Assembly: GCF_000025925.1 (NCBI RefSeq)
Contig: NC_014033.1
Location: 2,130,001 to 2,162,000, forward strand
Direction: 5' to 3'
Source of the DNA: Xylanibacter ruminicola 23
GTDB lineage: Bacteria > Bacteroidota > Bacteroidia > Bacteroidales > Bacteroidaceae
Length of the DNA stretch: 32,000 nt
Shown: positions 1 through 32,000 of the stretch, piece by piece
How positions within the stretch are numbered: position 1 is the first letter of the stretch
Layout: each line of letters starts with the position of its first letter
Position numbers and translations under genes: made by a program
The notes under the pieces: generated by a model
The model's database searches: none
Told to the model about the DNA's origin: nothing
What the model saw: the letters and a program-made list of their open reading frames with translations, nothing else

Positions 1-808
1 TATTACATCCACATGCAGAAGCTTCTAAAAGTGAATTATTTGCCGTATACCGTTTTAACGGCAAAAACAGAACTGAGCAACGTTGATATAAGTCACGAAG
101 CTCATCGTCTGATATCCCTGAAAGACACTGGATGCGAGAATCCTTCGTTAGGCATTCCACTCTTTTAGGCATTGCTACCACAACTATCTTCAGTTCACTA
201 TCCTGCTTGAGCAATTGTTGATAGACTTTGTCTGCAAACTCATAGTCGCGAAGCCAATTGCCAACTGTTAACAGCATTCGCTCTTTCTTAATCATAGAGT
301 CAGGACAATAGAAGTCTGTTCTGATGCCATGTGGGATAAACGTTACAATACCGTTACTGACAAGTTCACGGAAACCGTCAAGTTCGCTTTTCCCCACAAG
401 AACAACTTCATCCATTGATTTCAGTCTCTTTTTCCAAAGGTTATTCTGAAACCATTCCAAGGGCTGATGTAATGTGCATACTATTTTATTACCTTTACGG
501 ATAAAAGGTTTAATGTTGTAATAGATGTTTTCACCGTATATAAAATGAAATGTTACATCGTTTCTTTTTATGCCAAGAATGATACATTTCAAAAGGAACC
601 ATGGTATTACAGGGCGAGATGTAAATTTCCATACAACATGCCTGAATATCCTATCGAAAATATTCTTAGGTTTTCTGCTAACATGTTCAATGAAACTACT
701 ACAGTCTATCTTAACATCATAATCAACATAGTCAGCTATCTGATGATAGCCTGCATGTGTTCCTTTATGATGCTCAAACGGAAATCCTATGTATACTAAT
801 TTTCTCAT
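1..808 (-). CDS. Glycosyltransferase, GT-B/group-1 (GT4-like). Only the N-terminal 269 codons are present; the C-terminus lies beyond the left window edge.
   Basis: It is absent from the ORF track because it is truncated. My own minus-strand translation from the ATG at 808-806 stays open to base 1: MRKLVYIGFPFEHHKGTHAGYHQ...LTVGNWLRDYEF...LFLPLKRYTANNSLLEASACGCN. The ...NSLLEA... block is typical of group-1 glycosyltransferases. The gene lies directly downstream of wzx. Confidence 0.7.
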   Translation of the reverse strand, partial: MRKLVYIGFPFEHHKGTHAGYHQIADYVDYDVKIDCSSFIEHVSRKPKNIFDRIFRHVVWKFTSRPVIPWFLLKCIILGIKRNDVTFHFIYGENIYYNIKPFIRKGNKIVCTLHQPLEWFQNNLWKKRLKSMDEVVLVGKSELDGFRELVSNGIVTFIPHGIRTDFYCPDSMIKKERMLLTVGNWLRDYEFADKVYQQLLKQDSELKIVVVAMPKRVECLTKDSRIQCLSGISDDELRDLYQRCSVLFLPLKRYTANNSLLEASACGCN

Positions 809-827
809 ATATATTTAGTTTTTACCG

Positions 828-1010
828 GTAAACTGTCAATTTTGACGTCCTGGCATGAAAACCACCATTGACTATTTGTCGAAACTGCTTGCGTTCGCAT
901 TGTCCTCATTCTTAAAACGAGACCTCATCGTTTCTTTAGTACGCTTCGCTCGTCGAAGAAAGGTATCATTTTCCCACTTCATACACAAGACGTCAAAATT
1001 GACAGTTTAC
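828..1010. repeat. 183-bp element bounded by perfect 22-bp inverted repeats; MITE-like or invertible-segment-like
   Basis: GTAAACTGTCAATTTTGACGTC at 828-849 and its exact reverse complement at 989-1010. The element fills the spacer between the wzx stop (1012) and the glycosyltransferase start (808). The arm contains the palindrome GTCAAttTTGAC. Confidence 0.85.
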
Positions 1011-1011
1011 A

Positions 1012-2568
1012 TTATTTCTGCGAAAAATTCAGGAATCGCGTCAACTTACTAGTAATATTTCTTCTTAAATATAACAAAACTGTCTTTCTTTCGATTGTAT
1101 TGAGGCCGATTATATATATAGCAAGAATGCTAGTAAAAAAACATGCAACACAATTGATCACTAACCTTGTAATACTTTCCCCTACCATATAACGTATAGA
1201 TATTGGGATAATAGCTACAACGCCTGTTGTAAAAAAACATCTTATAACAACGTCAATGATGTACTCCTTAAAAGGAAATCCCGTTTTATCATTAACAACA
1301 TAAAACCTCACAAATATTAGAGAAAATGATATGACAAAAGCAATAACAAAGCAGGTTATCGCCGGCATTCCATGATAAAATGCGAACCATGATAGTGGGA
1401 ACAACAAACTGTTTACCGCAGACGTTATTATTTGGTATTTTTTTATATCCCCATGTGCCATCTGTATATAGTACAAAATATTGGATATCACAGTTGTTAA
1501 ACTTGCTGCTATAGTCCAGCGTACGAACGGCACAGATTGATCAGGTGGGTTTTTTAGCCATATTTTCAAAATTATATCCGTTTCTGCCATAATCGGAAAC
1601 GCGAGTACAAATGTTAAAAAAAAAGCAAATTTAGAACTCATGCATGTTAGATTGAATGATGAATTTATTTCTCCAGAGGCGTATGACTTCGTTATCTGAG
1701 GTTGTGCCGCCATCACAAAGTTCGTAACAAATTGTTGTATTACGTTATTCACTTGCACCGCTATACCGCGTGCAGCGTTCACGGCAACTCCGAAATATAC
1801 ATTGATGAGTAGATTAATTCCTTGATTATTAATATATACCATACCGTTTCCCATAAAATTCCATCCTACGAAAGATAACATTTCTTTTAAAAGTGGTATA
1901 TCTATCGAAAACTGGTATTTGCATTCATCAAAATGCTTAGTACAATAATGTCCATATACTATACGAACTAACAAGGCTACAATTAGAAGAAGAACAGAAT
2001 ATGTTTTTAATTTATCGAAAGGTGATATGTATAAAGAGTATGTGATAAGTAATCTTAATAATGCTTCTAATATCGAAATGTAAGCGAATGCGGACATCTT
2101 TTCATGCGCTATTATTAACGAATTATACGGAACACTTATTAGTCCAATAATAGAAGCAATAATGGAGCAATGTAAAACCCAGAATGCCGCATTTATTCTG
2201 GCAGGATCTACATTCATCTTATAGTTTAAAAACCAATATCCTATTAATTCCGCAAGTATTAGAACTAATATTGACATTCCCATTTGAGCATTAACACTAA
2301 TAGAAAACAAGTTTTTAAGTCGATTTAAATCACAACTTCCTATTGAGACTTGGAAAAACCTGCTTATCGCATTTGCTAACGAGCCCGATAGAATTGAAAA
2401 CATAACAACAAAACCACTGACCACGTTATATATTCCGAAATCCTCCACCCCAAGTACTTGTAAAATAATTCTACTCGTAAACAAGCCAATAAACATCAAC
2501 AGGAACATCCTAAAGTATAGCAAAAGGGTGTTTTTGGCTAATCTCCTAGTGTTAGAATTTTCACCCAT
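1012..2568 (-). CDS. wzx: Wzx-type oligosaccharide/polysaccharide flippase (MOP superfamily)
   Basis: 518 aa and hydrophobic throughout, with many TM helices. The N-terminus NTRRLAKNTLLLYFRMFLLMFIGLFTSRIILQVLGVEDFGIYNVV is typical of the polysaccharide biosynthesis flippase family. It sits in a glycan-locus context. Confidence 0.8.
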   Translation of the reverse strand: MGENSNTRRLAKNTLLLYFRMFLLMFIGLFTSRIILQVLGVEDFGIYNVVSGFVVMFSILSGSLANAISRFFQVSIGSCDLNRLKNLFSISVNAQMGMSILVLILAELIGYWFLNYKMNVDPARINAAFWVLHCSIIASIIGLISVPYNSLIIAHEKMSAFAYISILEALLRLLITYSLYISPFDKLKTYSVLLLIVALLVRIVYGHYCTKHFDECKYQFSIDIPLLKEMLSFVGWNFMGNGMVYINNQGINLLINVYFGVAVNAARGIAVQVNNVIQQFVTNFVMAAQPQITKSYASGEINSSFNLTCMSSKFAFFLTFVLAFPIMAETDIILKIWLKNPPDQSVPFVRWTIAASLTTVISNILYYIQMAHGDIKKYQIITSAVNSLLFPLSWFAFYHGMPAITCFVIAFVISFSLIFVRFYVVNDKTGFPFKEYIIDVVIRCFFTTGVVAIIPISIRYMVGESITRLVINCVACFFTSILAIYIIGLNTIERKTVLLYLRRNITSKLTRFLNFSQK

Positions 2569-2569
2569 A

Positions 2570-3850
2570 TCAATTTAATTGTAGGCTGTCCTTGATATTA
2601 TTGACAATATTTCTCGAAGCTGAATATCCATTTTCTGGTTTAATATACTTATTTAGAACCGCTTCACGAATTGTCATCATATCGTCTTTACCATCACAAA
2701 CAATATCTTGTAAAAATTTCTCTATATCCACTTTTTTATAAGCATGATAGTGGGCATTATAGGCATCGGTGCCATCTTCCGCTGTTTCCACATTTAATTT
2801 TCCTGAAAAAGCGATATATAGACAAGGCTTTTTAGTAAACATATAGTCAAGTAAAAAAGAACCGCAATCGTGTATTAAAGCATCTGAACTTTTAAAAATT
2901 TCATACGCATTCCCTTCATTTATAGAAGTGTTTGGCATTGACCTCCAACGATTATAATAATCATCGGCTTTTTGTTGCCCCCATTCTTGACATAAAGCAG
3001 GGTATAAATGAGGATGGGGTTTGAATACAAATTCTATCTCTTTCTCATATTTTTTAACCAAATCGATCATATATTCGTATATATCAAGAAAACAAGACAA
3101 ATGAAGCCACCCTTTAGAAGCTATTGAATGGTGAGGCGCCCATATTACATGTTTTTTGTTTGAGCTTTTCCAGTGATATTCTTTGCATTTGCAATATGAA
3201 TCATACCCTGTATATCCCAAGTAATACAAATTGTTATAACTTGGATTGAACTCTTTAGCAACCCTAACAGAAACTGAAGTTGGCATAAAATTTTTCCATG
3301 CAATTAAATTAAGTACAGATAAATAATTATGCTTAGTATAAGAAATCAAGTACCCATATGGAGTATAGCACAATAGAGAATCCTTGAGTTTGTCATAATA
3401 GTACTCCTTGCAGCATATCCTTGTATATGGTTGTGAGTAGAAGGCGATGTCAATATTGTATATTGAAACATCTTGACCTATGTTCAAATATTTATTTTTT
3501 AGTTTAACATAAGGGAATCTATTATCCTTACAATACATTTCCATAGCAGACACTTCATTTAGAAGATTTTTTATATTACCCTTTCGTGGTGCTATAAAGA
3601 AAATAGGATTAAAATATGGGTCTTCTTGCATAATTCGAAATACCTCTTCATATTTAAACATAGGTACGGACATACAGAAGAATGCCACATTAATTTGTTT
3701 TTTATGACGAATCCTTTCATATACTCTAGATAAATCTCTCTTTTCAAAAAGAGTTATGACAGCTTCGTCAGAAGGATATTCTTCTCTATTGCAGAAGGAA
3801 TTCAATTTATTAACAAGTTTGTTAACAATCTTATAGGCAAGCGATTTCAT
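2570..3850 (-). CDS. CDP-glycerol glycerophosphotransferase (TagB/TagF family)
   Basis: The blocks VIWAPHHS, FVFKPHPHL and SDALIHDCGSFLLDYMFTKKPCLYI match the conserved TagB/TagF layout. The gene is adjacent to a gene that makes CDP-glycerol. Confidence 0.7.
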   Translation of the reverse strand: MKSLAYKIVNKLVNKLNSFCNREEYPSDEAVITLFEKRDLSRVYERIRHKKQINVAFFCMSVPMFKYEEVFRIMQEDPYFNPIFFIAPRKGNIKNLLNEVSAMEMYCKDNRFPYVKLKNKYLNIGQDVSIYNIDIAFYSQPYTRICCKEYYYDKLKDSLLCYTPYGYLISYTKHNYLSVLNLIAWKNFMPTSVSVRVAKEFNPSYNNLYYLGYTGYDSYCKCKEYHWKSSNKKHVIWAPHHSIASKGWLHLSCFLDIYEYMIDLVKKYEKEIEFVFKPHPHLYPALCQEWGQQKADDYYNRWRSMPNTSINEGNAYEIFKSSDALIHDCGSFLLDYMFTKKPCLYIAFSGKLNVETAEDGTDAYNAHYHAYKKVDIEKFLQDIVCDGKDDMMTIREAVLNKYIKPENGYSASRNIVNNIKDSLQLN

Positions 3851-3858
3851 ATAAATAT

Positions 3859-5196
3859 CTACATTTGTTTAATCTGTTCTTTAAGCCAAGAAGAACTTAT
3901 ACCCTCCGTTCGCCCAAGAACTACATGTTCCTTTCCGTGATTTTTACACCATTTGATTGCATCCTGGAAGCCTGAGTGTATCTGGTCTGGTCCCGTAACA
4001 AAAATATCAAAATCTGCGACTTTTACAATTTCATCGACGCCTTCGTATGTAATAACGTCATCTACAAACCTAATCGATTTTACCATATACATACGTTCTT
4101 CTGTCGAATACACAAGCTTCGCTTGCGGCTTATACTTCAGAACCACTTCCGATTTTTGTACAGCAACCGTCAATGAATCACCCAGTGCTTGTGCTCTCTT
4201 AAACAAATTAACATGACCTATATGAATCATGTCATAAACGCCAACAGTTAATACTTTTTTGCCACTTTTTTTTGTAATTTCAGAATCCATCAGGATTCTA
4301 TTTTTTTTATTACTATTCATATTTAATTTATCTGTTGTTATTAAATCAACTCCTTGACAGAACATCTTGTCTGCTTCACTTTTTTCATTAATTGTAGCAC
4401 ATTTCATTATGAACCCTAGAGATTTTCCATACTCAATAATAGCTTTATAGTCTTTATCAACAAAACCAGGAAACCACTCTGAGGAAATAATTAAAGAGGC
4501 TACTTTCTTTTTCTTTTTTAATTCATCTAATTTAGCAAAACTCCATGTATGGTCTATCTGATAGATAAGACTGTTATCAATCGATGATATAGAATAGAAA
4601 TCAGAAGGTGACACTTCCCAAATAACCATATTGAGCATTTGGTATCTTTTCACCAGCTCATAAAGAATTTTATATTTTCGTCTACCAAGAAACTTCTTCT
4701 CAAGATCTAGTTCTATACATATTGAGTTCTCTTTACACAACGATAACAATTCTTCGAGTGTTGTTACTTTAATCGTCCTTTTATCTGTTATGCTAAAATT
4801 ATATTTTATAATTTCTGAAAAATCTATAGAATCGATCTTAATATTAACAGAATTACCAAAGTCATCTTTAGCAAAATTGAGAAGATTATCATCATGACAT
4901 AATACTGGCACATTGTCTTTTGTAAACATTACATCACATTCAACAATTTTAAAACCTTCATTTATTAAATAGTCATATAAAGACAGAGAATTATTTGGGT
5001 ACTCACAACTCTCAAATCTTCCATGTGCAACGTACTGTTTCTTATAAAAAATATCTGATGGTGTTCCGCCATTACTTAGAGGTGGACATACTTTAGATAT
5101 AAAAAGAGATGTTACTTTATGAAGAGTAAATGTAAATCTTTTAGACAACCATAAAAAGATTATATACATTTCTTTTAAAGATTTCCTTATTATCAT
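3859..5196 (-). CDS. Fusion protein: N-terminal glycerophosphodiester phosphodiesterase (GDPD) domain plus C-terminal glycerol-3-phosphate cytidylyltransferase (TagD-like)
   Basis: The N half has YVAHGRFE...IVECDVMFTKDNVPVLCHDDNL (GDPD motifs). The C half has KKVLTVGVYDMIHIGHVNLFKRAQALGDSLTVAV (HxGH nucleotidyltransferase motif) followed by ...RTEGISSSWLKEQI. Confidence 0.75.
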   Translation of the reverse strand: MIIRKSLKEMYIIFLWLSKRFTFTLHKVTSLFISKVCPPLSNGGTPSDIFYKKQYVAHGRFESCEYPNNSLSLYDYLINEGFKIVECDVMFTKDNVPVLCHDDNLLNFAKDDFGNSVNIKIDSIDFSEIIKYNFSITDKRTIKVTTLEELLSLCKENSICIELDLEKKFLGRRKYKILYELVKRYQMLNMVIWEVSPSDFYSISSIDNSLIYQIDHTWSFAKLDELKKKKKVASLIISSEWFPGFVDKDYKAIIEYGKSLGFIMKCATINEKSEADKMFCQGVDLITTDKLNMNSNKKNRILMDSEITKKSGKKVLTVGVYDMIHIGHVNLFKRAQALGDSLTVAVQKSEVVLKYKPQAKLVYSTEERMYMVKSIRFVDDVITYEGVDEIVKVADFDIFVTGPDQIHSGFQDAIKWCKNHGKEHVVLGRTEGISSSWLKEQIKQM

Positions 5197-5338
5197 AAGA
5201 AGACAACTATATTAGACAAACTCTAGCTATACATTAAAATTCTAAACGGCGGATCATAATCTTTGCTGATTAACATCCTGACAGCCATTCTGACCGCTCT
5301 CGGCACAAATTCGTGCATCAGTGAATTCATTAATTCAT

Positions 5339-5377
5339 GTAAACTGTCAATTTTGACGTCCAGACTTGAAAACCACC
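5339..5377. repeat. Third copy of the 22-bp arm plus a 17-bp extension. It is direct relative to 828-866 and inverted relative to 989-1010.
   Basis: GTAAACTGTCAATTTTGACGTCcagactTGAAAACCACC versus 828-866 GTAAACTGTCAATTTTGACGTCctggcaTGAAAACCACC (3 mismatches in 39). Confidence 0.85.
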
Positions 5378-5581
5378 TCCAAAGATGGAAGAGTAACTTG
5401 ATGTAAGAAGGAAGATGTAAGACGTAAGAGACTATTGATGGAAGAAGGAAGAGGGAACTGATGACCGTAGGGAATCTGTGTCTGAAGCGTTATTGTTCAA
5501 CCTCAAATTGAGGTTTTGCTAAATTATACTCAAAGTTTAATCCTTGACCAAATAGGTCTTTCAACCATACAACATATTCAT

Positions 5582-6244
5582 TTATTGCATTGGAACAGGC
5601 TCTTTATGGATCAACGGCTCTTTTACAAGGCTCAAAGCCTTCGTTTTAAGTTCCATTGTTTGTTGCATGTAATAAGAGTTGTGTATATCATTTTTGTCAG
5701 CTTCTTCAACACAATTTTGCGATTGCCTTAAAGTAATTGCTGCATTGTGAGCCACTGTTACTATCTCGGCAACCAACAAGGAACAGTTATCTACCAAATT
5801 TGATATTACATTTTCTTTTTCAAAGCCCTCATACTCTGCAAAGAGTATATGGAACTCATGCGTCATTTCCAGAATAGTATCATTAGTCCTATCAATCAAA
5901 GCATAAAGTGCTTTGTATTCAGACGCGCTATGCGCATAGAGTTGTAAGCTATTTTGCCCGTTTGATATCTTCTCTGCATAGTAGAGAAGGTTAAATAGGT
6001 GGCGCTTACGCTCCACTATATAGTCTTTCTTACGTTTTGTAGTAAAAGATATTTCGTTCTTTACTGTCTCAATTTGCTTTGTTATATCCTCTTTTGTGGC
6101 ATAGTTCTTACCTTTTTCGGCTTCGTAAGCCATTTTTCGTTCTGTGGACAAATCTGCCATACGCTTAGCATGGCGCTCTAAAAATACACATAGAACACCT
6201 ATGCAAAGGGTTACAATAAGAGATATAATTTCTAAAATTGTCAT
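5582..6244 (-). CDS. Hypothetical membrane-anchored, all-helical protein with no recognisable family
   Basis: 220 aa, with one N-terminal TM helix (ILEIISLIVTLCIGVLCVFL) followed by charged helical sequence. The gene is AT-rich and sits between ugd and the glycerol-phosphate genes. Confidence 0.55.
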   Translation of the reverse strand: MTILEIISLIVTLCIGVLCVFLERHAKRMADLSTERKMAYEAEKGKNYATKEDITKQIETVKNEISFTTKRKKDYIVERKRHLFNLLYYAEKISNGQNSLQLYAHSASEYKALYALIDRTNDTILEMTHEFHILFAEYEGFEKENVISNLVDNCSLLVAEIVTVAHNAAITLRQSQNCVEEADKNDIHNSYYMQQTMELKTKALSLVKEPLIHKEPVPMQ

Positions 6245-6332
6245 GCTATCACCGATAAACTATCTTATCTCTTCATAGTAGTGATAAACACGGCTTTTTA
6301 TAATCTGAATGTGCCAGCAAGGCTCTTTTAGA

Positions 6333-7646
6333 TTACTTCTCGCCTATCCTAGTATAGACAAACCCCAGTTCCTCCAGTTCCTGACGATCGTAGATATTAC
6401 GACCATCAACAACTACATTGCCAGTCATTACTTTCTTGATGACATTCCACGAAGGCATGCGGAACTGGCGCCACTCGGTCATCAGGGCAAACACATCAGC
6501 ACCATCGGCAGCATCGTACATATTAGTACAATAAGTAACTACATCACCAATGCGGCGTTTACATTCGTCCATCGCAATGGGGTCGAATACTCTAACCGTT
6601 GCACCATCTCTCAGCAGTTTATCAATAACCACCAAAGCAGGTGCCTCGCGCATATCGTCGGTTTCGGGCTTAAAGGCTAAACCAAGGATAGCTATCGTTT
6701 TACCTTGAACTTCACCTACTGCCTTGATAATCTTATCATATACTATCGATTTCTGCTTTTCGTTAACACGTTCTACAGCCTCGATCACCTCCATGTGGTA
6801 GCCATTATCCATACCGGTATGTACCAAAGCCTTAACATCCTTTGGGAAACAGCTGCCGCCATAGCCACAACCAGCATAAAGGAACTTGGAACCAATACGA
6901 GAGTCGGTACCGATGCCCTTACGAACACTATCCACATTGGCGCCAACACGCTCACAAAGGTTGGCAATATCGTTCATAAAGCTGATTCGTGTAGCCAACA
7001 TGGCATTGGCTGCATACTTGGTCATCTCGGCTGATGGTATATCCATAAAGATAACACGGAAGTTATTAATGAGGAATGGCTTATAAAGGCGAGTCATCAC
7101 CTCCTTGGCCTTCTCGCTCTCGGTACCTACTACCACGCGATCGGGACTCATAAAATCCTTAATAGCTGCACCCTCTTTTAAGAACTCGGGGTTGCTGGCT
7201 ACATCGAAGGGGACATTGACTCCTCGTTTATCCAACTCTTCCTGAATGACAGCCTTAACCTTCTTAGCGGTACCAACAGGTACGGTTGACTTGGTGACCA
7301 GAATGGTATACTTATTGATATTCTGACCAAACTGACGGGCTACAGCCAGTACATATTTCAGATCGGCTGAGCCATCCTCATCAGGAGGTGTACCAACAGC
7401 CGAGAATACTACTTCTACATCGTCGAGCACCTCGGTAAGGTCGGTAGTAAACTTAAGGCGTTCGAAACCCACATTACGTTTAACGAGTTCTTCGAGTCCA
7501 GGCTCATAGATAGGCATAATGCCATCCTTAAGCTTCTGTATCTTCTGCGCATCAACATCCACACAAGTAACATGTGCGCCCATCTCAGCAAAACAAGTTC
7601 CCGTTACCAGGCCCACATAGCCTGTTCCTACTATTGCAATATTCAT
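6333..7646 (-). CDS. ugd: UDP-glucose 6-dehydrogenase
   Basis: MNIAIVGTGYVGLVTG Rossmann motif and the catalytic CGYGGSCFPKDVKAL motif; 437 aa. Confidence 0.93.
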   Translation of the reverse strand: MNIAIVGTGYVGLVTGTCFAEMGAHVTCVDVDAQKIQKLKDGIMPIYEPGLEELVKRNVGFERLKFTTDLTEVLDDVEVVFSAVGTPPDEDGSADLKYVLAVARQFGQNINKYTILVTKSTVPVGTAKKVKAVIQEELDKRGVNVPFDVASNPEFLKEGAAIKDFMSPDRVVVGTESEKAKEVMTRLYKPFLINNFRVIFMDIPSAEMTKYAANAMLATRISFMNDIANLCERVGANVDSVRKGIGTDSRIGSKFLYAGCGYGGSCFPKDVKALVHTGMDNGYHMEVIEAVERVNEKQKSIVYDKIIKAVGEVQGKTIAILGLAFKPETDDMREAPALVVIDKLLRDGATVRVFDPIAMDECKRRIGDVVTYCTNMYDAADGADVFALMTEWRQFRMPSWNVIKKVMTGNVVVDGRNIYDRQELEELGFVYTRIGEK

Positions 7647-7718
7647 GATTAAACTTTGTTTTTATTTCAATTTATTGTTATTGGTGCCTCTTTACGCTTT
7701 TATATTCTCAATTTGATT

Positions 7719-8747
7719 TTATTCTGCAGAAAACTCTCTGATTCTTTGTTCCTCACTACGTTTGCAAAGGAGTATCTGGCCATTCTTCTCGCTGAAGATA
7801 TAGCCATCAAGTCCTTGGAGCACCACTTTCTTGGCATCTTCGGCATGAACTACACAATTATTGCACTCGTATAGCTTTACATTGCCAACTGCTCCGTTGT
7901 TATTATCATCCTTCTGCAGTTTATCATGCAATGAGGCCCAGTTGCCAAGGTCGCTCCAGCCGAAATCTGCAGGATGGGTATATACCAATTCATCGGCAGC
8001 AGCAGGTTCCATTACTGCAAAGTCGATAGAGATCTTTTCGCACTGTGGAAATATGTTTGCGACATCGCCTGTAGTTGTAATTATTTCCATGTCGGCAGCA
8101 ATGTTAGGCTTATATTTGGTAATACAATTGGTAATGGTTTCGATATTCCATACAAAGATGCCTGCATTCCAAAGAAAATTGCCTGCCTGCAAATATTTCT
8201 CGGCTGTATCATGGTCTGGCTTTTCTTTAAAAGCATTCACAACACAGATTTCGTTGTCAACGACCGCAGAAGTTTCAACATAGCCATAGCCTGTTTCGGG
8301 TCGTGAGGGCTTGATGCCAATAGTTACGATGGCATTCTTCTTGGCAGTGAATGCCAAAGCATTTGTTATTACACGTCGGAACTCCTCTGGATTCATTACC
8401 ACTGCATCGGCTGGGGTTACAACCACATTAGCTGTAGGATCTACCTGTTTAATGCTCCAACAAGCCCACGCAATGCAAGGGGCGGTATTACGAGCTGCCG
8501 GCTCTGCCAAAATATGATCAGCAGGAATATCGGGCAGTTGCTGTTTAACGATATCAACGTATTTGGCATTTGTTACCACCCAGAAGTTCTGCATAGAGCA
8601 GATGCCTTTGAATCGGTCAACCGTTAATTGAATAAGGGTGCGACCACAACCAAGTATATCAATAAACTGCTTGGGCAGCTCTGGTGTACTCAAAGGCCAA
8701 AAGCGACTACCAACGCCACCAGCCATGATTACGATGTGAGTATTCAT
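7719..8747 (-). CDS. manC: Mannose-1-phosphate guanylyltransferase (short form, no PMI/cupin domain)
   Basis: IMAGGVGSRFWPLS nucleotidyltransferase signature and FAVMEPA...DLGNW blocks; 342 aa. Confidence 0.85.
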   Translation of the reverse strand: MNTHIVIMAGGVGSRFWPLSTPELPKQFIDILGCGRTLIQLTVDRFKGICSMQNFWVVTNAKYVDIVKQQLPDIPADHILAEPAARNTAPCIAWACWSIKQVDPTANVVVTPADAVVMNPEEFRRVITNALAFTAKKNAIVTIGIKPSRPETGYGYVETSAVVDNEICVVNAFKEKPDHDTAEKYLQAGNFLWNAGIFVWNIETITNCITKYKPNIAADMEIITTTGDVANIFPQCEKISIDFAVMEPAAADELVYTHPADFGWSDLGNWASLHDKLQKDDNNNGAVGNVKLYECNNCVVHAEDAKKVVLQGLDGYIFSEKNGQILLCKRSEEQRIREFSAE

Positions 8748-8774
8748 TATATAATTTTATTTTTATTGTTCCAT

Positions 8775-8800
8775 CTGTCATAGGGACAGGTGTATGACAT
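8775..8800. repeat. Degenerate copy of the GGGACAGG palindrome (REP-like) family
   Basis: CTGTCATAGGGACAGGTGTATGACAT, compared with the consensus CTGnCAgGGGACAGGTnCCTGnCA seen at five other loci. Confidence 0.4.
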
Positions 8801-8820
8801 ATTTGTAGTTATAGTGCTTA

Positions 8821-8957
8821 GGATTATAATATACGAACTAATAATCCATTCGGGATTAATTAGCCCCGCTTAATAATCCGGGGCGGATTATCACACCTCG
8901 TATAATAATCGCAGGGGGATTAAAATTCTTGTTGAGATTCCTTAGCGCGGATTAAAA
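8821..8957. repeat. Phased array of short hairpins built on TAATCC/GGATTA arms (about 32-nt period)
   Basis: Stems are 8821-27/8841-47, 8842-47/8853-58, 8873-80/8884-91 (8 bp, loop GGG) and 8906-10/8918-22. Three successive units start TAATAATC(C). A further GGATTAAAA lies at 8949. Confidence 0.7.
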
Positions 8958-9029
8958 TATTTAAACTTAATAGAAATGACATCATACGTTTTCAATCTTC
9001 AAAAAAATGTTGAGATATTCATAGACTTT

Positions 9030-9875
9030 TCATTTTAATGCAGCAATAGCATCTACAACCTTTTGACGTACTACTTTTCTCTCCTCACAATCAACGCCAC
9101 ATCCAGCATAACAATTAACTAACAAGGCAAATAAACTATCCTTAGAAATGGAAGGAACTTTATTTCCATTAATTTTGGAAGACATTTTTTTTAGAACATT
9201 TAGCACAAAAGATGTTTGGAAATGACCTTTTGTAATTTGCCTCAGATTTCTACTATCATTATTTATCAATAACCTTGCTTTATCGATTTGATCTTTTGTA
9301 AAGTATGGCGATATTGAATTAATTATTTTATCTCTTTTGCTTACAGAAATTTTTACCGAGTGATCTGACTCCAAAATAGGTATACAAGAATCACCACATA
9401 CAGAGCACCCAATGCCAAATACATTATTTGCTATGTCATATATAACCATTTCCTTAGCCTCATTGAAAAATTCATCATAGCATTGAAGGATCTCATCTAT
9501 GTGGTCTTCCAATGATCGAGCAAGTTTTTTTAAGCACGCATTTACATTATAAGGACAATACATTACACATTCTATAGAATGGCTCAATGTACAAACAATC
9601 AATGGATGATTTTTAATATTCCCTGTATATGATGAGTAATCAGAATCTTTAGCAACAATACATTTTAAACCATGATTTAATATATCATTTTCATAATCTT
9701 CAAGATTCTTACAACCATCAACTTTCCTTATCTCAAATAAATTATTATCAAAATACTGAGCCCAAAATACTATATCATCATCCCCTTCTACGTAAACTAT
9801 GCCAATCTTGTTATAAAAACGAGCCTCAATATTCTGTGCAGGTATTGATAGACTAAAGCCTTCGTTATTCGACAT
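9030..9875 (-). CDS. DUF4435/TOPRIM (OLD-family-like) putative nuclease effector, AriB/AbiLii-like
   Basis: IGIVYVEGDDDIVFW (TOPRIM Glu block) and CIVAKDSDYS (DxD block); 281 aa. Its start overlaps the upstream ATPase stop by 11 nt. Confidence 0.7.
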   Translation of the reverse strand: MSNNEGFSLSIPAQNIEARFYNKIGIVYVEGDDDIVFWAQYFDNNLFEIRKVDGCKNLEDYENDILNHGLKCIVAKDSDYSSYTGNIKNHPLIVCTLSHSIECVMYCPYNVNACLKKLARSLEDHIDEILQCYDEFFNEAKEMVIYDIANNVFGIGCSVCGDSCIPILESDHSVKISVSKRDKIINSISPYFTKDQIDKARLLINNDSRNLRQITKGHFQTSFVLNVLKKMSSKINGNKVPSISKDSLFALLVNCYAGCGVDCEERKVVRQKVVDAIAALK

Positions 9876-11145
9876 AAGTTGTTGCGTTTTGCATATTAAT
9901 TAACTTCTTCGGATGATTAGCAGCAATTTCCGGAGCGTGGGTAGCAAAAATAATTTGAGCGTTAGGATTTAAACTTCTTATACTATTCACAAGGTTCCTT
10001 TGCCATTCTATATGAAGAGACAACTCAGGTTCATCAGCAATGAATACATAAGGTTTCTTCTGTTGCAGAAGTGTCTCTGTCAAAAGAATCAACAACTGCT
10101 TCTCACCAGATGATAACGCATTCATATCCAAGCTACGCTCATTTTTGTTTCCTATCTTAACAATTGGGATTAGACGACTTGACATAGAATCGAACTCAAT
10201 ATGCTTATCCTTAAAATATTGTTCAACAATATCAACATACATTTTAATTGGCTCTAAAATCTGCGCACGTTCTGTTTGATATTCTGCTGATAATTTTAGA
10301 ATCGCAGCAGTTCTATTCATCAAAGAAATAGACAACATCTCTTCTGCAGACAAAGAATCATCTCTATTATCAATCTTATTTATAACGTCTTTAATTCTCT
10401 CAGCATGTACTTTAATATCTTGCGTATGCATTCTAGCGTCACCAAAATAGCTAAAAACCCGATGTAACTCTGTTACAATATTCTCAGTAGTATACCCTTT
10501 TAATGTCTGAAATTGTTCATATGTAGGAATATTATCATATGCTTTATTGTACAACATCATAGAAACGATTTCTTCATTAAATTTTCTTGTTCGTTCATTT
10601 ACCTTTGTTTCAAGTTGCAAACGATAAGAGACAATCTGAGTCATTAAAAGATTCAGCTTTAAATCCACATCGGTTCTATTGGTATCAAGAAGCTTTCTAT
10701 CAGGTTTTTCAGAATTCTCACTGATTCTGTTAATTGACAACCAAGATACATTAACCAATTCTTCAAGTCTTTCCCTAAGATGTTGGTACAAATTTCGCGA
10801 AGTAGACCTTGCACGAAAAAAGAACCTACCATCTGATCTCATATCTATAACCTCTCCATCAGGGAAAATATAACGATATGATGGTGTTACTAAATCATCC
10901 ATTATACGCTGGATCATTATTGTTTTTTCCTCTTCATCATGAATAGTTATTTCAACTTCGGAAAAAACTATATCATCAATTGCGCCCAAATCCAAATTCA
11001 GCAAAGCCTCAACTATACGCAAAAAAGTCGTTTTACCAGATCCATTTCCACCTATGAGAATATTCACATCCTCAAAAAAATCTATGCGAATATGCTTCAC
11101 ATCCCATAACCCCCGTATGCTAACGGATTTGATAATATTTTTCAT
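9865..11145 (-). CDS. ABC/SMC-like AAA ATPase (AAA_15/21/23 type), AriA/AbiLi-like
   Basis: Walker A GGNGSGKT, ABC signature LSSGEKQ, Walker B YVFIADEPELSLH and H-loop FATHAP. A long helical insert lies between Walker A and the signature motif. 426 aa. Confidence 0.8.
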   Translation of the reverse strand: MKNIIKSVSIRGLWDVKHIRIDFFEDVNILIGGNGSGKTTFLRIVEALLNLDLGAIDDIVFSEVEITIHDEEEKTIMIQRIMDDLVTPSYRYIFPDGEVIDMRSDGRFFFRARSTSRNLYQHLRERLEELVNVSWLSINRISENSEKPDRKLLDTNRTDVDLKLNLLMTQIVSYRLQLETKVNERTRKFNEEIVSMMLYNKAYDNIPTYEQFQTLKGYTTENIVTELHRVFSYFGDARMHTQDIKVHAERIKDVINKIDNRDDSLSAEEMLSISLMNRTAAILKLSAEYQTERAQILEPIKMYVDIVEQYFKDKHIEFDSMSSRLIPIVKIGNKNERSLDMNALSSGEKQLLILLTETLLQQKKPYVFIADEPELSLHIEWQRNLVNSIRSLNPNAQIIFATHAPEIAANHPKKLINMQNATTYVE

Positions 11146-11530
11146 TATTTGCTATTTAGTTTTAATTTTATATATGGTTTGTCTACTATTTCCTTTTCAG
11201 TAAATAAGAATACTACCAATTGAAAAACGTCTATTACGTCGCCAAGTATTGCTTTCTATATTACAGTTCATATCAAAATAAAAATCAAGTTTCTATAAAG
11301 AATAACTTCATGAGGTTCCTGGCGCACCTGAACCGCTGTTTTCTCAATTTAATGGGTATATTTTTATATTTACCGTTAAAAAACTTAAATAATCCTTATC
11401 TCATTTAACAATGATGACGAGTATACTAGTCATCATGCTTCGTGGCTGAAGTGGTACTTTCGCGGGCGCGAATGCGCGATAAATTGGGGCTTTTTGCCCC
11501 GGAAAGTAACATCAAAATTTTTAAGTCACA

Positions 11531-11845
11531 ATGAAAAAATTCAATGCAAAGATTCCCGTTTTGGGAGAGGGTATGGCAAAATTTGCCATGCAGCAGTTAT
11601 TAACTCAAATCAGACATCAGCATGGGCTGACCAGATTTATTCAACGAAATGGTGTGAACGGCAGATGGCTGCGTGCCGATGAGCCTTACGACATCCATAT
11701 TTCAAGATTTTTCCAAATTGTACGTATCAAAGCACACTATCAAACCGAAGATGAATTCCTAGATGATTGGAACGAACTCGGAGAGGCTATTCTGGATGAA
11801 GCACGTGAGTACTACAAGAATCTCTATCAGAAGATGAACGACTAA
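11531..11845 (+). CDS. Hypothetical small protein (possible HTH), first gene of the plus-strand module
   Basis: 104 aa of ordinary composition. It ends 13 nt before the next start. The overlapping ORF 11494..11682 looks spurious. Confidence 0.5.
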   Translation: MKKFNAKIPVLGEGMAKFAMQQLLTQIRHQHGLTRFIQRNGVNGRWLRADEPYDIHISRFFQIVRIKAHYQTEDEFLDDWNELGEAILDEAREYYKNLYQKMND

Positions 11846-11858
11846 CCTACAACATGCC

Positions 11859-13019
11859 ATGGACCCAATAACTAATGAACTGGCTCATGCCGGCGAACAA
11901 CCCAGCGTTACACCAGAGATTCTGGAACTGGAGAATAATCGTATCACCTCTACTAAAGTACTGGCTCCTATGGAGTTCCTGTTTTCGCTGTTTAACGAAC
12001 CTTGTTTTCCACGACGTGAGCTAGTGGCCTTTACTGGTCGCGCCAAGAGCGGTAAGACATTCGTGATGTCGATGCTGATGGTGCTTTGTGTGATGGCAGA
12101 AGTCTTGTCTTTCCGTAGGCTTACGGAGAGCAAGCTTCGGCTTTTATGGTACGACACGGAACAGAGTGACAACTCTACTCAGGACATCCTGAAAAACCGT
12201 ATCATGCCCCTTTATGAGCGTGTCAACAAAAATGGGGCTCCTTTCCCCGAGGATATGTTTGACATTTTCAATGTTCGTAATCTGGATCGAGAGAAGCGCG
12301 AGGCCTATCTCATTGCTGCTATCAATTACTACAAACCCGACTTAGTGATTCTGGACGGTATCCGCGACTTGGTGGGCGACATCAACGACGGCACGGTGGC
12401 ACAGGAGCTCATCGAAAAACTGATGCACGTGGCTCAGGAAAAAGATTGCTGTATTGTATGTGTGCTGCACCAGAACAAGAGTGGCGAGAGTCGCGACCCG
12501 CGAGGCTGGTTAGGAACCGAGCTGCTGAACAAGGCCTTCGACGTGTTTGCTACCGAGAAACTGATGCCGCAGCGTATCTTTAAGCTTGAACAGCTTTACA
12601 CCCGCAAGTACGATATCGAGCAGGATCTGTATTTCACTGTGGGCGATGATGGATTGCCTTGCATTACCGAGGCGCCTCCTATGGCCTATCAATCGCTGCA
12701 GGATGATGATGAGCAGGAGCGCCCACCACTTAACGGCGATTACATAGTGCGACACCTAGACGGTAGCTGGGAGATGGATGTGCAACGTTTGTTTACCGAT
12801 GCCTTCCAAGGCCATGATTCGCTTACTGGGGCTGCACTGCGCTATGCGGTGATGAACTTAGGTCAGATAGCCACTCGCAATCTCTACATCAAATGCCTTA
12901 ACAAGGCCATGAGTCTGGATATGATGTTGAAGAGCCACGACAACCAAAATCATGTGATTTATCGACTTAAATCAGCTCCACCTGTAAAGCCTGTTGCAGA
13001 ACAGATTGAGATATGGTAA
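11859..13019 (+). CDS. RecA-fold AAA ATPase (AAA_25/RepA-, DnaB-C-terminal-like)
   Basis: Walker A GRAKSGKT, Walker B DLVILDGIRDL and the CVLHQNKSG sensor block typical of RepA/AAA_25 proteins. Confidence 0.7.
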   Translation: MDPITNELAHAGEQPSVTPEILELENNRITSTKVLAPMEFLFSLFNEPCFPRRELVAFTGRAKSGKTFVMSMLMVLCVMAEVLSFRRLTESKLRLLWYDTEQSDNSTQDILKNRIMPLYERVNKNGAPFPEDMFDIFNVRNLDREKREAYLIAAINYYKPDLVILDGIRDLVGDINDGTVAQELIEKLMHVAQEKDCCIVCVLHQNKSGESRDPRGWLGTELLNKAFDVFATEKLMPQRIFKLEQLYTRKYDIEQDLYFTVGDDGLPCITEAPPMAYQSLQDDDEQERPPLNGDYIVRHLDGSWEMDVQRLFTDAFQGHDSLTGAALRYAVMNLGQIATRNLYIKCLNKAMSLDMMLKSHDNQNHVIYRLKSAPPVKPVAEQIEIW

Positions 13020-13115
13020 AAACCTAACCCCTTTTGAGGCCTCCCCCAAGATTGGAGTACTCCTTAACAGGAGTACGTAAATCTTTAGGGGGAAAGGGCC
13101 TCTCCGATCGCCCCC
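13020..13115. repeat. Nested hairpin element related to the 5' module of the mosaic repeats
   Basis: GGCCTCCCCCAAGATT..GGAGTAC TCCTTAACA GGAGTAC..AATCTTTAGGGGGAAAGGGCC. The motif GGCCTCCCC-loop-GGGGAGG recurs at 15661-15680. Confidence 0.5.
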
Positions 13116-13124
13116 CAAATCATT

Positions 13125-13847
13125 ATGAAGTTGAAAGATCTATTTAAAGACTCGCTCAGAAACCTCGGCCTGTATATGCCAACGCCACCTTTATGGGTGC
13201 GGTCGTTATCGGCCAGGAGCTGCTTTTGCCGGGCGGTGGTTGCCAACGGGATGCTTACCAAGCGGCAGATGGTGCATGCATCACTGCGCTATCGGTTAGG
13301 CCGATCGAAGAATGATGCCGTCATCTACTGGCAGATCGACCAGATGGGCCGGGTGCATGATGGGAAGTTGATGTGGTATGGTGCCGACTGCCATCGGTTG
13401 AAGAACCGCAATGCCACGTGGGCGATGTATCTGCTGAAGAAGCACTTCAAGCTGCCACAGGGCAGTTTTCAGAGCAATCACGTTTTCTTCGGTTTGCATC
13501 TGGTTCGGGAACCATGCACGGTTTGTATCGTAGAGGCCGAGAAATCGGCGGTTATCTTATCGGAGCTGTATCCGCAGTATGTGTGGCTGGCGGCAGGCGG
13601 ACTGTTTGAGTTGCAGCCTCAGAAGTTCTGGGCCTTGCAGCACTGCCAGATTATCTTGTTGCCTGATACCGATGAGGAGCTGAGAGCTTACACACAGTGG
13701 TACGGAGTGGCGCAGCAGGTAATGCAATCGTTTTTATGGCCTAAACAGAACCGTATCTACGTATCCGACTTTTTAGAGCGCCATGCCTCGGCCGACCAGA
13801 AACGGCGGAAAATCGACCTTGTGGATTATATCCAGGAATCAACTTAG
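13125..13847 (+). CDS. Toprim-domain protein (primase-like catalytic core, no recognisable zinc finger)
   Basis: CIVEAEKSAVILSE (Toprim Glu) and IILLPDTDEE (DxD). Confidence 0.6.
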   Translation: MKLKDLFKDSLRNLGLYMPTPPLWVRSLSARSCFCRAVVANGMLTKRQMVHASLRYRLGRSKNDAVIYWQIDQMGRVHDGKLMWYGADCHRLKNRNATWAMYLLKKHFKLPQGSFQSNHVFFGLHLVREPCTVCIVEAEKSAVILSELYPQYVWLAAGGLFELQPQKFWALQHCQIILLPDTDEELRAYTQWYGVAQQVMQSFLWPKQNRIYVSDFLERHASADQKRRKIDLVDYIQEST

Positions 13848-13909
13848 TTTCGCTCCGTAATCAATTTACTTTTTATCTAAAATCAAGTTACTTTTCAACC
13901 ACAATCAAT

Positions 13910-14239
13910 ATGGTAAATTACTACAATAAGCATTTATTTATCAGCAAGACCAAACTGGCCGAACTGGCTGGTGTATCAGACCGTACCTTTTCTCGTTATC
14001 TCAGTAGTCGCCAGCATATCCTCGAAGCAATGGGAGTAAGCCGTAAAGCTCAACTGCTACCACCACAGGCCGTGAAGTATGTTTGTGAAGATTACTGCAT
14101 CGATCTACCACCGGAGCTGCAGGATCAGCGTGTACTGCAGAGTCATCAGCTTTATCAGAAGGTGGTGCGTGAGTTGCAACTGACTACCTTTTTTGACGGC
14201 AAGTGGACGAAAATCACAGAAATTCCACCTGATTTCTAA
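13910..14239 (+). CDS. DUF4248-like helix-turn-helix protein
   Basis: KTKLAELAGVSDRTFSRYL HTH followed by LLPPQAVKYVCEDYCIDLP. The gene occupies the usual Bacteroidales position just upstream of an HU-like gene. The family assignment is from memory. Confidence 0.5.
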   Translation: MVNYYNKHLFISKTKLAELAGVSDRTFSRYLSSRQHILEAMGVSRKAQLLPPQAVKYVCEDYCIDLPPELQDQRVLQSHQLYQKVVRELQLTTFFDGKWTKITEIPPDF

Positions 14240-14319
14240 TTATTTTTCTCGAAGTCCGCCAAAGTCCGCCAATGCCATCTTAAAAAGCCGTACCTTCGCA
14301 GTGTCATTCCGGATGGCAC

Positions 14320-14347
14320 TAATGTTTAATCTTTAATGTTTAATCTA
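14320..14347. repeat. Heptamer tandem array, 4 units (TAATGTT TAATCTT TAATGTT TAATCTA), ending 4 nt before the HU-like start codon
   Basis: Read directly. It is the reverse complement of the (C/G)ATTAAA arrays elsewhere in the window. Confidence 0.85.
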
Positions 14348-14351
14348 AATT

Positions 14352-14873
14352 ATGGTACGTTACATTTTGCAGCAAATCAAAATCACCGGCAACAAGTGTT
14401 TTGGTAAGTGGTTCGCCAAGAACGTGGTTGAAGAGACTATCGACCTGGATGCTTTGGCCGAACACATGAGTCATCACAATTCGCCTTACTCGAAGGGCGT
14501 TATCAAGGGTCTGCTCACCGACATGATTGGTTGTATCAAAGAGCTCCTGCTGGAGGGTAAGAACGTGAAGATCGACGACCTGGCCATTTTCTCGCTTGGT
14601 ATCAAGAACAAGGAGATGGCGGAGAAGGAAGAGGACTTCACTGTATCTAAGAACATCAGCGGTGTGAAGTTGAAGGCCCGTGCCACTGGCGACCTGATGA
14701 GTAAGAGTCTTAACCTGGAGGCTACCCTGAAGAAGGCTACCTTTATCAATGGCAAGCTGGCTACTGAGCCAAGTAATGGCGGCGGTGGTAATACCAGTGG
14801 CGGAGGTTCTAATACGCCAAGCGGCGGTGGTAACACCGGTGGTGGCGGTAACCATGAGCCTGTCGGTGACTAA
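14352..14873 (+). CDS. HU-like DNA-binding protein with a glycine-rich tail (HU_HIG type)
   Basis: The N-terminal HU-like fold MVRYILQQIKITGNKCFGKWFAKNV...LLEGKNVKIDDLAIFSLGIK is followed by the tail GGGGNTSGGGSNTPSGGGNTGGGGN. Confidence 0.75.
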   Translation: MVRYILQQIKITGNKCFGKWFAKNVVEETIDLDALAEHMSHHNSPYSKGVIKGLLTDMIGCIKELLLEGKNVKIDDLAIFSLGIKNKEMAEKEEDFTVSKNISGVKLKARATGDLMSKSLNLEATLKKATFINGKLATEPSNGGGGNTSGGGSNTPSGGGNTGGGGNHEPVGD

Positions 14874-14878
14874 ATTTT

Positions 14879-14936
14879 AGGCACGGGCTACACGGATTAA
14901 CACGGATTAATTTCCTATAGTCCTGTAGTCCGTTGC
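14879..14936. repeat. CACGGATTA tandem motif plus TAGTCCTGTAGTCCGTTGC (dispersed family, terminator-like position)
   Basis: AGGCACGGGCTACACGGATTAACACGGATTAATTTCCTATAGTCCTGTAGTCCGTTGC. Related copies lie at 24969-25028 and 29832-29860. Confidence 0.7.
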
Positions 14937-14973
14937 TAAAAACTAACTCTTAACCCTTAAAATTGTATTCTAT

Positions 14974-15078
14974 ATGGTGAAAGTAAACTGGACCAAAGTT
15001 GCTAAGGTCCTTAAATTTGTCGCAACAGTTATTACCTCAGTTCTCGGATCCATAGCCGTACAGTCATGCGCTCAGTAA
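14974..15078 (+). CDS. 34-aa small membrane peptide (smalltalk-like / holin-like position)
   Basis: It falls below the ORF-track size cut-off. ATG at 14974 and TAA at 15076 give MVKVNWTKVAKVLKFVATVITSVLGSIAVQSCAQ. The peptide overlaps the amidase start (15066) by 13 nt in another frame. Confidence 0.5.
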   Translation: MVKVNWTKVAKVLKFVATVITSVLGSIAVQSCAQ

Positions 15079-15512
15079 ACTTGATTGTTATTCACTGCAG
15101 CGCTACCCGCTGCAACAGGCGTTTCACTGTCGATATGCTCAAGGCTTGTCATAATGCCCGGTTCGGCAACAAGGGTATTGGTTACCACTATTACATTGAG
15201 CGTGATGGGCATCTGTATCAGACGCGTGATGAAAGCCTTGTGGGCATGCATGCCAGGCATTACAATGCGCACTCGATTGGCATCTGCTATGAAGGGGGCC
15301 TTAACGAGCGTGGCCAGGCTGCTGATACTCGTACGCCGGAACAGCGTGCAGCGTTAATTGCCTTATTGAGGAGCCTCAAGGAGGATTATCCTCAGGCCGA
15401 GATTCTGGGCCATCGGGAACTCGAAGGGGTTCACAAAGAGTGTCCATCTTTTGATTGTCAGGAGTACCGAGATTACTTCTCGGGCTCTTCTGTCAGAGGG
15501 ACAGCCTCTTGA
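15066..15512 (+). CDS. N-acetylmuramoyl-L-alanine amidase (Amidase_2/PGRP, AmpD-like)
   Basis: IVIHCSAT, GYHYYIERDG and GHRELEGVHKECPSF zinc-ligand blocks. The last ~8 codons are encoded by a REP-like repeat. Confidence 0.85.
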   Translation: MRSVNLIVIHCSATRCNRRFTVDMLKACHNARFGNKGIGYHYYIERDGHLYQTRDESLVGMHARHYNAHSIGICYEGGLNERGQAADTRTPEQRAALIALLRSLKEDYPQAEILGHRELEGVHKECPSFDCQEYRDYFSGSSVRGTAS

Positions 15513-15557
15513 CATCTTCAGGGATTTGTTTCTGACACAGGGACAGGTCCCTGACAC
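15490..15557. repeat. REP-like palindrome pair (GGGACAGG family)
   Basis: CTGTCAGAGGGACAGCCTCTTGACAT (15490-15515, degenerate) and CTGACACAGGGACAGGTCCCTGACAC (15532-15557). Confidence 0.75.
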
Positions 15558-15610
15558 CTTATTAATAAATATAGAAGGTTTTCAACACCTTCAAGTTTCC
15601 CTGATTGTCC

Positions 15611-15900
15611 TTTTCTCTGGCGCAGAGAAAAGAACTAAAAGAGACATTCACCCTTCCAAGGCCTCCCCTCAAGGGGAGGATGCAAAGTCAGGATTTGGGA
15701 AAACCGCAAATCCCTCCTACCTTTTTGGCAGGCCGGGACTTCGGCCTATATTGTTTATAGCTGCTCTATGAGCAGCGGCCCAAAGGGCCTACCCTAATAC
15801 CATGCTAAAACACCGAGGGGTTATGCCGCGCGGCTGGGGGCGAGCAGCCACCCAAAGAGCGAGGGTGGGTGGAGCGAGCTTTATGCGAGCGGGGGGATAA
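15611..15900. repeat. Mosaic hairpin-module repeat, copy B1 (full length)
   Basis: The core at 15691-15820 is nearly identical to 25888-26015. The 5' part matches 16093-16239 and the 3' part matches 27827-27929. Confidence 0.85.
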
Positions 15901-16092
15901 CCCTATTTTACTACTTGTGCAATCTCTTTCTTGAAGAGATCACGAGCATTGTGATGCACATTACCTAGATAAAATTCATCGAAAGCTCGCTTCAAACTTT
16001 CCTTTACCATCTCCTGTTGAGACAGCACGTTTCTATTCTTCATCGATTGAGCGATATTTGATATTTGCAAGTTTTTATCTTTTATTCGTTCA

Positions 16093-16239
16093 TTTCTTCT
16101 GACATCAGAAGAAAAAGAACCAAAGAAGACTGCTACCCCCAAGGCCCCCTTCAAAGGGGGATGCAAAGTCAGGATTTGGGAAAACCGCAAATCCCTCCTA
16201 CCTTTTTGGCAGGCCGGGACGACGGCCTATATTGTTTAT
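16093..16239. repeat. Mosaic hairpin-module repeat, copy B2 (5' half only)
   Basis: ...GATGCAAAGTCAGGATTTGGGAAAACCGCAAATCCCTCCTACCTTTTTGGCAGGCCGGGAC..CGGCCTATATTGTTTAT is shared with B1. Confidence 0.85.
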
Positions 16240-16244
16240 TGGGG

Positions 16245-16418
16245 CTAGCCTATGGTATAGACGAAGATGACAGCGAGGGCCATGAGGAGGGCGATGATGA
16301 TCAGGGTGATCTTTAGAACCTTCTCGATGACTTTTTTGCGCTGGATGTTGGCGAGGCTGCGCTGTTTGAACAGGCTGGAGCCGTCCTTTTTATGATGGGA
16401 ATGGTGATGCTCAGACAT
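16245..16418 (-). CDS. Possible 57-aa small membrane protein
   Basis: It falls below the ORF-track cut-off. Translation: MSEHHHSHHKKDGSSLFKQRSLANIQRKKVIEKVLKITLIIIALLMALAVIFVYTIG. It has one C-terminal TM helix, and its start codon abuts a heptamer array. Confidence 0.35.
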   Translation of the reverse strand: MSEHHHSHHKKDGSSLFKQRSLANIQRKKVIEKVLKITLIIIALLMALAVIFVYTIG

Positions 16419-16454
16419 TAAAGATTAAACATTAAACATTAAACATTAAACATT
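16419..16454. repeat. Heptamer tandem array, about 5 units of (C/G)ATTAAA
   Basis: TAAAGATTAAACATTAAACATTAAACATTAAACATT lies immediately upstream of the 16418 ATG (minus strand). Confidence 0.85.
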
Positions 16455-16530
16455 CTTGCGACCCTTCTTGCGTCCCTTCGGTAGCAAGCGACCAGAGGTC
16501 GAGCGCGGTGGCAAGCGATCAAAGATCGAG
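16455..16530. repeat. Hairpin module adjoining a heptamer array (copy 1)
   Basis: CTTGCGACCCTTC(TTGCGTCCCTTC)GGTAGCAAGCGACCAGAGGTCGAGCG.... The homologous copy is at 23500-23540. Confidence 0.7.
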
Positions 16531-16534
16531 TTCT

Positions 16535-17335
16535 TTACTTCAGGATATTGTAGAGTAACGAGGTGAGGGAGATGAGGATGCTGGTGGCGGAGAACCAGAG
16601 GGTGGTGGTTTGACCTACCTTTGAGTTCTGGGCCTTGACATTGTTGGGCTCTACATACACCACGTCGTTCTGCTGCAGATAATAATAAGGTGAGTTAACG
16701 ATGTTGGCATCGTTGAGGTTCAACGTTACAATCTGCTTTTTACCTGTGGCGTCCTCACGAATAAGCTTTACCTTATCGCGCACACCATAGATAGTAAGGT
16801 CGCCAGCCTGGGCCAAAGCCTCGAGGATGGTAATCTTCTCACGTGATACCTGGAAGCTACCGGGACGAGCTACCTCGCCTAATACTGATACCGAATAACT
16901 CGACATGCGTACGGTAACAATAGGATTCTCGGTCTCGGCCATATAAGGACGAATCTTCTCGGCAATCATCTTCTCGCACTCCGACTTGGTAAGTCCACCT
17001 ACCTTCAGGCGACCAATAATGGGATAATTGATATAGCCCTCGTTATCTACCAGATATGGCATCAGGGTACCACCACCACTTGCCATGGTACGGCCCTGCG
17101 AGTACTCGTTCTGTAACAGCAGATTGAAAGGTATCGAAGCCTCGGAGGTAGTGGTATTTACCGATATGGTAAGCTGATCCTTTGGCATGATGCGAGCATC
17201 ATACAGGAAACGTGAATTATCGAAGTTAATACTGTCGCTGTTCTGCAAATAAGCAACATTTTTCACTGTTCCACAAGAACTGAGCAGCAAAGCTGCTGAC
17301 AAAATTAAAAAATTTAAGAATTGAAATTTTTTCAT
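16535..17335 (-). CDS. wza: Wza-like outer-membrane polysaccharide export lipoprotein (Poly_export + SLBB)
   Basis: Lipoprotein signal LILSAALLLSSCG, the DQLTISV export motif and C-terminal SLBB-like repeats; 266 aa. Confidence 0.85.
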   Translation of the reverse strand: MKKFQFLNFLILSAALLLSSCGTVKNVAYLQNSDSINFDNSRFLYDARIMPKDQLTISVNTTTSEASIPFNLLLQNEYSQGRTMASGGGTLMPYLVDNEGYINYPIIGRLKVGGLTKSECEKMIAEKIRPYMAETENPIVTVRMSSYSVSVLGEVARPGSFQVSREKITILEALAQAGDLTIYGVRDKVKLIREDATGKKQIVTLNLNDANIVNSPYYYLQQNDVVYVEPNNVKAQNSKVGQTTTLWFSATSILISLTSLLYNILK

Positions 17336-17341
17336 TTTGTT

Positions 17342-17378
17342 ACATTAAACATTAAAGATTAAACATGAAACATTAAAA
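17342..17378. repeat. Heptamer tandem array, about 5 units, filling the spacer between the HAD-like stop and the wza start
   Basis: ACATTAAACATTAAAGATTAAACATGAAACATTAAAA. The HAD-like gene's stop codon (17373-17375) lies inside the array. Confidence 0.85.
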
Positions 17379-17807
17379 CTGCCACCAGTGCTTCTTTTTT
17401 GGGGGAAGGGAGTGGTGGATGGAAGATTGTGAAACCAACTCATCGACTACATCGTTCCAGGTGTGGCGATGCTTAATCATACGATAGATGGTGCCCCAGT
17501 CGGGGAGGCCACCTAAGTTGCGATCGTCGATAAAAACGTCGACTTTGAGTTTGCGCGAGAAATGGGGATTATTATCGGTGGTTTCTTCGGGGTAGTCGCG
17601 ATTAACGGCATAGAACTCGAGGCCACGCTGGCGACAATATTCTACTGCCTCATCGAGCAAATGACCCTCACGAACCGACCACAGAATGATACGATGACCA
17701 TCCTGGCGCAACATTTTCAGGGTATCGATGGCGAAAGGAATCTCCTCGCCTATCTCAGGGTACTTATGGGTTACAATTGTACCGTCGAAATCAACTGCGA
17801 TTAGCAT
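17373..17807 (-). CDS. HAD-superfamily (DxDxT) phosphatase-like protein
   Basis: MLIAVDFDGTIV nucleophile motif and the later FIDDRN acidic motif; 144 aa. Confidence 0.6.
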   Translation of the reverse strand: MLIAVDFDGTIVTHKYPEIGEEIPFAIDTLKMLRQDGHRIILWSVREGHLLDEAVEYCRQRGLEFYAVNRDYPEETTDNNPHFSRKLKVDVFIDDRNLGGLPDWGTIYRMIKHRHTWNDVVDELVSQSSIHHSLPPKKKHWWQF

Positions 17808-17808
17808 A

Positions 17809-17885
17809 CATTAAACATTAAACATGAAACATTAAACATTAAAGATTAAACATTAAAGATTAAACATTAAAGATTAAACATTATT
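17809..17885. repeat. Heptamer tandem array with 10 full units plus a partial one; the largest copy
   Basis: CATTAAA x2, CATGAAA, CATTAAA x2, then (GATTAAA CATTAAA) x2, GATTAAA, CATTATT. The array spans exactly from the wzc stop (17881-83, inside the last unit) to 1 nt from the HAD-like ATG (17807). Confidence 0.9.
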
Positions 17886-20418
17886 GTTTAATTGAATCGT
17901 CGTTCTTATTAGAATAATGAGATTCGGCGTAGTTGCCGTATGAGCCGTAGTTGCCGTAACCGTAGTTACCGTACTTGCCGTAGCCATAGCGACCGTAACC
18001 GTAGCGGCCGTACTTACCGTACTTGCCATAGCCATAGTAGTAGCCGTACTTCTTCTTCGACATATCCACACCATTCAGAATCACACAGGTGTTGGTGAGT
18101 TTCTCTTCGGCTACCAAGGTATTCAGCAAACCGATATTGCTCTTCGGGGTGTAGTCGGCACGGCAAACATAACAGTTCACATTACTGTAACGGGCAACCT
18201 GCAGGGTATCGGAAACCAAACCAACTGGAGCGGTATCCATAATCACATAGTCGTACTGCTGTTTGAGCAGCTCGATGATGTCGTGCATATTCTGACGGGC
18301 CAACAGCTCGGTGGGGTTTGGAGGTGTAGGACCAGCCAGGAGCAGATCGAGGTTCTCGTTAACACCTGATGGGCAGATGGTACTGCGCAGATCGGCGAGC
18401 GTAACGGCATCCTTAACCAGCAGCTGACTGACACCAACGGTACGGTCCTTTACACCGAACAGGCGGCCCAGGGCTGGCTTACGGATATCGAGACCGCAAA
18501 GCACTACCTTTTTACCCAGCAGGGCGAACGATACCGCCAGGTTGGCAGCGAGGAAGGTTTTACCCTCACCTGATGTGCTGGAGGTGAAGAGAATCACCTG
18601 ATCGTTCTCCTTCATCATAAACTGGATATTGGTACGCATCGAGCGGAATATCTCGTCAATCTGATTGTTCTTATTGGCCTGTACCACAATGCCGGCAGCG
18701 GTCTTTACCGAGTCGCTGGCCACGGGCACATCGGCTACGATAGGCAGCTTAGTGAGGCGTGCAAGTTCGTCGTGACCCTCGATACGGAAGCTGAGCAGCT
18801 GGATGAGGTAGAGCACAACGAAAGGTACACCCATACCGGCTACCAGGGCAGCAAGCAGGATGATGGCCTTTTTAGGACTAACCTGACCCTCGGACAGAGG
18901 CTCATCGATGAGTTTTCCCTTATCGGCAGTGGCTGCCAGTGAGATAGAGTTCTCCTCGCGCTTCTGCAACAGCAACAGATACAGGCCTGATTTTACCTCC
19001 TGCTGGCGACCAATCTGGGTAAGTACACGCTCCTGTTCGGGGGTATTACCGATACGACCCTCGTACTTGGCCAACTGGCGCTGCAGACTTTGGCGCTGGA
19101 TATCAACCGAGCGGCGTGCCTGCAACAGGGCAGTACGGATAGAGGTCTGGAGATCGTCGAGTGTAGCTGTGAGTGTCTGTACCTGGGGTGCCTGTTCGCT
19201 AACGGTTTTGAGCAAGCGGTTACGCTCCTGTACAGCCTGGTTGAACGAGGCAATCAGCGAGGTAGAGGCATTATCCTGCATACCTACGTTTGAGGGGATA
19301 ATCTTATACTGATTAGCGGGATTATCGACATACTCGCGCAGGTAGTCCATCAGGTGCAGCTGGGCATTGGCCTCGGTAAGCTTGGCCTCGTACTGCGAGC
19401 TCTGATTCAGACTCTGGGTGGCATCCATATTCAGCTGGGTTACCGCATTGCGCTTCTTATAGTTCTCGAGGGCACTCTCGGTGGTACCCAGTTCGGCATC
19501 AATCTTCTGCAAACGGGCATTGATAAACTCCTCGGTCTTCATCGCAATCTCGTTCTTATCCACATTGGCCTGGCGGTTATAGCACACTGCCAACTGGCGC
19601 AGGTAGGCCAAACCACGACGGGTATTCTGATCGGTGAGTGTGAGCTCGGCAATCGAGGTGAGCTTTGAGGTGGGTGCCACAGTGATGGCCTTGGCATAGC
19701 CGGTGGCTACAACCATCGGGGGCAGGATATTTACCACATAGCGGTCGCCATTCTCCATAGGCTCTTTACCGCTCTGGGTAAAGGCCAACACACCATAGTC
19801 GGTACGGAGGGTGGCAGGCAGCTTGGCAAACTGCTGTGAGAATTTGCCTGTAGGTTTGCCCTGATAGAAGGTTCCACCCTGCACCTCGTAGCCATCATCA
19901 TGACGAGTGATGGAGAGCTGGATGGATTTGGCACCTTCGAGCAGGCCCTTATCCCACTGTGCCAGCGACACAGAATCGATATCAACACTCACGGGCTGGG
20001 TGTTGTAAACCAGCACCTTTGAGAGATGGCCGGCCTTGTAATACTGGGTATAGAGCTTGAGATCCATCACGGCATCGCGAGCCAATACACGCGACTGGAG
20101 AATCTCAACCTCGTTCTCGATACCAGCCGAATTACTCATAAATCCGAAGTCCTGCATGTTGGCCAGCATCTGGTTGGCCGAACTGCGGCGACGACTATCA
20201 TCGTCCTTAATCAGCATCTTGGCCGATACCTGGTAGTTCTTGGTGGCATAGCGCAGGTAGATGAGTGCGCCGCACACGCAGATGAACATTGACAGCAGGA
20301 ACCACTGCCAGTTGAGCACCAGCATCGCAAAAAGGTTCTGGAAAGAAAACATAGACTGTTCGTCCTGAAGATCGGTCAAATCCTGACCTTCGTCGATCAA
20401 TTTTGATTCGTCAATCAT
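17881..20418 (-). CDS. wzc: Wzc-type polysaccharide co-polymerase / BY-tyrosine autokinase
   Basis: Wzz/GumC-like N-terminal region with two TM helices; Walker A SSTSGEGKT, Walker A' VVLCGLDIRKP and Walker B YVIMDTAPV; C-terminal Tyr cluster. Confidence 0.9.
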   Translation of the reverse strand: MIDESKLIDEGQDLTDLQDEQSMFSFQNLFAMLVLNWQWFLLSMFICVCGALIYLRYATKNYQVSAKMLIKDDDSRRRSSANQMLANMQDFGFMSNSAGIENEVEILQSRVLARDAVMDLKLYTQYYKAGHLSKVLVYNTQPVSVDIDSVSLAQWDKGLLEGAKSIQLSITRHDDGYEVQGGTFYQGKPTGKFSQQFAKLPATLRTDYGVLAFTQSGKEPMENGDRYVVNILPPMVVATGYAKAITVAPTSKLTSIAELTLTDQNTRRGLAYLRQLAVCYNRQANVDKNEIAMKTEEFINARLQKIDAELGTTESALENYKKRNAVTQLNMDATQSLNQSSQYEAKLTEANAQLHLMDYLREYVDNPANQYKIIPSNVGMQDNASTSLIASFNQAVQERNRLLKTVSEQAPQVQTLTATLDDLQTSIRTALLQARRSVDIQRQSLQRQLAKYEGRIGNTPEQERVLTQIGRQQEVKSGLYLLLLQKREENSISLAATADKGKLIDEPLSEGQVSPKKAIILLAALVAGMGVPFVVLYLIQLLSFRIEGHDELARLTKLPIVADVPVASDSVKTAAGIVVQANKNNQIDEIFRSMRTNIQFMMKENDQVILFTSSTSGEGKTFLAANLAVSFALLGKKVVLCGLDIRKPALGRLFGVKDRTVGVSQLLVKDAVTLADLRSTICPSGVNENLDLLLAGPTPPNPTELLARQNMHDIIELLKQQYDYVIMDTAPVGLVSDTLQVARYSNVNCYVCRADYTPKSNIGLLNTLVAEEKLTNTCVILNGVDMSKKKYGYYYGYGKYGKYGRYGYGRYGYGKYGNYGYGNYGSYGNYAESHYSNKNDDSIKQ

Positions 20419-20452
20419 ATTTTGCTGTTCTAAATTATATTATGCTATTGTT

Positions 20453-21352
20453 TTAAAATGTGATATTCTCGTCGGGAAGCCAGTCGGTATTGAGCAGGAA
20501 CGAGAAGTTGGAGGTTCCTGGTGTGAACACCGCACCGGTGGCCTTGGTGATTTGATTACGCTTGAAATGTACCTTAGGTAACGTTTTACTGATGAGTACC
20601 GACTGGTTGGCATCGAGCGCCTCGATGGTTACCGGCATGGTTTCTTCGTTAGCACTCAGGAACACAATGCTGTACACAAAGATGGTGCCATCATCGTCAT
20701 CGGGTACTACCCTATTGGTGACCGAAAAGCCTTTATCGTCGGTGGCCAGTCCGGTGGTAGGATTGAAGCTCTTGCTGCCTGCGCCGTAGGTGGTGCGAAG
20801 GGTGGTGGCAGCTGATGGTGCCTGATCGGTTGAAAGCAACTGGAACTGTGCCATCACACGATTCATCACCGGACTGATATCCACTGGTGCCGTGCCAGTT
20901 ACCGTGATGCTCTGTGTGCAGCAGAATGTTTCGCGTGCACGTTCGCTGGTATAGGCAGCCTGCGTAGGACTGGTTATGGTGAACTCGTCGCCTTTACTTC
21001 TGCTGCGCGCCACGACTACCATGGTGTAGGTGCCTATGGGCAGACTGCACTCAAACTCGCCAAAGGTGGTGTAGGTGGTAGCATCGTCCTTTATCTGAGT
21101 GGCGGCATACACCTGCTTGTTGCCGGCGGCAAAGATGGCGATATCGATAGCCTTAACCGCCGTGTAGTTGTTTGGATCGTCGCCAGCACGCGTTTGGGCA
21201 TCAGGAAAATTCTCGTTGGAGAATGAGAAATCACTTACATGTACACGCACTGGGGTTTTCACCTCGTCTTGGTTGTTCTCTTCTGCAGCCTTCTGGCTAC
21301 AACTTTGAGCCAACAGGATTATTCCTGCCAGCATGATTGATTTAATTCTCAT
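20453..21352 (-). CDS. Lipoprotein, FimB/Mfa2-like fold suspected; paralog of the next gene
   Basis: Signal GIILLAQSC. It shares blocks with 21381..22256 (GTYTMVVVARS vs GTYQVVVVGHS; C-terminal LNTDWLPDENITF vs INAEWEGEQTIEF). Confidence 0.55.
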   Translation of the reverse strand: MRIKSIMLAGIILLAQSCSQKAAEENNQDEVKTPVRVHVSDFSFSNENFPDAQTRAGDDPNNYTAVKAIDIAIFAAGNKQVYAATQIKDDATTYTTFGEFECSLPIGTYTMVVVARSRSKGDEFTITSPTQAAYTSERARETFCCTQSITVTGTAPVDISPVMNRVMAQFQLLSTDQAPSAATTLRTTYGAGSKSFNPTTGLATDDKGFSVTNRVVPDDDDGTIFVYSIVFLSANEETMPVTIEALDANQSVLISKTLPKVHFKRNQITKATGAVFTPGTSNFSFLLNTDWLPDENITF

Positions 21353-21380
21353 TTTTTAAGTTATAGGTTTATTTATAACG

Positions 21381-22256
21381 TTATTGAAATTCTATGGTCT
21401 GCTCACCTTCCCACTCGGCATTGATACCGATGATGATGGTGATGGTTGAGCCATCGGAGCCCGAGAAATACGGACCTGTGAGTTTGGTAATCATGCGCTG
21501 CTTGAGCGGCACATCAAACTCGCGATCTTTCACGATGGTCTCGTTGTCGTTGTAGGCTGTAACCTGCAGATGCAGCGTACCCTCGGTGTCGTGAAGAAAG
21601 GTGTACAGATCAAAACTGCATGACTGTTGACCTGGTTCGACTGCGAAGGTCTCCTTCTGGGTGCTGTTAACAGAGCCTAAGCCTGTAGCAGCATCAAATG
21701 CACCCGAGCCACCTTTATACTGGAACCGCATCTGCGTGACTCCCTCGGGGATGGCATCGGTAAACACTACCCGGCAGAGCGACACGATACGGTGCAAATC
21801 GGCATCGATAGTGGTTTCCTTGTCGTCGGTTACCTGGATAATGGCATTATGCAGAAAGGTGTCGGAATAGCCATCCTTGTTGTCAAACCGAATCTTCTGA
21901 GGATTGGTCATGGTGGGATTGCCACTACTGCTGTGACCCACTACCACTACCTGATAGGTACCTGGATCTATCCGGAAGGCTACCGTGCCATAACTGGCAT
22001 CGCCTGTTTTTTGGTTGACTTGCTTAATGAGCTTGCCCGCCGTATCGTAGACAGCGAAATTGAGTCGCTGACAGTAGTCGGTAATAGATGTGCGCGTGAA
22101 TGGTGTTGCAAACGACTGTTGCTCGATCTGGAATACTGATACTACCAGATTGCCATCGGCGTCGCCACCTATAACGTCTTGTTCAGGGATGAGCGGATGC
22201 TCGCAAGATGTAATGATTAATAAGATAAGGTAAAATGGAAGAATTAATCGCCTCAT
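21381..22256 (-). CDS. Lipoprotein, FimB/Mfa2-like fold suspected; first gene of the export operon
   Basis: Signal LILLIITSC. It is paralogous to 20453..21352. Confidence 0.55.
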   Translation of the reverse strand: MRRLILPFYLILLIITSCEHPLIPEQDVIGGDADGNLVVSVFQIEQQSFATPFTRTSITDYCQRLNFAVYDTAGKLIKQVNQKTGDASYGTVAFRIDPGTYQVVVVGHSSSGNPTMTNPQKIRFDNKDGYSDTFLHNAIIQVTDDKETTIDADLHRIVSLCRVVFTDAIPEGVTQMRFQYKGGSGAFDAATGLGSVNSTQKETFAVEPGQQSCSFDLYTFLHDTEGTLHLQVTAYNDNETIVKDREFDVPLKQRMITKLTGPYFSGSDGSTITIIIGINAEWEGEQTIEFQ

Positions 22257-22395
22257 TTTTTGATATCTAGTGAATCTCCTCCTTCCGTGCTGACTAGCAT
22301 AATATGTTTAAAGTCAGTACGTTATCAAATATTTAAGTTTTCTTAATACTATGGTTTTCGGGATAGAATTGAAATCGATTTCCCTTTTCCGCGGA

Positions 22396-22403
22396 CAAAG
22401 GTA
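22396..22403 (-). promoter_or_regulatory. Candidate Bacteroidetes -7 box (TACCTTTG on the minus strand) for the lipoprotein-wzc-wza operon
   Basis: Plus-strand CAAAGGTA matches TAnnTTTG exactly, about 140 nt upstream of the 22256 start. Confidence 0.4.
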
Positions 22404-22568
22404 AGCCAAATTTGCGAGATGACCAAATAAAAATGCAAAAAAAGACAATTATTGCGTGATTTCTTCGGCTATTTCGTTTTTTTATGCTATCTTTGACTCA
22501 AGAATGAGTCGAAGGTACTCCCGTTCGAAAAAAACCAAATAAAATTTGTTTTTCTGCTCACTTATTCG

Positions 22569-22576
22569 TACCTTTG
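22569..22576 (+). promoter_or_regulatory. Candidate -7 box TACCTTTG for the UpxY-like gene
   Basis: Exact TAnnTTTG match 20 nt before the ATG at 22596. It sits in the loop of the inverted repeat CTTATTCG...CGAAATAAG. A second match, TATCTTTG, lies at 22488-22495. Confidence 0.45.
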
Positions 22577-22595
22577 CACACGAAATAAGATTAAG

Positions 22596-23561
22596 ATGGC
22601 AGAAACTGATAATAATGTAGAAAAATGGTATGTGCTGGGATGCTTGAGTGTACACCACGAAGAGAAAGTGAGGGATGCACTGAGAAAGGCAGGATTCCGC
22701 AGTCACGTACCTATGAAATATGAGGTAAAAACCGTGCGCCGCCAGGAGCAGCGTACGATGGTGCCTGCCATCACGGGATTGATTTTTGTGCGTGCTACCG
22801 AGGAGGCGCTGAAGGAGTATATCCGACATAAGTCGCGCGAAAGCATCTACATGCGCAAATCAACCTTCTCGAACAAGCAGGACTATCTGACGGTGCCTGA
22901 TTATGCCATGGAGCGATTCATCGAATTCACCAATATCCGACAGGAAAAGATTACCTACTTTAAGCCCGAGGAGCTGAACCTGAAAGAGGGCGAGAAGATT
23001 CGTATCAAAGGTGGTATCTATGATGGTTACGAGGGAACCATCCTGCGCTTTAAAGGTAAGCGCAACAAGCACCTGGTGGTACAGATACCGGGGGTGATTA
23101 TCGCCGCCGTAGAGTTGGAGCCCGAACTGGTGGAGCCCCTGAACAACCCGATAGAACGAGAGATTAGGGAGCGCCCATCGAAAGATGTGGATGGGGATAA
23201 GAAATACCTGTTGGAGCTGGCCGAGTGGCTGTTGGAGAACCAGGCGGATAAGGATGTGCCCAAGATGGAGTTCAACTTGAAACTGTATGAGTTGAAGCGC
23301 ACCCGCGCGCGCCTGCTGAAGTTTAAAGGCTTTACCCCAACCACCGAAGCAGAGCTGGCCCTGCCGATGTATCTTGCAGCGCTTATCCTCGAAGAGGATG
23401 TAGAGGCCTATCGCCAGCGCCTTGAAAAGGCCACAGAGCGCCTGAAGGACACCAGCAAGCTGAAAGCGCGCTGCCAGAAGGCGATGGAGATTAAACATTC
23501 TTGCGACCCTTCGGTAGCAAGCGAGCATAGCTCGAGCGAAAGATTAAACATTAAAGATTAA
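22596..23561 (+). CDS. UpxY-family (NusG-like) transcription antiterminator with an extra C-terminal extension of about 135 aa
   Basis: NGN domain KWYVLGCLSVHHEEKVRDALRKAGF and KOW motif GEKIRIKGGIYDGYEGTILRFKG. The length is 321 aa, versus about 170-180 aa as I recall for typical UpxY proteins. Confidence 0.75.
   Translation: MAETDNNVEKWYVLGCLSVHHEEKVRDALRKAGFRSHVPMKYEVKTVRRQEQRTMVPAITGLIFVRATEEALKEYIRHKSRESIYMRKSTFSNKQDYLTVPDYAMERFIEFTNIRQEKITYFKPEELNLKEGEKIRIKGGIYDGYEGTILRFKGKRNKHLVVQIPGVIIAAVELEPELVEPLNNPIEREIRERPSKDVDGDKKYLLELAEWLLENQADKDVPKMEFNLKLYELKRTRARLLKFKGFTPTTEAELALPMYLAALILEEDVEAYRQRLEKATERLKDTSKLKARCQKAMEIKHSCDPSVASEHSSSERLNIKD
23500..23540. repeat. Hairpin module adjoining a heptamer array (copy 2), inside the 3' end of the UpxY-like ORF
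   Basis: CTTGCGACCCTTCGGTAGCAAGCGAGCATAGCTCGAGCGAA. The stem CGAGC/GCTCG here corresponds to CGACC/GGTCG in copy 1. Confidence 0.7.
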
Positions 23562-23590
23562 AGATTAAACATTAAAGATTAAACATTATA
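23542..23590. repeat. Heptamer tandem array, about 6.5 units
   Basis: GATTAAA CATTAAA GATTAAA GATTAAA CATTAAA GATTAAA CATTATA. It contains the UpxY-like stop codon (23559-61) and ends 20 nt before the pgi ATG. Confidence 0.9.
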
Positions 23591-23610
23591 ATATATAATT
23601 TTAACTGATT

Positions 23611-24960
23611 ATGGAAATGATTAAGCTTGACATTACGAAGGCTGCATGCTTTTTGAAGGAAGGTGCAGTGGAGAGTTTTGAACCAAAGGTAGCTGAGGCA
23701 CAGAAGGCTCTTGAGGCTGGTACCTGTCCTGGCAACGACTTCCTGGGTTGGTTGCACCTGCCCAGCAGCATTACACCAGCATTCCTGGATGAGTTGCAGG
23801 CTTGCGCTGACACCCTGCGCGCTAACTGCGACGCTATCGTAGTAGCCGGTATCGGTGGTTCGTACCTGGGTGCACGTGCTGTGATCGAGGCCCTGAGCAA
23901 CGCATTCAGCTGGTTGGTTAACGATCCTAAGAACCCCACCATCCTGTTCGCAGGTAACAACATCGGTGAGGACTATCTGTTCGAACTCACAGAGTACCTG
24001 AAGGGTAAGAAGTTTGGTGTGATCAACATCTCGAAGAGTGGTACTACCACCGAGACTGCCCTCACCTTCCGTCTGCTGAAGAAGCAGTGCGAGGCCCAGC
24101 GTGGTAAGGAAGAGGCTAAGAAGGTGATCGTAGCCGTTACCGACGCCAAGAAGGGTGCTGCCCGTACCTGCGCCGACAAGGAGGGTTACAAGAGCTTTAT
24201 CATCCCCGATAACGTTGGTGGTCGCTTCTCAGTACTCACTCCAGTAGGATTGCTGCCTATCGCCTGCGCTGGTTTCAGCATCAAGGATCTGGTGGCTGGT
24301 GCCCAGGAGATGGAGAAGGCTTGCGCCCCAACCGTACCATTTGCCGAGAACCCCGCAGCCCAGTATGCTGCCGTACGTAACGGTTTGTACCAGAGCGGTA
24401 AGAAGATTGAGATTATGGTGAACTTCCAGCCTAAGCTGCACTTCTTCTCTGAGTGGTGGAAGCAGCTCTACGGCGAGAGCGAGGGTAAGGACGGTAAGGG
24501 TATCTTCCCTGCCAGCGTTGACTTCACTACCGACCTGCACTCGATGGGTCAGTGGATTCAGGAAGGTGAGCGCACTATCTTCGAGACTGTTATCTCTGTA
24601 GAGGAGCCCGAGAAGAAGCTGCTGTTCCCCAACGACGAGGAGAACCTGGACGGCCTGAACTTCCTGGCTGGCAAGCGTGTGGATGAGGTGAACAAGATGG
24701 CTGAGCTGGGTACACAGCTGGCTCACGTGGATGGTGGTGTGCCCAACATGCGCATCAGCGTTCCTAAGTTGAACGAGTACTACATCGGACAACTCATCTA
24801 CTTCTTCGAGATTGCCTGTGGTATCAGTGGTAATGTACTGGGTGTTAACCCATTCAACCAGCCTGGTGTAGAGGCTTACAAGAAGAACATGTTTGCCCTG
24901 CTGGATAAGCCTGGCTACGAGGCAGAGAGCGCCGCAATCAAAGCCAGACTCGCAAAATAA
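23611..24960 (+). CDS. pgi: Glucose-6-phosphate isomerase
   Basis: [18 protein letters not shown] and [19 protein letters not shown] motifs; 449 aa. Confidence 0.95.
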
Positions 24961-24968
24961 AGTATTTA

Positions 24969-25028
24969 GCAACGGATAACAGGACTATAAGATTTTTGAT
25001 TTAATCCTAAAGTCCTGTAGTCCGTTGC
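24969..25028 (+). terminator. Long interrupted hairpin downstream of pgi. It is terminator-like but has no U-tract, and it belongs to the CACGGAT/TCCGTTGC repeat family.
   Basis: GCAACGGA-TA-ACAGGACT (24969-86) pairs with AGTCCTGT-AG-TCCGTTGC (25011-28), giving 8+8 bp with a 24-nt loop. It is followed by A-rich sequence. Confidence 0.35.
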
Positions 25029-25041
25029 AAAAAATAATTAG

Positions 25042-25734
25042 ATGATTAGAGCAGTATTATTTGACATGGATGGCGTATTGTATGATTCGATGAAGAATCA
25101 CGCAGTGGCCTGGGTCCAGTCGATGAAGAAGTTCGGAATCAATATGACAGCCGATGATGCCTACGCCACTGAGGGAGCTCGTGGCGTAGACACCATTCGC
25201 TATATGGTAAAGCAACAGCAAGGTCGCGAGATTACCGAGGCAGAATCGCAGCTGATGTACGATGAGAAGACACGTATCTTTCACTCGATGCCAGAGGCGC
25301 CGATCATGCCGGGGATTTTATCGCTCATGGAGCAGATACATGCAGCTGGTATTACCATTGGCATCGTAACAGGCTCTGGACAGCGCCCCTTGATTAATCG
25401 CATCCTGCGTGATTTTGGCAAATACGTTACCATCGATAACATCACCACAGCCTACGATGTAAAACGAGGCAAGCCCAATCCCGATCCCTATCTCATGGGA
25501 TTGCAAAAGGCAGGCAATCTGCAACCGAGCGAAGCGATGGTAGTAGAAAACGCCCCCTTAGGTGTCCGCGCTGGTGTAGCTGCCGGTATTTACACCATCG
25601 CCGTCAACACCGGTCCCCTTCCCGATCAAGTCCTCCTTGATTCAGGCGCCAACATCCTTTTTCCTACTATGCAAGCCTTAAGCGATTCTTGGAAGGATCT
25701 TCCCCCTGTCAAGGGACAGGTCCCTGTCATCTAA
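25042..25734 (+). CDS. HAD-family phosphatase (beta-phosphoglucomutase/sugar-phosphatase-like)
   Basis: LFDMDGVLYDS, VTGSG, KRGKPNPDPY and VENAPLGVRAG motifs. The last ~9 codons (PPVKGQVPVI) are encoded by a REP-like repeat. Confidence 0.8.
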   Translation: MIRAVLFDMDGVLYDSMKNHAVAWVQSMKKFGINMTADDAYATEGARGVDTIRYMVKQQQGREITEAESQLMYDEKTRIFHSMPEAPIMPGILSLMEQIHAAGITIGIVTGSGQRPLINRILRDFGKYVTIDNITTAYDVKRGKPNPDPYLMGLQKAGNLQPSEAMVVENAPLGVRAGVAAGIYTIAVNTGPLPDQVLLDSGANILFPTMQALSDSWKDLPPVKGQVPVI

Positions 25735-25761
25735 CCCTGCCAGGGGACAGGTACCTGACAT
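25706..25761. repeat. REP-like palindrome pair upstream of the RAYT gene
   Basis: CTGTCAAGGGACAGGTCCCTGTCAT (25706-30) and CTGCCAGGGGACAGGTACCTGACAT (25737-61). Confidence 0.8.
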
Positions 25762-25887
25762 CTGCTGCCCTCCAACCTTTCCCCAAAATTCCCTTTTTCA
25801 CAACCACCCAACCCTCCTTCATCCTAAGGAGGGCTTCAAACCACTCTCCAAACCCCTCGCCAATCTTTGGCAAGGGGCTTAAATTCT

Positions 25888-26015
25888 GGATTTGGGAAAA
25901 CCCAAATCCATCCTATGTTTTGGCAGGCCGGGACTTCGGCCTATATTGCTTATGGCTGCTCCTTGAGCAGCGGCCCATAGGGCCTTTATCTAATACCATG
26001 CTAAAACACCGAGGG
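25888..26015. repeat. Mosaic hairpin-module repeat, copy B3 (core)
   Basis: GGATTTGGGAAAACCCAAATCC...GGCAGGCCGGGACTTCGGCCTATATTGCTTATGGCTGCTCCTTGAGCAGCGGCCCATAGGGCC...TAATACCATGCTAAAACACCGAGGG is nearly identical to 15691-15820. Confidence 0.85.
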
Positions 26016-26097
26016 TATTTGGGGCGAGCAGCCCCTAATATATAAAGAAAATGTGCACTTTTTCTGGAAAAATGATGAGATTGTTTGGGATTTTTAT

Positions 26098-26105
26098 TAT
26101 TTTTG
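26098..26105 (+). promoter_or_regulatory. Candidate -7 box TATTTTTG for the RAYT gene
   Basis: Exact TAnnTTTG match about 44 nt upstream of the ATG at 26149. Confidence 0.4.
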
Positions 26106-26148
26106 CAGCGCAAATAAAGAGCTAAGTTTAAATCATAAAACAGAAAAT

Positions 26149-26940
26149 ATGCCTAGACAATCACGAAAGGAGTCGGGAACGGGTATTTACCATGTGATGA
26201 TACGTGGTATCAACCACCAAAAGATATTTAATGATGAAGAGGACTATTTCCAATTCATCGCGACACTCGACAGAATGCGTTTTCGTTACGACGACGAAGG
26301 GGCACCATGCGGGAGCAATTGTACTTATTATGCCTATTGCTTGATGTCGAACCATCTGCATCTGCTGATACGTGAGCGCGGAGAGACCGTGGGTGAGACT
26401 ATCAAGCGCATTGCCGGTAGCTATGTGTTCTATTATAACCGCAAGTACGGTCGCGACGGGCACCTGTTCAAGGATCGATTCAAATCAGAGCCGGTTAACG
26501 ATATGGGGTACTTTACCACTCTACTCCGTTACATCCACCAAAACCCAGTGAAAGCAAAGCTTGTTGAGCGGGTTAGGGACTACGCCTATAGCAGTTGGGG
26601 AGAGTTTGACGGAACTGTAGAGCCGGTGTTTCAAATCTGCGATACGACAACAGTATTGAAGAGAATTCCATTTGACGAACTGAAGGAATGGGTTGACGAG
26701 CCGCTGGAGGATGACGTACCTTGTCTGGAAATGGAAGACACGCCGAGGGAGAGACCGTCGGACGATCAAATTATGCTATTGATTAAGGAGCATACCGGTG
26801 TTACGAATAGTACTGCATTCCAGCAATTGCAAGATGGTATCAAACGGGAAGTGTTGAAGTTTCTGAAATCAAAAGGAGCCTCTTATCGTCAGTTAGAGCG
26901 GTTAACAGGTGTAGGCCGCGGCCTTATCCAAGGCCTGTAG
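26149..26940 (+). CDS. REP-associated tyrosine transposase (RAYT; IS200-like Y1 HUH) with a C-terminal DnaA-C-like HTH
   Basis: GIYHVMIRGINHQKIF, the HUH motif YCLMSNHLHLLI and the catalytic-Tyr helix LLRYIHQNPVKAKLV. C-terminal region: ...ASYRQLERLTGVGRGLI. I trimmed the start from 26053 to the MPRQSRKES methionine, which has a promoter box upstream. Confidence 0.8.
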   Translation: MPRQSRKESGTGIYHVMIRGINHQKIFNDEEDYFQFIATLDRMRFRYDDEGAPCGSNCTYYAYCLMSNHLHLLIRERGETVGETIKRIAGSYVFYYNRKYGRDGHLFKDRFKSEPVNDMGYFTTLLRYIHQNPVKAKLVERVRDYAYSSWGEFDGTVEPVFQICDTTTVLKRIPFDELKEWVDEPLEDDVPCLEMEDTPRERPSDDQIMLLIKEHTGVTNSTAFQQLQDGIKREVLKFLKSKGASYRQLERLTGVGRGLIQGL

Positions 26941-26942
26941 CC

Positions 26943-27000
26943 CATGACAGGGGACAGGTTCCTGACAGTTCTTCCACATGACAGGGGACAGGTACTCCCT
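26943..27000. repeat. REP-like palindrome pair immediately downstream of the RAYT stop
   Basis: CATGACAGGGGACAGGTTCCTGACAG (26943-68) and CATGACAGGGGACAGGTACTCCCT (26977-27000). Confidence 0.8.
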
Positions 27001-27458
27001 TAACGTTCTACCAATTCCTGCTCTATGAACTGTTGGGGTGTGTAGATTTTCACTTGTCCATCTGTCGACTCCTTATAGTCTGAAATATTAAATGAGACCA
27101 AAGCCTCACATCCAACCTTCTGAGCTACTTGATACTGACAACTGTCTTCCAAGTCTTTATACCTTTTATCAGAAACACCTTGTAAAAGGCTATTCTTATC
27201 ATGCTCTGCAATATCAAACATCTGAAGTATCTTATTCATGATAATCCGAAGACTCTGCAAACACACCTCGCCAACGAGCCCTTGTTCTTTATGTAAGTAT
27301 TTCAGAATAATGAAATGTATGGTATAGAAAGCTCCTACAGACATGAACATCTGAGCGCCTCTGTTATGGAGTTCTTTTAATAGTTTCTCCGCCACCTCAT
27401 ACTTCTCACGATGCATGAAGTATTCTAGAATGATATTGGTATCAATAAAGACTTTCAT
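27000..27458 (-). CDS. vapC: PIN-domain toxin (VapC-like)
   Basis: MKVFIDTNIILEY, DLEDSCQY and SFNISDY acidic blocks; 152 aa. Confidence 0.8.
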   Translation of the reverse strand: MKVFIDTNIILEYFMHREKYEVAEKLLKELHNRGAQMFMSVGAFYTIHFIILKYLHKEQGLVGEVCLQSLRIIMNKILQMFDIAEHDKNSLLQGVSDKRYKDLEDSCQYQVAQKVGCEALVSFNISDYKESTDGQVKIYTPQQFIEQELVER

Positions 27459-27459
27459 A

Positions 27460-27747
27460 TCAGATTCCGTATTTATCGGTTAGAGCCTCTTCAAGAAGTT
27501 CATCTGCACTGACACTGCTATCTGCCATAAAGCCACCCAATTTTAAGAAACCCTCAGAATCGTTCTCAAGAGCATTTATCTTCTGTGTGAACTTTTTAGC
27601 ATCAACAGCTTTTGCTGCTAAGGCTGCCTTTTCCTGTTCTAAAAGTCTTTTGGTAAGTGCAACTCTTACAGCCTTGCTTTGTCCCTGTATTAATGTCCAA
27701 AGCGCATCAACAGGAGACACTTCTACTTGATTATATGTTGTTACCAT
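27460..27747 (-). CDS. Putative cognate antitoxin
   Basis: 95 aa, helical and charged. Its stop lies 1 nt from the PIN start. No family was recognised. Confidence 0.55.
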   Translation of the reverse strand: MVTTYNQVEVSPVDALWTLIQGQSKAVRVALTKRLLEQEKAALAAKAVDAKKFTQKINALENDSEGFLKLGGFMADSSVSADELLEEALTDKYGI

Positions 27748-27826
27748 AATCGTAAATTAAATAAATCTGCTGCAAATATAAAACAAATAGTTGAAACTTG
27801 CAAGTTTTTCTTTTGAAAAACTCAAC

Positions 27827-27953
27827 TAATACCTGAAAACACCGAGGGGGATGCCGCGCGGCTGGGGGCGGGCTGCCACCAAAGAGCGAGGGTGGGTGGA
27901 GCGAGCGTCCAGCAAGCGAGGGAATCGGATGACAGGGACCTGTCCCCTGGCAG
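27827..27953. repeat. Mosaic repeat copy B4 (3' half) fused to an inverted REP-like palindrome
   Basis: TAATACCTGAAAACACCGAGGGGGATGCCGCGCGGCTGGGGGCGGGCTGCCACCAAAGAGCGAGGGTGGGTGGAGCGAGC matches 15797-15868. It is followed by ATGACAGGGACCTGTCCCCTGGCAG (27929-53). Confidence 0.85.
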
Positions 27954-27956
27954 GGG

Positions 27957-28550
27957 CTACTCGAAATGAAGAACTACGTTCTTATAGCCTAAGCTCTTAA
28001 ACAGATTTGAAACCTGGATTTCGGCATTAACCTCAGCTGTCTTAACATTTTCTTTGGTGAGGCAATGGGTTAGCATCTGGCGGTGGGCCTTTTGGTAGAG
28101 GGCCTGGTGGGCTTGTGGGGTCCATTTGCCACTCTCGTAGAAGGACTTGGTTTTGGCTTCGTCGATGAAGTCTTTGTCCAGGAGGGTGACCTTGGGTAAG
28201 GTTACCTGGAGGGTGTCGCTTTGGACGCGTATCGCGTCCTCGCTTAGGTTTTGCATGTTGATGCCCAGACGGAGGGTGCCGTAATAGATGCGGACCAACT
28301 CATCGTCGGAGAAGAAACCCTTACGGACGGTGTCGACCATCTCTTCGGCAGAGATAGAGAGGAACTCCCACTCACCAATATCCCTGATGCTCTGGATTTG
28401 CGTGGGGGTGGGCTCAATCTTGTCGTTAGAACCAATCTCGATATAGTTGCTCTTCAGGACGCTCTTAACCCAGAAGAAAATCGCGATAACAGCGATGACT
28501 ATAACTGCACCTATGATGATATTAATCTTCTTCATAACTCTAATCTTCAA
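27957..28550 (-). CDS. DUF4230-like membrane-anchored protein
   Basis: N-terminal TM helix IIIGAVIVIAVIAIFFW. The layout is paralogous to the upstream gene. The family assignment is from memory. Confidence 0.6.
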   Translation of the reverse strand: MKIRVMKKINIIIGAVIVIAVIAIFFWVKSVLKSNYIEIGSNDKIEPTPTQIQSIRDIGEWEFLSISAEEMVDTVRKGFFSDDELVRIYYGTLRLGINMQNLSEDAIRVQSDTLQVTLPKVTLLDKDFIDEAKTKSFYESGKWTPQAHQALYQKAHRQMLTHCLTKENVKTAEVNAEIQVSNLFKSLGYKNVVLHFE

Positions 28551-29271
28551 AGCGTATTAAGCCTTGATACTTGTGACGGAAATCCAAGTCCTTACGGAAG
28601 GCGATGGTGATATTCTGCTCCTCGTAGCCCAACTGGGTGAGCATGGGAACGAGGACCTTAGCGGCGTTGGCACGGGCGGTTTCTTCGATACCCATATCGG
28701 GGATGCTCTGCAGGATGGCCTCCCTACCCTGCTGCTGATAGTTGGCCAACTCCTCGTCGCTAAAATGCGCACGCGTGAGACCGACGTACTGCTTGACGTT
28801 CTGCTGATCAATCTTAGAACTGGTCATCACCACCTGTGGATCGGGGAGGATGATGGTAATCTGATTACCGCTGCGCTCGATGTTCTGTTCGGAGAACTCG
28901 GAGAAATCGATATACGCCTTGATTTTGGCATCCATGGGGATGGCAATCTTTCTGTCGGCCAGGGGCACCTTGAGGTTGAACTGCTTGCTCATCAACTGGC
29001 CTTTGAGGCGCAAGGCATCGTCGTGGGTGATAATCTTATGTACGCGATACTCGGCGGTGTAGAGTTTGGAGCATTTTTGGACTTGGAGAATGAGCATGGG
29101 GACGGTATCGATACTTCTGCCAGGGGACAGGTTCCTGGCATCTGAATCAGCTGCCAGGAACCTGTCCCCTGGCAGAACTGGCAGAAGAAGCTGGCAGCGT
29201 GTCAGCAAACCGAACAATACCAACACCAGCAGCGCGGCAGTTGCAATCAGAATGTTACGACGCTGTTTCAT
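28540..29271 (-). CDS. DUF4230-like membrane-anchored protein carrying an in-frame REP-doublet insertion after the TM helix
   Basis: TM helix ILIATAALLVLVLFGLL. The linker PVLPGDRFLAADSDARNLSPGRS is encoded by the 29117-29175 palindrome. The stop overlaps the next gene by 11 nt. Confidence 0.6.
   Translation of the reverse strand: MKQRRNILIATAALLVLVLFGLLTRCQLLLPVLPGDRFLAADSDARNLSPGRSIDTVPMLILQVQKCSKLYTAEYRVHKIITHDDALRLKGQLMSKQFNLKVPLADRKIAIPMDAKIKAYIDFSEFSEQNIERSGNQITIILPDPQVVMTSSKIDQQNVKQYVGLTRAHFSDEELANYQQQGREAILQSIPDMGIEETARANAAKVLVPMLTQLGYEEQNITIAFRKDLDFRHKYQGLIRFED
29117..29175. repeat. Perfect 24-bp inverted REP doublet (REPIN-like) inside a CDS
   Basis: CTGCCAGGGGACAGGTTCCTGGCA (29117-40) and its exact reverse complement TGCCAGGAACCTGTCCCCTGGCAG (29152-75), separated by 11 nt. 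Confidence 0.9.
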
Positions 29272-29792
29272 TACTCTAGATCCTGATCGCGAGAGATGCC
29301 TACCTCGCCGAAGTTGCTGACGGTGACGATTAATGGGATGTACTCATCGGTCTGGGGATGGCACACGCTGGCAGCGAAGAACAGTTGGTTGCCCTCAGCC
29401 TTGTCGAACACAAAACCTTCGAGGATACCGGTCTTACGATAGTCGTCGTCCAGACAACCCTCGAAAGCGGCCTTGGTAAAGGTCTTGGTGCAGAACACAC
29501 TGCCATCGGTACGGATGACCTTGAGGGTGATGCGGTTGTCGACGAACTTCTGTCCGTTCTCGTCCTTCACCATACGCAAAGAATCGTCGGCTGTGCGCGA
29601 CACCTCAACCTGGTACTGCTTACCCAACCACTGCACATCCTTTACATCTTTATAATCCTGCATACGGATGGGAGCCTGAGGTTTGGGCGCCTCGGTATGC
29701 TGTACGATGATATCATCGTGCTGCTTTTTCTGACCGCAACTTGCTAACAAGCAAGGCACTGCTATAAGGGCTAAAATCAAATTCTTATTCAT
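29271..29792 (-). CDS. Lipoprotein of unknown function
   Basis: I trimmed the start to MNKNLILALIAVPCLLASCGQ (ATG at 29792). A -7 box TATCTTTG (plus-strand CAAAGATA at 29815-22) lies upstream. The stop overlaps the next start as TAATG. Confidence 0.7.
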   Translation of the reverse strand: MNKNLILALIAVPCLLASCGQKKQHDDIIVQHTEAPKPQAPIRMQDYKDVKDVQWLGKQYQVEVSRTADDSLRMVKDENGQKFVDNRITLKVIRTDGSVFCTKTFTKAAFEGCLDDDYRKTGILEGFVFDKAEGNQLFFAASVCHPQTDEYIPLIVTVSNFGEVGISRDQDLE

Positions 29793-29831
29793 AACACTTT
29801 CTTTATTGACGGTGCAAAGATAAGCAATTTT

Positions 29832-29860
29832 AGGCACGGATGGCACGGATTACACGGATT
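29832..29860. repeat. CACGGAT(TA) tandem motif, 3 units
   Basis: AGGCACGGATGGCACGGATTACACGGATT followed by a T-run. It belongs to the same family as 14879-14911. Confidence 0.7.
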
Positions 29861-29916
29861 TTTTTATTATAAAGGAAAAAAAAAGCAAAAATATTTGGTA
29901 ATTATAGAAAAGTTTG

Positions 29917-29924
29917 TACTTTTG
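29917..29924 (+). promoter_or_regulatory. Candidate -7 box TACTTTTG for the histidine kinase gene
   Basis: Exact TAnnTTTG match 31 nt upstream of the ATG at 29955. Confidence 0.45.
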
Positions 29925-29954
29925 CAGAAAAGAATACCGACTAACCTAAGATTT

Positions 29955-31706
29955 ATGAATATAGGACGAATCCTTTTGGCTGCAGCGCTATTACTTGGAA
30001 CGAGTGCCAGCCACGCAAACATAGATTATAAGAAAGACGCGAAATACATAGAACTTCGCGACTCCATGAGCCATGCATTTAACGATGGCGACAGTGCCCG
30101 ATTCTATACACATCTGACGAACCTGCAGAACTATCTGCTGGAAAATAATGACCTGCACGGCTACTACACGCAGCGGTGCAATGACATTATCTTTGAGATG
30201 AACCGCCAGAAGATTTTCGAGGCGTACACCAAAGCCCAGGAGCTGTCGAAGGAGTTGCGCGAAAAGAAGTTGACCAAGGAGATGTATATGGCCGTGAACA
30301 TGATGGGTCATATCAACCGCTATTGTGGTAACAAGGAGGCTGCCAAGAAATGTTGGTACGAGGTGGTAGAGATGATGGAGAAGAACGGCTACTACGAAAG
30401 CATCCCGCCCATCTACATGAATATCATCAATGTGGCCATAGACGATGACGCTCAGGAGGCATTAGACCTGATGGACAAGGCCAAGGAGATAGCCAAGAAA
30501 TACTCGCCCGAACGTGTGTTCGACATCGAGACCCGAAAGACACTGACCTACTATAACGAAGGTAAGATAGACCAGTTCCTAAAGGGTTACAAGGTGTATA
30601 AGGAGGGCGAGCGGAAAGGTCTGTCGTCGGTTCACGGACGAAGCATGGAGGCCTACTATCTGGCTGCTACAGGTAAGGTTGACGAGGCCATCGAATATGC
30701 CAAACGCGAGTTGGGTGACGAGGGTGCCGATGCCATCCCGCTGATTTACGAGCGTGCTGGCAGATGGGAGGAGGCCTACAAATCGTTTAAGAAGGAATCG
30801 CTGGCCAGCGACTCGATAGATAATGTGGTGCTGACCAATAGTATGCAGGGTATCCAGGAACAGGTAGAGCTGTACGAAGCCGAGAAGAAAGCGGCTACCG
30901 TACGTACCACCGCCCTGATGGGTGCTATCCTGCTACTGACACTGCTGATTATCGCCCTGGTATATATCGTGCAGATACGCAAAAAGCACCTGAAGGAACT
31001 GCGCAAGGCGTATAAAAAGGCCATGGAGTCGGAGAAGATGAAGACAGCGTTTATTCAGAACGTGAGTCATGAGGTGCGCACGCCGCTGAACATCATCACG
31101 GGTTTTGCCCAGGTGATAGCCGATCCTGATTTGGCTGCTGATCCCGAAGAGCGCAAGCATATATCGACCATGATGCAGAAGAGTACCCGTCAGGTGACCA
31201 TCCTCATCGACGAGATTATCGGCCTCTCGCTGATTGAGAGTACCGAAAAGATGAGCAAGGACGATGTGACGAACATCAACAACCTGTTGCGTGGATTACA
31301 GACAGAGTACAAGGAATACGTGACCGACGAGACCGACATCAAACTGGAGACAGAGCTGGCCGACGACCTTACGCTGAAGACCAACGAGAACATGCTGCGC
31401 CGTATATTTGCCTGCTTATTGGACAATGCCGTGAAATATACCGAGAAGGGCTGCATTACCATCCATGCCAAACAGGAGGGTGACCAGCTGCAGATGATGG
31501 TAACCGATACCGGCTATGGCATACCCGCTGAAGAGGCGGAGCATATCTTTGACCGCTTTGTGAAGTTGGATAACTTTAAGGAAGGTATCGGACTGGGTCT
31601 GCCACTGAGTCGCAGACTGGCCGAACAGTTGGGTGGAAAAGTAGAACTGGACACCACCTATACAGATGGCGCCCAGTTTATTGTTACACTGCCAATAAGC
31701 GAATAA
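29955..31706 (+). CDS. Sensor histidine kinase with a TPR-like extracytoplasmic domain
   Basis: I trimmed the start from the TTG at 29895 to MNIGRILLAAALLLGTSASHA (signal peptide). TM helix ALMGAILLLTLLIIALVYIV, H-box FIQNVSHEVRTPLNII, N-box LLDNAVKYT and G-boxes DTGYGI / GIGLGLPL. Confidence 0.85.
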   Translation: MNIGRILLAAALLLGTSASHANIDYKKDAKYIELRDSMSHAFNDGDSARFYTHLTNLQNYLLENNDLHGYYTQRCNDIIFEMNRQKIFEAYTKAQELSKELREKKLTKEMYMAVNMMGHINRYCGNKEAAKKCWYEVVEMMEKNGYYESIPPIYMNIINVAIDDDAQEALDLMDKAKEIAKKYSPERVFDIETRKTLTYYNEGKIDQFLKGYKVYKEGERKGLSSVHGRSMEAYYLAATGKVDEAIEYAKRELGDEGADAIPLIYERAGRWEEAYKSFKKESLASDSIDNVVLTNSMQGIQEQVELYEAEKKAATVRTTALMGAILLLTLLIIALVYIVQIRKKHLKELRKAYKKAMESEKMKTAFIQNVSHEVRTPLNIITGFAQVIADPDLAADPEERKHISTMMQKSTRQVTILIDEIIGLSLIESTEKMSKDDVTNINNLLRGLQTEYKEYVTDETDIKLETELADDLTLKTNENMLRRIFACLLDNAVKYTEKGCITIHAKQEGDQLQMMVTDTGYGIPAEEAEHIFDRFVKLDNFKEGIGLGLPLSRRLAEQLGGKVELDTTYTDGAQFIVTLPISE

Positions 31707-31711
31707 ACCTA

Positions 31712-32000
31712 TTAGCCAAGGTATTTCATCAAGATGCGTGCATAACCACTGTCGTGCAGTTTGGTGATGCTCTTTTCGCGAATCTGACGTACACGCTCAC
31801 GCGTGAGTCCCATCTCGGCGCCAATCTCCTCGAGACCACGCTCCTGACAGCCAATACCGAAGCACTCCTTGACAATCTTGAGTTCACGATCCTTCAGTAC
31901 GTTACGCAGTACATTGTCCAGATCGGATGTGAGCGACTCGTAATCCACCAGCTTGTCGGTACGGGTATCCTCGCCACTGCTCAGCATGTCGGCCATTGAG
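31712..32000 (-). CDS. rpoD: RNA polymerase primary sigma factor, C-terminal part (regions 3-4); the N-terminus lies beyond the right window edge
   Basis: Region 4.2 HTH LEEIGAEMGLTRERVRQIREKSITKL and the terminal ...LMKYLG. The frame is open to the window end. Confidence 0.8.
   Translation of the reverse strand, partial: SMADMLSSGEDTRTDKLVDYESLTSDLDNVLRNVLKDRELKIVKECFGIGCQERGLEEIGAEMGLTRERVRQIREKSITKLHDSGYARILMKYLG

Follow-up and report, generated by a model that had tools for sequence, protein, structure and literature searches.

Gene Content of the Locus

The analyzed window is a 32,000-nt stretch of the genome of Xylanibacter (Prevotella) ruminicola 23, a rumen bacterium, and contains two minus-strand ORFs overlapping by 11 nt. 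The ariA-like gene (9865..11145) encodes an ATPase of 426 aa (RefSeq WP_013063901.1/ADE81914.1), and the ariB-like gene (9030..9875) encodes a protein of 281 aa (RefSeq WP_041386030.1). The overlap of the ariA-like stop and the ariB-like start (9865..9875, minus strand) was read at the junction as ATGTCGAATAA; the ORF sizes and the overlap agree with the first-pass annotation. In RefSeq, the first product is already annotated as an "AAA family ATPase" and the second as a "DUF4435 domain-containing protein".

Downstream of the pair and co-oriented with it are polysaccharide genes (1012..8747, minus strand), including manC (7719-8747), ugd (6333-7646), a gene for a GDPD and cytidylyltransferase protein (3859-5196), and a glycerophosphotransferase gene (2570-3850). 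This block also holds a 220-aa ORF and a 518-aa ORF. On the other side, outside the system, lies a plus-strand module (11531..15512) composed of a 104-aa ORF, an AAA_25 helicase-like ATPase, DUF6371, a 109-aa ORF, HU-HIG, and Amidase_2. A Y1_Tnp gene was found at 26053-26940, 15 kb from the pair. The tRNA scan detected no tRNA in the window and no integrase was present among the scanned neighbors, in line with the first-pass annotation; the window likewise contained no Rfam families. Restriction-modification (R-M) and BREX genes were both absent from the 32-kb window, which leaves a "guard" without any system to protect locally.

Analysis of the ATPase

The ATPase belongs to the ABC/SMC type. 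Its translation contains the Walker A motif GGNGSGKT, the signature LSSGEKQ, the Walker B motif YVFIADEPELSLH, and the H-loop FATHAP; every ATPase and TOPRIM motif quoted in the first-pass annotation was recovered in the two translations. The residues K38 (Walker A), S345-Q350 (signature), D371-E372 (Walker B), and H403 (H-loop) were invariant in the alignment of 44 homologues. The Pfam scores were 82.3 bits for AAA_15 (7e-23) and 76.2 bits for AAA_21 (6e-21). In PADLOC, the AriA model matched with 1.6e-43, followed by PtuA as the runner-up family (3e-23). The best PDB sequence match was E. coli AriA (8ux9/8v45, 1.9e-22), with K38 and E372 aligning with K39 and E393, respectively. The ATPase also matched a phage family in PHROGs (8.5e-58).

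The AF2 model of the ATPase (pLDDT 80) comprised helices 159-195, 209-259, and 267-310, which form a coiled-coil insert at approximately 159-310, so the "long helical insert" noticed earlier is real. In the Foldseek search, the top 16 matches were all AriA chains (TM 0.57-0.69, E 2.9e-20 to 1.9e-12, alignments of 431-466 columns), and the next group was retron PtuA (9e-12, TM ~0.4). Low-confidence basic or polar loops were modeled at 106-113 and 137-157, and a basic disordered loop, RSDGRFFFRARSTSR, occupies residues 103-117. The earlier remark that the ATPase appears small was not borne out, given the length of 419-431 aa in its compact clade and 464 aa in the solved E. coli AriA. As judged from the model and the motifs, the protein is an intact ABC ATPase with a predicted AriA fold.

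Analysis of the DUF4435 Protein

The second protein, carrying the TOPRIM-type blocks VYVEGDDD and AKDSDY, matched Pfam DUF4435 (39.8 bits, 5.7e-10), the AriB model of PADLOC (3.8e-10), and PHROG 33182 (8.5e-34). Its AF2 model had a pLDDT of 92.6. The best Foldseek match, and the sole one with a probability of 1.00, was AriB 8v46_D, aligned over the full length (303 columns); the match itself was weak (E 0.024, TM 0.48/0.45, rmsd 7.1, 11% identity), and all other matches had probabilities of 0.30 or lower.

The predicted two-metal acidic set of this protein comprises E30, D34, D77, D79, and E102. Four of these residues (E30, D34, D77, and E102) were invariant in all 53 aligned AriB-like sequences, and D79 was kept in 51 of the 53. 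Their local spacing matches that of E26/D30/D88/E90/E122 of E. coli AriB, where the E102-E122 pairing comes from the profile-to-PDB alignment and the other four residues were assigned by motif and spacing. A further invariant motif was [K/R]216-G217-H218-F219. The protein contains 13 cysteines, AriB of this subfamily being cysteine-rich.

Neither phmmer with the single protein, nor a 28-sequence profile, nor the Pectobacterium relative reached the solved AriB. The 53-sequence profile searched against the whole PDB retrieved AriB only, with marginal significance (E 0.039). Since the sequence-only link to the solved AriB thus fails except for the broad profile, the AriB point is carried by the fold comparison. 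Taken with the AF2 model, these data indicate that the second protein is a DUF4435 protein with an intact predicted two-metal TOPRIM site and an AriB-like fold. No obvious counterparts were seen for R28 and R31 of E. coli AriB, which contact AriA, or for K60 and K64, which form the anticodon-loop clamp. The helix 58-68, placed like the K60/K64 helix, is acidic, with a family-wide mean net charge of -0.3 to -0.6. Hence, the interface, target, and specificity may differ from those in E. coli, and the divergence from the characterized AriB (11%, TM ~0.48) means that neither the E. coli trigger nor its RNA target can be transferred to this protein.

Assignment to the PARIS Family

According to the rule of Rousset et al. 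(2022, PMC9122126), PARIS is defined by adjacent co-oriented genes with AAA_15 of at least 32 bits or AAA_21 of at least 27 bits, together with DUF4435 of at least 27 bits. The X. ruminicola pair scored 82.3, 76.2, and 39.8 bits against these thresholds (32/27/27), and its genes overlap. The ATPase has the ABC motifs of AriA (Walker A Lys, Walker B Glu, signature, and H-loop), and its modeled ABC head with coiled-coil/insertion helices is closest to the solved AriA; the second protein has the predicted two-metal TOPRIM site of AriB and a DUF4435 fold nearest to the solved AriB, though the structural match is weak. By all operational tests, the pair lies within the PARIS family, in a compact sub-clade. 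It is therefore a divergent member of a well-known family and very probably operates as a two-gene abortive-infection system with an AriA ATPase and an AriB nuclease.

Thus, Pfam, PADLOC, the PDB search, and Foldseek agree with the PARIS-type phage-defense cassette of ABC-ATPase and DUF4435/TOPRIM proposed in the first-pass annotation, and the Pfam, PADLOC, and Foldseek checks suggested there gave consistent answers: AAA_15, AAA_21, and DUF4435 exceeded the PARIS thresholds, the AriA and AriB models of PADLOC both matched, and AriA and AriB were the best structural matches of the two models. On the choice left there between the known AriAB systems and a separate clade, the pair falls inside the family, in a compact sub-clade whose AriB is undetectable by sequence against that of E. 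coli B185 save with the broad profile.

The ATPase and DUF4435 genes occur together with overlapping frames in all relatives examined; the overlap measured 4-23 nt in six of them and in one phage locus. The compact clade (ATPase of ~420-430 aa, AriB of ~280 aa) includes several hundred clusters at 50% identity and ranges from Bacteroidales to Proteobacteria, with one P2-like phage. The literature search found no published experiment on any member of this sub-clade. PARIS is present in about 5% of genomes. The view that such systems are little studied in Bacteroidales gut-type hosts is partly true; however, a DefenseFinder call of PARIS already exists for Bacteroides fragilis NCTC 9343 (PMC13139388), and the present host lives in the rumen.

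Base Composition, Spacers, and Repeats

The G+C content was 0.311 for ariB, 0.338 for ariA, and 0.316/0.327 for the two spacers, compared with 0.443 for manC, 0.463 for ugd, and 0.41-0.52 for the 11.5-15.5 kb module. The AT-rich islet described in the first-pass annotation therefore stands relative to manC and the module, but the distal capsule genes at 1-6.2 kb are equally AT-rich (0.31-0.37), so the pair is not a unique islet. The spacers are, as described earlier, gene-free, save for one unsupported 62-aa ORF.

The ariB-manC spacer (8748..9029) contains a degenerate 32-nt-periodic array at ~8821-8954, in which GGATTA recurs at 8821, 8853, 8885, 8917, and 8949 with an exact period of 32 nt and with (A)TAATCC in register. 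Seven GGATTA/(A)TAATCC core motifs were counted in 8748-9029, versus 0.21 expected. The degenerate array is missed by TRF, and no second such cluster was observed in any of the loci compared. A metagenome scan for GGATTA-N26 x4 returned at least 120 matches, 115 out of 120 being ordinary high-identity tandem repeats, and none resembled the spacer. The same spacer carries the motif CTGTCCCTATGACAG (8775..8789, minus strand), ~30 nt upstream of the manC start. Two more same-strand copies are located at 15490-15504 and 15532-15546 (three matches versus 0.03 expected), and the copies thus bracket the PARIS pair together with the 11.5-15.5 kb module.

The upstream spacer (11146..11530), shared with the divergent 104-aa gene, contains a 13+13-nt palindrome, ATGATGACGAGTA/TACTAGTCATCAT, at 11411-11436 and GC-rich inverted repeats at 11452-11511. 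This spacer presumably includes the ariAB promoter region. In the spacers, sigma-70-like sites did not exceed those in shuffled sequences, the Bacteroidetes TAnnTTTG motif was not found, and neither spacer had a terminator-like site.

Genomic Setting of the Relatives

The placement between capsule genes, pointed out in the first-pass annotation, is correct and recurs in relatives: in seven of the nine close-subfamily contexts, same-strand genes for polysaccharide synthesis come after the pair, often amid other defense genes. In three relatives (L056, L058, and L062), the pair or its capsule genes are bordered by a module like that at 11531..15512 or by a primase/VapE version of it. The recurrent position at the edge of capsule-synthesis gene clusters, in its own genome and in relatives, is the sole unusual aspect of the pair. 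Within the collection covered, the literature search yielded nothing relevant on defense genes at Bacteroidales capsule loci or on the HU/amidase/primase module.

In the locus L067, from other samples, a PARIS module with 99.5% identity across 2.6 kb and two intact ORFs stands next to different sugar genes. Its junction lies at 8853, inside the 32-nt-periodic GGATTA array, and a variant of CTGTCCCTATGACAG is retained upstream of the alternative sugar genes. The X. ruminicola assembly GCA_019973335.1 (L064) shows 100% identity between 30418 and 15179, the latter position lying within the amidase gene, and is unrelated beyond this point; the exact AriB protein was not found on this assembly. At 15179, either the sequence was replaced or, in a near-clonal strain, paralogous amidase genes rearranged with each other. 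The low G+C content and the presence of the pair on only a part of the compared X. ruminicola assemblies indicate horizontal acquisition. An empty-site test through the identical manC protein was discarded: all 23 contigs found carried the same 1,743-bp piece (7084-8826), whose ends were identical and whose flanks were unrelated. This piece probably represents a cloned library insert and hence says nothing about presence or absence.

Among the defense neighbors of the relatives were Thoeris-like TIR/ThsA genes, GmrSD, other AAA_15+HNH pairs, and PIN proteins. One relative (L023) is located in a type I R-M operon, with hsdR on one side and hsdM/hsdS on the other, and a second one adjoins an Eco57I/MmeI-type methylase. 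The occurrence of relatives in a P2-like coliphage hotspot and in a type I restriction operon fits a PARIS role. In L058, a truncated ATPase of 332 aa is located beside an intact AriB.

Proposed Mechanism and Alternative Explanations

The mechanism was modeled on PARIS of E. coli B185 (Burman et al. 2024, PMC11464382; Belukhina et al. 2025, PMC12409363). By analogy, AriA would oligomerize as a scaffold (a hexamer in E. coli) on which AriB monomers are held inactive, and a phage protein would bind AriA in an ATP-dependent manner. The E. coli trigger is the DNA mimic Ocr, a blocker of type I restriction and BREX (PMC11464382, PMC12409363); in X. ruminicola, the trigger is plausibly an acidic anti-restriction protein that would be recognized by the basic loop at residues 103-117. 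The released AriB would then dimerize and cut host RNA through its TOPRIM site, the targets of E. coli AriB being tRNA-Lys, tRNA-Thr, and tRNA-Asn (PMC11464382, PMC12409363), so that translation would halt and the infection abort. The region that holds the cassette, at the upstream edge of the capsule block, is low in G+C and varies among strains, and the cassette can recombine there with different sugar-gene cassettes.

The same architecture may also serve another biochemistry, in which the ATPase sequesters the TOPRIM nuclease but the trigger is not a DNA-mimic anti-restriction protein and the target is not the anticodon stem of tRNA-Lys/Thr/Asn. The nuclease may instead cut another tRNA, mRNA or rRNA, or, like OLD/Gabija, DNA. 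This reading refines the PARIS explanation more than it competes with it, and we consider it a serious possibility, though not the probable one. Among PARIS clades, the AriA pore residues proposed to determine trigger specificity show little conservation (PMC11464382), the K60/K64 clamp and the R28/R31 contacts are not recognizably kept, E. coli AriB shares only 11% identity with the X. ruminicola protein, and OLD and GajA, the latter matched in PADLOC at 1.2e-13, share the ATPase and TOPRIM logic and cut DNA. On the other hand, the active site with five acidic residues is of the class described for the RNA-cutting AriB/M5 type, and the relative inside a type I R-M operon is located as predicted for an anti-anti-restriction sensor.

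It is unlikely that the pair is mainly an addiction or stabilization (toxin-antitoxin-like) module, selected because it prevents loss of the variable capsule/defense region or aids its spread by recombination, with phage defense secondary or absent. PARIS is sometimes listed among toxin-antitoxin-type systems (PMC13139388) and the solved AriA is labeled "AriA antitoxin"; moreover, the pair is of low G+C content, is found at recombination junctions (at 8853 in L067 and inside a stretch that has been replaced with respect to L064), and forms an identical module tied to different sugar genes. However, the neighbors of the relatives are overwhelmingly dedicated defense genes, not addiction modules, relatives are located in a phage defense hotspot, and E. 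coli AriB is inactive until the phage trigger arrives, not until AriA decays (PMC11464382). The truncated ATPase beside an intact AriB in L058 would be intolerable under the classical antitoxin-loss model. That same truncation, together with the low G+C content, the variable region, and the lack of an assignable promoter, could be taken as a sign that the pair is a remnant, decaying or inactive, that was carried along with capsule genes during horizontal transfer. This reading is highly improbable, since both ORFs are full-length with all catalytic motifs intact, the 99.5%-identical copy in other samples keeps both ORFs over 2.6 kb, and several hundred clusters retain the length and the active-site residues.

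With the pair taken as a PARIS system, a wider and tentative reading concerns its position. In rumen and gut Prevotellaceae/Bacteroidales, the site between a conserved primase-helicase/HU/amidase module and the first capsule sugar genes may be a dedicated hotspot for defense cassettes, of which PARIS, Thoeris-like, GmrSD, and AAA_15+HNH cassettes were met at this junction. The 32-nt-periodic GGATTA array and the CTGTCCCTnTGnCAG motif in the spacer may serve as joints, which would let defense modules and capsule-type cassettes recombine independently, and the defense genes might be read through into the capsule operon. This combination of hotspot, repeat joints, and possible read-through is rather doubtful as a whole; if true, phage-receptor variation and intracellular immunity would be exchanged, and perhaps expressed, as one unit.

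As a PARIS system, the pair adds little, the family being called by standard tools in Bacteroidales and the locus being annotated in RefSeq. The compact clade, far from the one characterized AriB, would offer a good comparative test of the generality of the PARIS mechanism. The defense cassettes at capsule-locus edges and the junction in the repeat array suggest that Prevotella swaps surface-receptor and immunity genes as linked modules; such linked exchange, if confirmed, would bear on the coexistence of rumen and gut Bacteroidales with their phages.

Comparison with Known Systems

PARIS of E. coli B185, borne by a P4-like satellite (PMC9122126, PMC11464382; PDB 8UX9, 8V45-8V49), was the best structural match for both proteins and shares with the X. 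ruminicola pair the two-gene arrangement of ABC ATPase and DUF4435/TOPRIM protein, the AriA fold and its coiled-coil insertions, the complete set of ATPase motifs, and five acidic TOPRIM residues at matching intervals. Unlike it, the X. ruminicola pair is chromosomal, in a rumen Bacteroidales genome, and placed at a capsule-locus edge, its AriA has 426 aa, 38 fewer than the 464 aa of E. coli AriA, its AriB is ~25-35 aa shorter (281 vs. 305-316 aa in the deposited chains), and the AriB subfamily is cysteine-rich.

The compact format is shared with an overlapping pair (419 aa and 283 aa) of the Escherichia phage vB_EcoM-813R9 (P2-like, Peduoviridae; ON470620.1), which differs in being phage-borne, in Enterobacteria. 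Its AriB is 29.6% identical to that of X. ruminicola over 89% of the length, which places the phage pair in the same sub-clade. It is situated between gpV and gpS, in a phage variable region with defense genes. The phage annotation reads "putative enzyme with ATPase activity" and "hypothetical protein", and no published experiment on this pair was found.

OLD and Gabija GajA likewise couple an ABC ATPase to a two-metal TOPRIM nuclease, and Ts OLD and GajA can be superposed on the TOPRIM domain of AriB (PMC11464382). They are single chains with Toprim_Old that act on DNA, whereas the X. ruminicola system consists of two proteins with TOPRIM in a DUF4435 context. The PADLOC matches to GajA (1.2e-13) and ATPase-Toprim (8.9e-16) covered only the ATPase and were much weaker than that to AriA, and a Gabija/OLD identity was rejected because the domains are split over two genes. 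AbiL, proposed in the first-pass annotation, was also rejected: the ATPase matched AbiLi weakly (5.4e-15 vs. 1.6e-43 for AriA), and the second protein matched only AriB in PADLOC, with no AbiLii match. Septu and retron PtuA belong to the same AAA_15/21 ATPase superfamily and gave the second-best structural and HMM matches, with TM of ~0.4 vs. 0.6-0.69 for AriA and an NCBIfam PtuA score of 53.5 bits vs. a cut-off of 500. Their partner is an HNH nuclease (PtuB) and not a DUF4435 protein, and Septu was rejected for this reason. An ABC transporter ATPase was rejected as well, all NCBIfam matches being far under the cut-offs.

A functional parallel is provided by PrrC, a latent tRNA-Lys anticodon nuclease that is silenced by a partner and released by a phage anti-restriction factor. 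PrrC is embedded in the EcoprrI type I R-M (hsd) locus, and the relative in L023 is likewise located in an hsd operon. PrrC differs in having an unrelated fold and family, and its silencing partner is the R-M enzyme itself rather than a dedicated ATPase.

Gene Organization and Base Composition

Both genes lie on the minus strand, with the ORF of the ariA-like ATPase at 9865..11145 (426 aa) and that of the ariB-like DUF4435/TOPRIM protein at 9030..9875 (281 aa). Their overlap is 11 nt long, the ATG of the second gene preceding the TAA of the first, and the motifs quoted in the first-pass annotation were all found in the two translations. In strain 23 (ATCC 19189), the ATPase is annotated as WP_013063901.1 ('AAA family ATPase') and its partner as WP_041386030.1 ('DUF4435 domain-containing protein'). 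The look-up returned a WP_ accession alone for the DUF4435 protein and also ADE accessions of the original GenBank submission for its neighbours; the gene may have been overlooked in the 2010 annotation.

The G+C content was 0.31-0.34 for the pair and its two spacers, 0.44-0.46 for manC and ugd, and 0.41-0.52 for the plus-strand module at 11.5-15.5 kb. The pair had been described as an AT-rich islet; it is indeed richer in AT than manC and the module, but the distal capsule genes (1-6.2 kb; 0.31-0.37) are equally AT-rich, and the low G+C content is therefore a property of a larger variable region. Mean values were 0.387 over 1-15178 vs. 0.489 over 15179-32000. The tRNA and Rfam scans detected no tRNA and no Rfam family in the window, and no integrase was found among the scanned neighbours of the pair, in agreement with the earlier remark that neither an integrase nor a tRNA is nearby.

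Assignment of the Gene Pair to PARIS

PARIS was defined in operational terms by Rousset et al. 2022 as an adjacent AAA_15 (at least 32 bits) or AAA_21 (at least 27 bits) and DUF4435 (at least 27 bits), and by this definition was present in 5.2% of genomes (PMC9122126). The Pfam scan matched all three families, with 82.3 bits for AAA_15 (7e-23), 76.2 bits for AAA_21 (6e-21), and 39.8 bits for DUF4435. Burman et al. 2024 distinguished 11 PARIS clades with co-evolving AriA and AriB and poorly conserved trigger-pore residues (PMC11464382), and PARIS has already been called by DefenseFinder in Bacteroides fragilis NCTC 9343 (PMC13139388). Given scores over the thresholds and these precedents, the pair was filed as PARIS-type, an assignment that we regard as highly probable. 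The proposed reading as an ABC ATPase with a DUF4435/TOPRIM protein acting in phage defence is supported by Pfam, PADLOC, matches to solved structures, and Foldseek.

The ATPase matched the AriA-specific PADLOC model at 1.6e-43, with PtuA, the next family, twenty orders of magnitude worse; no NCBIfam equivalog came close to its own cut-off. Its top sequence match among solved structures was E. coli AriA from the PARIS complexes (1.9e-22), and the two proteins can be aligned over Walker A and Walker B, where K38 corresponds to K39 and E372 to E393, the positions mutated in published work on E. coli AriA (PMC11464382). In the Foldseek comparison of the AF2 model (44 homologues as input, pLDDT 80), the best 16 matches were AriA chains (E 2.9e-20 to 1.9e-12, TM 0.57-0.69), followed by retron/Septu PtuA, Rad50, and SMC heads with TM about 0.4. 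The first-pass annotation had remarked that the ATPase seems small; since its homologues have 419-431 aa and the solved E. coli AriA 464 aa, its size marks nothing unusual. A disordered basic loop, RSDGRFFFRARSTSR, at residues 103-117 (low pLDDT at 106-113) occupies a position similar to that of the positively charged pore loops by which E. coli AriA binds Ocr, an acidic DNA mimic; this likeness is suggestive only.

The AriB-like protein is more divergent. It matched PADLOC AriB at 3.8e-10, and searches started from the single protein, from a profile of 28 sequences, or from a relative in Pectobacterium gave no direct sequence match to solved AriB. A 53-sequence AriB-family profile, composed of sequences from a library-wide HMMER search, matched no PDB entries other than the two of AriB (E 0.039 and 0.058), aligning the YSIEN of the family on the E. 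coli HSLEN and thereby E102 over the catalytic E122. The AF2 model, a confident one (pLDDT 92.6, pTM 0.88), had AriB 8v46_D as its best Foldseek match, over the full length and as the sole one with probability 1.00, the match itself being weak (TM 0.48, 11% identity). In E. coli AriB, two metals are held by E26, D30, D88, E90, and E122 (PMC11464382); E30, D34, D77, D79, and E102 of the AriB-like protein have the same local spacing. E30, D34, D77, and E102 are invariant in 53/53 sequences and D79 occurs in 51/53, with a [K/R]-G-H-F motif at 216-219 conserved alongside. No counterparts were evident for R28 and R31, which contact AriA in E. coli, or for K60 and K64, which clamp the anticodon loop (PMC12409363), and helix 58-68 (LEDYENDILNH), matching the E. 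coli clamp helix in position, is acidic. The protein contains 13 cysteines and belongs to a cysteine-rich Bacteroidales subfamily, with three invariant cysteines (C107, C255, and C259) and three nearly invariant ones (C103, C164, and C263); in the broad clade, these cysteines are only partially conserved and at times substituted by His, C263 often. This pattern suggests an optional structural metal site.

Relatives and Distribution

As to the distance from the CHARACTERISED system, the AriB-like family recovered with the narrow profile comprised 929 clusters at 50% identity, 273 of them at E<=1e-30 and almost all about 280 aa long. Among species-representative genomes, the nearest relative was found in a rumen Prevotella MAG (63%), followed by further Bacteroidales MAGs (34-39%) and by Beta- and Gammaproteobacteria, a cyanobacterium, and others (25-31%). 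Plasmid-borne relatives are annotated as DUF4435, and one deposited phage, the P2-like myophage Escherichia phage vB_EcoM-813R9, carries between gpV and gpS a gene for a 419-aa ATPase overlapping that of a 283-aa protein (29.6% identical). Both window proteins matched PHROG families far better than Pfam (8.5e-58 and 8.5e-34). Thus, this is a broad, compact, and partly phage-borne clade, for which no experiment was found in the literature. In two samples carrying the same AriB protein (P0033), the ATPase gene call in one (L058, 8730-9728) yields a truncated product of 332 aa, with a gap of 270 nt after it, and that in the other (L059, 191-1474) is intact, with 427 aa; the former may represent a naturally inactivated AriA next to an intact AriB.

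Capsule-Locus Context and Strain Variation

As proposed in the first-pass annotation, the pair is embedded among capsule genes. The minus-strand capsule genes at 1012-8747 include those for a glycerophosphotransferase, a GDPD/cytidylyltransferase, ugd, and manC; on the other side, the plus-strand module at 11531-15512 (a 104-aa ORF, AAA_25, DUF6371, a 109-aa ORF, HU-HIG, and Amidase_2) is followed by wza, a 144-aa ORF, wzc, and two Mfa2-like genes on the minus strand, and then by a NusG/UpxY-like gene and PGI on the plus strand. Nine distinct contexts of the close subfamily (at least 48% identity) were sampled, and 7/9 had polysaccharide genes 3' of the pair on the same strand: manC in the window, rmlD/rmlC-like genes (L067), GDP-mannose-dehydratase-type epimerases (L058/59), an aldose epimerase and a nucleotidyl-transferase (L060), a GT2 gene after a gap of merely 40 nt (L062/63), and sugar genes preceded by IS66 (L004) or by two small ORFs (L001). 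Several of the nine contexts also included the AAA_25/DUF6371/HU/amidase module or a primase/VapE/HU module, and many included other defence genes (Thoeris-like TIR/ThsA_Macro, GmrSD, AAA_15+HNH, PIN_12, and Mrr); the remoter Bacteroidales relatives were located in ordinary defence islands instead.

Contigs of two further samples (L067 and L068) share the sequence of the window at 99.5% identity between 11428 and 8853 and carry other sugar genes past 8853. Thus, different capsule cassettes adjoin an identical PARIS module, and the pair, judging from these sequence comparisons, belongs to a strain-variable region; it is this region, and not the 2.1-kb pair as an independent insertion, that was demonstrated to vary. 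The X. ruminicola assembly GCA_019973335.1 (L064) was 100.000% identical to the window over 15,240 bp, from 30418 down to 15179, with no similarity past 15179, inside the amidase gene (15066-15512). There it has a longer amidase gene, then two unknown ORFs, a gene for a protein with an adenosine-deaminase domain, and one for an SNF2 helicase. The break is due either to the replacement of a segment in very recent time or to rearrangement between amidase paralogues. A 1,743-bp piece at 7084-8826 (manC and the 5' part of ugd) recurred with 100% identity and the same end points in over 20 short contigs of high coverage (including L009-L016; samples ERZ7615xx and SRR15777xx) with unrelated flanks (a phage CII-like gene, peptidase M50, FUSC-like), and looks like a genomic or functional library insert rather than natural variation.

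Repeats and Spacer Elements

The spacer at 8748-9029 contains GGATTA with an exact period of 32 nt, or about three helical turns (8821, 8853, 8885, 8917, and 8949). (A)TAATCC shares this register, and together they amount to 7 cores vs. 0.21 expected; neither the rest of the window nor any of the fetched loci has a second such cluster. The array (8821-8954) is degenerate, with a unit identity of 40-63%, and is so missed by TRF. The L067/L068 recombination junction at 8853 falls within it, and its spacing resembles that of phased protein-binding sites, a putative function. The motif CTGTCCCTnTGnCAG occurs three times vs. 0.03 expected, always on the minus strand: just upstream of manC (8775-8789) and twice at the 3' end of the amidase gene (15490-15504 and 15532-15546), so that the copies flank the plus-strand AAA_25/DUF6371/HU/amidase module and the PARIS pair together. 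A variant is retained upstream of the alternative sugar genes of L067. The array and the CTGTCCCTnTGnCAG copies are candidates for regulatory sites, for REP-like elements, or for joints in recombination. The copy at 15532 is part of a CAGGGAC-CT-GTCCCTG palindrome, and a related 31-nt repeat containing GGGACAGG is located at 25704-25763. No promoter or terminator was assignable in the spacers of the pair, and ariAB may or may not be co-transcribed with manC.

Heptamer tandem arrays of ACATTAA (plus strand, up to 10.9 copies), the related AAAGATT/AAACATT, and TAATCTT (17808-17883, 17342-17377, 16415-16454, 23539-23588, and 14320-14346) occupy the short intergenic gaps of the wzc-wza block, the gap between the NusG-like gene and PGI, and the upstream flank of the HU gene. 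Dispersed intergenic repeats of 105-137 nt, 86-88% identical, were found at 15628-15898, 16113-16239, 25881-26015, 27826-27925, and 905-1010, and related copies occur elsewhere among Prevotella-type contigs (L004). An IS200/RAYT-like Y1_Tnp gene (295 aa, 26053-26940) lies near them, which suggests a REP/RAYT-like system; in L001-L003, a 163-aa ORF immediately upstream of AriA resembles part of this gene (71% nucleotide identity). A 152-aa PIN_3-domain protein at 27000-27458 and an adjoining 95-aa upstream ORF (per the annotation of the identical L064) resemble a toxin-antitoxin pair of the VapBC type and lie some 16 kb from the PARIS genes.

Proposed Mechanism and Comparison with Known Systems

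The analysis established the predicted folds of the two proteins, the integrity of their catalytic motifs, the obligate pairing of the overlapping genes, and neighbourhoods of a defence type. Following PMC11464382 and PMC12409363, the best-supported mechanism would be that of the PARIS model. By analogy, AriA oligomers of presumed stoichiometry would keep AriB inactive until a phage protein, the putative trigger, binds AriA in an ATP-dependent manner; the freed AriB would then dimerise and nick host tRNA, the presumed target, by a two-metal TOPRIM site, halting translation and with it the infection. The restriction contexts of relatives lend this mechanism independent support of a contextual kind: in a Bacteroidales MAG (L023, 5997-13840), hsdR and hsdM/hsdS of a type I R-M operon flank a pair whose AriB is 37% identical to that of the window, an arrangement that recalls the embedding of PrrC, an anticodon nuclease, in the EcoprrI locus, and in L025 the pair adjoins an Eco57I/MmeI-type methylase.

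In the literature searched, no published description of PARIS-type pairs at capsule-locus edges was found, and this recurrent placement, with a junction in a periodic array, is worth keeping (n = 9 sampled contexts). The size of the ATPase is ordinary, PARIS has already been recognised in Bacteroidales, and divergence in sequence is to be expected in this family. The pair is a divergent representative of the known and widespread PARIS kind, both genes being already domain-annotated in the genome, and also worth keeping is the compact, so far uncharacterised clade, with its ATPase of ~420-430 aa and AriB-like protein of ~280 aa.

Follow-up and report, generated by a model that had tools for sequence, protein, structure and literature searches.

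Enterobacteria have BIME/REP elements, intergenic mosaics within operons that are built of small GC-rich palindromes with other short motifs between them. Heterocystous cyanobacteria carry the STRR (short tandemly repeated repetitive) heptamers, reportedly the subject of Mazel et al. 1990. Among long simple-sequence repeats (SSRs), heptanucleotides are the most abundant class in many bacteria, and polymerase slippage has been proposed for them in the literature; those of Calothrix PCC 7601 are mentioned in PMC4692102, and the GGGAATC repeats of Xanthomonas and GGGGA(C/T)T repeats of Nostoc vary much in length and sequence among close relatives (Rehm et al. 2015, PMC4692102). In Haemophilus influenzae, an (ATCTTTC)n repeat in the 5'-UTR of hmw1A and hmw2A sets the level of the HMW1A adhesin (PMC12721329). 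Marine Beggiatoaceae, cyanobacteria, and five Bacteroidetes carry TAACTGA repeats just a few nt before start codons—sister strains differ by 7-nt indels, and the downstream genes show no functional pattern (PMC4679880).

Here we analyze a 32,000-nt stretch of the Xylanibacter ruminicola 23 genome (the window) that contains five arrays of the unit SATTAAA/TTTAATS. We consider it probable that these are hypermutable intergenic heptanucleotide SSRs of the STRR or TAACTGA-repeat kind, belonging to a rumen Prevotellaceae clade in which 7-nt arrays of many unit types occupy the junctions of neighboring, mostly co-directional genes. The five (C/G)ATTAAA arrays reported by an earlier sequence-only reading were recovered at the same sites by Tandem Repeats Finder, as period-7 arrays, and by double-unit matches; with at most one mismatch, the double unit SATTAAASATTAAA gave 25 matches, every one within the five arrays, compared with 0.12 expected from shuffles, and 30 of the 45 single units in the window fall inside them. 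Their occurrence is far beyond chance. Nor are they an assembly artefact, since they recur in two isolate assemblies (GCA_019973335.1 and GCA_900108375.1) and several metagenome contigs. The unit is 86% A+T, RNA folding predicts no stable structure for the arrays, and they match no Rfam family. Coordinates are given in Table 1.

Table 1. Arrays, hairpin modules, and associated genes in the window (strand in brackets; TRF, Tandem Repeats Finder).
Feature	Coordinates	TRF boundary	Make-up	Neighboring features
Hairpin	14300..14320 (+)		9-bp, GC-containing, AGTGTCATTCCGGATGGCACT	Directly 5' of array 1
Array 1	14320..14345 (+)	End 14346	TAATG + TTTAATC TTTAATG TTTAATC; TTTAATS sense on + strand	HU-HIG gene ATG (14352) 6 nt downstream
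Array 2	16416..16454 (-)	Start 16415	5.5 units; TTTAATS on minus strand	ATG of 57-aa His-rich ORF (16416-16418, minus strand) inside last unit
GC-rich core	16455..16534 (-)		Short hairpin modules	Occupies remainder of wza-to-57-aa spacer
Operon segment	16535..20418 (-)		wzc 17881-20418; 144-aa gene 17373-17807; wza 16535-17335	Hosts arrays 2-4
Array 3	17343..17377 (-)	Start 17342	5 units, one being TTTCATG	TAA of 144-aa gene (17373-17375) in first unit (mRNA sense); 7 nt to wza ATG (17333-17335)
Array 4	17809..17883 (-)	Start 17808	10 full units + partial unit	wzc TAA (17881-17883) within last, partial/degenerate unit; 1 nt to ATG of 144-aa gene (17805-17807)
Partial array	23489..23499 (+)		1.5 units, GATTAAACATT	Left flank of second core copy, within UpxY-like ORF
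Second core copy	23500..23541 (+)		90% identical over 41 nt to 16465-16505
Array 5	23542..23590 (+)	23539-23588	7 units; SATTAAA in sense of both flanking genes	NusG/UpxY-like gene TAA (23559-23561) inside; pgi ATG (23611) 20 nt past end
Y1 gene	26053-26940		IS200-like Y1 transposase

The arrays abut start and stop codons, with the array filling the whole spacer. As the earlier reading had it, each lies 0-20 nt from a start codon and three of the five supply the stop codon of a gene (wzc, the 144-aa gene, and the NusG/UpxY-like gene); TTTAATG units also provide ATG. An open reading frame (ORF) that enters an array closes within three units because the TTAA core gives TAA in three frames on both strands. 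The earlier description of all arrays as intergenic holds except for array 5: it and its GC-rich core are not purely intergenic, since the final 25 codons of the UpxY-like ORF run through them—the second core copy is translated as part of this protein's C-terminal tail. The label "HAD-like" for the 144-aa gene is unconfirmed, as a Pfam search of that gene gave no match.

The sequence-only reading had proposed comparing copy number across strains, and the comparison is strongly positive, with length polymorphism at the junctions. The compared strains encode an identical 144-aa or Wza protein, and the flanking coding sequences of array-bearing strains are 95-98% DNA-identical to the window; some of the copy numbers derive from short-read metagenome assemblies, in which every array is shorter than a read. 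The wzc/144-aa junction is found as TAATG with no array, as TTTAATS in 3 or 10 copies, as TTCACTN in 4 or 7 copies, and as AATGTTC in 4 copies. Between the 144-aa gene and wza, strains with identical Wza have 4, 5, or 8 TTTAATS units or are array-free. The wza/57-aa junction holds 4-5 TTTAATS units next to a core that is either small or large, an array with a duplicated core, TTCACTR in 21 copies, a TCAATG-type unit in 3-4 copies, or TAATG; in strain L064 the site orthologous to array 2 is a bare TAATG stop/start overlap. The TTCACTN arrays do not resemble the sequences on either side of them. In distant relatives stop and start overlap or nearly overlap at these junctions, and the arrays are therefore derived.

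The earlier reading had also offered slipped-strand tuning of capsule export. Its slippage component is supported because array length differs across strains. Extended to phase variation, the proposal would have array slippage tune or switch the export genes wza and wzc, as contingency repeats do; there is a precedent in a 5'-UTR heptamer SSR whose longer repeats lower expression (PMC12721329), strains do differ in copy number, and all five arrays cluster in 9.3 kb around wzc, wza, and the UpxY-like regulator gene, the other 23 kb of the window having none. We nevertheless judge this very improbable. Frameshifts are impossible with arrays outside reading frames, a long hairpin of the hmw type is not predicted, and the capsule link fails in other genomes: arrays are not specific to capsule genes. 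Among the matches listed, array neighbors are housekeeping genes, which belong to 127 different Pfam families, and surface-structure families are not enriched among the 92 ORFs flanking Prevotellaceae arrays. Tuning of capsule export is not supported, because other Prevotellaceae arrays flank hisG/hisD, pta/ackA, purH, mreB, RNase HII, and genes of a like kind.

TTTAATS matches in species genomes included 51 Prevotellaceae loci among the at least 120 matches listed, and the following counts refer to these. Any ORF with an ATG start and a length of 80 aa or more was taken as a flanking gene, with no gene finder. ORFs on both sides were found at 27 of the 51 loci, co-directional in 24 of the 27; 12 arrays adjoin a gene end only, and 7 lack a neighboring ORF of that length. 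The next ATG follows at a median of 6 nt (41 cases). Both orientations are present. The sequence-only reading correctly gave four window arrays as TTTAATS in the sense of the downstream gene and array 5 as SATTAAA, but this polarity is not a general rule; co-directional junctions read SATTAAA in mRNA sense 17 times and TTTAATS 7 times. Array composition shows no strand bias relative to the downstream gene.

Period 7 is also prominent where loci were chosen without regard to repeats. Across 80 wza loci it was the commonest period not divisible by three, with 42 arrays compared with 16 of period 8 and 1-3 each of periods 5, 10, and 11. Array density was 11.5 per 10 kb in the closest relatives, where period 7 dominates the tandem repeats, and 0.66 and 0.34 in more distant ones—a clade enrichment of 20-30-fold. 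Many other heptamer families act like TTTAATS, without any common module.

These data bear on whether the arrays are functional translation leaders. They could be binding platforms in operon mRNAs for a single-stranded-RNA-binding OB-fold protein, ribosomal protein S1 or a cold-shock protein at about one per 7 nt, or A/U-rich standby sites whose lack of structure drives Shine-Dalgarno-independent initiation of the downstream cistron. The short distance to the next ATG, both in the window and in the 41 listed cases, the predicted absence of structure, the operon-internal position of 24 of 27 listed two-sided arrays, and the excess of the A-rich SATTAAA sense (no AUG) over the AUG-laden sense at the listed co-directional junctions are consistent with such a role. 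For TAACTGA repeats, S1, Csp, and CsrA have been suggested in the same way, and CspB binds heptamer repeats at one protein per heptamer (PMC4679880). We still regard translation leaders as unlikely; arrays occur in both orientations without compositional strand bias, unrelated heptamers swap at one junction, strains with the same proteins have array-free TAATG-overlap alleles, and some listed arrays adjoin only a gene end or no ORF. The unstructured A/U-rich landing pad suggested by the earlier reading is compatible with the predicted folding, but predicted accessibility does not improve with arrays: the pairing probability around the start codon is 0.41-0.62 for alleles with or without them. 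A sequence-specific protein with 7-bp register, another earlier suggestion, is unlikely as a general explanation because unrelated heptamers share the junction in sister strains and there is no strand bias.

A subset of the arrays is joined to GC-rich modules. The core beside array 2 consists of two copies of TTCTTGCGNCCC and two modules of about 27 nt with 5-bp stems (CGACC/GGTCG and CGATC/GATCG); in other strains it is missing, smaller, or in tandem duplicate, as in L277, where the core-plus-array unit is duplicated. A different hairpin module, TTCGCTTCGCTCAGAAR, is dispersed alongside TTTAATS arrays in other rumen genomes, with 5 copies within 3 kb in L082, 4 in tandem in L179, and others in 5 further rumen genomes. 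As one core occurs at two window loci and TTCGCTTCGCTCAGAAR is dispersed elsewhere, some copy-in process must exist.

Arrays and cores together might thus be a mobile mosaic, a non-autonomous BIME/REPIN-like element that inserts between stop and start and spreads in trans, the IS200-like Y1 transposase of the window being a possible agent, with bare arrays as remnants after core loss. Both window copies of the 41-nt core are embedded in arrays, the L277 duplication and the dispersal of TTCGCTTCGCTCAGAAR fit such copying, and spacers gain arrays unrelated in sequence to their flanks. We find this quite unlikely, however: three of the five window arrays have no core (array 1 adjoins another hairpin, arrays 3 and 4 none), the heptamer stretches beside the core are direct rather than inverted repeats, fixed termini or target duplication are not visible, the palindromes on either side of the Y1 gene (GGGACAGGTNCCTG) are its own and unrelated, and the many other heptamer families behave alike without a shared module.

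The same hairpins could instead mark transcript ends, if a GC hairpin and the U-rich TTTAATS array after it act between cistrons as an intrinsic terminator, attenuator, or 3'-end stabilizer. The AGTGTCATTCCGGATGGCACT hairpin scores terminator-like with array 1 as its T-rich tail, and RNA folding predicts the same stem; in the TTTAATS orientation, the array 2 cores and the hairpin modules of other genomes likewise sit 5' of the U-rich array. This is the most improbable of the alternatives we weighed. Arrays 3 and 4 have no hairpin, most modules have stems of only 5 bp and a UUUAAUG tail with no U run, half of the listed arrays elsewhere are A-rich relative to transcription, and a terminator between wzc and wza would break the export operon.

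We therefore return to heptanucleotide SSRs that occupy gene junctions. An array would arise where the spacer was absent or very short, in many cases at a TAATG stop/start overlap; it would then grow, shrink, and change unit quickly by replication slippage in 7-nt steps, with unit sequence turning over as point-mutated units spread. Some arrays may become joined to short GC-rich hairpin modules, and the composites may be copied between sites. An overlapping, translationally coupled gene pair would thereby become a spaced pair, and the downstream cistron would gain an AT-rich, structure-free leader. Bacteroidota ribosomes do not depend on Shine-Dalgarno pairing for initiation, so such a leader should be usable, and the arrays, being AT-rich, unstructured, and supplied with TAA in all six frames, would thus be tolerated. 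Copy number may modulate expression rather than switch it. This reading leaves three points unaccounted for: the start of an array in a spacer of 0-3 nt, for which slippage alone is not enough, the preference for 7 nt, and the enrichment in one clade.

Compared with known systems, the arrays resemble BIME/REP in being strain-variable, intergenic, operon-internal mosaics in a genome with a Y1 (RAYT-type) transposase gene, but they are mainly tandem heptamer, many lack a palindrome, and a Y1 link is not shown. With STRRs they share several tandem heptanucleotide families that are dispersed, mostly intergenic, lineage-specific, and strain-variable; STRR units, however, are GC-rich (CCCCAGT and others) and belong to the cyanobacterial phylum, and to our knowledge STRRs have not been reported to fill stop/start junctions or supply stop or start codons as the window arrays do. 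The Xanthomonas and Nostoc repeats are likewise heptameric intergenic SSRs with lineage over-representation, variation among close relatives, and no tie to pathogenicity genes (PMC4692102), but they are G-rich and G-quadruplex-capable whereas TTTAATS is structure-free. The hmw repeat is also a 7-nt SSR in a 5' leader whose copy number varies among isolates; it acts at one locus, as a contingency switch of a surface adhesin, by way of a long RNase III-cleaved hairpin (PMC12721329), while Prevotellaceae arrays occupy many loci at housekeeping genes and form no long hairpin.

The sequence-only reading did not recognize a described element. This stands for the unit and lineage, as TTTAATS in a Prevotella-type lineage seems to be unreported in the literature searched, but the kind—intergenic heptamer direct repeats beside start codons—is already described (PMC4679880, PMC4692102). 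The TAACTGA repeats (MacGregor 2015, PMC4679880) and the window arrays have in common a tandem 7-nt, stop-containing unit at many intergenic sites, a position a few nt before a start codon with no Shine-Dalgarno motif, downstream genes without pattern, sister-strain indels in 7-nt steps, and relatives with the same flanking genes and no repeats. They differ in unit and in host, here rumen Prevotellaceae; in Beggiatoaceae one heptamer is dominant and points to the start codon, whereas TTTAATS arrays run in both orientations, many heptamer families substitute for one another at a single junction, and some Prevotellaceae arrays carry GC hairpin modules.

The five tandem arrays of the 7-nt unit SATTAAA (TTTAATS on the other strand, S being C or G) are numbered here 1 to 5 by position. 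Tandem Repeats Finder recovers all of them as head-to-tail units in 3.9–10.9 copies with 85–93% matches, and the double unit SATTAAASATTAAA, at one mismatch or fewer, matches 25 times in the window—always inside an array (25/25), against 0.12 matches expected from dinucleotide-preserving shuffles. Hence the five arrays exist as they had been read from the sequence alone. Single units are less confined, with 30 of 45 inside arrays 1–5, and the unit in the window is TTTAATG/TTTAATC, not TAACTGA. The window matches contig BPTT01000001.1 (assembly GCA_019973335.1), and the junction between wza and the small 57-aa ORF is the same in a second isolate assembly, GCA_900108375.1. Gene content is of Bacteroidota type (UpxY-like NusG, HU-HIG, Mfa2), and it supports, together with the bovine and rumen metagenome sources and the taxonomy of the scan matches described below, a placement in rumen Prevotellaceae; a gene was taken to be any ORF that starts with ATG and is 80 aa or longer.

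Repeat arrays, genes and other features by position in the window
Feature	Positions	Strand	Copies	Basis
Array 1, period 7	14320-14346		3.9	Tandem Repeats Finder
Array 2, period 7	16415-16454		5.7	Tandem Repeats Finder
Array 3, period 7	17342-17377		5.1	Tandem Repeats Finder
Array 4, period 7	17808-17883		10.9	Tandem Repeats Finder
Array 5, period 7	23539-23588		7.1	Tandem Repeats Finder
HU-HIG gene	14352-14873	+		ORF listing, Pfam
Amidase	15066-15512	+		ORF listing, Pfam
57-aa His-rich ORF	16245-16418	-		ORF listing; no Pfam family
wza (Poly_export/SLBB)	16535-17335	-		ORF listing, Pfam
144-aa gene, no Pfam hit	17373-17807	-		ORF listing, Pfam
wzc (Wzz/GNVR/AAA_31)	17881-20418	-		ORF listing, Pfam
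Two Mfa2-like genes	20453-22256	-		ORF listing, Pfam
NusG/UpxY-like gene	22596-23561	+		ORF listing, Pfam
pgi	23611-24960	+		ORF listing, Pfam
Y1 transposase gene, IS200-like (PF01797, 295 aa)	26053-26940	+
CTGCCAGGGGACAGGTNCCTGNCA palindrome copies	25703-25772, 26937-26985, 27918-27960, 29115-29177, 15489-15560, 8774-8799
Dispersed ~100-nt repeats	15665-15765, 16146-16246, 25860-25960
Shared blocks, 37-47 nt	15794-15898 vs 27846-27925 and 25990-26026
GTAAACTGTCAATTTTGACGTCCTG inverted repeat, 25 nt	828-852 / 986-1010
GTAAACTGTCAATTTTGACGTCCTG third copy	5332-5377
UDP-glucose dehydrogenase gene	6333-7646
AAA_15/AAA_21 (AbiEii-like) ATPase gene	9865-11145
Coding repeats, Wzc tail	17928-18012
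Coding repeats, HU-HIG tail	14777-14849

The position of the arrays relative to genes is largely as the sequence-only reading had it: all five lie within 0–20 nt of a start codon, and three hold the TAA that ends the upstream gene. The statement that all are intergenic fails for array 5: the UpxY-like ORF takes its final 25 codons from this array and from the GC-rich core to its left, and passes 1.5 units and the core before it meets an in-frame TAA. A HAD-like assignment of the 144-aa gene was not confirmed, as the Pfam search gave no match. The TTAA in the unit places a TAA in each of the three frames, on either strand, once per 21 nt, so any ORF that meets an array closes within three units. 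TTTAATG units are also a source of ATG, and in several genomes the gene that follows starts at the ATG of the last unit. The 57-aa ORF is such a case, since the allele without an array starts at that very ATG, there part of a TAATG.

The most telling evidence on the arrays comes from three junctions compared between strains—wzc/144-aa, 144-aa/wza and wza/57-aa. Strains are contigs that encode the exact 144-aa protein or the exact Wza protein; in these genes their DNA is 95–98% identical to that of the window, with the exception of wza in L062 and L064 (found through the 144-aa protein), which is only ~89% identical. Several of the alleles are read from short-read metagenome contigs. An exact-match look-up of the HU-HIG protein gave no record, and thus the comparison excludes array 1; blastn and tblastn of the window detected no orthologous capsule genes in the genome-scan loci described below, which therefore could not serve for the comparison of alleles.

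Alleles at three gene junctions in the window and in contigs of other strains (L-numbers)
Junction	Allele	Carrier
wzc/144-aa	caaTAATGttaatc, stop/start overlap without array	L064, L065, L068
wzc/144-aa	TTTAATS x3	L062
wzc/144-aa	TTTAATS x10	window
wzc/144-aa	TTCACTN x4	L067
wzc/144-aa	TTCACTN x7	L273
wzc/144-aa	AATGTTC-type x4	L271, L277
144-aa/wza	TTTAATS x4, x5 or x8	strains with identical Wza protein
144-aa/wza	unrelated 17-nt spacer
144-aa/wza	46-nt AT-rich spacer resembling a decayed array
wza/57-aa	TAATG overlap	L064
wza/57-aa	small hairpin + TTTAATS x4	L062
wza/57-aa	large core + TTTAATS x5	window
wza/57-aa	tandem duplication of core-plus-array	L277
wza/57-aa	TTCACTR x21, without core	L273
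wza/57-aa	small hairpin + TCAATG-type x3	L271, L279

Comparison of copy number between strains, which the sequence-only reading had proposed, reveals whole-unit steps: 0, 3 or 10 units at wzc/144-aa and 4, 5 or 8 at 144-aa/wza, the latter in strains whose Wza protein is identical and whose CDS identity is 96–98%. Array turnover is far faster than that of the flanking genes. Several units stand one substitution apart (TTTAATG, TTCAATG, TTCACTG, TTCACTA), a series that fits mutation followed by spread within an array. In 80 more distant metagenome wza loci the junction of wza with the small ORF is in many cases TAATG, TAAcATG or TAAtATG, and we therefore take overlap to be the older state and the arrays to be derived; others of these loci have the heptamers TCAATTG, TTCACTA or TTTCAAT directly at the junction, and loci in which no small ORF follows have ATAATAG heptamers just downstream of the wza stop. 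One further contig, L060 (2480-3169 compared with window 16417-16545), is 100% identical through wza, core and array 2, and diverges completely at the final base of the array, with different genes beyond. Recombination at the array may account for this, or else a chimeric join in an assembly of low (2.4x) coverage; L060 was therefore left out as evidence.

Many rumen Prevotella contigs (L191-L244) conserve the small ORF itself (MSEHHHSHHKKDGSS...) on the downstream side of wza, and CAT/CAC trinucleotide repeats make the length of its His tract variable. Other coding repeats in the window are the in-frame tandem units of 9–24 nt that encode the Tyr/Gly-rich C-terminal tail of Wzc and an in-frame 21-nt unit encoding the Gly-rich tail of the HU-HIG protein.

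Outside the window, a scan for (SATTAAA)3 in one genome per species returned at least 120 stretches. By record title, 51 of the 120 matches listed are Prevotella, Prevotellaceae or Xylanibacter, nearly all from rumen or gut, the remainder being 35 other Bacteroidota, 8 cyanobacteria and 26 others. The 51 Prevotellaceae loci among these matches hold 59 arrays, 52 of which directly adjoin the boundary of an ORF (minimum 80 aa); the next ATG follows at a median of 6 nt (41 Prevotellaceae cases among the matches listed). Where ORFs lie on both sides (n=27, same matches), 24 pairs are co-directional, 2 divergent and 1 convergent. The shared polarity noted earlier is real in the window, where TTTAATS is the downstream-gene sense of four arrays and SATTAAA that of the array next to pgi, but it does not extend further: co-directional junctions among the matches listed read SATTAAA in mRNA sense in 17 cases and TTTAATS in 7, and the "forward" orientation to the start codon, 4/5 in the window, is 22 vs 26 overall. 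Separately, 58 IMG/VR contigs (L001-L058) have at least four SATTAAA units, and in some of them arrays of 20–28 units stand at a contig end. Giant-virus MAGs make up many of these contigs, whose arrays are probably unrelated AT-rich satellites.

The genes beside the arrays bear on a proposal that slipped-strand contingency repeats tune capsule export. Its slippage part is upheld by the length polymorphism between strains, but its link to capsule genes is not: 92 flanking ORFs with 127 Pfam families, among the matches listed, are not enriched for surface-structure genes. The leading families are HisG, histidinol dehydrogenase, GH97, Dus and PurH, and acetate kinase, Pta and MreB also occur. On this census a capsule-specific element was rejected. 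The phenomenon is confined neither to the TTTAATS unit nor to capsule genes, and it has no single orientation.

In 224 kb of wza loci not chosen for repeats, Tandem Repeats Finder (at least 3 copies) found 42 arrays of period 7, 16 of period 8 and 1–3 each of periods 5, 10 and 11; those of periods 3, 6 and 9 encode His and Tyr-Gly repeats, and period 7 is over-represented among periods not divisible by three. Density reaches 11.5 arrays per 10 kb where Wza is 72–87% identical to that of the window and is 0.66 and 0.34 per 10 kb in more distant wza loci, a 20–30-fold difference between sister clades. Among 68 period-7 arrays that have a gene start at one end but not at the other, no strand bias in base composition relative to that gene was seen, nor a bias to G-poor or pyrimidine-rich leaders in mRNA sense. 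In two rumen contigs, a 19-copy CATCTTC array (L201 1106-1237, L202 759-890) lies over the called start of a wza homologue, hence an over-long ORF call of 294 aa—an example of heptamer arrays distorting start-codon prediction.

Several regulatory or structural readings of the arrays were tried. As RNA they have no stable predicted structure (empty centroid structures, z-scores of -0.07 and +1.63 vs shuffles), and Rfam 15 gave 0 matches in the whole window at the gathering threshold. Improved start-codon accessibility finds no support in predicted pairing: the mean pairing probability from -20 to +10 of the start is 0.41–0.62 with or without arrays. The Bacteroidetes promoter has a -7 box, TAnnTTTG, which neither strand of the unit can form, and a scan for sigma-70-type promoters found no excess (14 found vs 12.7 expected). 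A loose scan for intrinsic terminators matched, among the arrays, only array 1 with the hairpin at 14300-14320 upstream of it, a 9-bp stem different from the core hairpins, which together with the array scored terminator-like; arrays 3 and 4 have no stem. The earlier exclusion of CRISPR stands, as 7-nt units run head to tail with no spacers, vs repeats of ~23–47 nt with unique spacers of similar length.

Arrays 2 and 5 are accompanied by a GC-rich core, TTCTTGCGNCCCTTCGGTAGCAAGCGA...TCGAGCG, whose two copies are 90% identical over 41 nt. The core is predicted to fold into small hairpins with 5-bp stems, and the stems differ among modules by paired changes (CGACC/GGTCG, CGATC/GATCG, CGAGC/GCTCG). 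These hairpins, the presence of the core at two loci and the dispersal of another module in other genomes may recall REP/BIME or REPIN elements, whose dispersed intergenic unit is an imperfect palindrome of ~20–40 nt, but three of the five arrays lack a core and the arrays themselves are non-palindromic. A MITE is rejected because heptamers flank the core in direct orientation and no inverted termini were found. Composites of the form (SATTAAA)n-TTCGCTTCGCTCAGAAR-(SATTAAA)n occur in other rumen genomes; L082 has five of them within 3 kb and L179 four in tandem. In other rumen Prevotella MAGs (L179 1628-1822, L082 3595-6546, L096 36-108) TTTAATS units alternate regularly with the 17-nt module TTCGCTTCGCTCAGAAR, giving higher-order repeats of ~38–45 nt.

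One could go further and regard the TTTAATS arrays and GC hairpin cores as a "translationally self-insulating" mobile mosaic element, set between stop and start by an active clade-specific process and not a product of ordinary slippage. The process could be copy-in driven by a transposase or recombinase, possibly of the Y1 enzyme class, and TAA stops in every frame, as well as an ATG, would arrive with the element. In the TTTAATG/TTTAATS register the units form a chain of four-codon mini-ORFs (ATG TTT AAT STT TAA), each stop overlapping the next ATG, along which ribosomes can, on paper, be handed on to the downstream gene. Such chains are present in arrays 2–4. Traced by hand, the chain runs three steps from the wzc stop; the stop of the 144-aa gene (TAATG) starts the first of two mini-ORFs, a 4-nt gap follows, and the second ends in an ATGA overlap with the wza start; in array 2 it holds for the ATGs at positions 8, 22 and 36. 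A relay that keeps translational coupling is rejected as a general explanation, given that G/C alternation is equal in arrays of opposite orientation and that this orientation (SATTAAA) is commoner at co-directional junctions of the matches listed. We consider the mobile mosaic element very unlikely. If true, it could colonise operons without polar damage, and cistron spacing would be a hypervariable, selectable layer genome-wide.

We favour a reading in which the arrays belong with the intergenic heptanucleotide long simple sequence repeats (LSSRs), the closest described case being the TAACTGA repeats (PMC4679880). The arrays are tandem, dispersed and clade-enriched, and change by whole units between strains that are otherwise almost the same; other heptamers can take their place, and they show no orientation preference and are unstructured as predicted RNA. 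They would grow and shrink by slippage, turning overlapping, coupled cistrons into spaced ones, and may be tolerated because Bacteroidota initiate without depending on Shine-Dalgarno pairing and would be well served by a leader that is rich in A+T and free of structure. Since the arrays fill spacers that were formerly zero to a few nt, and since an ORF that enters one soon meets a TAA, they come to be butted against start and stop codons, and no function need be invoked. Slippage does not explain the birth of an array in a 0–3 nt spacer, the two 41-nt core copies in the window or the TTCGCTTCGCTCAGAAR composites, so some copy-in process (recombination, gene conversion or transposition) acts as well. 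A leader function is a candidate role of the arrays.

Other repeats share the window. The Y1 transposase gene lies among copies of the GC-rich palindrome CTGCCAGGGGACAGGTNCCTGNCA, of which the one at 29115-29177 forms a 31-nt inverted pair that is almost perfect. The arrangement resembles the REP/RAYT type, and the palindromes are a repeat family separate from the heptamers. Each dispersed ~100-nt repeat contains a terminator-like hairpin, AGGCCGGGAC..CGGCCT, followed by ATATTGTTTA; the first two copies are 90% identical, and shorter shared blocks lie nearby. The inverted repeat GTAAACTGTCAATTTTGACGTCCTG is 96% complementary and encloses 133 nt, with its third copy 4.3 kb away, a geometry that recalls the invertible promoter segments of Bacteroidales polysaccharide loci. 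Positions 1-11000 have a G+C of 30–38% vs about 50% in the rest of the window (41–44% around the UDP-glucose dehydrogenase gene) and are probably a horizontally acquired polysaccharide or defence segment, in which the AbiEii-like ATPase gene also lies; they have no heptamer arrays although they are AT-rich.

The value of these arrays lies in the same three junctions being visible in many natural strains of rumen Prevotellaceae with nearly identical flanking genes, in alleles that range from a bare TAATG overlap to 21 units and include several heptamer families. Together with the 20–30-fold gap in density between clades, the allele series is a natural experiment on the birth and turnover of intergenic spacers, on what determines heptamer slippage, and on how operons in a phylum without Shine-Dalgarno reliance tolerate or use changes in cistron spacing—a good system for asking why heptamers, and what they do. 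There are practical consequences as well: arrays extend ORFs (the UpxY-like protein gains a 25-residue tail), can mislead start-codon calling and are likely break points in metagenome assemblies.

Tandem heptanucleotide arrays in bacteria have reportedly been known for decades, the name attached to them being Mazel et al. in 1990. In many bacterial genomes no long SSRs are as abundant as the heptanucleotides, which were found in 2007 to be the most over-represented, and a 7-nt polymerase contact was proposed to favour their slippage (Mrazek 2007, as cited in PMC4679880 and PMC4692102); the class is given there as units of 5–11 nt (Mrazek 2007, as cited in PMC4679880). The arrays here resemble these LSSRs in being tandem, with at least three copies, high identity, whole-unit length change and an excess of period 7. 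The strict STRRs of heterocystous cyanobacteria differ in unit and phylum (8 of the 120 listed scan matches are cyanobacterial), and an hmw1A-type contingency switch fails on its association with surface genes, which the flanking Pfam census of the matches listed does not support. With BIME mosaics the GC-hairpin composites share a resemblance only, as 3/5 arrays lack a core. A search of the accessible literature for heptamer arrays in Prevotella, or for the literal array sequence, found no describing paper. The TAACTGA repeats, which occur in Beggiatoaceae, cyanobacteria and five Bacteroidetes, behave very similarly (PMC4679880). They differ in the unit itself (TAACTGA vs TTTAATS) and in a consistent orientation to the start codon in Beggiatoaceae, whereas there is none here; unit-family turnover at one site is seen here and not reported for them (PMC4679880). 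In both, a 7-nt unit that contains stop codons lies close to start codons (a few nt upstream for TAACTGA, 0–20 nt away here), the downstream genes follow no functional pattern, and sister strains differ by 7-nt indels (PMC4679880). The class is already known, and the arrays of rumen Prevotellaceae are a further case of intergenic heptanucleotide repeats.

Follow-up and report, generated by a model that had tools for sequence, protein, structure and literature searches.

In the 32,000-nt stretch of Xylanibacter ruminicola 23 DNA analysed here (the window), the reading frame at 26149-26940 is intact and probably encodes a RAYT-like HUH/Y1 nuclease-ligase for single-stranded DNA. The gene is single-copy for its clade, its product fits best among the HTH-tailed TIRYT proteins, and it sits inside a small population of its cognate 25-nt repeats. 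The evidence lies in the motifs and predicted fold of the protein, in the excess of repeat matches in the window, and in the way in which repeat and gene vary together across genomes. The features of the locus are collected in Table 1.

Table 1. Positions of the RAYT-like gene, the repeat copies and the neighboring features in the window.
Feature	Position	Strand	Remarks
RAYT-like HUH/Y1 enzyme	26149..26940	+	263 aa, intact open frame
Domain layout of the 263-aa protein	residues ~1-150, linker, ~203-263		Catalytic (~1-150), then helical linker, then C-terminal 5-helix HTH-type (~203-263)
Candidate Bacteroidota -7 promoter element TAttTTTG	26098..26105	+	Putative, from the published Bacteroides promoter consensus
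Repeat copy 1, CTGTCAAGGGACAGGTCCCTGTCA	25706..25729	+	Weak hairpin, z -1.8
Repeat copy 2, CTGCCAGGGGACAGGTACCTGACA	25737..25760	+	No stable hairpin, z +0.3
~245-nt mosaic repeat	25791..26037	.	Unrelated to the palindrome; about 7 genomic copies
Repeat copy 3	26944..26967	+	Begins 3 nt past the RAYT stop; weak hairpin, z -0.6
Half copy, 17 nt, CATGACAGGGGACAGGT	26977..26993	+	Identical to 26943-26959
PIN toxin and small upstream ORF (putative antitoxin)	27000..27747	-	Bounded by repeat copies
Repeat copy 4	27930..27953	-	Core match
Inverted repeat doublet, REPIN-like	29117..29175		29117-29140 (+), 29152-29175 (-); perfect 26-bp stem
Degenerate repeat copy, intergenic	8774..8799	+	2 core mismatches
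Degenerate repeat copy	15489-15514		Core match
Repeat copy, exact core	15531..15556	+	

A RAYT-like Enzyme with a Short HTH Tail

The ATG at which the gene starts is common to 83 homologues, and the translation carries the HUH motif as NHLHLL and the catalytic tyrosine motif as YIHQNPV. The protein matched Pfam Y1_Tnp (E 1.9e-8) and the NCBIfam RAYT model REP_Tyr_transpos (NF047646; E 4e-16), the latter with 59.1 bits, under the 80-bit equivalog cut-off. In the NCBIfam search, the RAYT model was the sole return, and none of the IS200-family models was matched. A profile of the family found E. coli TnpA_REP (PDB 4ER8) with an E of 4e-10, whereas the PDB chains of IS200/IS605 TnpA were found at 0.19 or worse. 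The AF2 model (pLDDT 94) likewise had 4ER8 as its best fold match (E 3e-8, TMt 0.72), against an E of about 4e-4 for the ISDra2 and IS608 TnpA folds. Because both the profile and the fold matches favor 4ER8, we placed the enzyme nearer to TnpA_REP than to IS200/IS605 TnpA; judged by sequence comparison and a predicted model, its place within the Y1 superfamily is with TnpA_REP and not with IS200. The protein also has the class-2 signature Y---NP together with HUH, a single catalytic tyrosine and the Y1 fold. An earlier note on this DNA had named the product a RAYT-type Y1 transposase from the sequence alone, and that observation holds.

The homologue family comprises 602 clusters at 50% identity (E <= 1e-30). 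Its consensus motifs are NHxH, LFQDRF (the 'FQ' form of the W motif) and YIHQNP, with FK in the query at the second of these. Among five orthologues, the gene is under purifying selection, with a dN/dS of 0.04-0.10. Divergent orthologues, too, have an element of the form TAnnTTTG before the ATG, downstream of the 5' repeat copy.

Could the C-terminal tail be related to domain IV of DnaA, as its earlier description as DnaA-C-like implied? The five helices were modeled with a pLDDT above 90, and the Pfam models HTH_23, HTH_7 and HTH_28 were matched in 5-7 of the 84 family members, the query itself being below threshold. Pfam Bac_DnaA_C (PF08299) matched neither the query nor the 84 members, and a six-frame scan of the genome with the same model found dnaA only. 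Alignment with the genome's own DnaA domain IV by hhalign gave a probability of 0.2%, and a Foldseek search with the isolated domain gave a best E of 4.5, with no DnaA match. Because the label failed in these four tests, we relabeled the tail; on the sequence and model evidence, it is better called a short HTH domain. The tail had also been presented as something that classical RAYTs lack, but an HTH-tailed subclass has already been described as TIRYT/TIRtron, subclass 2.1.

A Small and Local Family of Repeats

The repeat has a consensus of about 25 nt, yCTGCCAGGGGACAGGTNCCTGGCAk, and in an alignment of 57 copies, conservation fell to background immediately beyond the 25-26-nt unit. Folding of the consensus gives a stem of 7-8 bp that closes a 9-nt loop (z -2.6), and the repeat includes a GGGGWSAS motif, as GGGGACAG. 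When the core GGGACAGGTNCCTG was searched with up to 2 mismatches, the window gave 10 matches against 0.41 expected, a number that 0 shuffles reached. The further copies noted earlier near 8775, 15490-15557, 27929-53 and 29117-75 were all located by this search, some of them degenerate. Inverted dimers of the repeat had the same polarity in 12 of 12 cases, with a spacing of 30-45 nt. The doublet in the window (29115-29177) folds at -36.4 kcal/mol (z -11.6) and is situated toward the 5' end of an ORF of the DUF4230 family.

The RAYT gene has palindromes on both sides, as had been claimed; the downstream copy directly follows the stop, but the upstream pair stands 388 nt before the ATG and is thus not directly upstream. 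The ~245-nt repeat separates this pair from the RAYT promoter region. Copy 1 overlaps the final codons of a HAD hydrolase ORF (25042-25734), the stop of which (25732-25734) is 2 nt past the copy. Half-repeat duplications like the one at 26977-26993 trail the downstream copy in several orthologues. The flanking copies in the window all have the same orientation, and every combination of orientations is found among the orthologues.

The 3.62-Mb genome contains the exact core at 8 places, 7 of which are in the window and within 14 kb of the RAYT gene. About 19 matches appear when up to 5 substitutions are allowed, and the commonest flanking 16-mer has 4 occurrences in the genome. The repeat family is therefore tiny and hardly extends beyond the 14 kb that surround the gene. 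The palindrome had been described as scattered through the window; an abundant genome-wide REP system is ruled out by the 8 exact cores, and the top genomic 16-mers are heptamer arrays and not this repeat. A search of Rfam gave no known RNA family within the window. The region 14900-16600 is too repeat-rich for the mapping of orthologous sites, and the flanks of the repeat copy at 2084252 are on different contigs in other genomes.

The Repeat Varies with the Gene

The orthologues in 10 or more other genomes have palindromes ~35-150 nt upstream and 6-27 nt downstream. The position just past the stop is kept in L015-L018, L022, L024, L027 and L035. The sequence of the flanking palindromes differs between protein clades of the Prevotellaceae orthologues; GGGGWSAS is present as GGGGTCAG in the flanks of L034, and L029-L032 deviate from it. 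The five genomes with an orthologue of at least 85% identity have 8, 4, 8, 38 and 7 cores, in contrast to the 60 relatives without one, 53 of which have 0 core copies and 7 of which have 1-2. Since the palindromes co-vary with the protein clade and the motif tracks the presence of the orthologue, the data support a cognate pairing of gene and palindrome of the REP/RAYT kind. Both the tracking of this RAYT clade by the palindrome, which the note had proposed to check, and the pairing of the REP/RAYT kind in a Bacteroidales genome are in this way supported.

The gene was also described as single-copy-like, which is correct for the clade, including the genome with 38 repeat copies, where it is present once. 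However, the X. ruminicola 23 genome has two further paralogues (L002 and L003, 37% identity); checked as possible partners, neither has palindrome flanks. Two Tyr-less paralogues in this genome are under purifying selection. The repeat copies at 25706, 25737, 26944 and 27930 are collinear with strain Ga6B6 (93% nucleotide identity), and the presence of the doublet varies among close relatives. L016 has no match to the ~245-nt segment between the upstream repeat copy and the gene, its homology with the window beginning at 26042. Plasmid records seldom carry a homologue (17 of 72,556, all below 40% identity), and among phages there was 1 such record. No empty site was found in same-genus genomes, because these relatives are too diverged: the neighboring gene is at most 58% identical in amino acids, and synteny is lost beyond the DUF4230 pair.

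A Possible Mechanism

The mechanism proposed here is drawn by analogy. Like TnpA_REP of E. coli and TnpA of IS608, the enzyme would recognize the folded repeat on single-stranded DNA. It would cut beside the repeat through a 5'-phosphotyrosine at Tyr128, with the metal held by His69/His71, and rejoin the ends, and repeat singlets and inverted doublets might thereby be copied or moved in trans. The repeats could also turn into places at which local rearrangements occur. Further DNA binding probably comes from the C-terminal HTH domain, which would contact the repeat or serve in autoregulation. The earlier note went on to call the system live or recently active, and this goes beyond what was seen, which is purifying selection on the gene and past rearrangements at the repeats.

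Could the repeats also serve as boundaries of gene cassettes? Between species, the RAYT module and the PIN cassette have changed places, or the RAYT module has been turned around, with the breakpoints at repeats. In L016 the PIN cassette is on the opposite side of the RAYT gene; two other genomes yielded no such cassette, and a third species has the RAYT module in inverted orientation. It is conceivable, though unlikely in our estimate, that the enzyme, or recombination between repeats, moves whole repeat-bounded gene modules in addition to short repeats. If so, the RAYT gene would be one such module and the PIN-antitoxin pair another, and each RAYT would be surrounded by a small, locally shuffling array. 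Such movement would explain why, in five or more genomes, most of the repeat copies cluster a few kb or less from the gene. It would likewise account for a PIN cassette that changes sides between two species and was not found in two other genomes, and for the inverted RAYT module of the third species. L022 and L024 share a 466-nt segment beside their RAYTs that is not clearly repeat-bounded on both sides.

Alternative Explanations

The locus could instead be an autonomous insertion sequence like those of IS200/IS605, in which the gene and its two flanking hairpins move as a unit, the other palindromes being solo ends or miniature elements derived from the ends. The gene and its palindromes do occur in unrelated contexts across species and patchily within the genus, and the direct orientation of the flanks in the window, L024 and L035 resembles the left and right ends of IS200/IS605. 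A solo repeat (G000 2084252-75) adjoins a gene that, in another species, has its homologue directly beside the RAYT. Many metagenomic homologues are alone on contigs of ~1 kb, as would be expected if flanking repeats broke the assemblies. Nevertheless, we regard this explanation as quite unlikely. There is one clade copy per genome even with 38 repeats, and near-identical gene copies with shared ends were not seen. Three species, at a dS of 0.55-0.70, retain the locus adjoining the DUF4230 pair, homologues are rare on plasmids and phages, and the tyrosine motif is of the form Y---NP, not the Y[IV]ENQ of the IS200 type. The profile and fold matches, moreover, favor TnpA_REP.

Full domestication of the enzyme, for local DNA processing or for regulation through the HTH, would make the palindromes fixed binding or regulatory sites that are immobile in the lineage. 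This would agree with the strong purifying selection on the gene, with the purifying selection on the two Tyr-less paralogues, with the very small size, local distribution and partial decay of the repeat family in this genome, and with the collinearity of the four gene-adjacent copies with Ga6B6. We consider it very unlikely, however, as in a relative that has the gene only once the same repeat has expanded to 38 dispersed copies, many of them doublets, the presence of doublets differs between close relatives, and the catalytic HUH and tyrosine are intact.

That the palindromes are ordinary terminator or regulatory hairpins, lying near a transposase gene by chance, is suggested by copies at gene ends and between convergent genes and by the folding of the consensus, but this is extremely improbable and already contradicted by the co-variation with the protein clade in many genomes, the position 3-27 nt past the stop that is kept in orthologues of unrelated contexts and the near-absence of the motif from the 60 relatives without the gene, and the hairpin has no T-run on its 3' side.

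Significance

On the reading preferred here, an intact RAYT-like enzyme within a small population of cognate repeats, the HTH-tailed RAYT-like class (TIRYT/subclass 2.1), of which little has been studied, now reaches into the rumen Prevotellaceae. The system is of a kind already described and opens no new category. The 263-aa protein and its 25-nt hairpin would make a convenient enzyme-substrate pair for tests. For annotation, the repeats explain odd gene ends (the C-terminus of the HAD hydrolase and the doublet in the DUF4230-like ORF) as well as local differences in gene order among related species.

Comparison with Known Systems

IS200/IS605 TnpA (IS608, ISDra2) shares the HUH/Y1 fold and the use of gene-flanking hairpins by the enzyme, and the flanking copies in the window are on the same strand. 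However, subclass 1.1 has DH[VI]H and Y[IV]ENQ where this protein has NHLH and YIHQNP; in addition, the gene here is not multicopy, tnpB is absent, and the profile and fold matches are much weaker. Subclass 2.6, or RAYT group 5 (PMC6006769), is a Bacteroidetes group whose strings NH[LIV]H and YIH[QN]NP match literally. Its proteins, on the other hand, are about 179 aa long without the distal tail and have WQ where FK/FQ is found here, and its listed repeats, for example GCTAG with an 8-bp stem and a 3-nt loop, are unlike the repeat here.

E. coli TnpA_REP (RayT/YafM, 4ER8) is the best profile and fold match. As in its REPtron and in the RAYT/REPIN systems of Pseudomonas (Nunvar 2010, PMC2817692; Bertels & Rainey 2011, PMC3116915), a single-copy gene is bracketed by a cognate hairpin repeat that co-varies with it, the inverted doublets have a fixed polarity, and in one relative the repeat has expanded with one gene copy in the genome. 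The protein here differs in its extra linker and HTH tail of ~110 aa and in scoring below the NCBIfam equivalog cut-off. Classical REPs are defined by a 5' GTAG/GT[AG]G foot and more than 100 copies per genome; the consensus here lacks a GTAG-type foot, and there are 8 copies (at most 38 in a relative) instead of hundreds.

TIRYT/TIRtron denotes an HTH-tailed RAYT-like class whose repeats share GGGGWSAS (Di Nocera, De Gregorio & Rocco 2013, PMC3733652), and it is taken to be the same as subclass 2.1 of TnpA_Y1 (Quentin et al. 2018, PMC6006769) and group 1 of the RAYTs (Bertels et al. 2017, PMC5581495). The literature searched gave no Prevotellaceae examples of TIRYT, and Prevotella is absent from the supplements of Quentin et al. 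Subclass 2.1 carries HTH tails and the motif strings NHVH or NH[YF]H, W[EQ] or FQ, and YIELNP or Y[IV]HLNP (PMC6006769); the tyrosine motif here is YIHQNP and thus matches neither of the last two. No family member here matches Bac_DnaA_C, the tail being recognized by short HTH models only. Quentin et al. report no REP-like sequences for subclass 2.1 (PMC6006769), whereas the repeats here form hairpins and REPIN-like doublets. The flanking 16-mers of group 1 have about 12 copies on average (PMC5581495). As in TIRYT, a RAYT-like Y1 enzyme of about 240-270 aa has a C-terminal HTH extension, and GGGGWSAS repeats flank the gene at short, fairly fixed distances. The repeats are partly self-complementary and occur as singlets, dimers or clusters, their copy number is low to moderate and that of the gene low, and in the family consensus the W motif, LFQDRF, takes the FQ form. 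TIRYT/TIRtron (TnpA_Y1 subclass 2.1, Bertels group 1) is therefore the best fit, on the strength of the HTH tail, the GGGGWSAS-type repeat and the low copy number.

RAYT and Its Repeat Are Cognate

Three independent lines of evidence show that RAYT, the predicted REP-associated tyrosine transposase gene, and the palindromic repeat around it are cognate. We compared 22 related loci from other Prevotellaceae and Bacteroidales genomes. Orthologues with 85–99% identity carry the same palindrome 6–11 nt past the stop codon and usually another upstream, those with 60–78% identity are accompanied by variant palindromes (e.g., GGGACAGGTCATTG, GGGACAGGTCCGTG and GGGGACAGTTCCTG), and clades at 38–47% identity have different palindromes at the same positions (GTGCACAGCGGAACCGACCCTATTGTGCAC, GTACACAAAAGGGACGGTTCCTTTTGTGTAC and AAAATGGGGTCAGACCCCATTTT). 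Furthermore, in the comparison that the earlier note proposed, abundance tracks the RAYT clade across genomes. The exact core (GGGACAGGTNCCTG) occurs 8, 4, 8, 38 and 7 times in five genomes with an orthologue of at least 85% identity, against 0–2 times in 60 relatives without a close orthologue (0 in 53/60, 1–2 in 7/60); the control, a reversed pattern, gave 0–1 matches.

In RUG10713 (38 cores), at least 12 contigs carry copies, many of them in doublets, alongside a single gene of this RAYT clade, which points to trans-mobilisation of the REP/RAYT kind rather than IS multiplication. The other four genomes keep most or all of their copies close to RAYT, no more than a few kb away, and the 44–45% clade shows this clustering near its own gene as well.

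The repeat is not an abundant REP, and its family is unusually small and local. Counted genome-wide, as the earlier note suggested, the source genome (G000) has 8 exact cores, 7 of them within the window, and 19 matches to the 24-mer with up to 5 substitutions. The commonest RAYT-flanking 16-mer occurs 4 times, the top 16-mers of the genome being heptamer arrays. The earlier interpretation is supported in part: the cognate pairing stands, the DnaA-C-like tail does not, and the scarcity of the palindrome outside the window counts partly against it. A sister family, diverged and likewise made of doublets (GTGACTGGGGACTGGTNCCTGTCA with GTGACAAGGGACAGGGCCCAGTCA), has no Y1 gene adjacent and may consist of relics of an older repeat type.

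Structure and Placement of the Repeat

A core search allowing up to 2 mismatches gave 10 matches in the window versus 0.41 expected. From 57 aligned copies in four genomes, we derived the consensus yCTGCCAGGGGACAGGTNCCTGGCAk; directly beyond these 25–26 nt, base frequencies are at background. The consensus folds into a hairpin whose stem of 7–8 bp encloses a 9-nt loop (−6.9 kcal/mol, z −2.6). The three RAYT-flanking copies in G000 have mismatched stems and fold weakly (z +0.3, −1.8 and −0.6), and the doublet at 29115-29177 pairs perfectly as a stem of 26 bp (−36.4 kcal/mol, z −11.6). Closely spaced inverted pairs had the same polarity in 12/12 cases, with a spacing of 30–45 nt, and in this behavior they match REPIN doublets. 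The doublet at 29117-29175 is read in frame within the 5' portion of an ORF of the DUF4230 family, and the orthologue loci L016 and L017 have this doublet too.

The palindromes flanking RAYT are real, but the upstream pair, which had been placed directly upstream, is 388 nt from the ATG. It is separated from RAYT by an unrelated mosaic repeat of ~245 nt (~7 genomic copies). In L016, homology with the window begins only at 26042, just beyond the mosaic repeat, with a copy of the palindrome ~130 nt 5' of the RAYT ATG. The mosaic intergenic family (~230 nt) often adjoins palindrome copies; the member at G000 2083284-2083508, for instance, is close to palindrome copy 2084252.

Coordinates of the features (window positions unless a genome or locus is named)
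Feature	Location	Strand	Remark
RAYT ORF	26149-26940	+	263 aa
Repeat copies upstream of RAYT	25706; 25737	+	core search
Repeat copy after RAYT	26944	+	core search; half copy at 26977
Repeat copy	27930	-	core search
Repeat doublet	29117; 29152	+; -	core search
Repeat copy	15531	+	core search
Degenerate repeat copies	15489; 8774		core search
Mosaic family	25791-26037; 15665-15900; 16146-16246; 27826-27925		~7 genomic copies
PIN cassette	27000-27747; L016:361-1180		bounded by repeats
Solo repeat (L081)	G000:C1:2084252-2084275
Sister doublet family	G000:C1:1219120-1219174, 2267749-2267803, 2443456-2443479, 1781118-1781141		genome search
RAYT-like paralogues L002, L003	G000:C1:546678-547454; 1816481-1817257	+; -	258 aa each
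Sugar-transferase-like copies	L020:3609-3944; L020:4907-5581		near-identical N-termini

The RAYT Protein and Its Paralogues

The source genome is complete (3,619,559 bp, 47.7% G+C), with the window at G000:C1:2130001-2162000, and the RAYT start codon, ATG at 26149, is common to 83 aligned homologues. The HUH (NHLHLL) and catalytic tyrosine (YIHQNPV) motifs are intact, as originally read. The protein matched Pfam Y1_Tnp (E 1.9e-8) and NCBIfam REP_Tyr_transpos (E 4e-16, yet at 59 bits below the 80-bit cut-off), and there was no IS200 model among its NCBIfam matches. Against a family profile of 84 diverse full-length homologues, E. coli TnpA_REP (4ER8) scored E 4e-10 and IS200/IS605 transposases E 0.19 or worse. 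The top fold match of the AF2 model (mean pLDDT 94.1, pTM 0.79) was also 4ER8 (E 3e-8, TMt 0.72), with ISDra2 and IS608 TnpA next (~4e-4). The dN/dS of 0.04–0.10 indicates purifying selection, and the orthologue in Ga6B6, the nearest named relative (Xylanibacter (Prevotella) ruminicola), is 99% identical in protein.

Residues 203–263 form a confident five-helix domain closed by a conserved G-A-S-x-R-Q-L-x-R-L-T-G stretch. This tail had been called DnaA-C-like; however, Bac_DnaA_C matches neither RAYT nor any of the 84 family members, a few of which match HTH_23, HTH_7, HTH_28 or sigma-70 region 4. The Bac_DnaA_C model finds dnaA alone in G000, hhalign against that genome's own DnaA domain IV gave a probability of 0.2%, and Foldseek with the isolated domain returned no significant match.

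RAYT is the only gene of its clade in G000, but it is not strictly single-copy, since two paralogues share 37% identity with it. L002 and L003 are 92% identical in DNA only over the CDS and ~6 nt on each side (dN/dS 0.065). Both keep the HUH motif (DHFH) and the HTH tail and have His in place of the catalytic Tyr (LRHISQAP), and no palindromes were found flanking them. Judging from these sequences, they look like a conserved, probably non-catalytic RAYT derivative. A partly self-complementary, 97%-identical element of 112 nt (L003 1365-1476, reverse strand; L002 435-546) lies directly 5' of one Tyr-less paralogue and ~950 nt 5' of the other.

Rearrangements at Repeat Copies

The most interesting feature of the system is the neat rearrangements at repeats. 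The same DUF4230 gene pair adjoins RAYT in three species (RAYT dS 0.55–0.70), and homology blocks between species stop at, or within ~20 nt of, repeat copies. The order in the window is repeats, RAYT, repeat, PIN cassette (PIN toxin and putative antitoxin), repeat and DUF4230 pair; in L016 (RUG13469), it is repeat, PIN cassette, repeat, RAYT, two repeats and DUF4230 pair, so the cassette lies 3' of RAYT here and 5' there. In L017, the RAYT module is inverted relative to the DUF4230 pair, and the PIN cassette was not found in that genome. Overall, the cassette was not found in two RAYT-bearing genomes other than those of the window and L016. Ga6B6 is collinear with the window except in the second DUF4230-family ORF, where the segment 29113-29270 with the doublet is exchanged for unrelated sequence, the surroundings having 93% nucleotide identity.

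The more distant orthologues have unrelated neighbourhoods, many of them in capsule or toxin–antitoxin-rich regions, and the distribution within the genus is patchy. Plasmid homologues are rare (17/72,556 records, all <40% identity), and phage homologues amount to 1 record. The solo repeat L081 adjoins a gene whose 74%-identical homologue lies directly 5' of RAYT in Prevotella sp. UBA2809, which hints that RAYT has sat at, or departed from, sites marked by the repeat. In Xylanibacter brevis (L020), RAYT and its flanking palindromes sit between truncated and full copies of a sugar-transferase-like gene, a duplication that may have been created at RAYT insertion. The orthologue loci L022 (4833-5297) and L024 (3276-3741), from different genomes, share a 97%-identical segment of 466 nt, whose 102-aa ORF had no Pfam match. 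In one genome, it begins 2 nt past the repeat downstream of RAYT, and in the other, it is upstream of RAYT. The two RAYT genes have themselves diverged too far for blastn.

Proposed Mechanism

If it works like TnpA_REP and IS608 TnpA, the enzyme would recognise the repeat folded in single-stranded DNA, with the HTH tail probably adding DNA binding. Cleavage would follow next to the repeat, with Tyr128 forming a 5'-phosphotyrosine link, before the ends are rejoined. Repeat singlets and doublets would thereby be moved, and repeats would become rearrangement-prone sites. A TAnnTTTG element at 26098-26105, within the unit that the repeats bound, is also kept 5' of divergent orthologues, and this conservation suggests a candidate Bacteroidota-type promoter of RAYT's own.

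Comparison with Known Classes

Di Nocera et al. described RAYT-like genes flanked by non-GTAG repeats as TIRtrons, which encode TIRYTs; GGGGWSAS is common to many of these repeats, self-complementarity to some, and they form singlets, dimers or clusters, with low to moderate copy numbers (PMC3733652). The GGGGACAG of the present repeat fits this consensus. Quentin et al. regard TIRYTs as their TnpA_Y1 subclass 2.1, the equivalent of Bertels group 1; its members have a median length of 238 aa, the W motif in an 'FQ' form and Bac_DnaA_C-, HTH_23- or HTH_28-like C-terminal tails (PMC6006769). Our family consensus has LFQDRF and an HTH tail. According to Bertels et al., group 1 flanking 16-mers occur ~12 times, and the group has the highest duplication and plasmid rates of the RAYT groups (PMC5581495).

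Two points do not fit subclass 2.1. The NHLH and YIHQNP strings of RAYT literally match the HuH and Y motifs of the Bacteroidetes subclass 2.6; however, that subclass has ~179 aa, WQ, no distal tail and other listed repeats (PMC6006769). In addition, Quentin et al. detected no REP-like sequences for subclass 2.1 (PMC6006769), whereas repeats are present here. Our literature search turned up no account of this kind of system from Prevotella. The architecture, motifs and repeat type suggest a subclass 2.1 (TIRYT) member, a known class of system in a lineage where none had been described.
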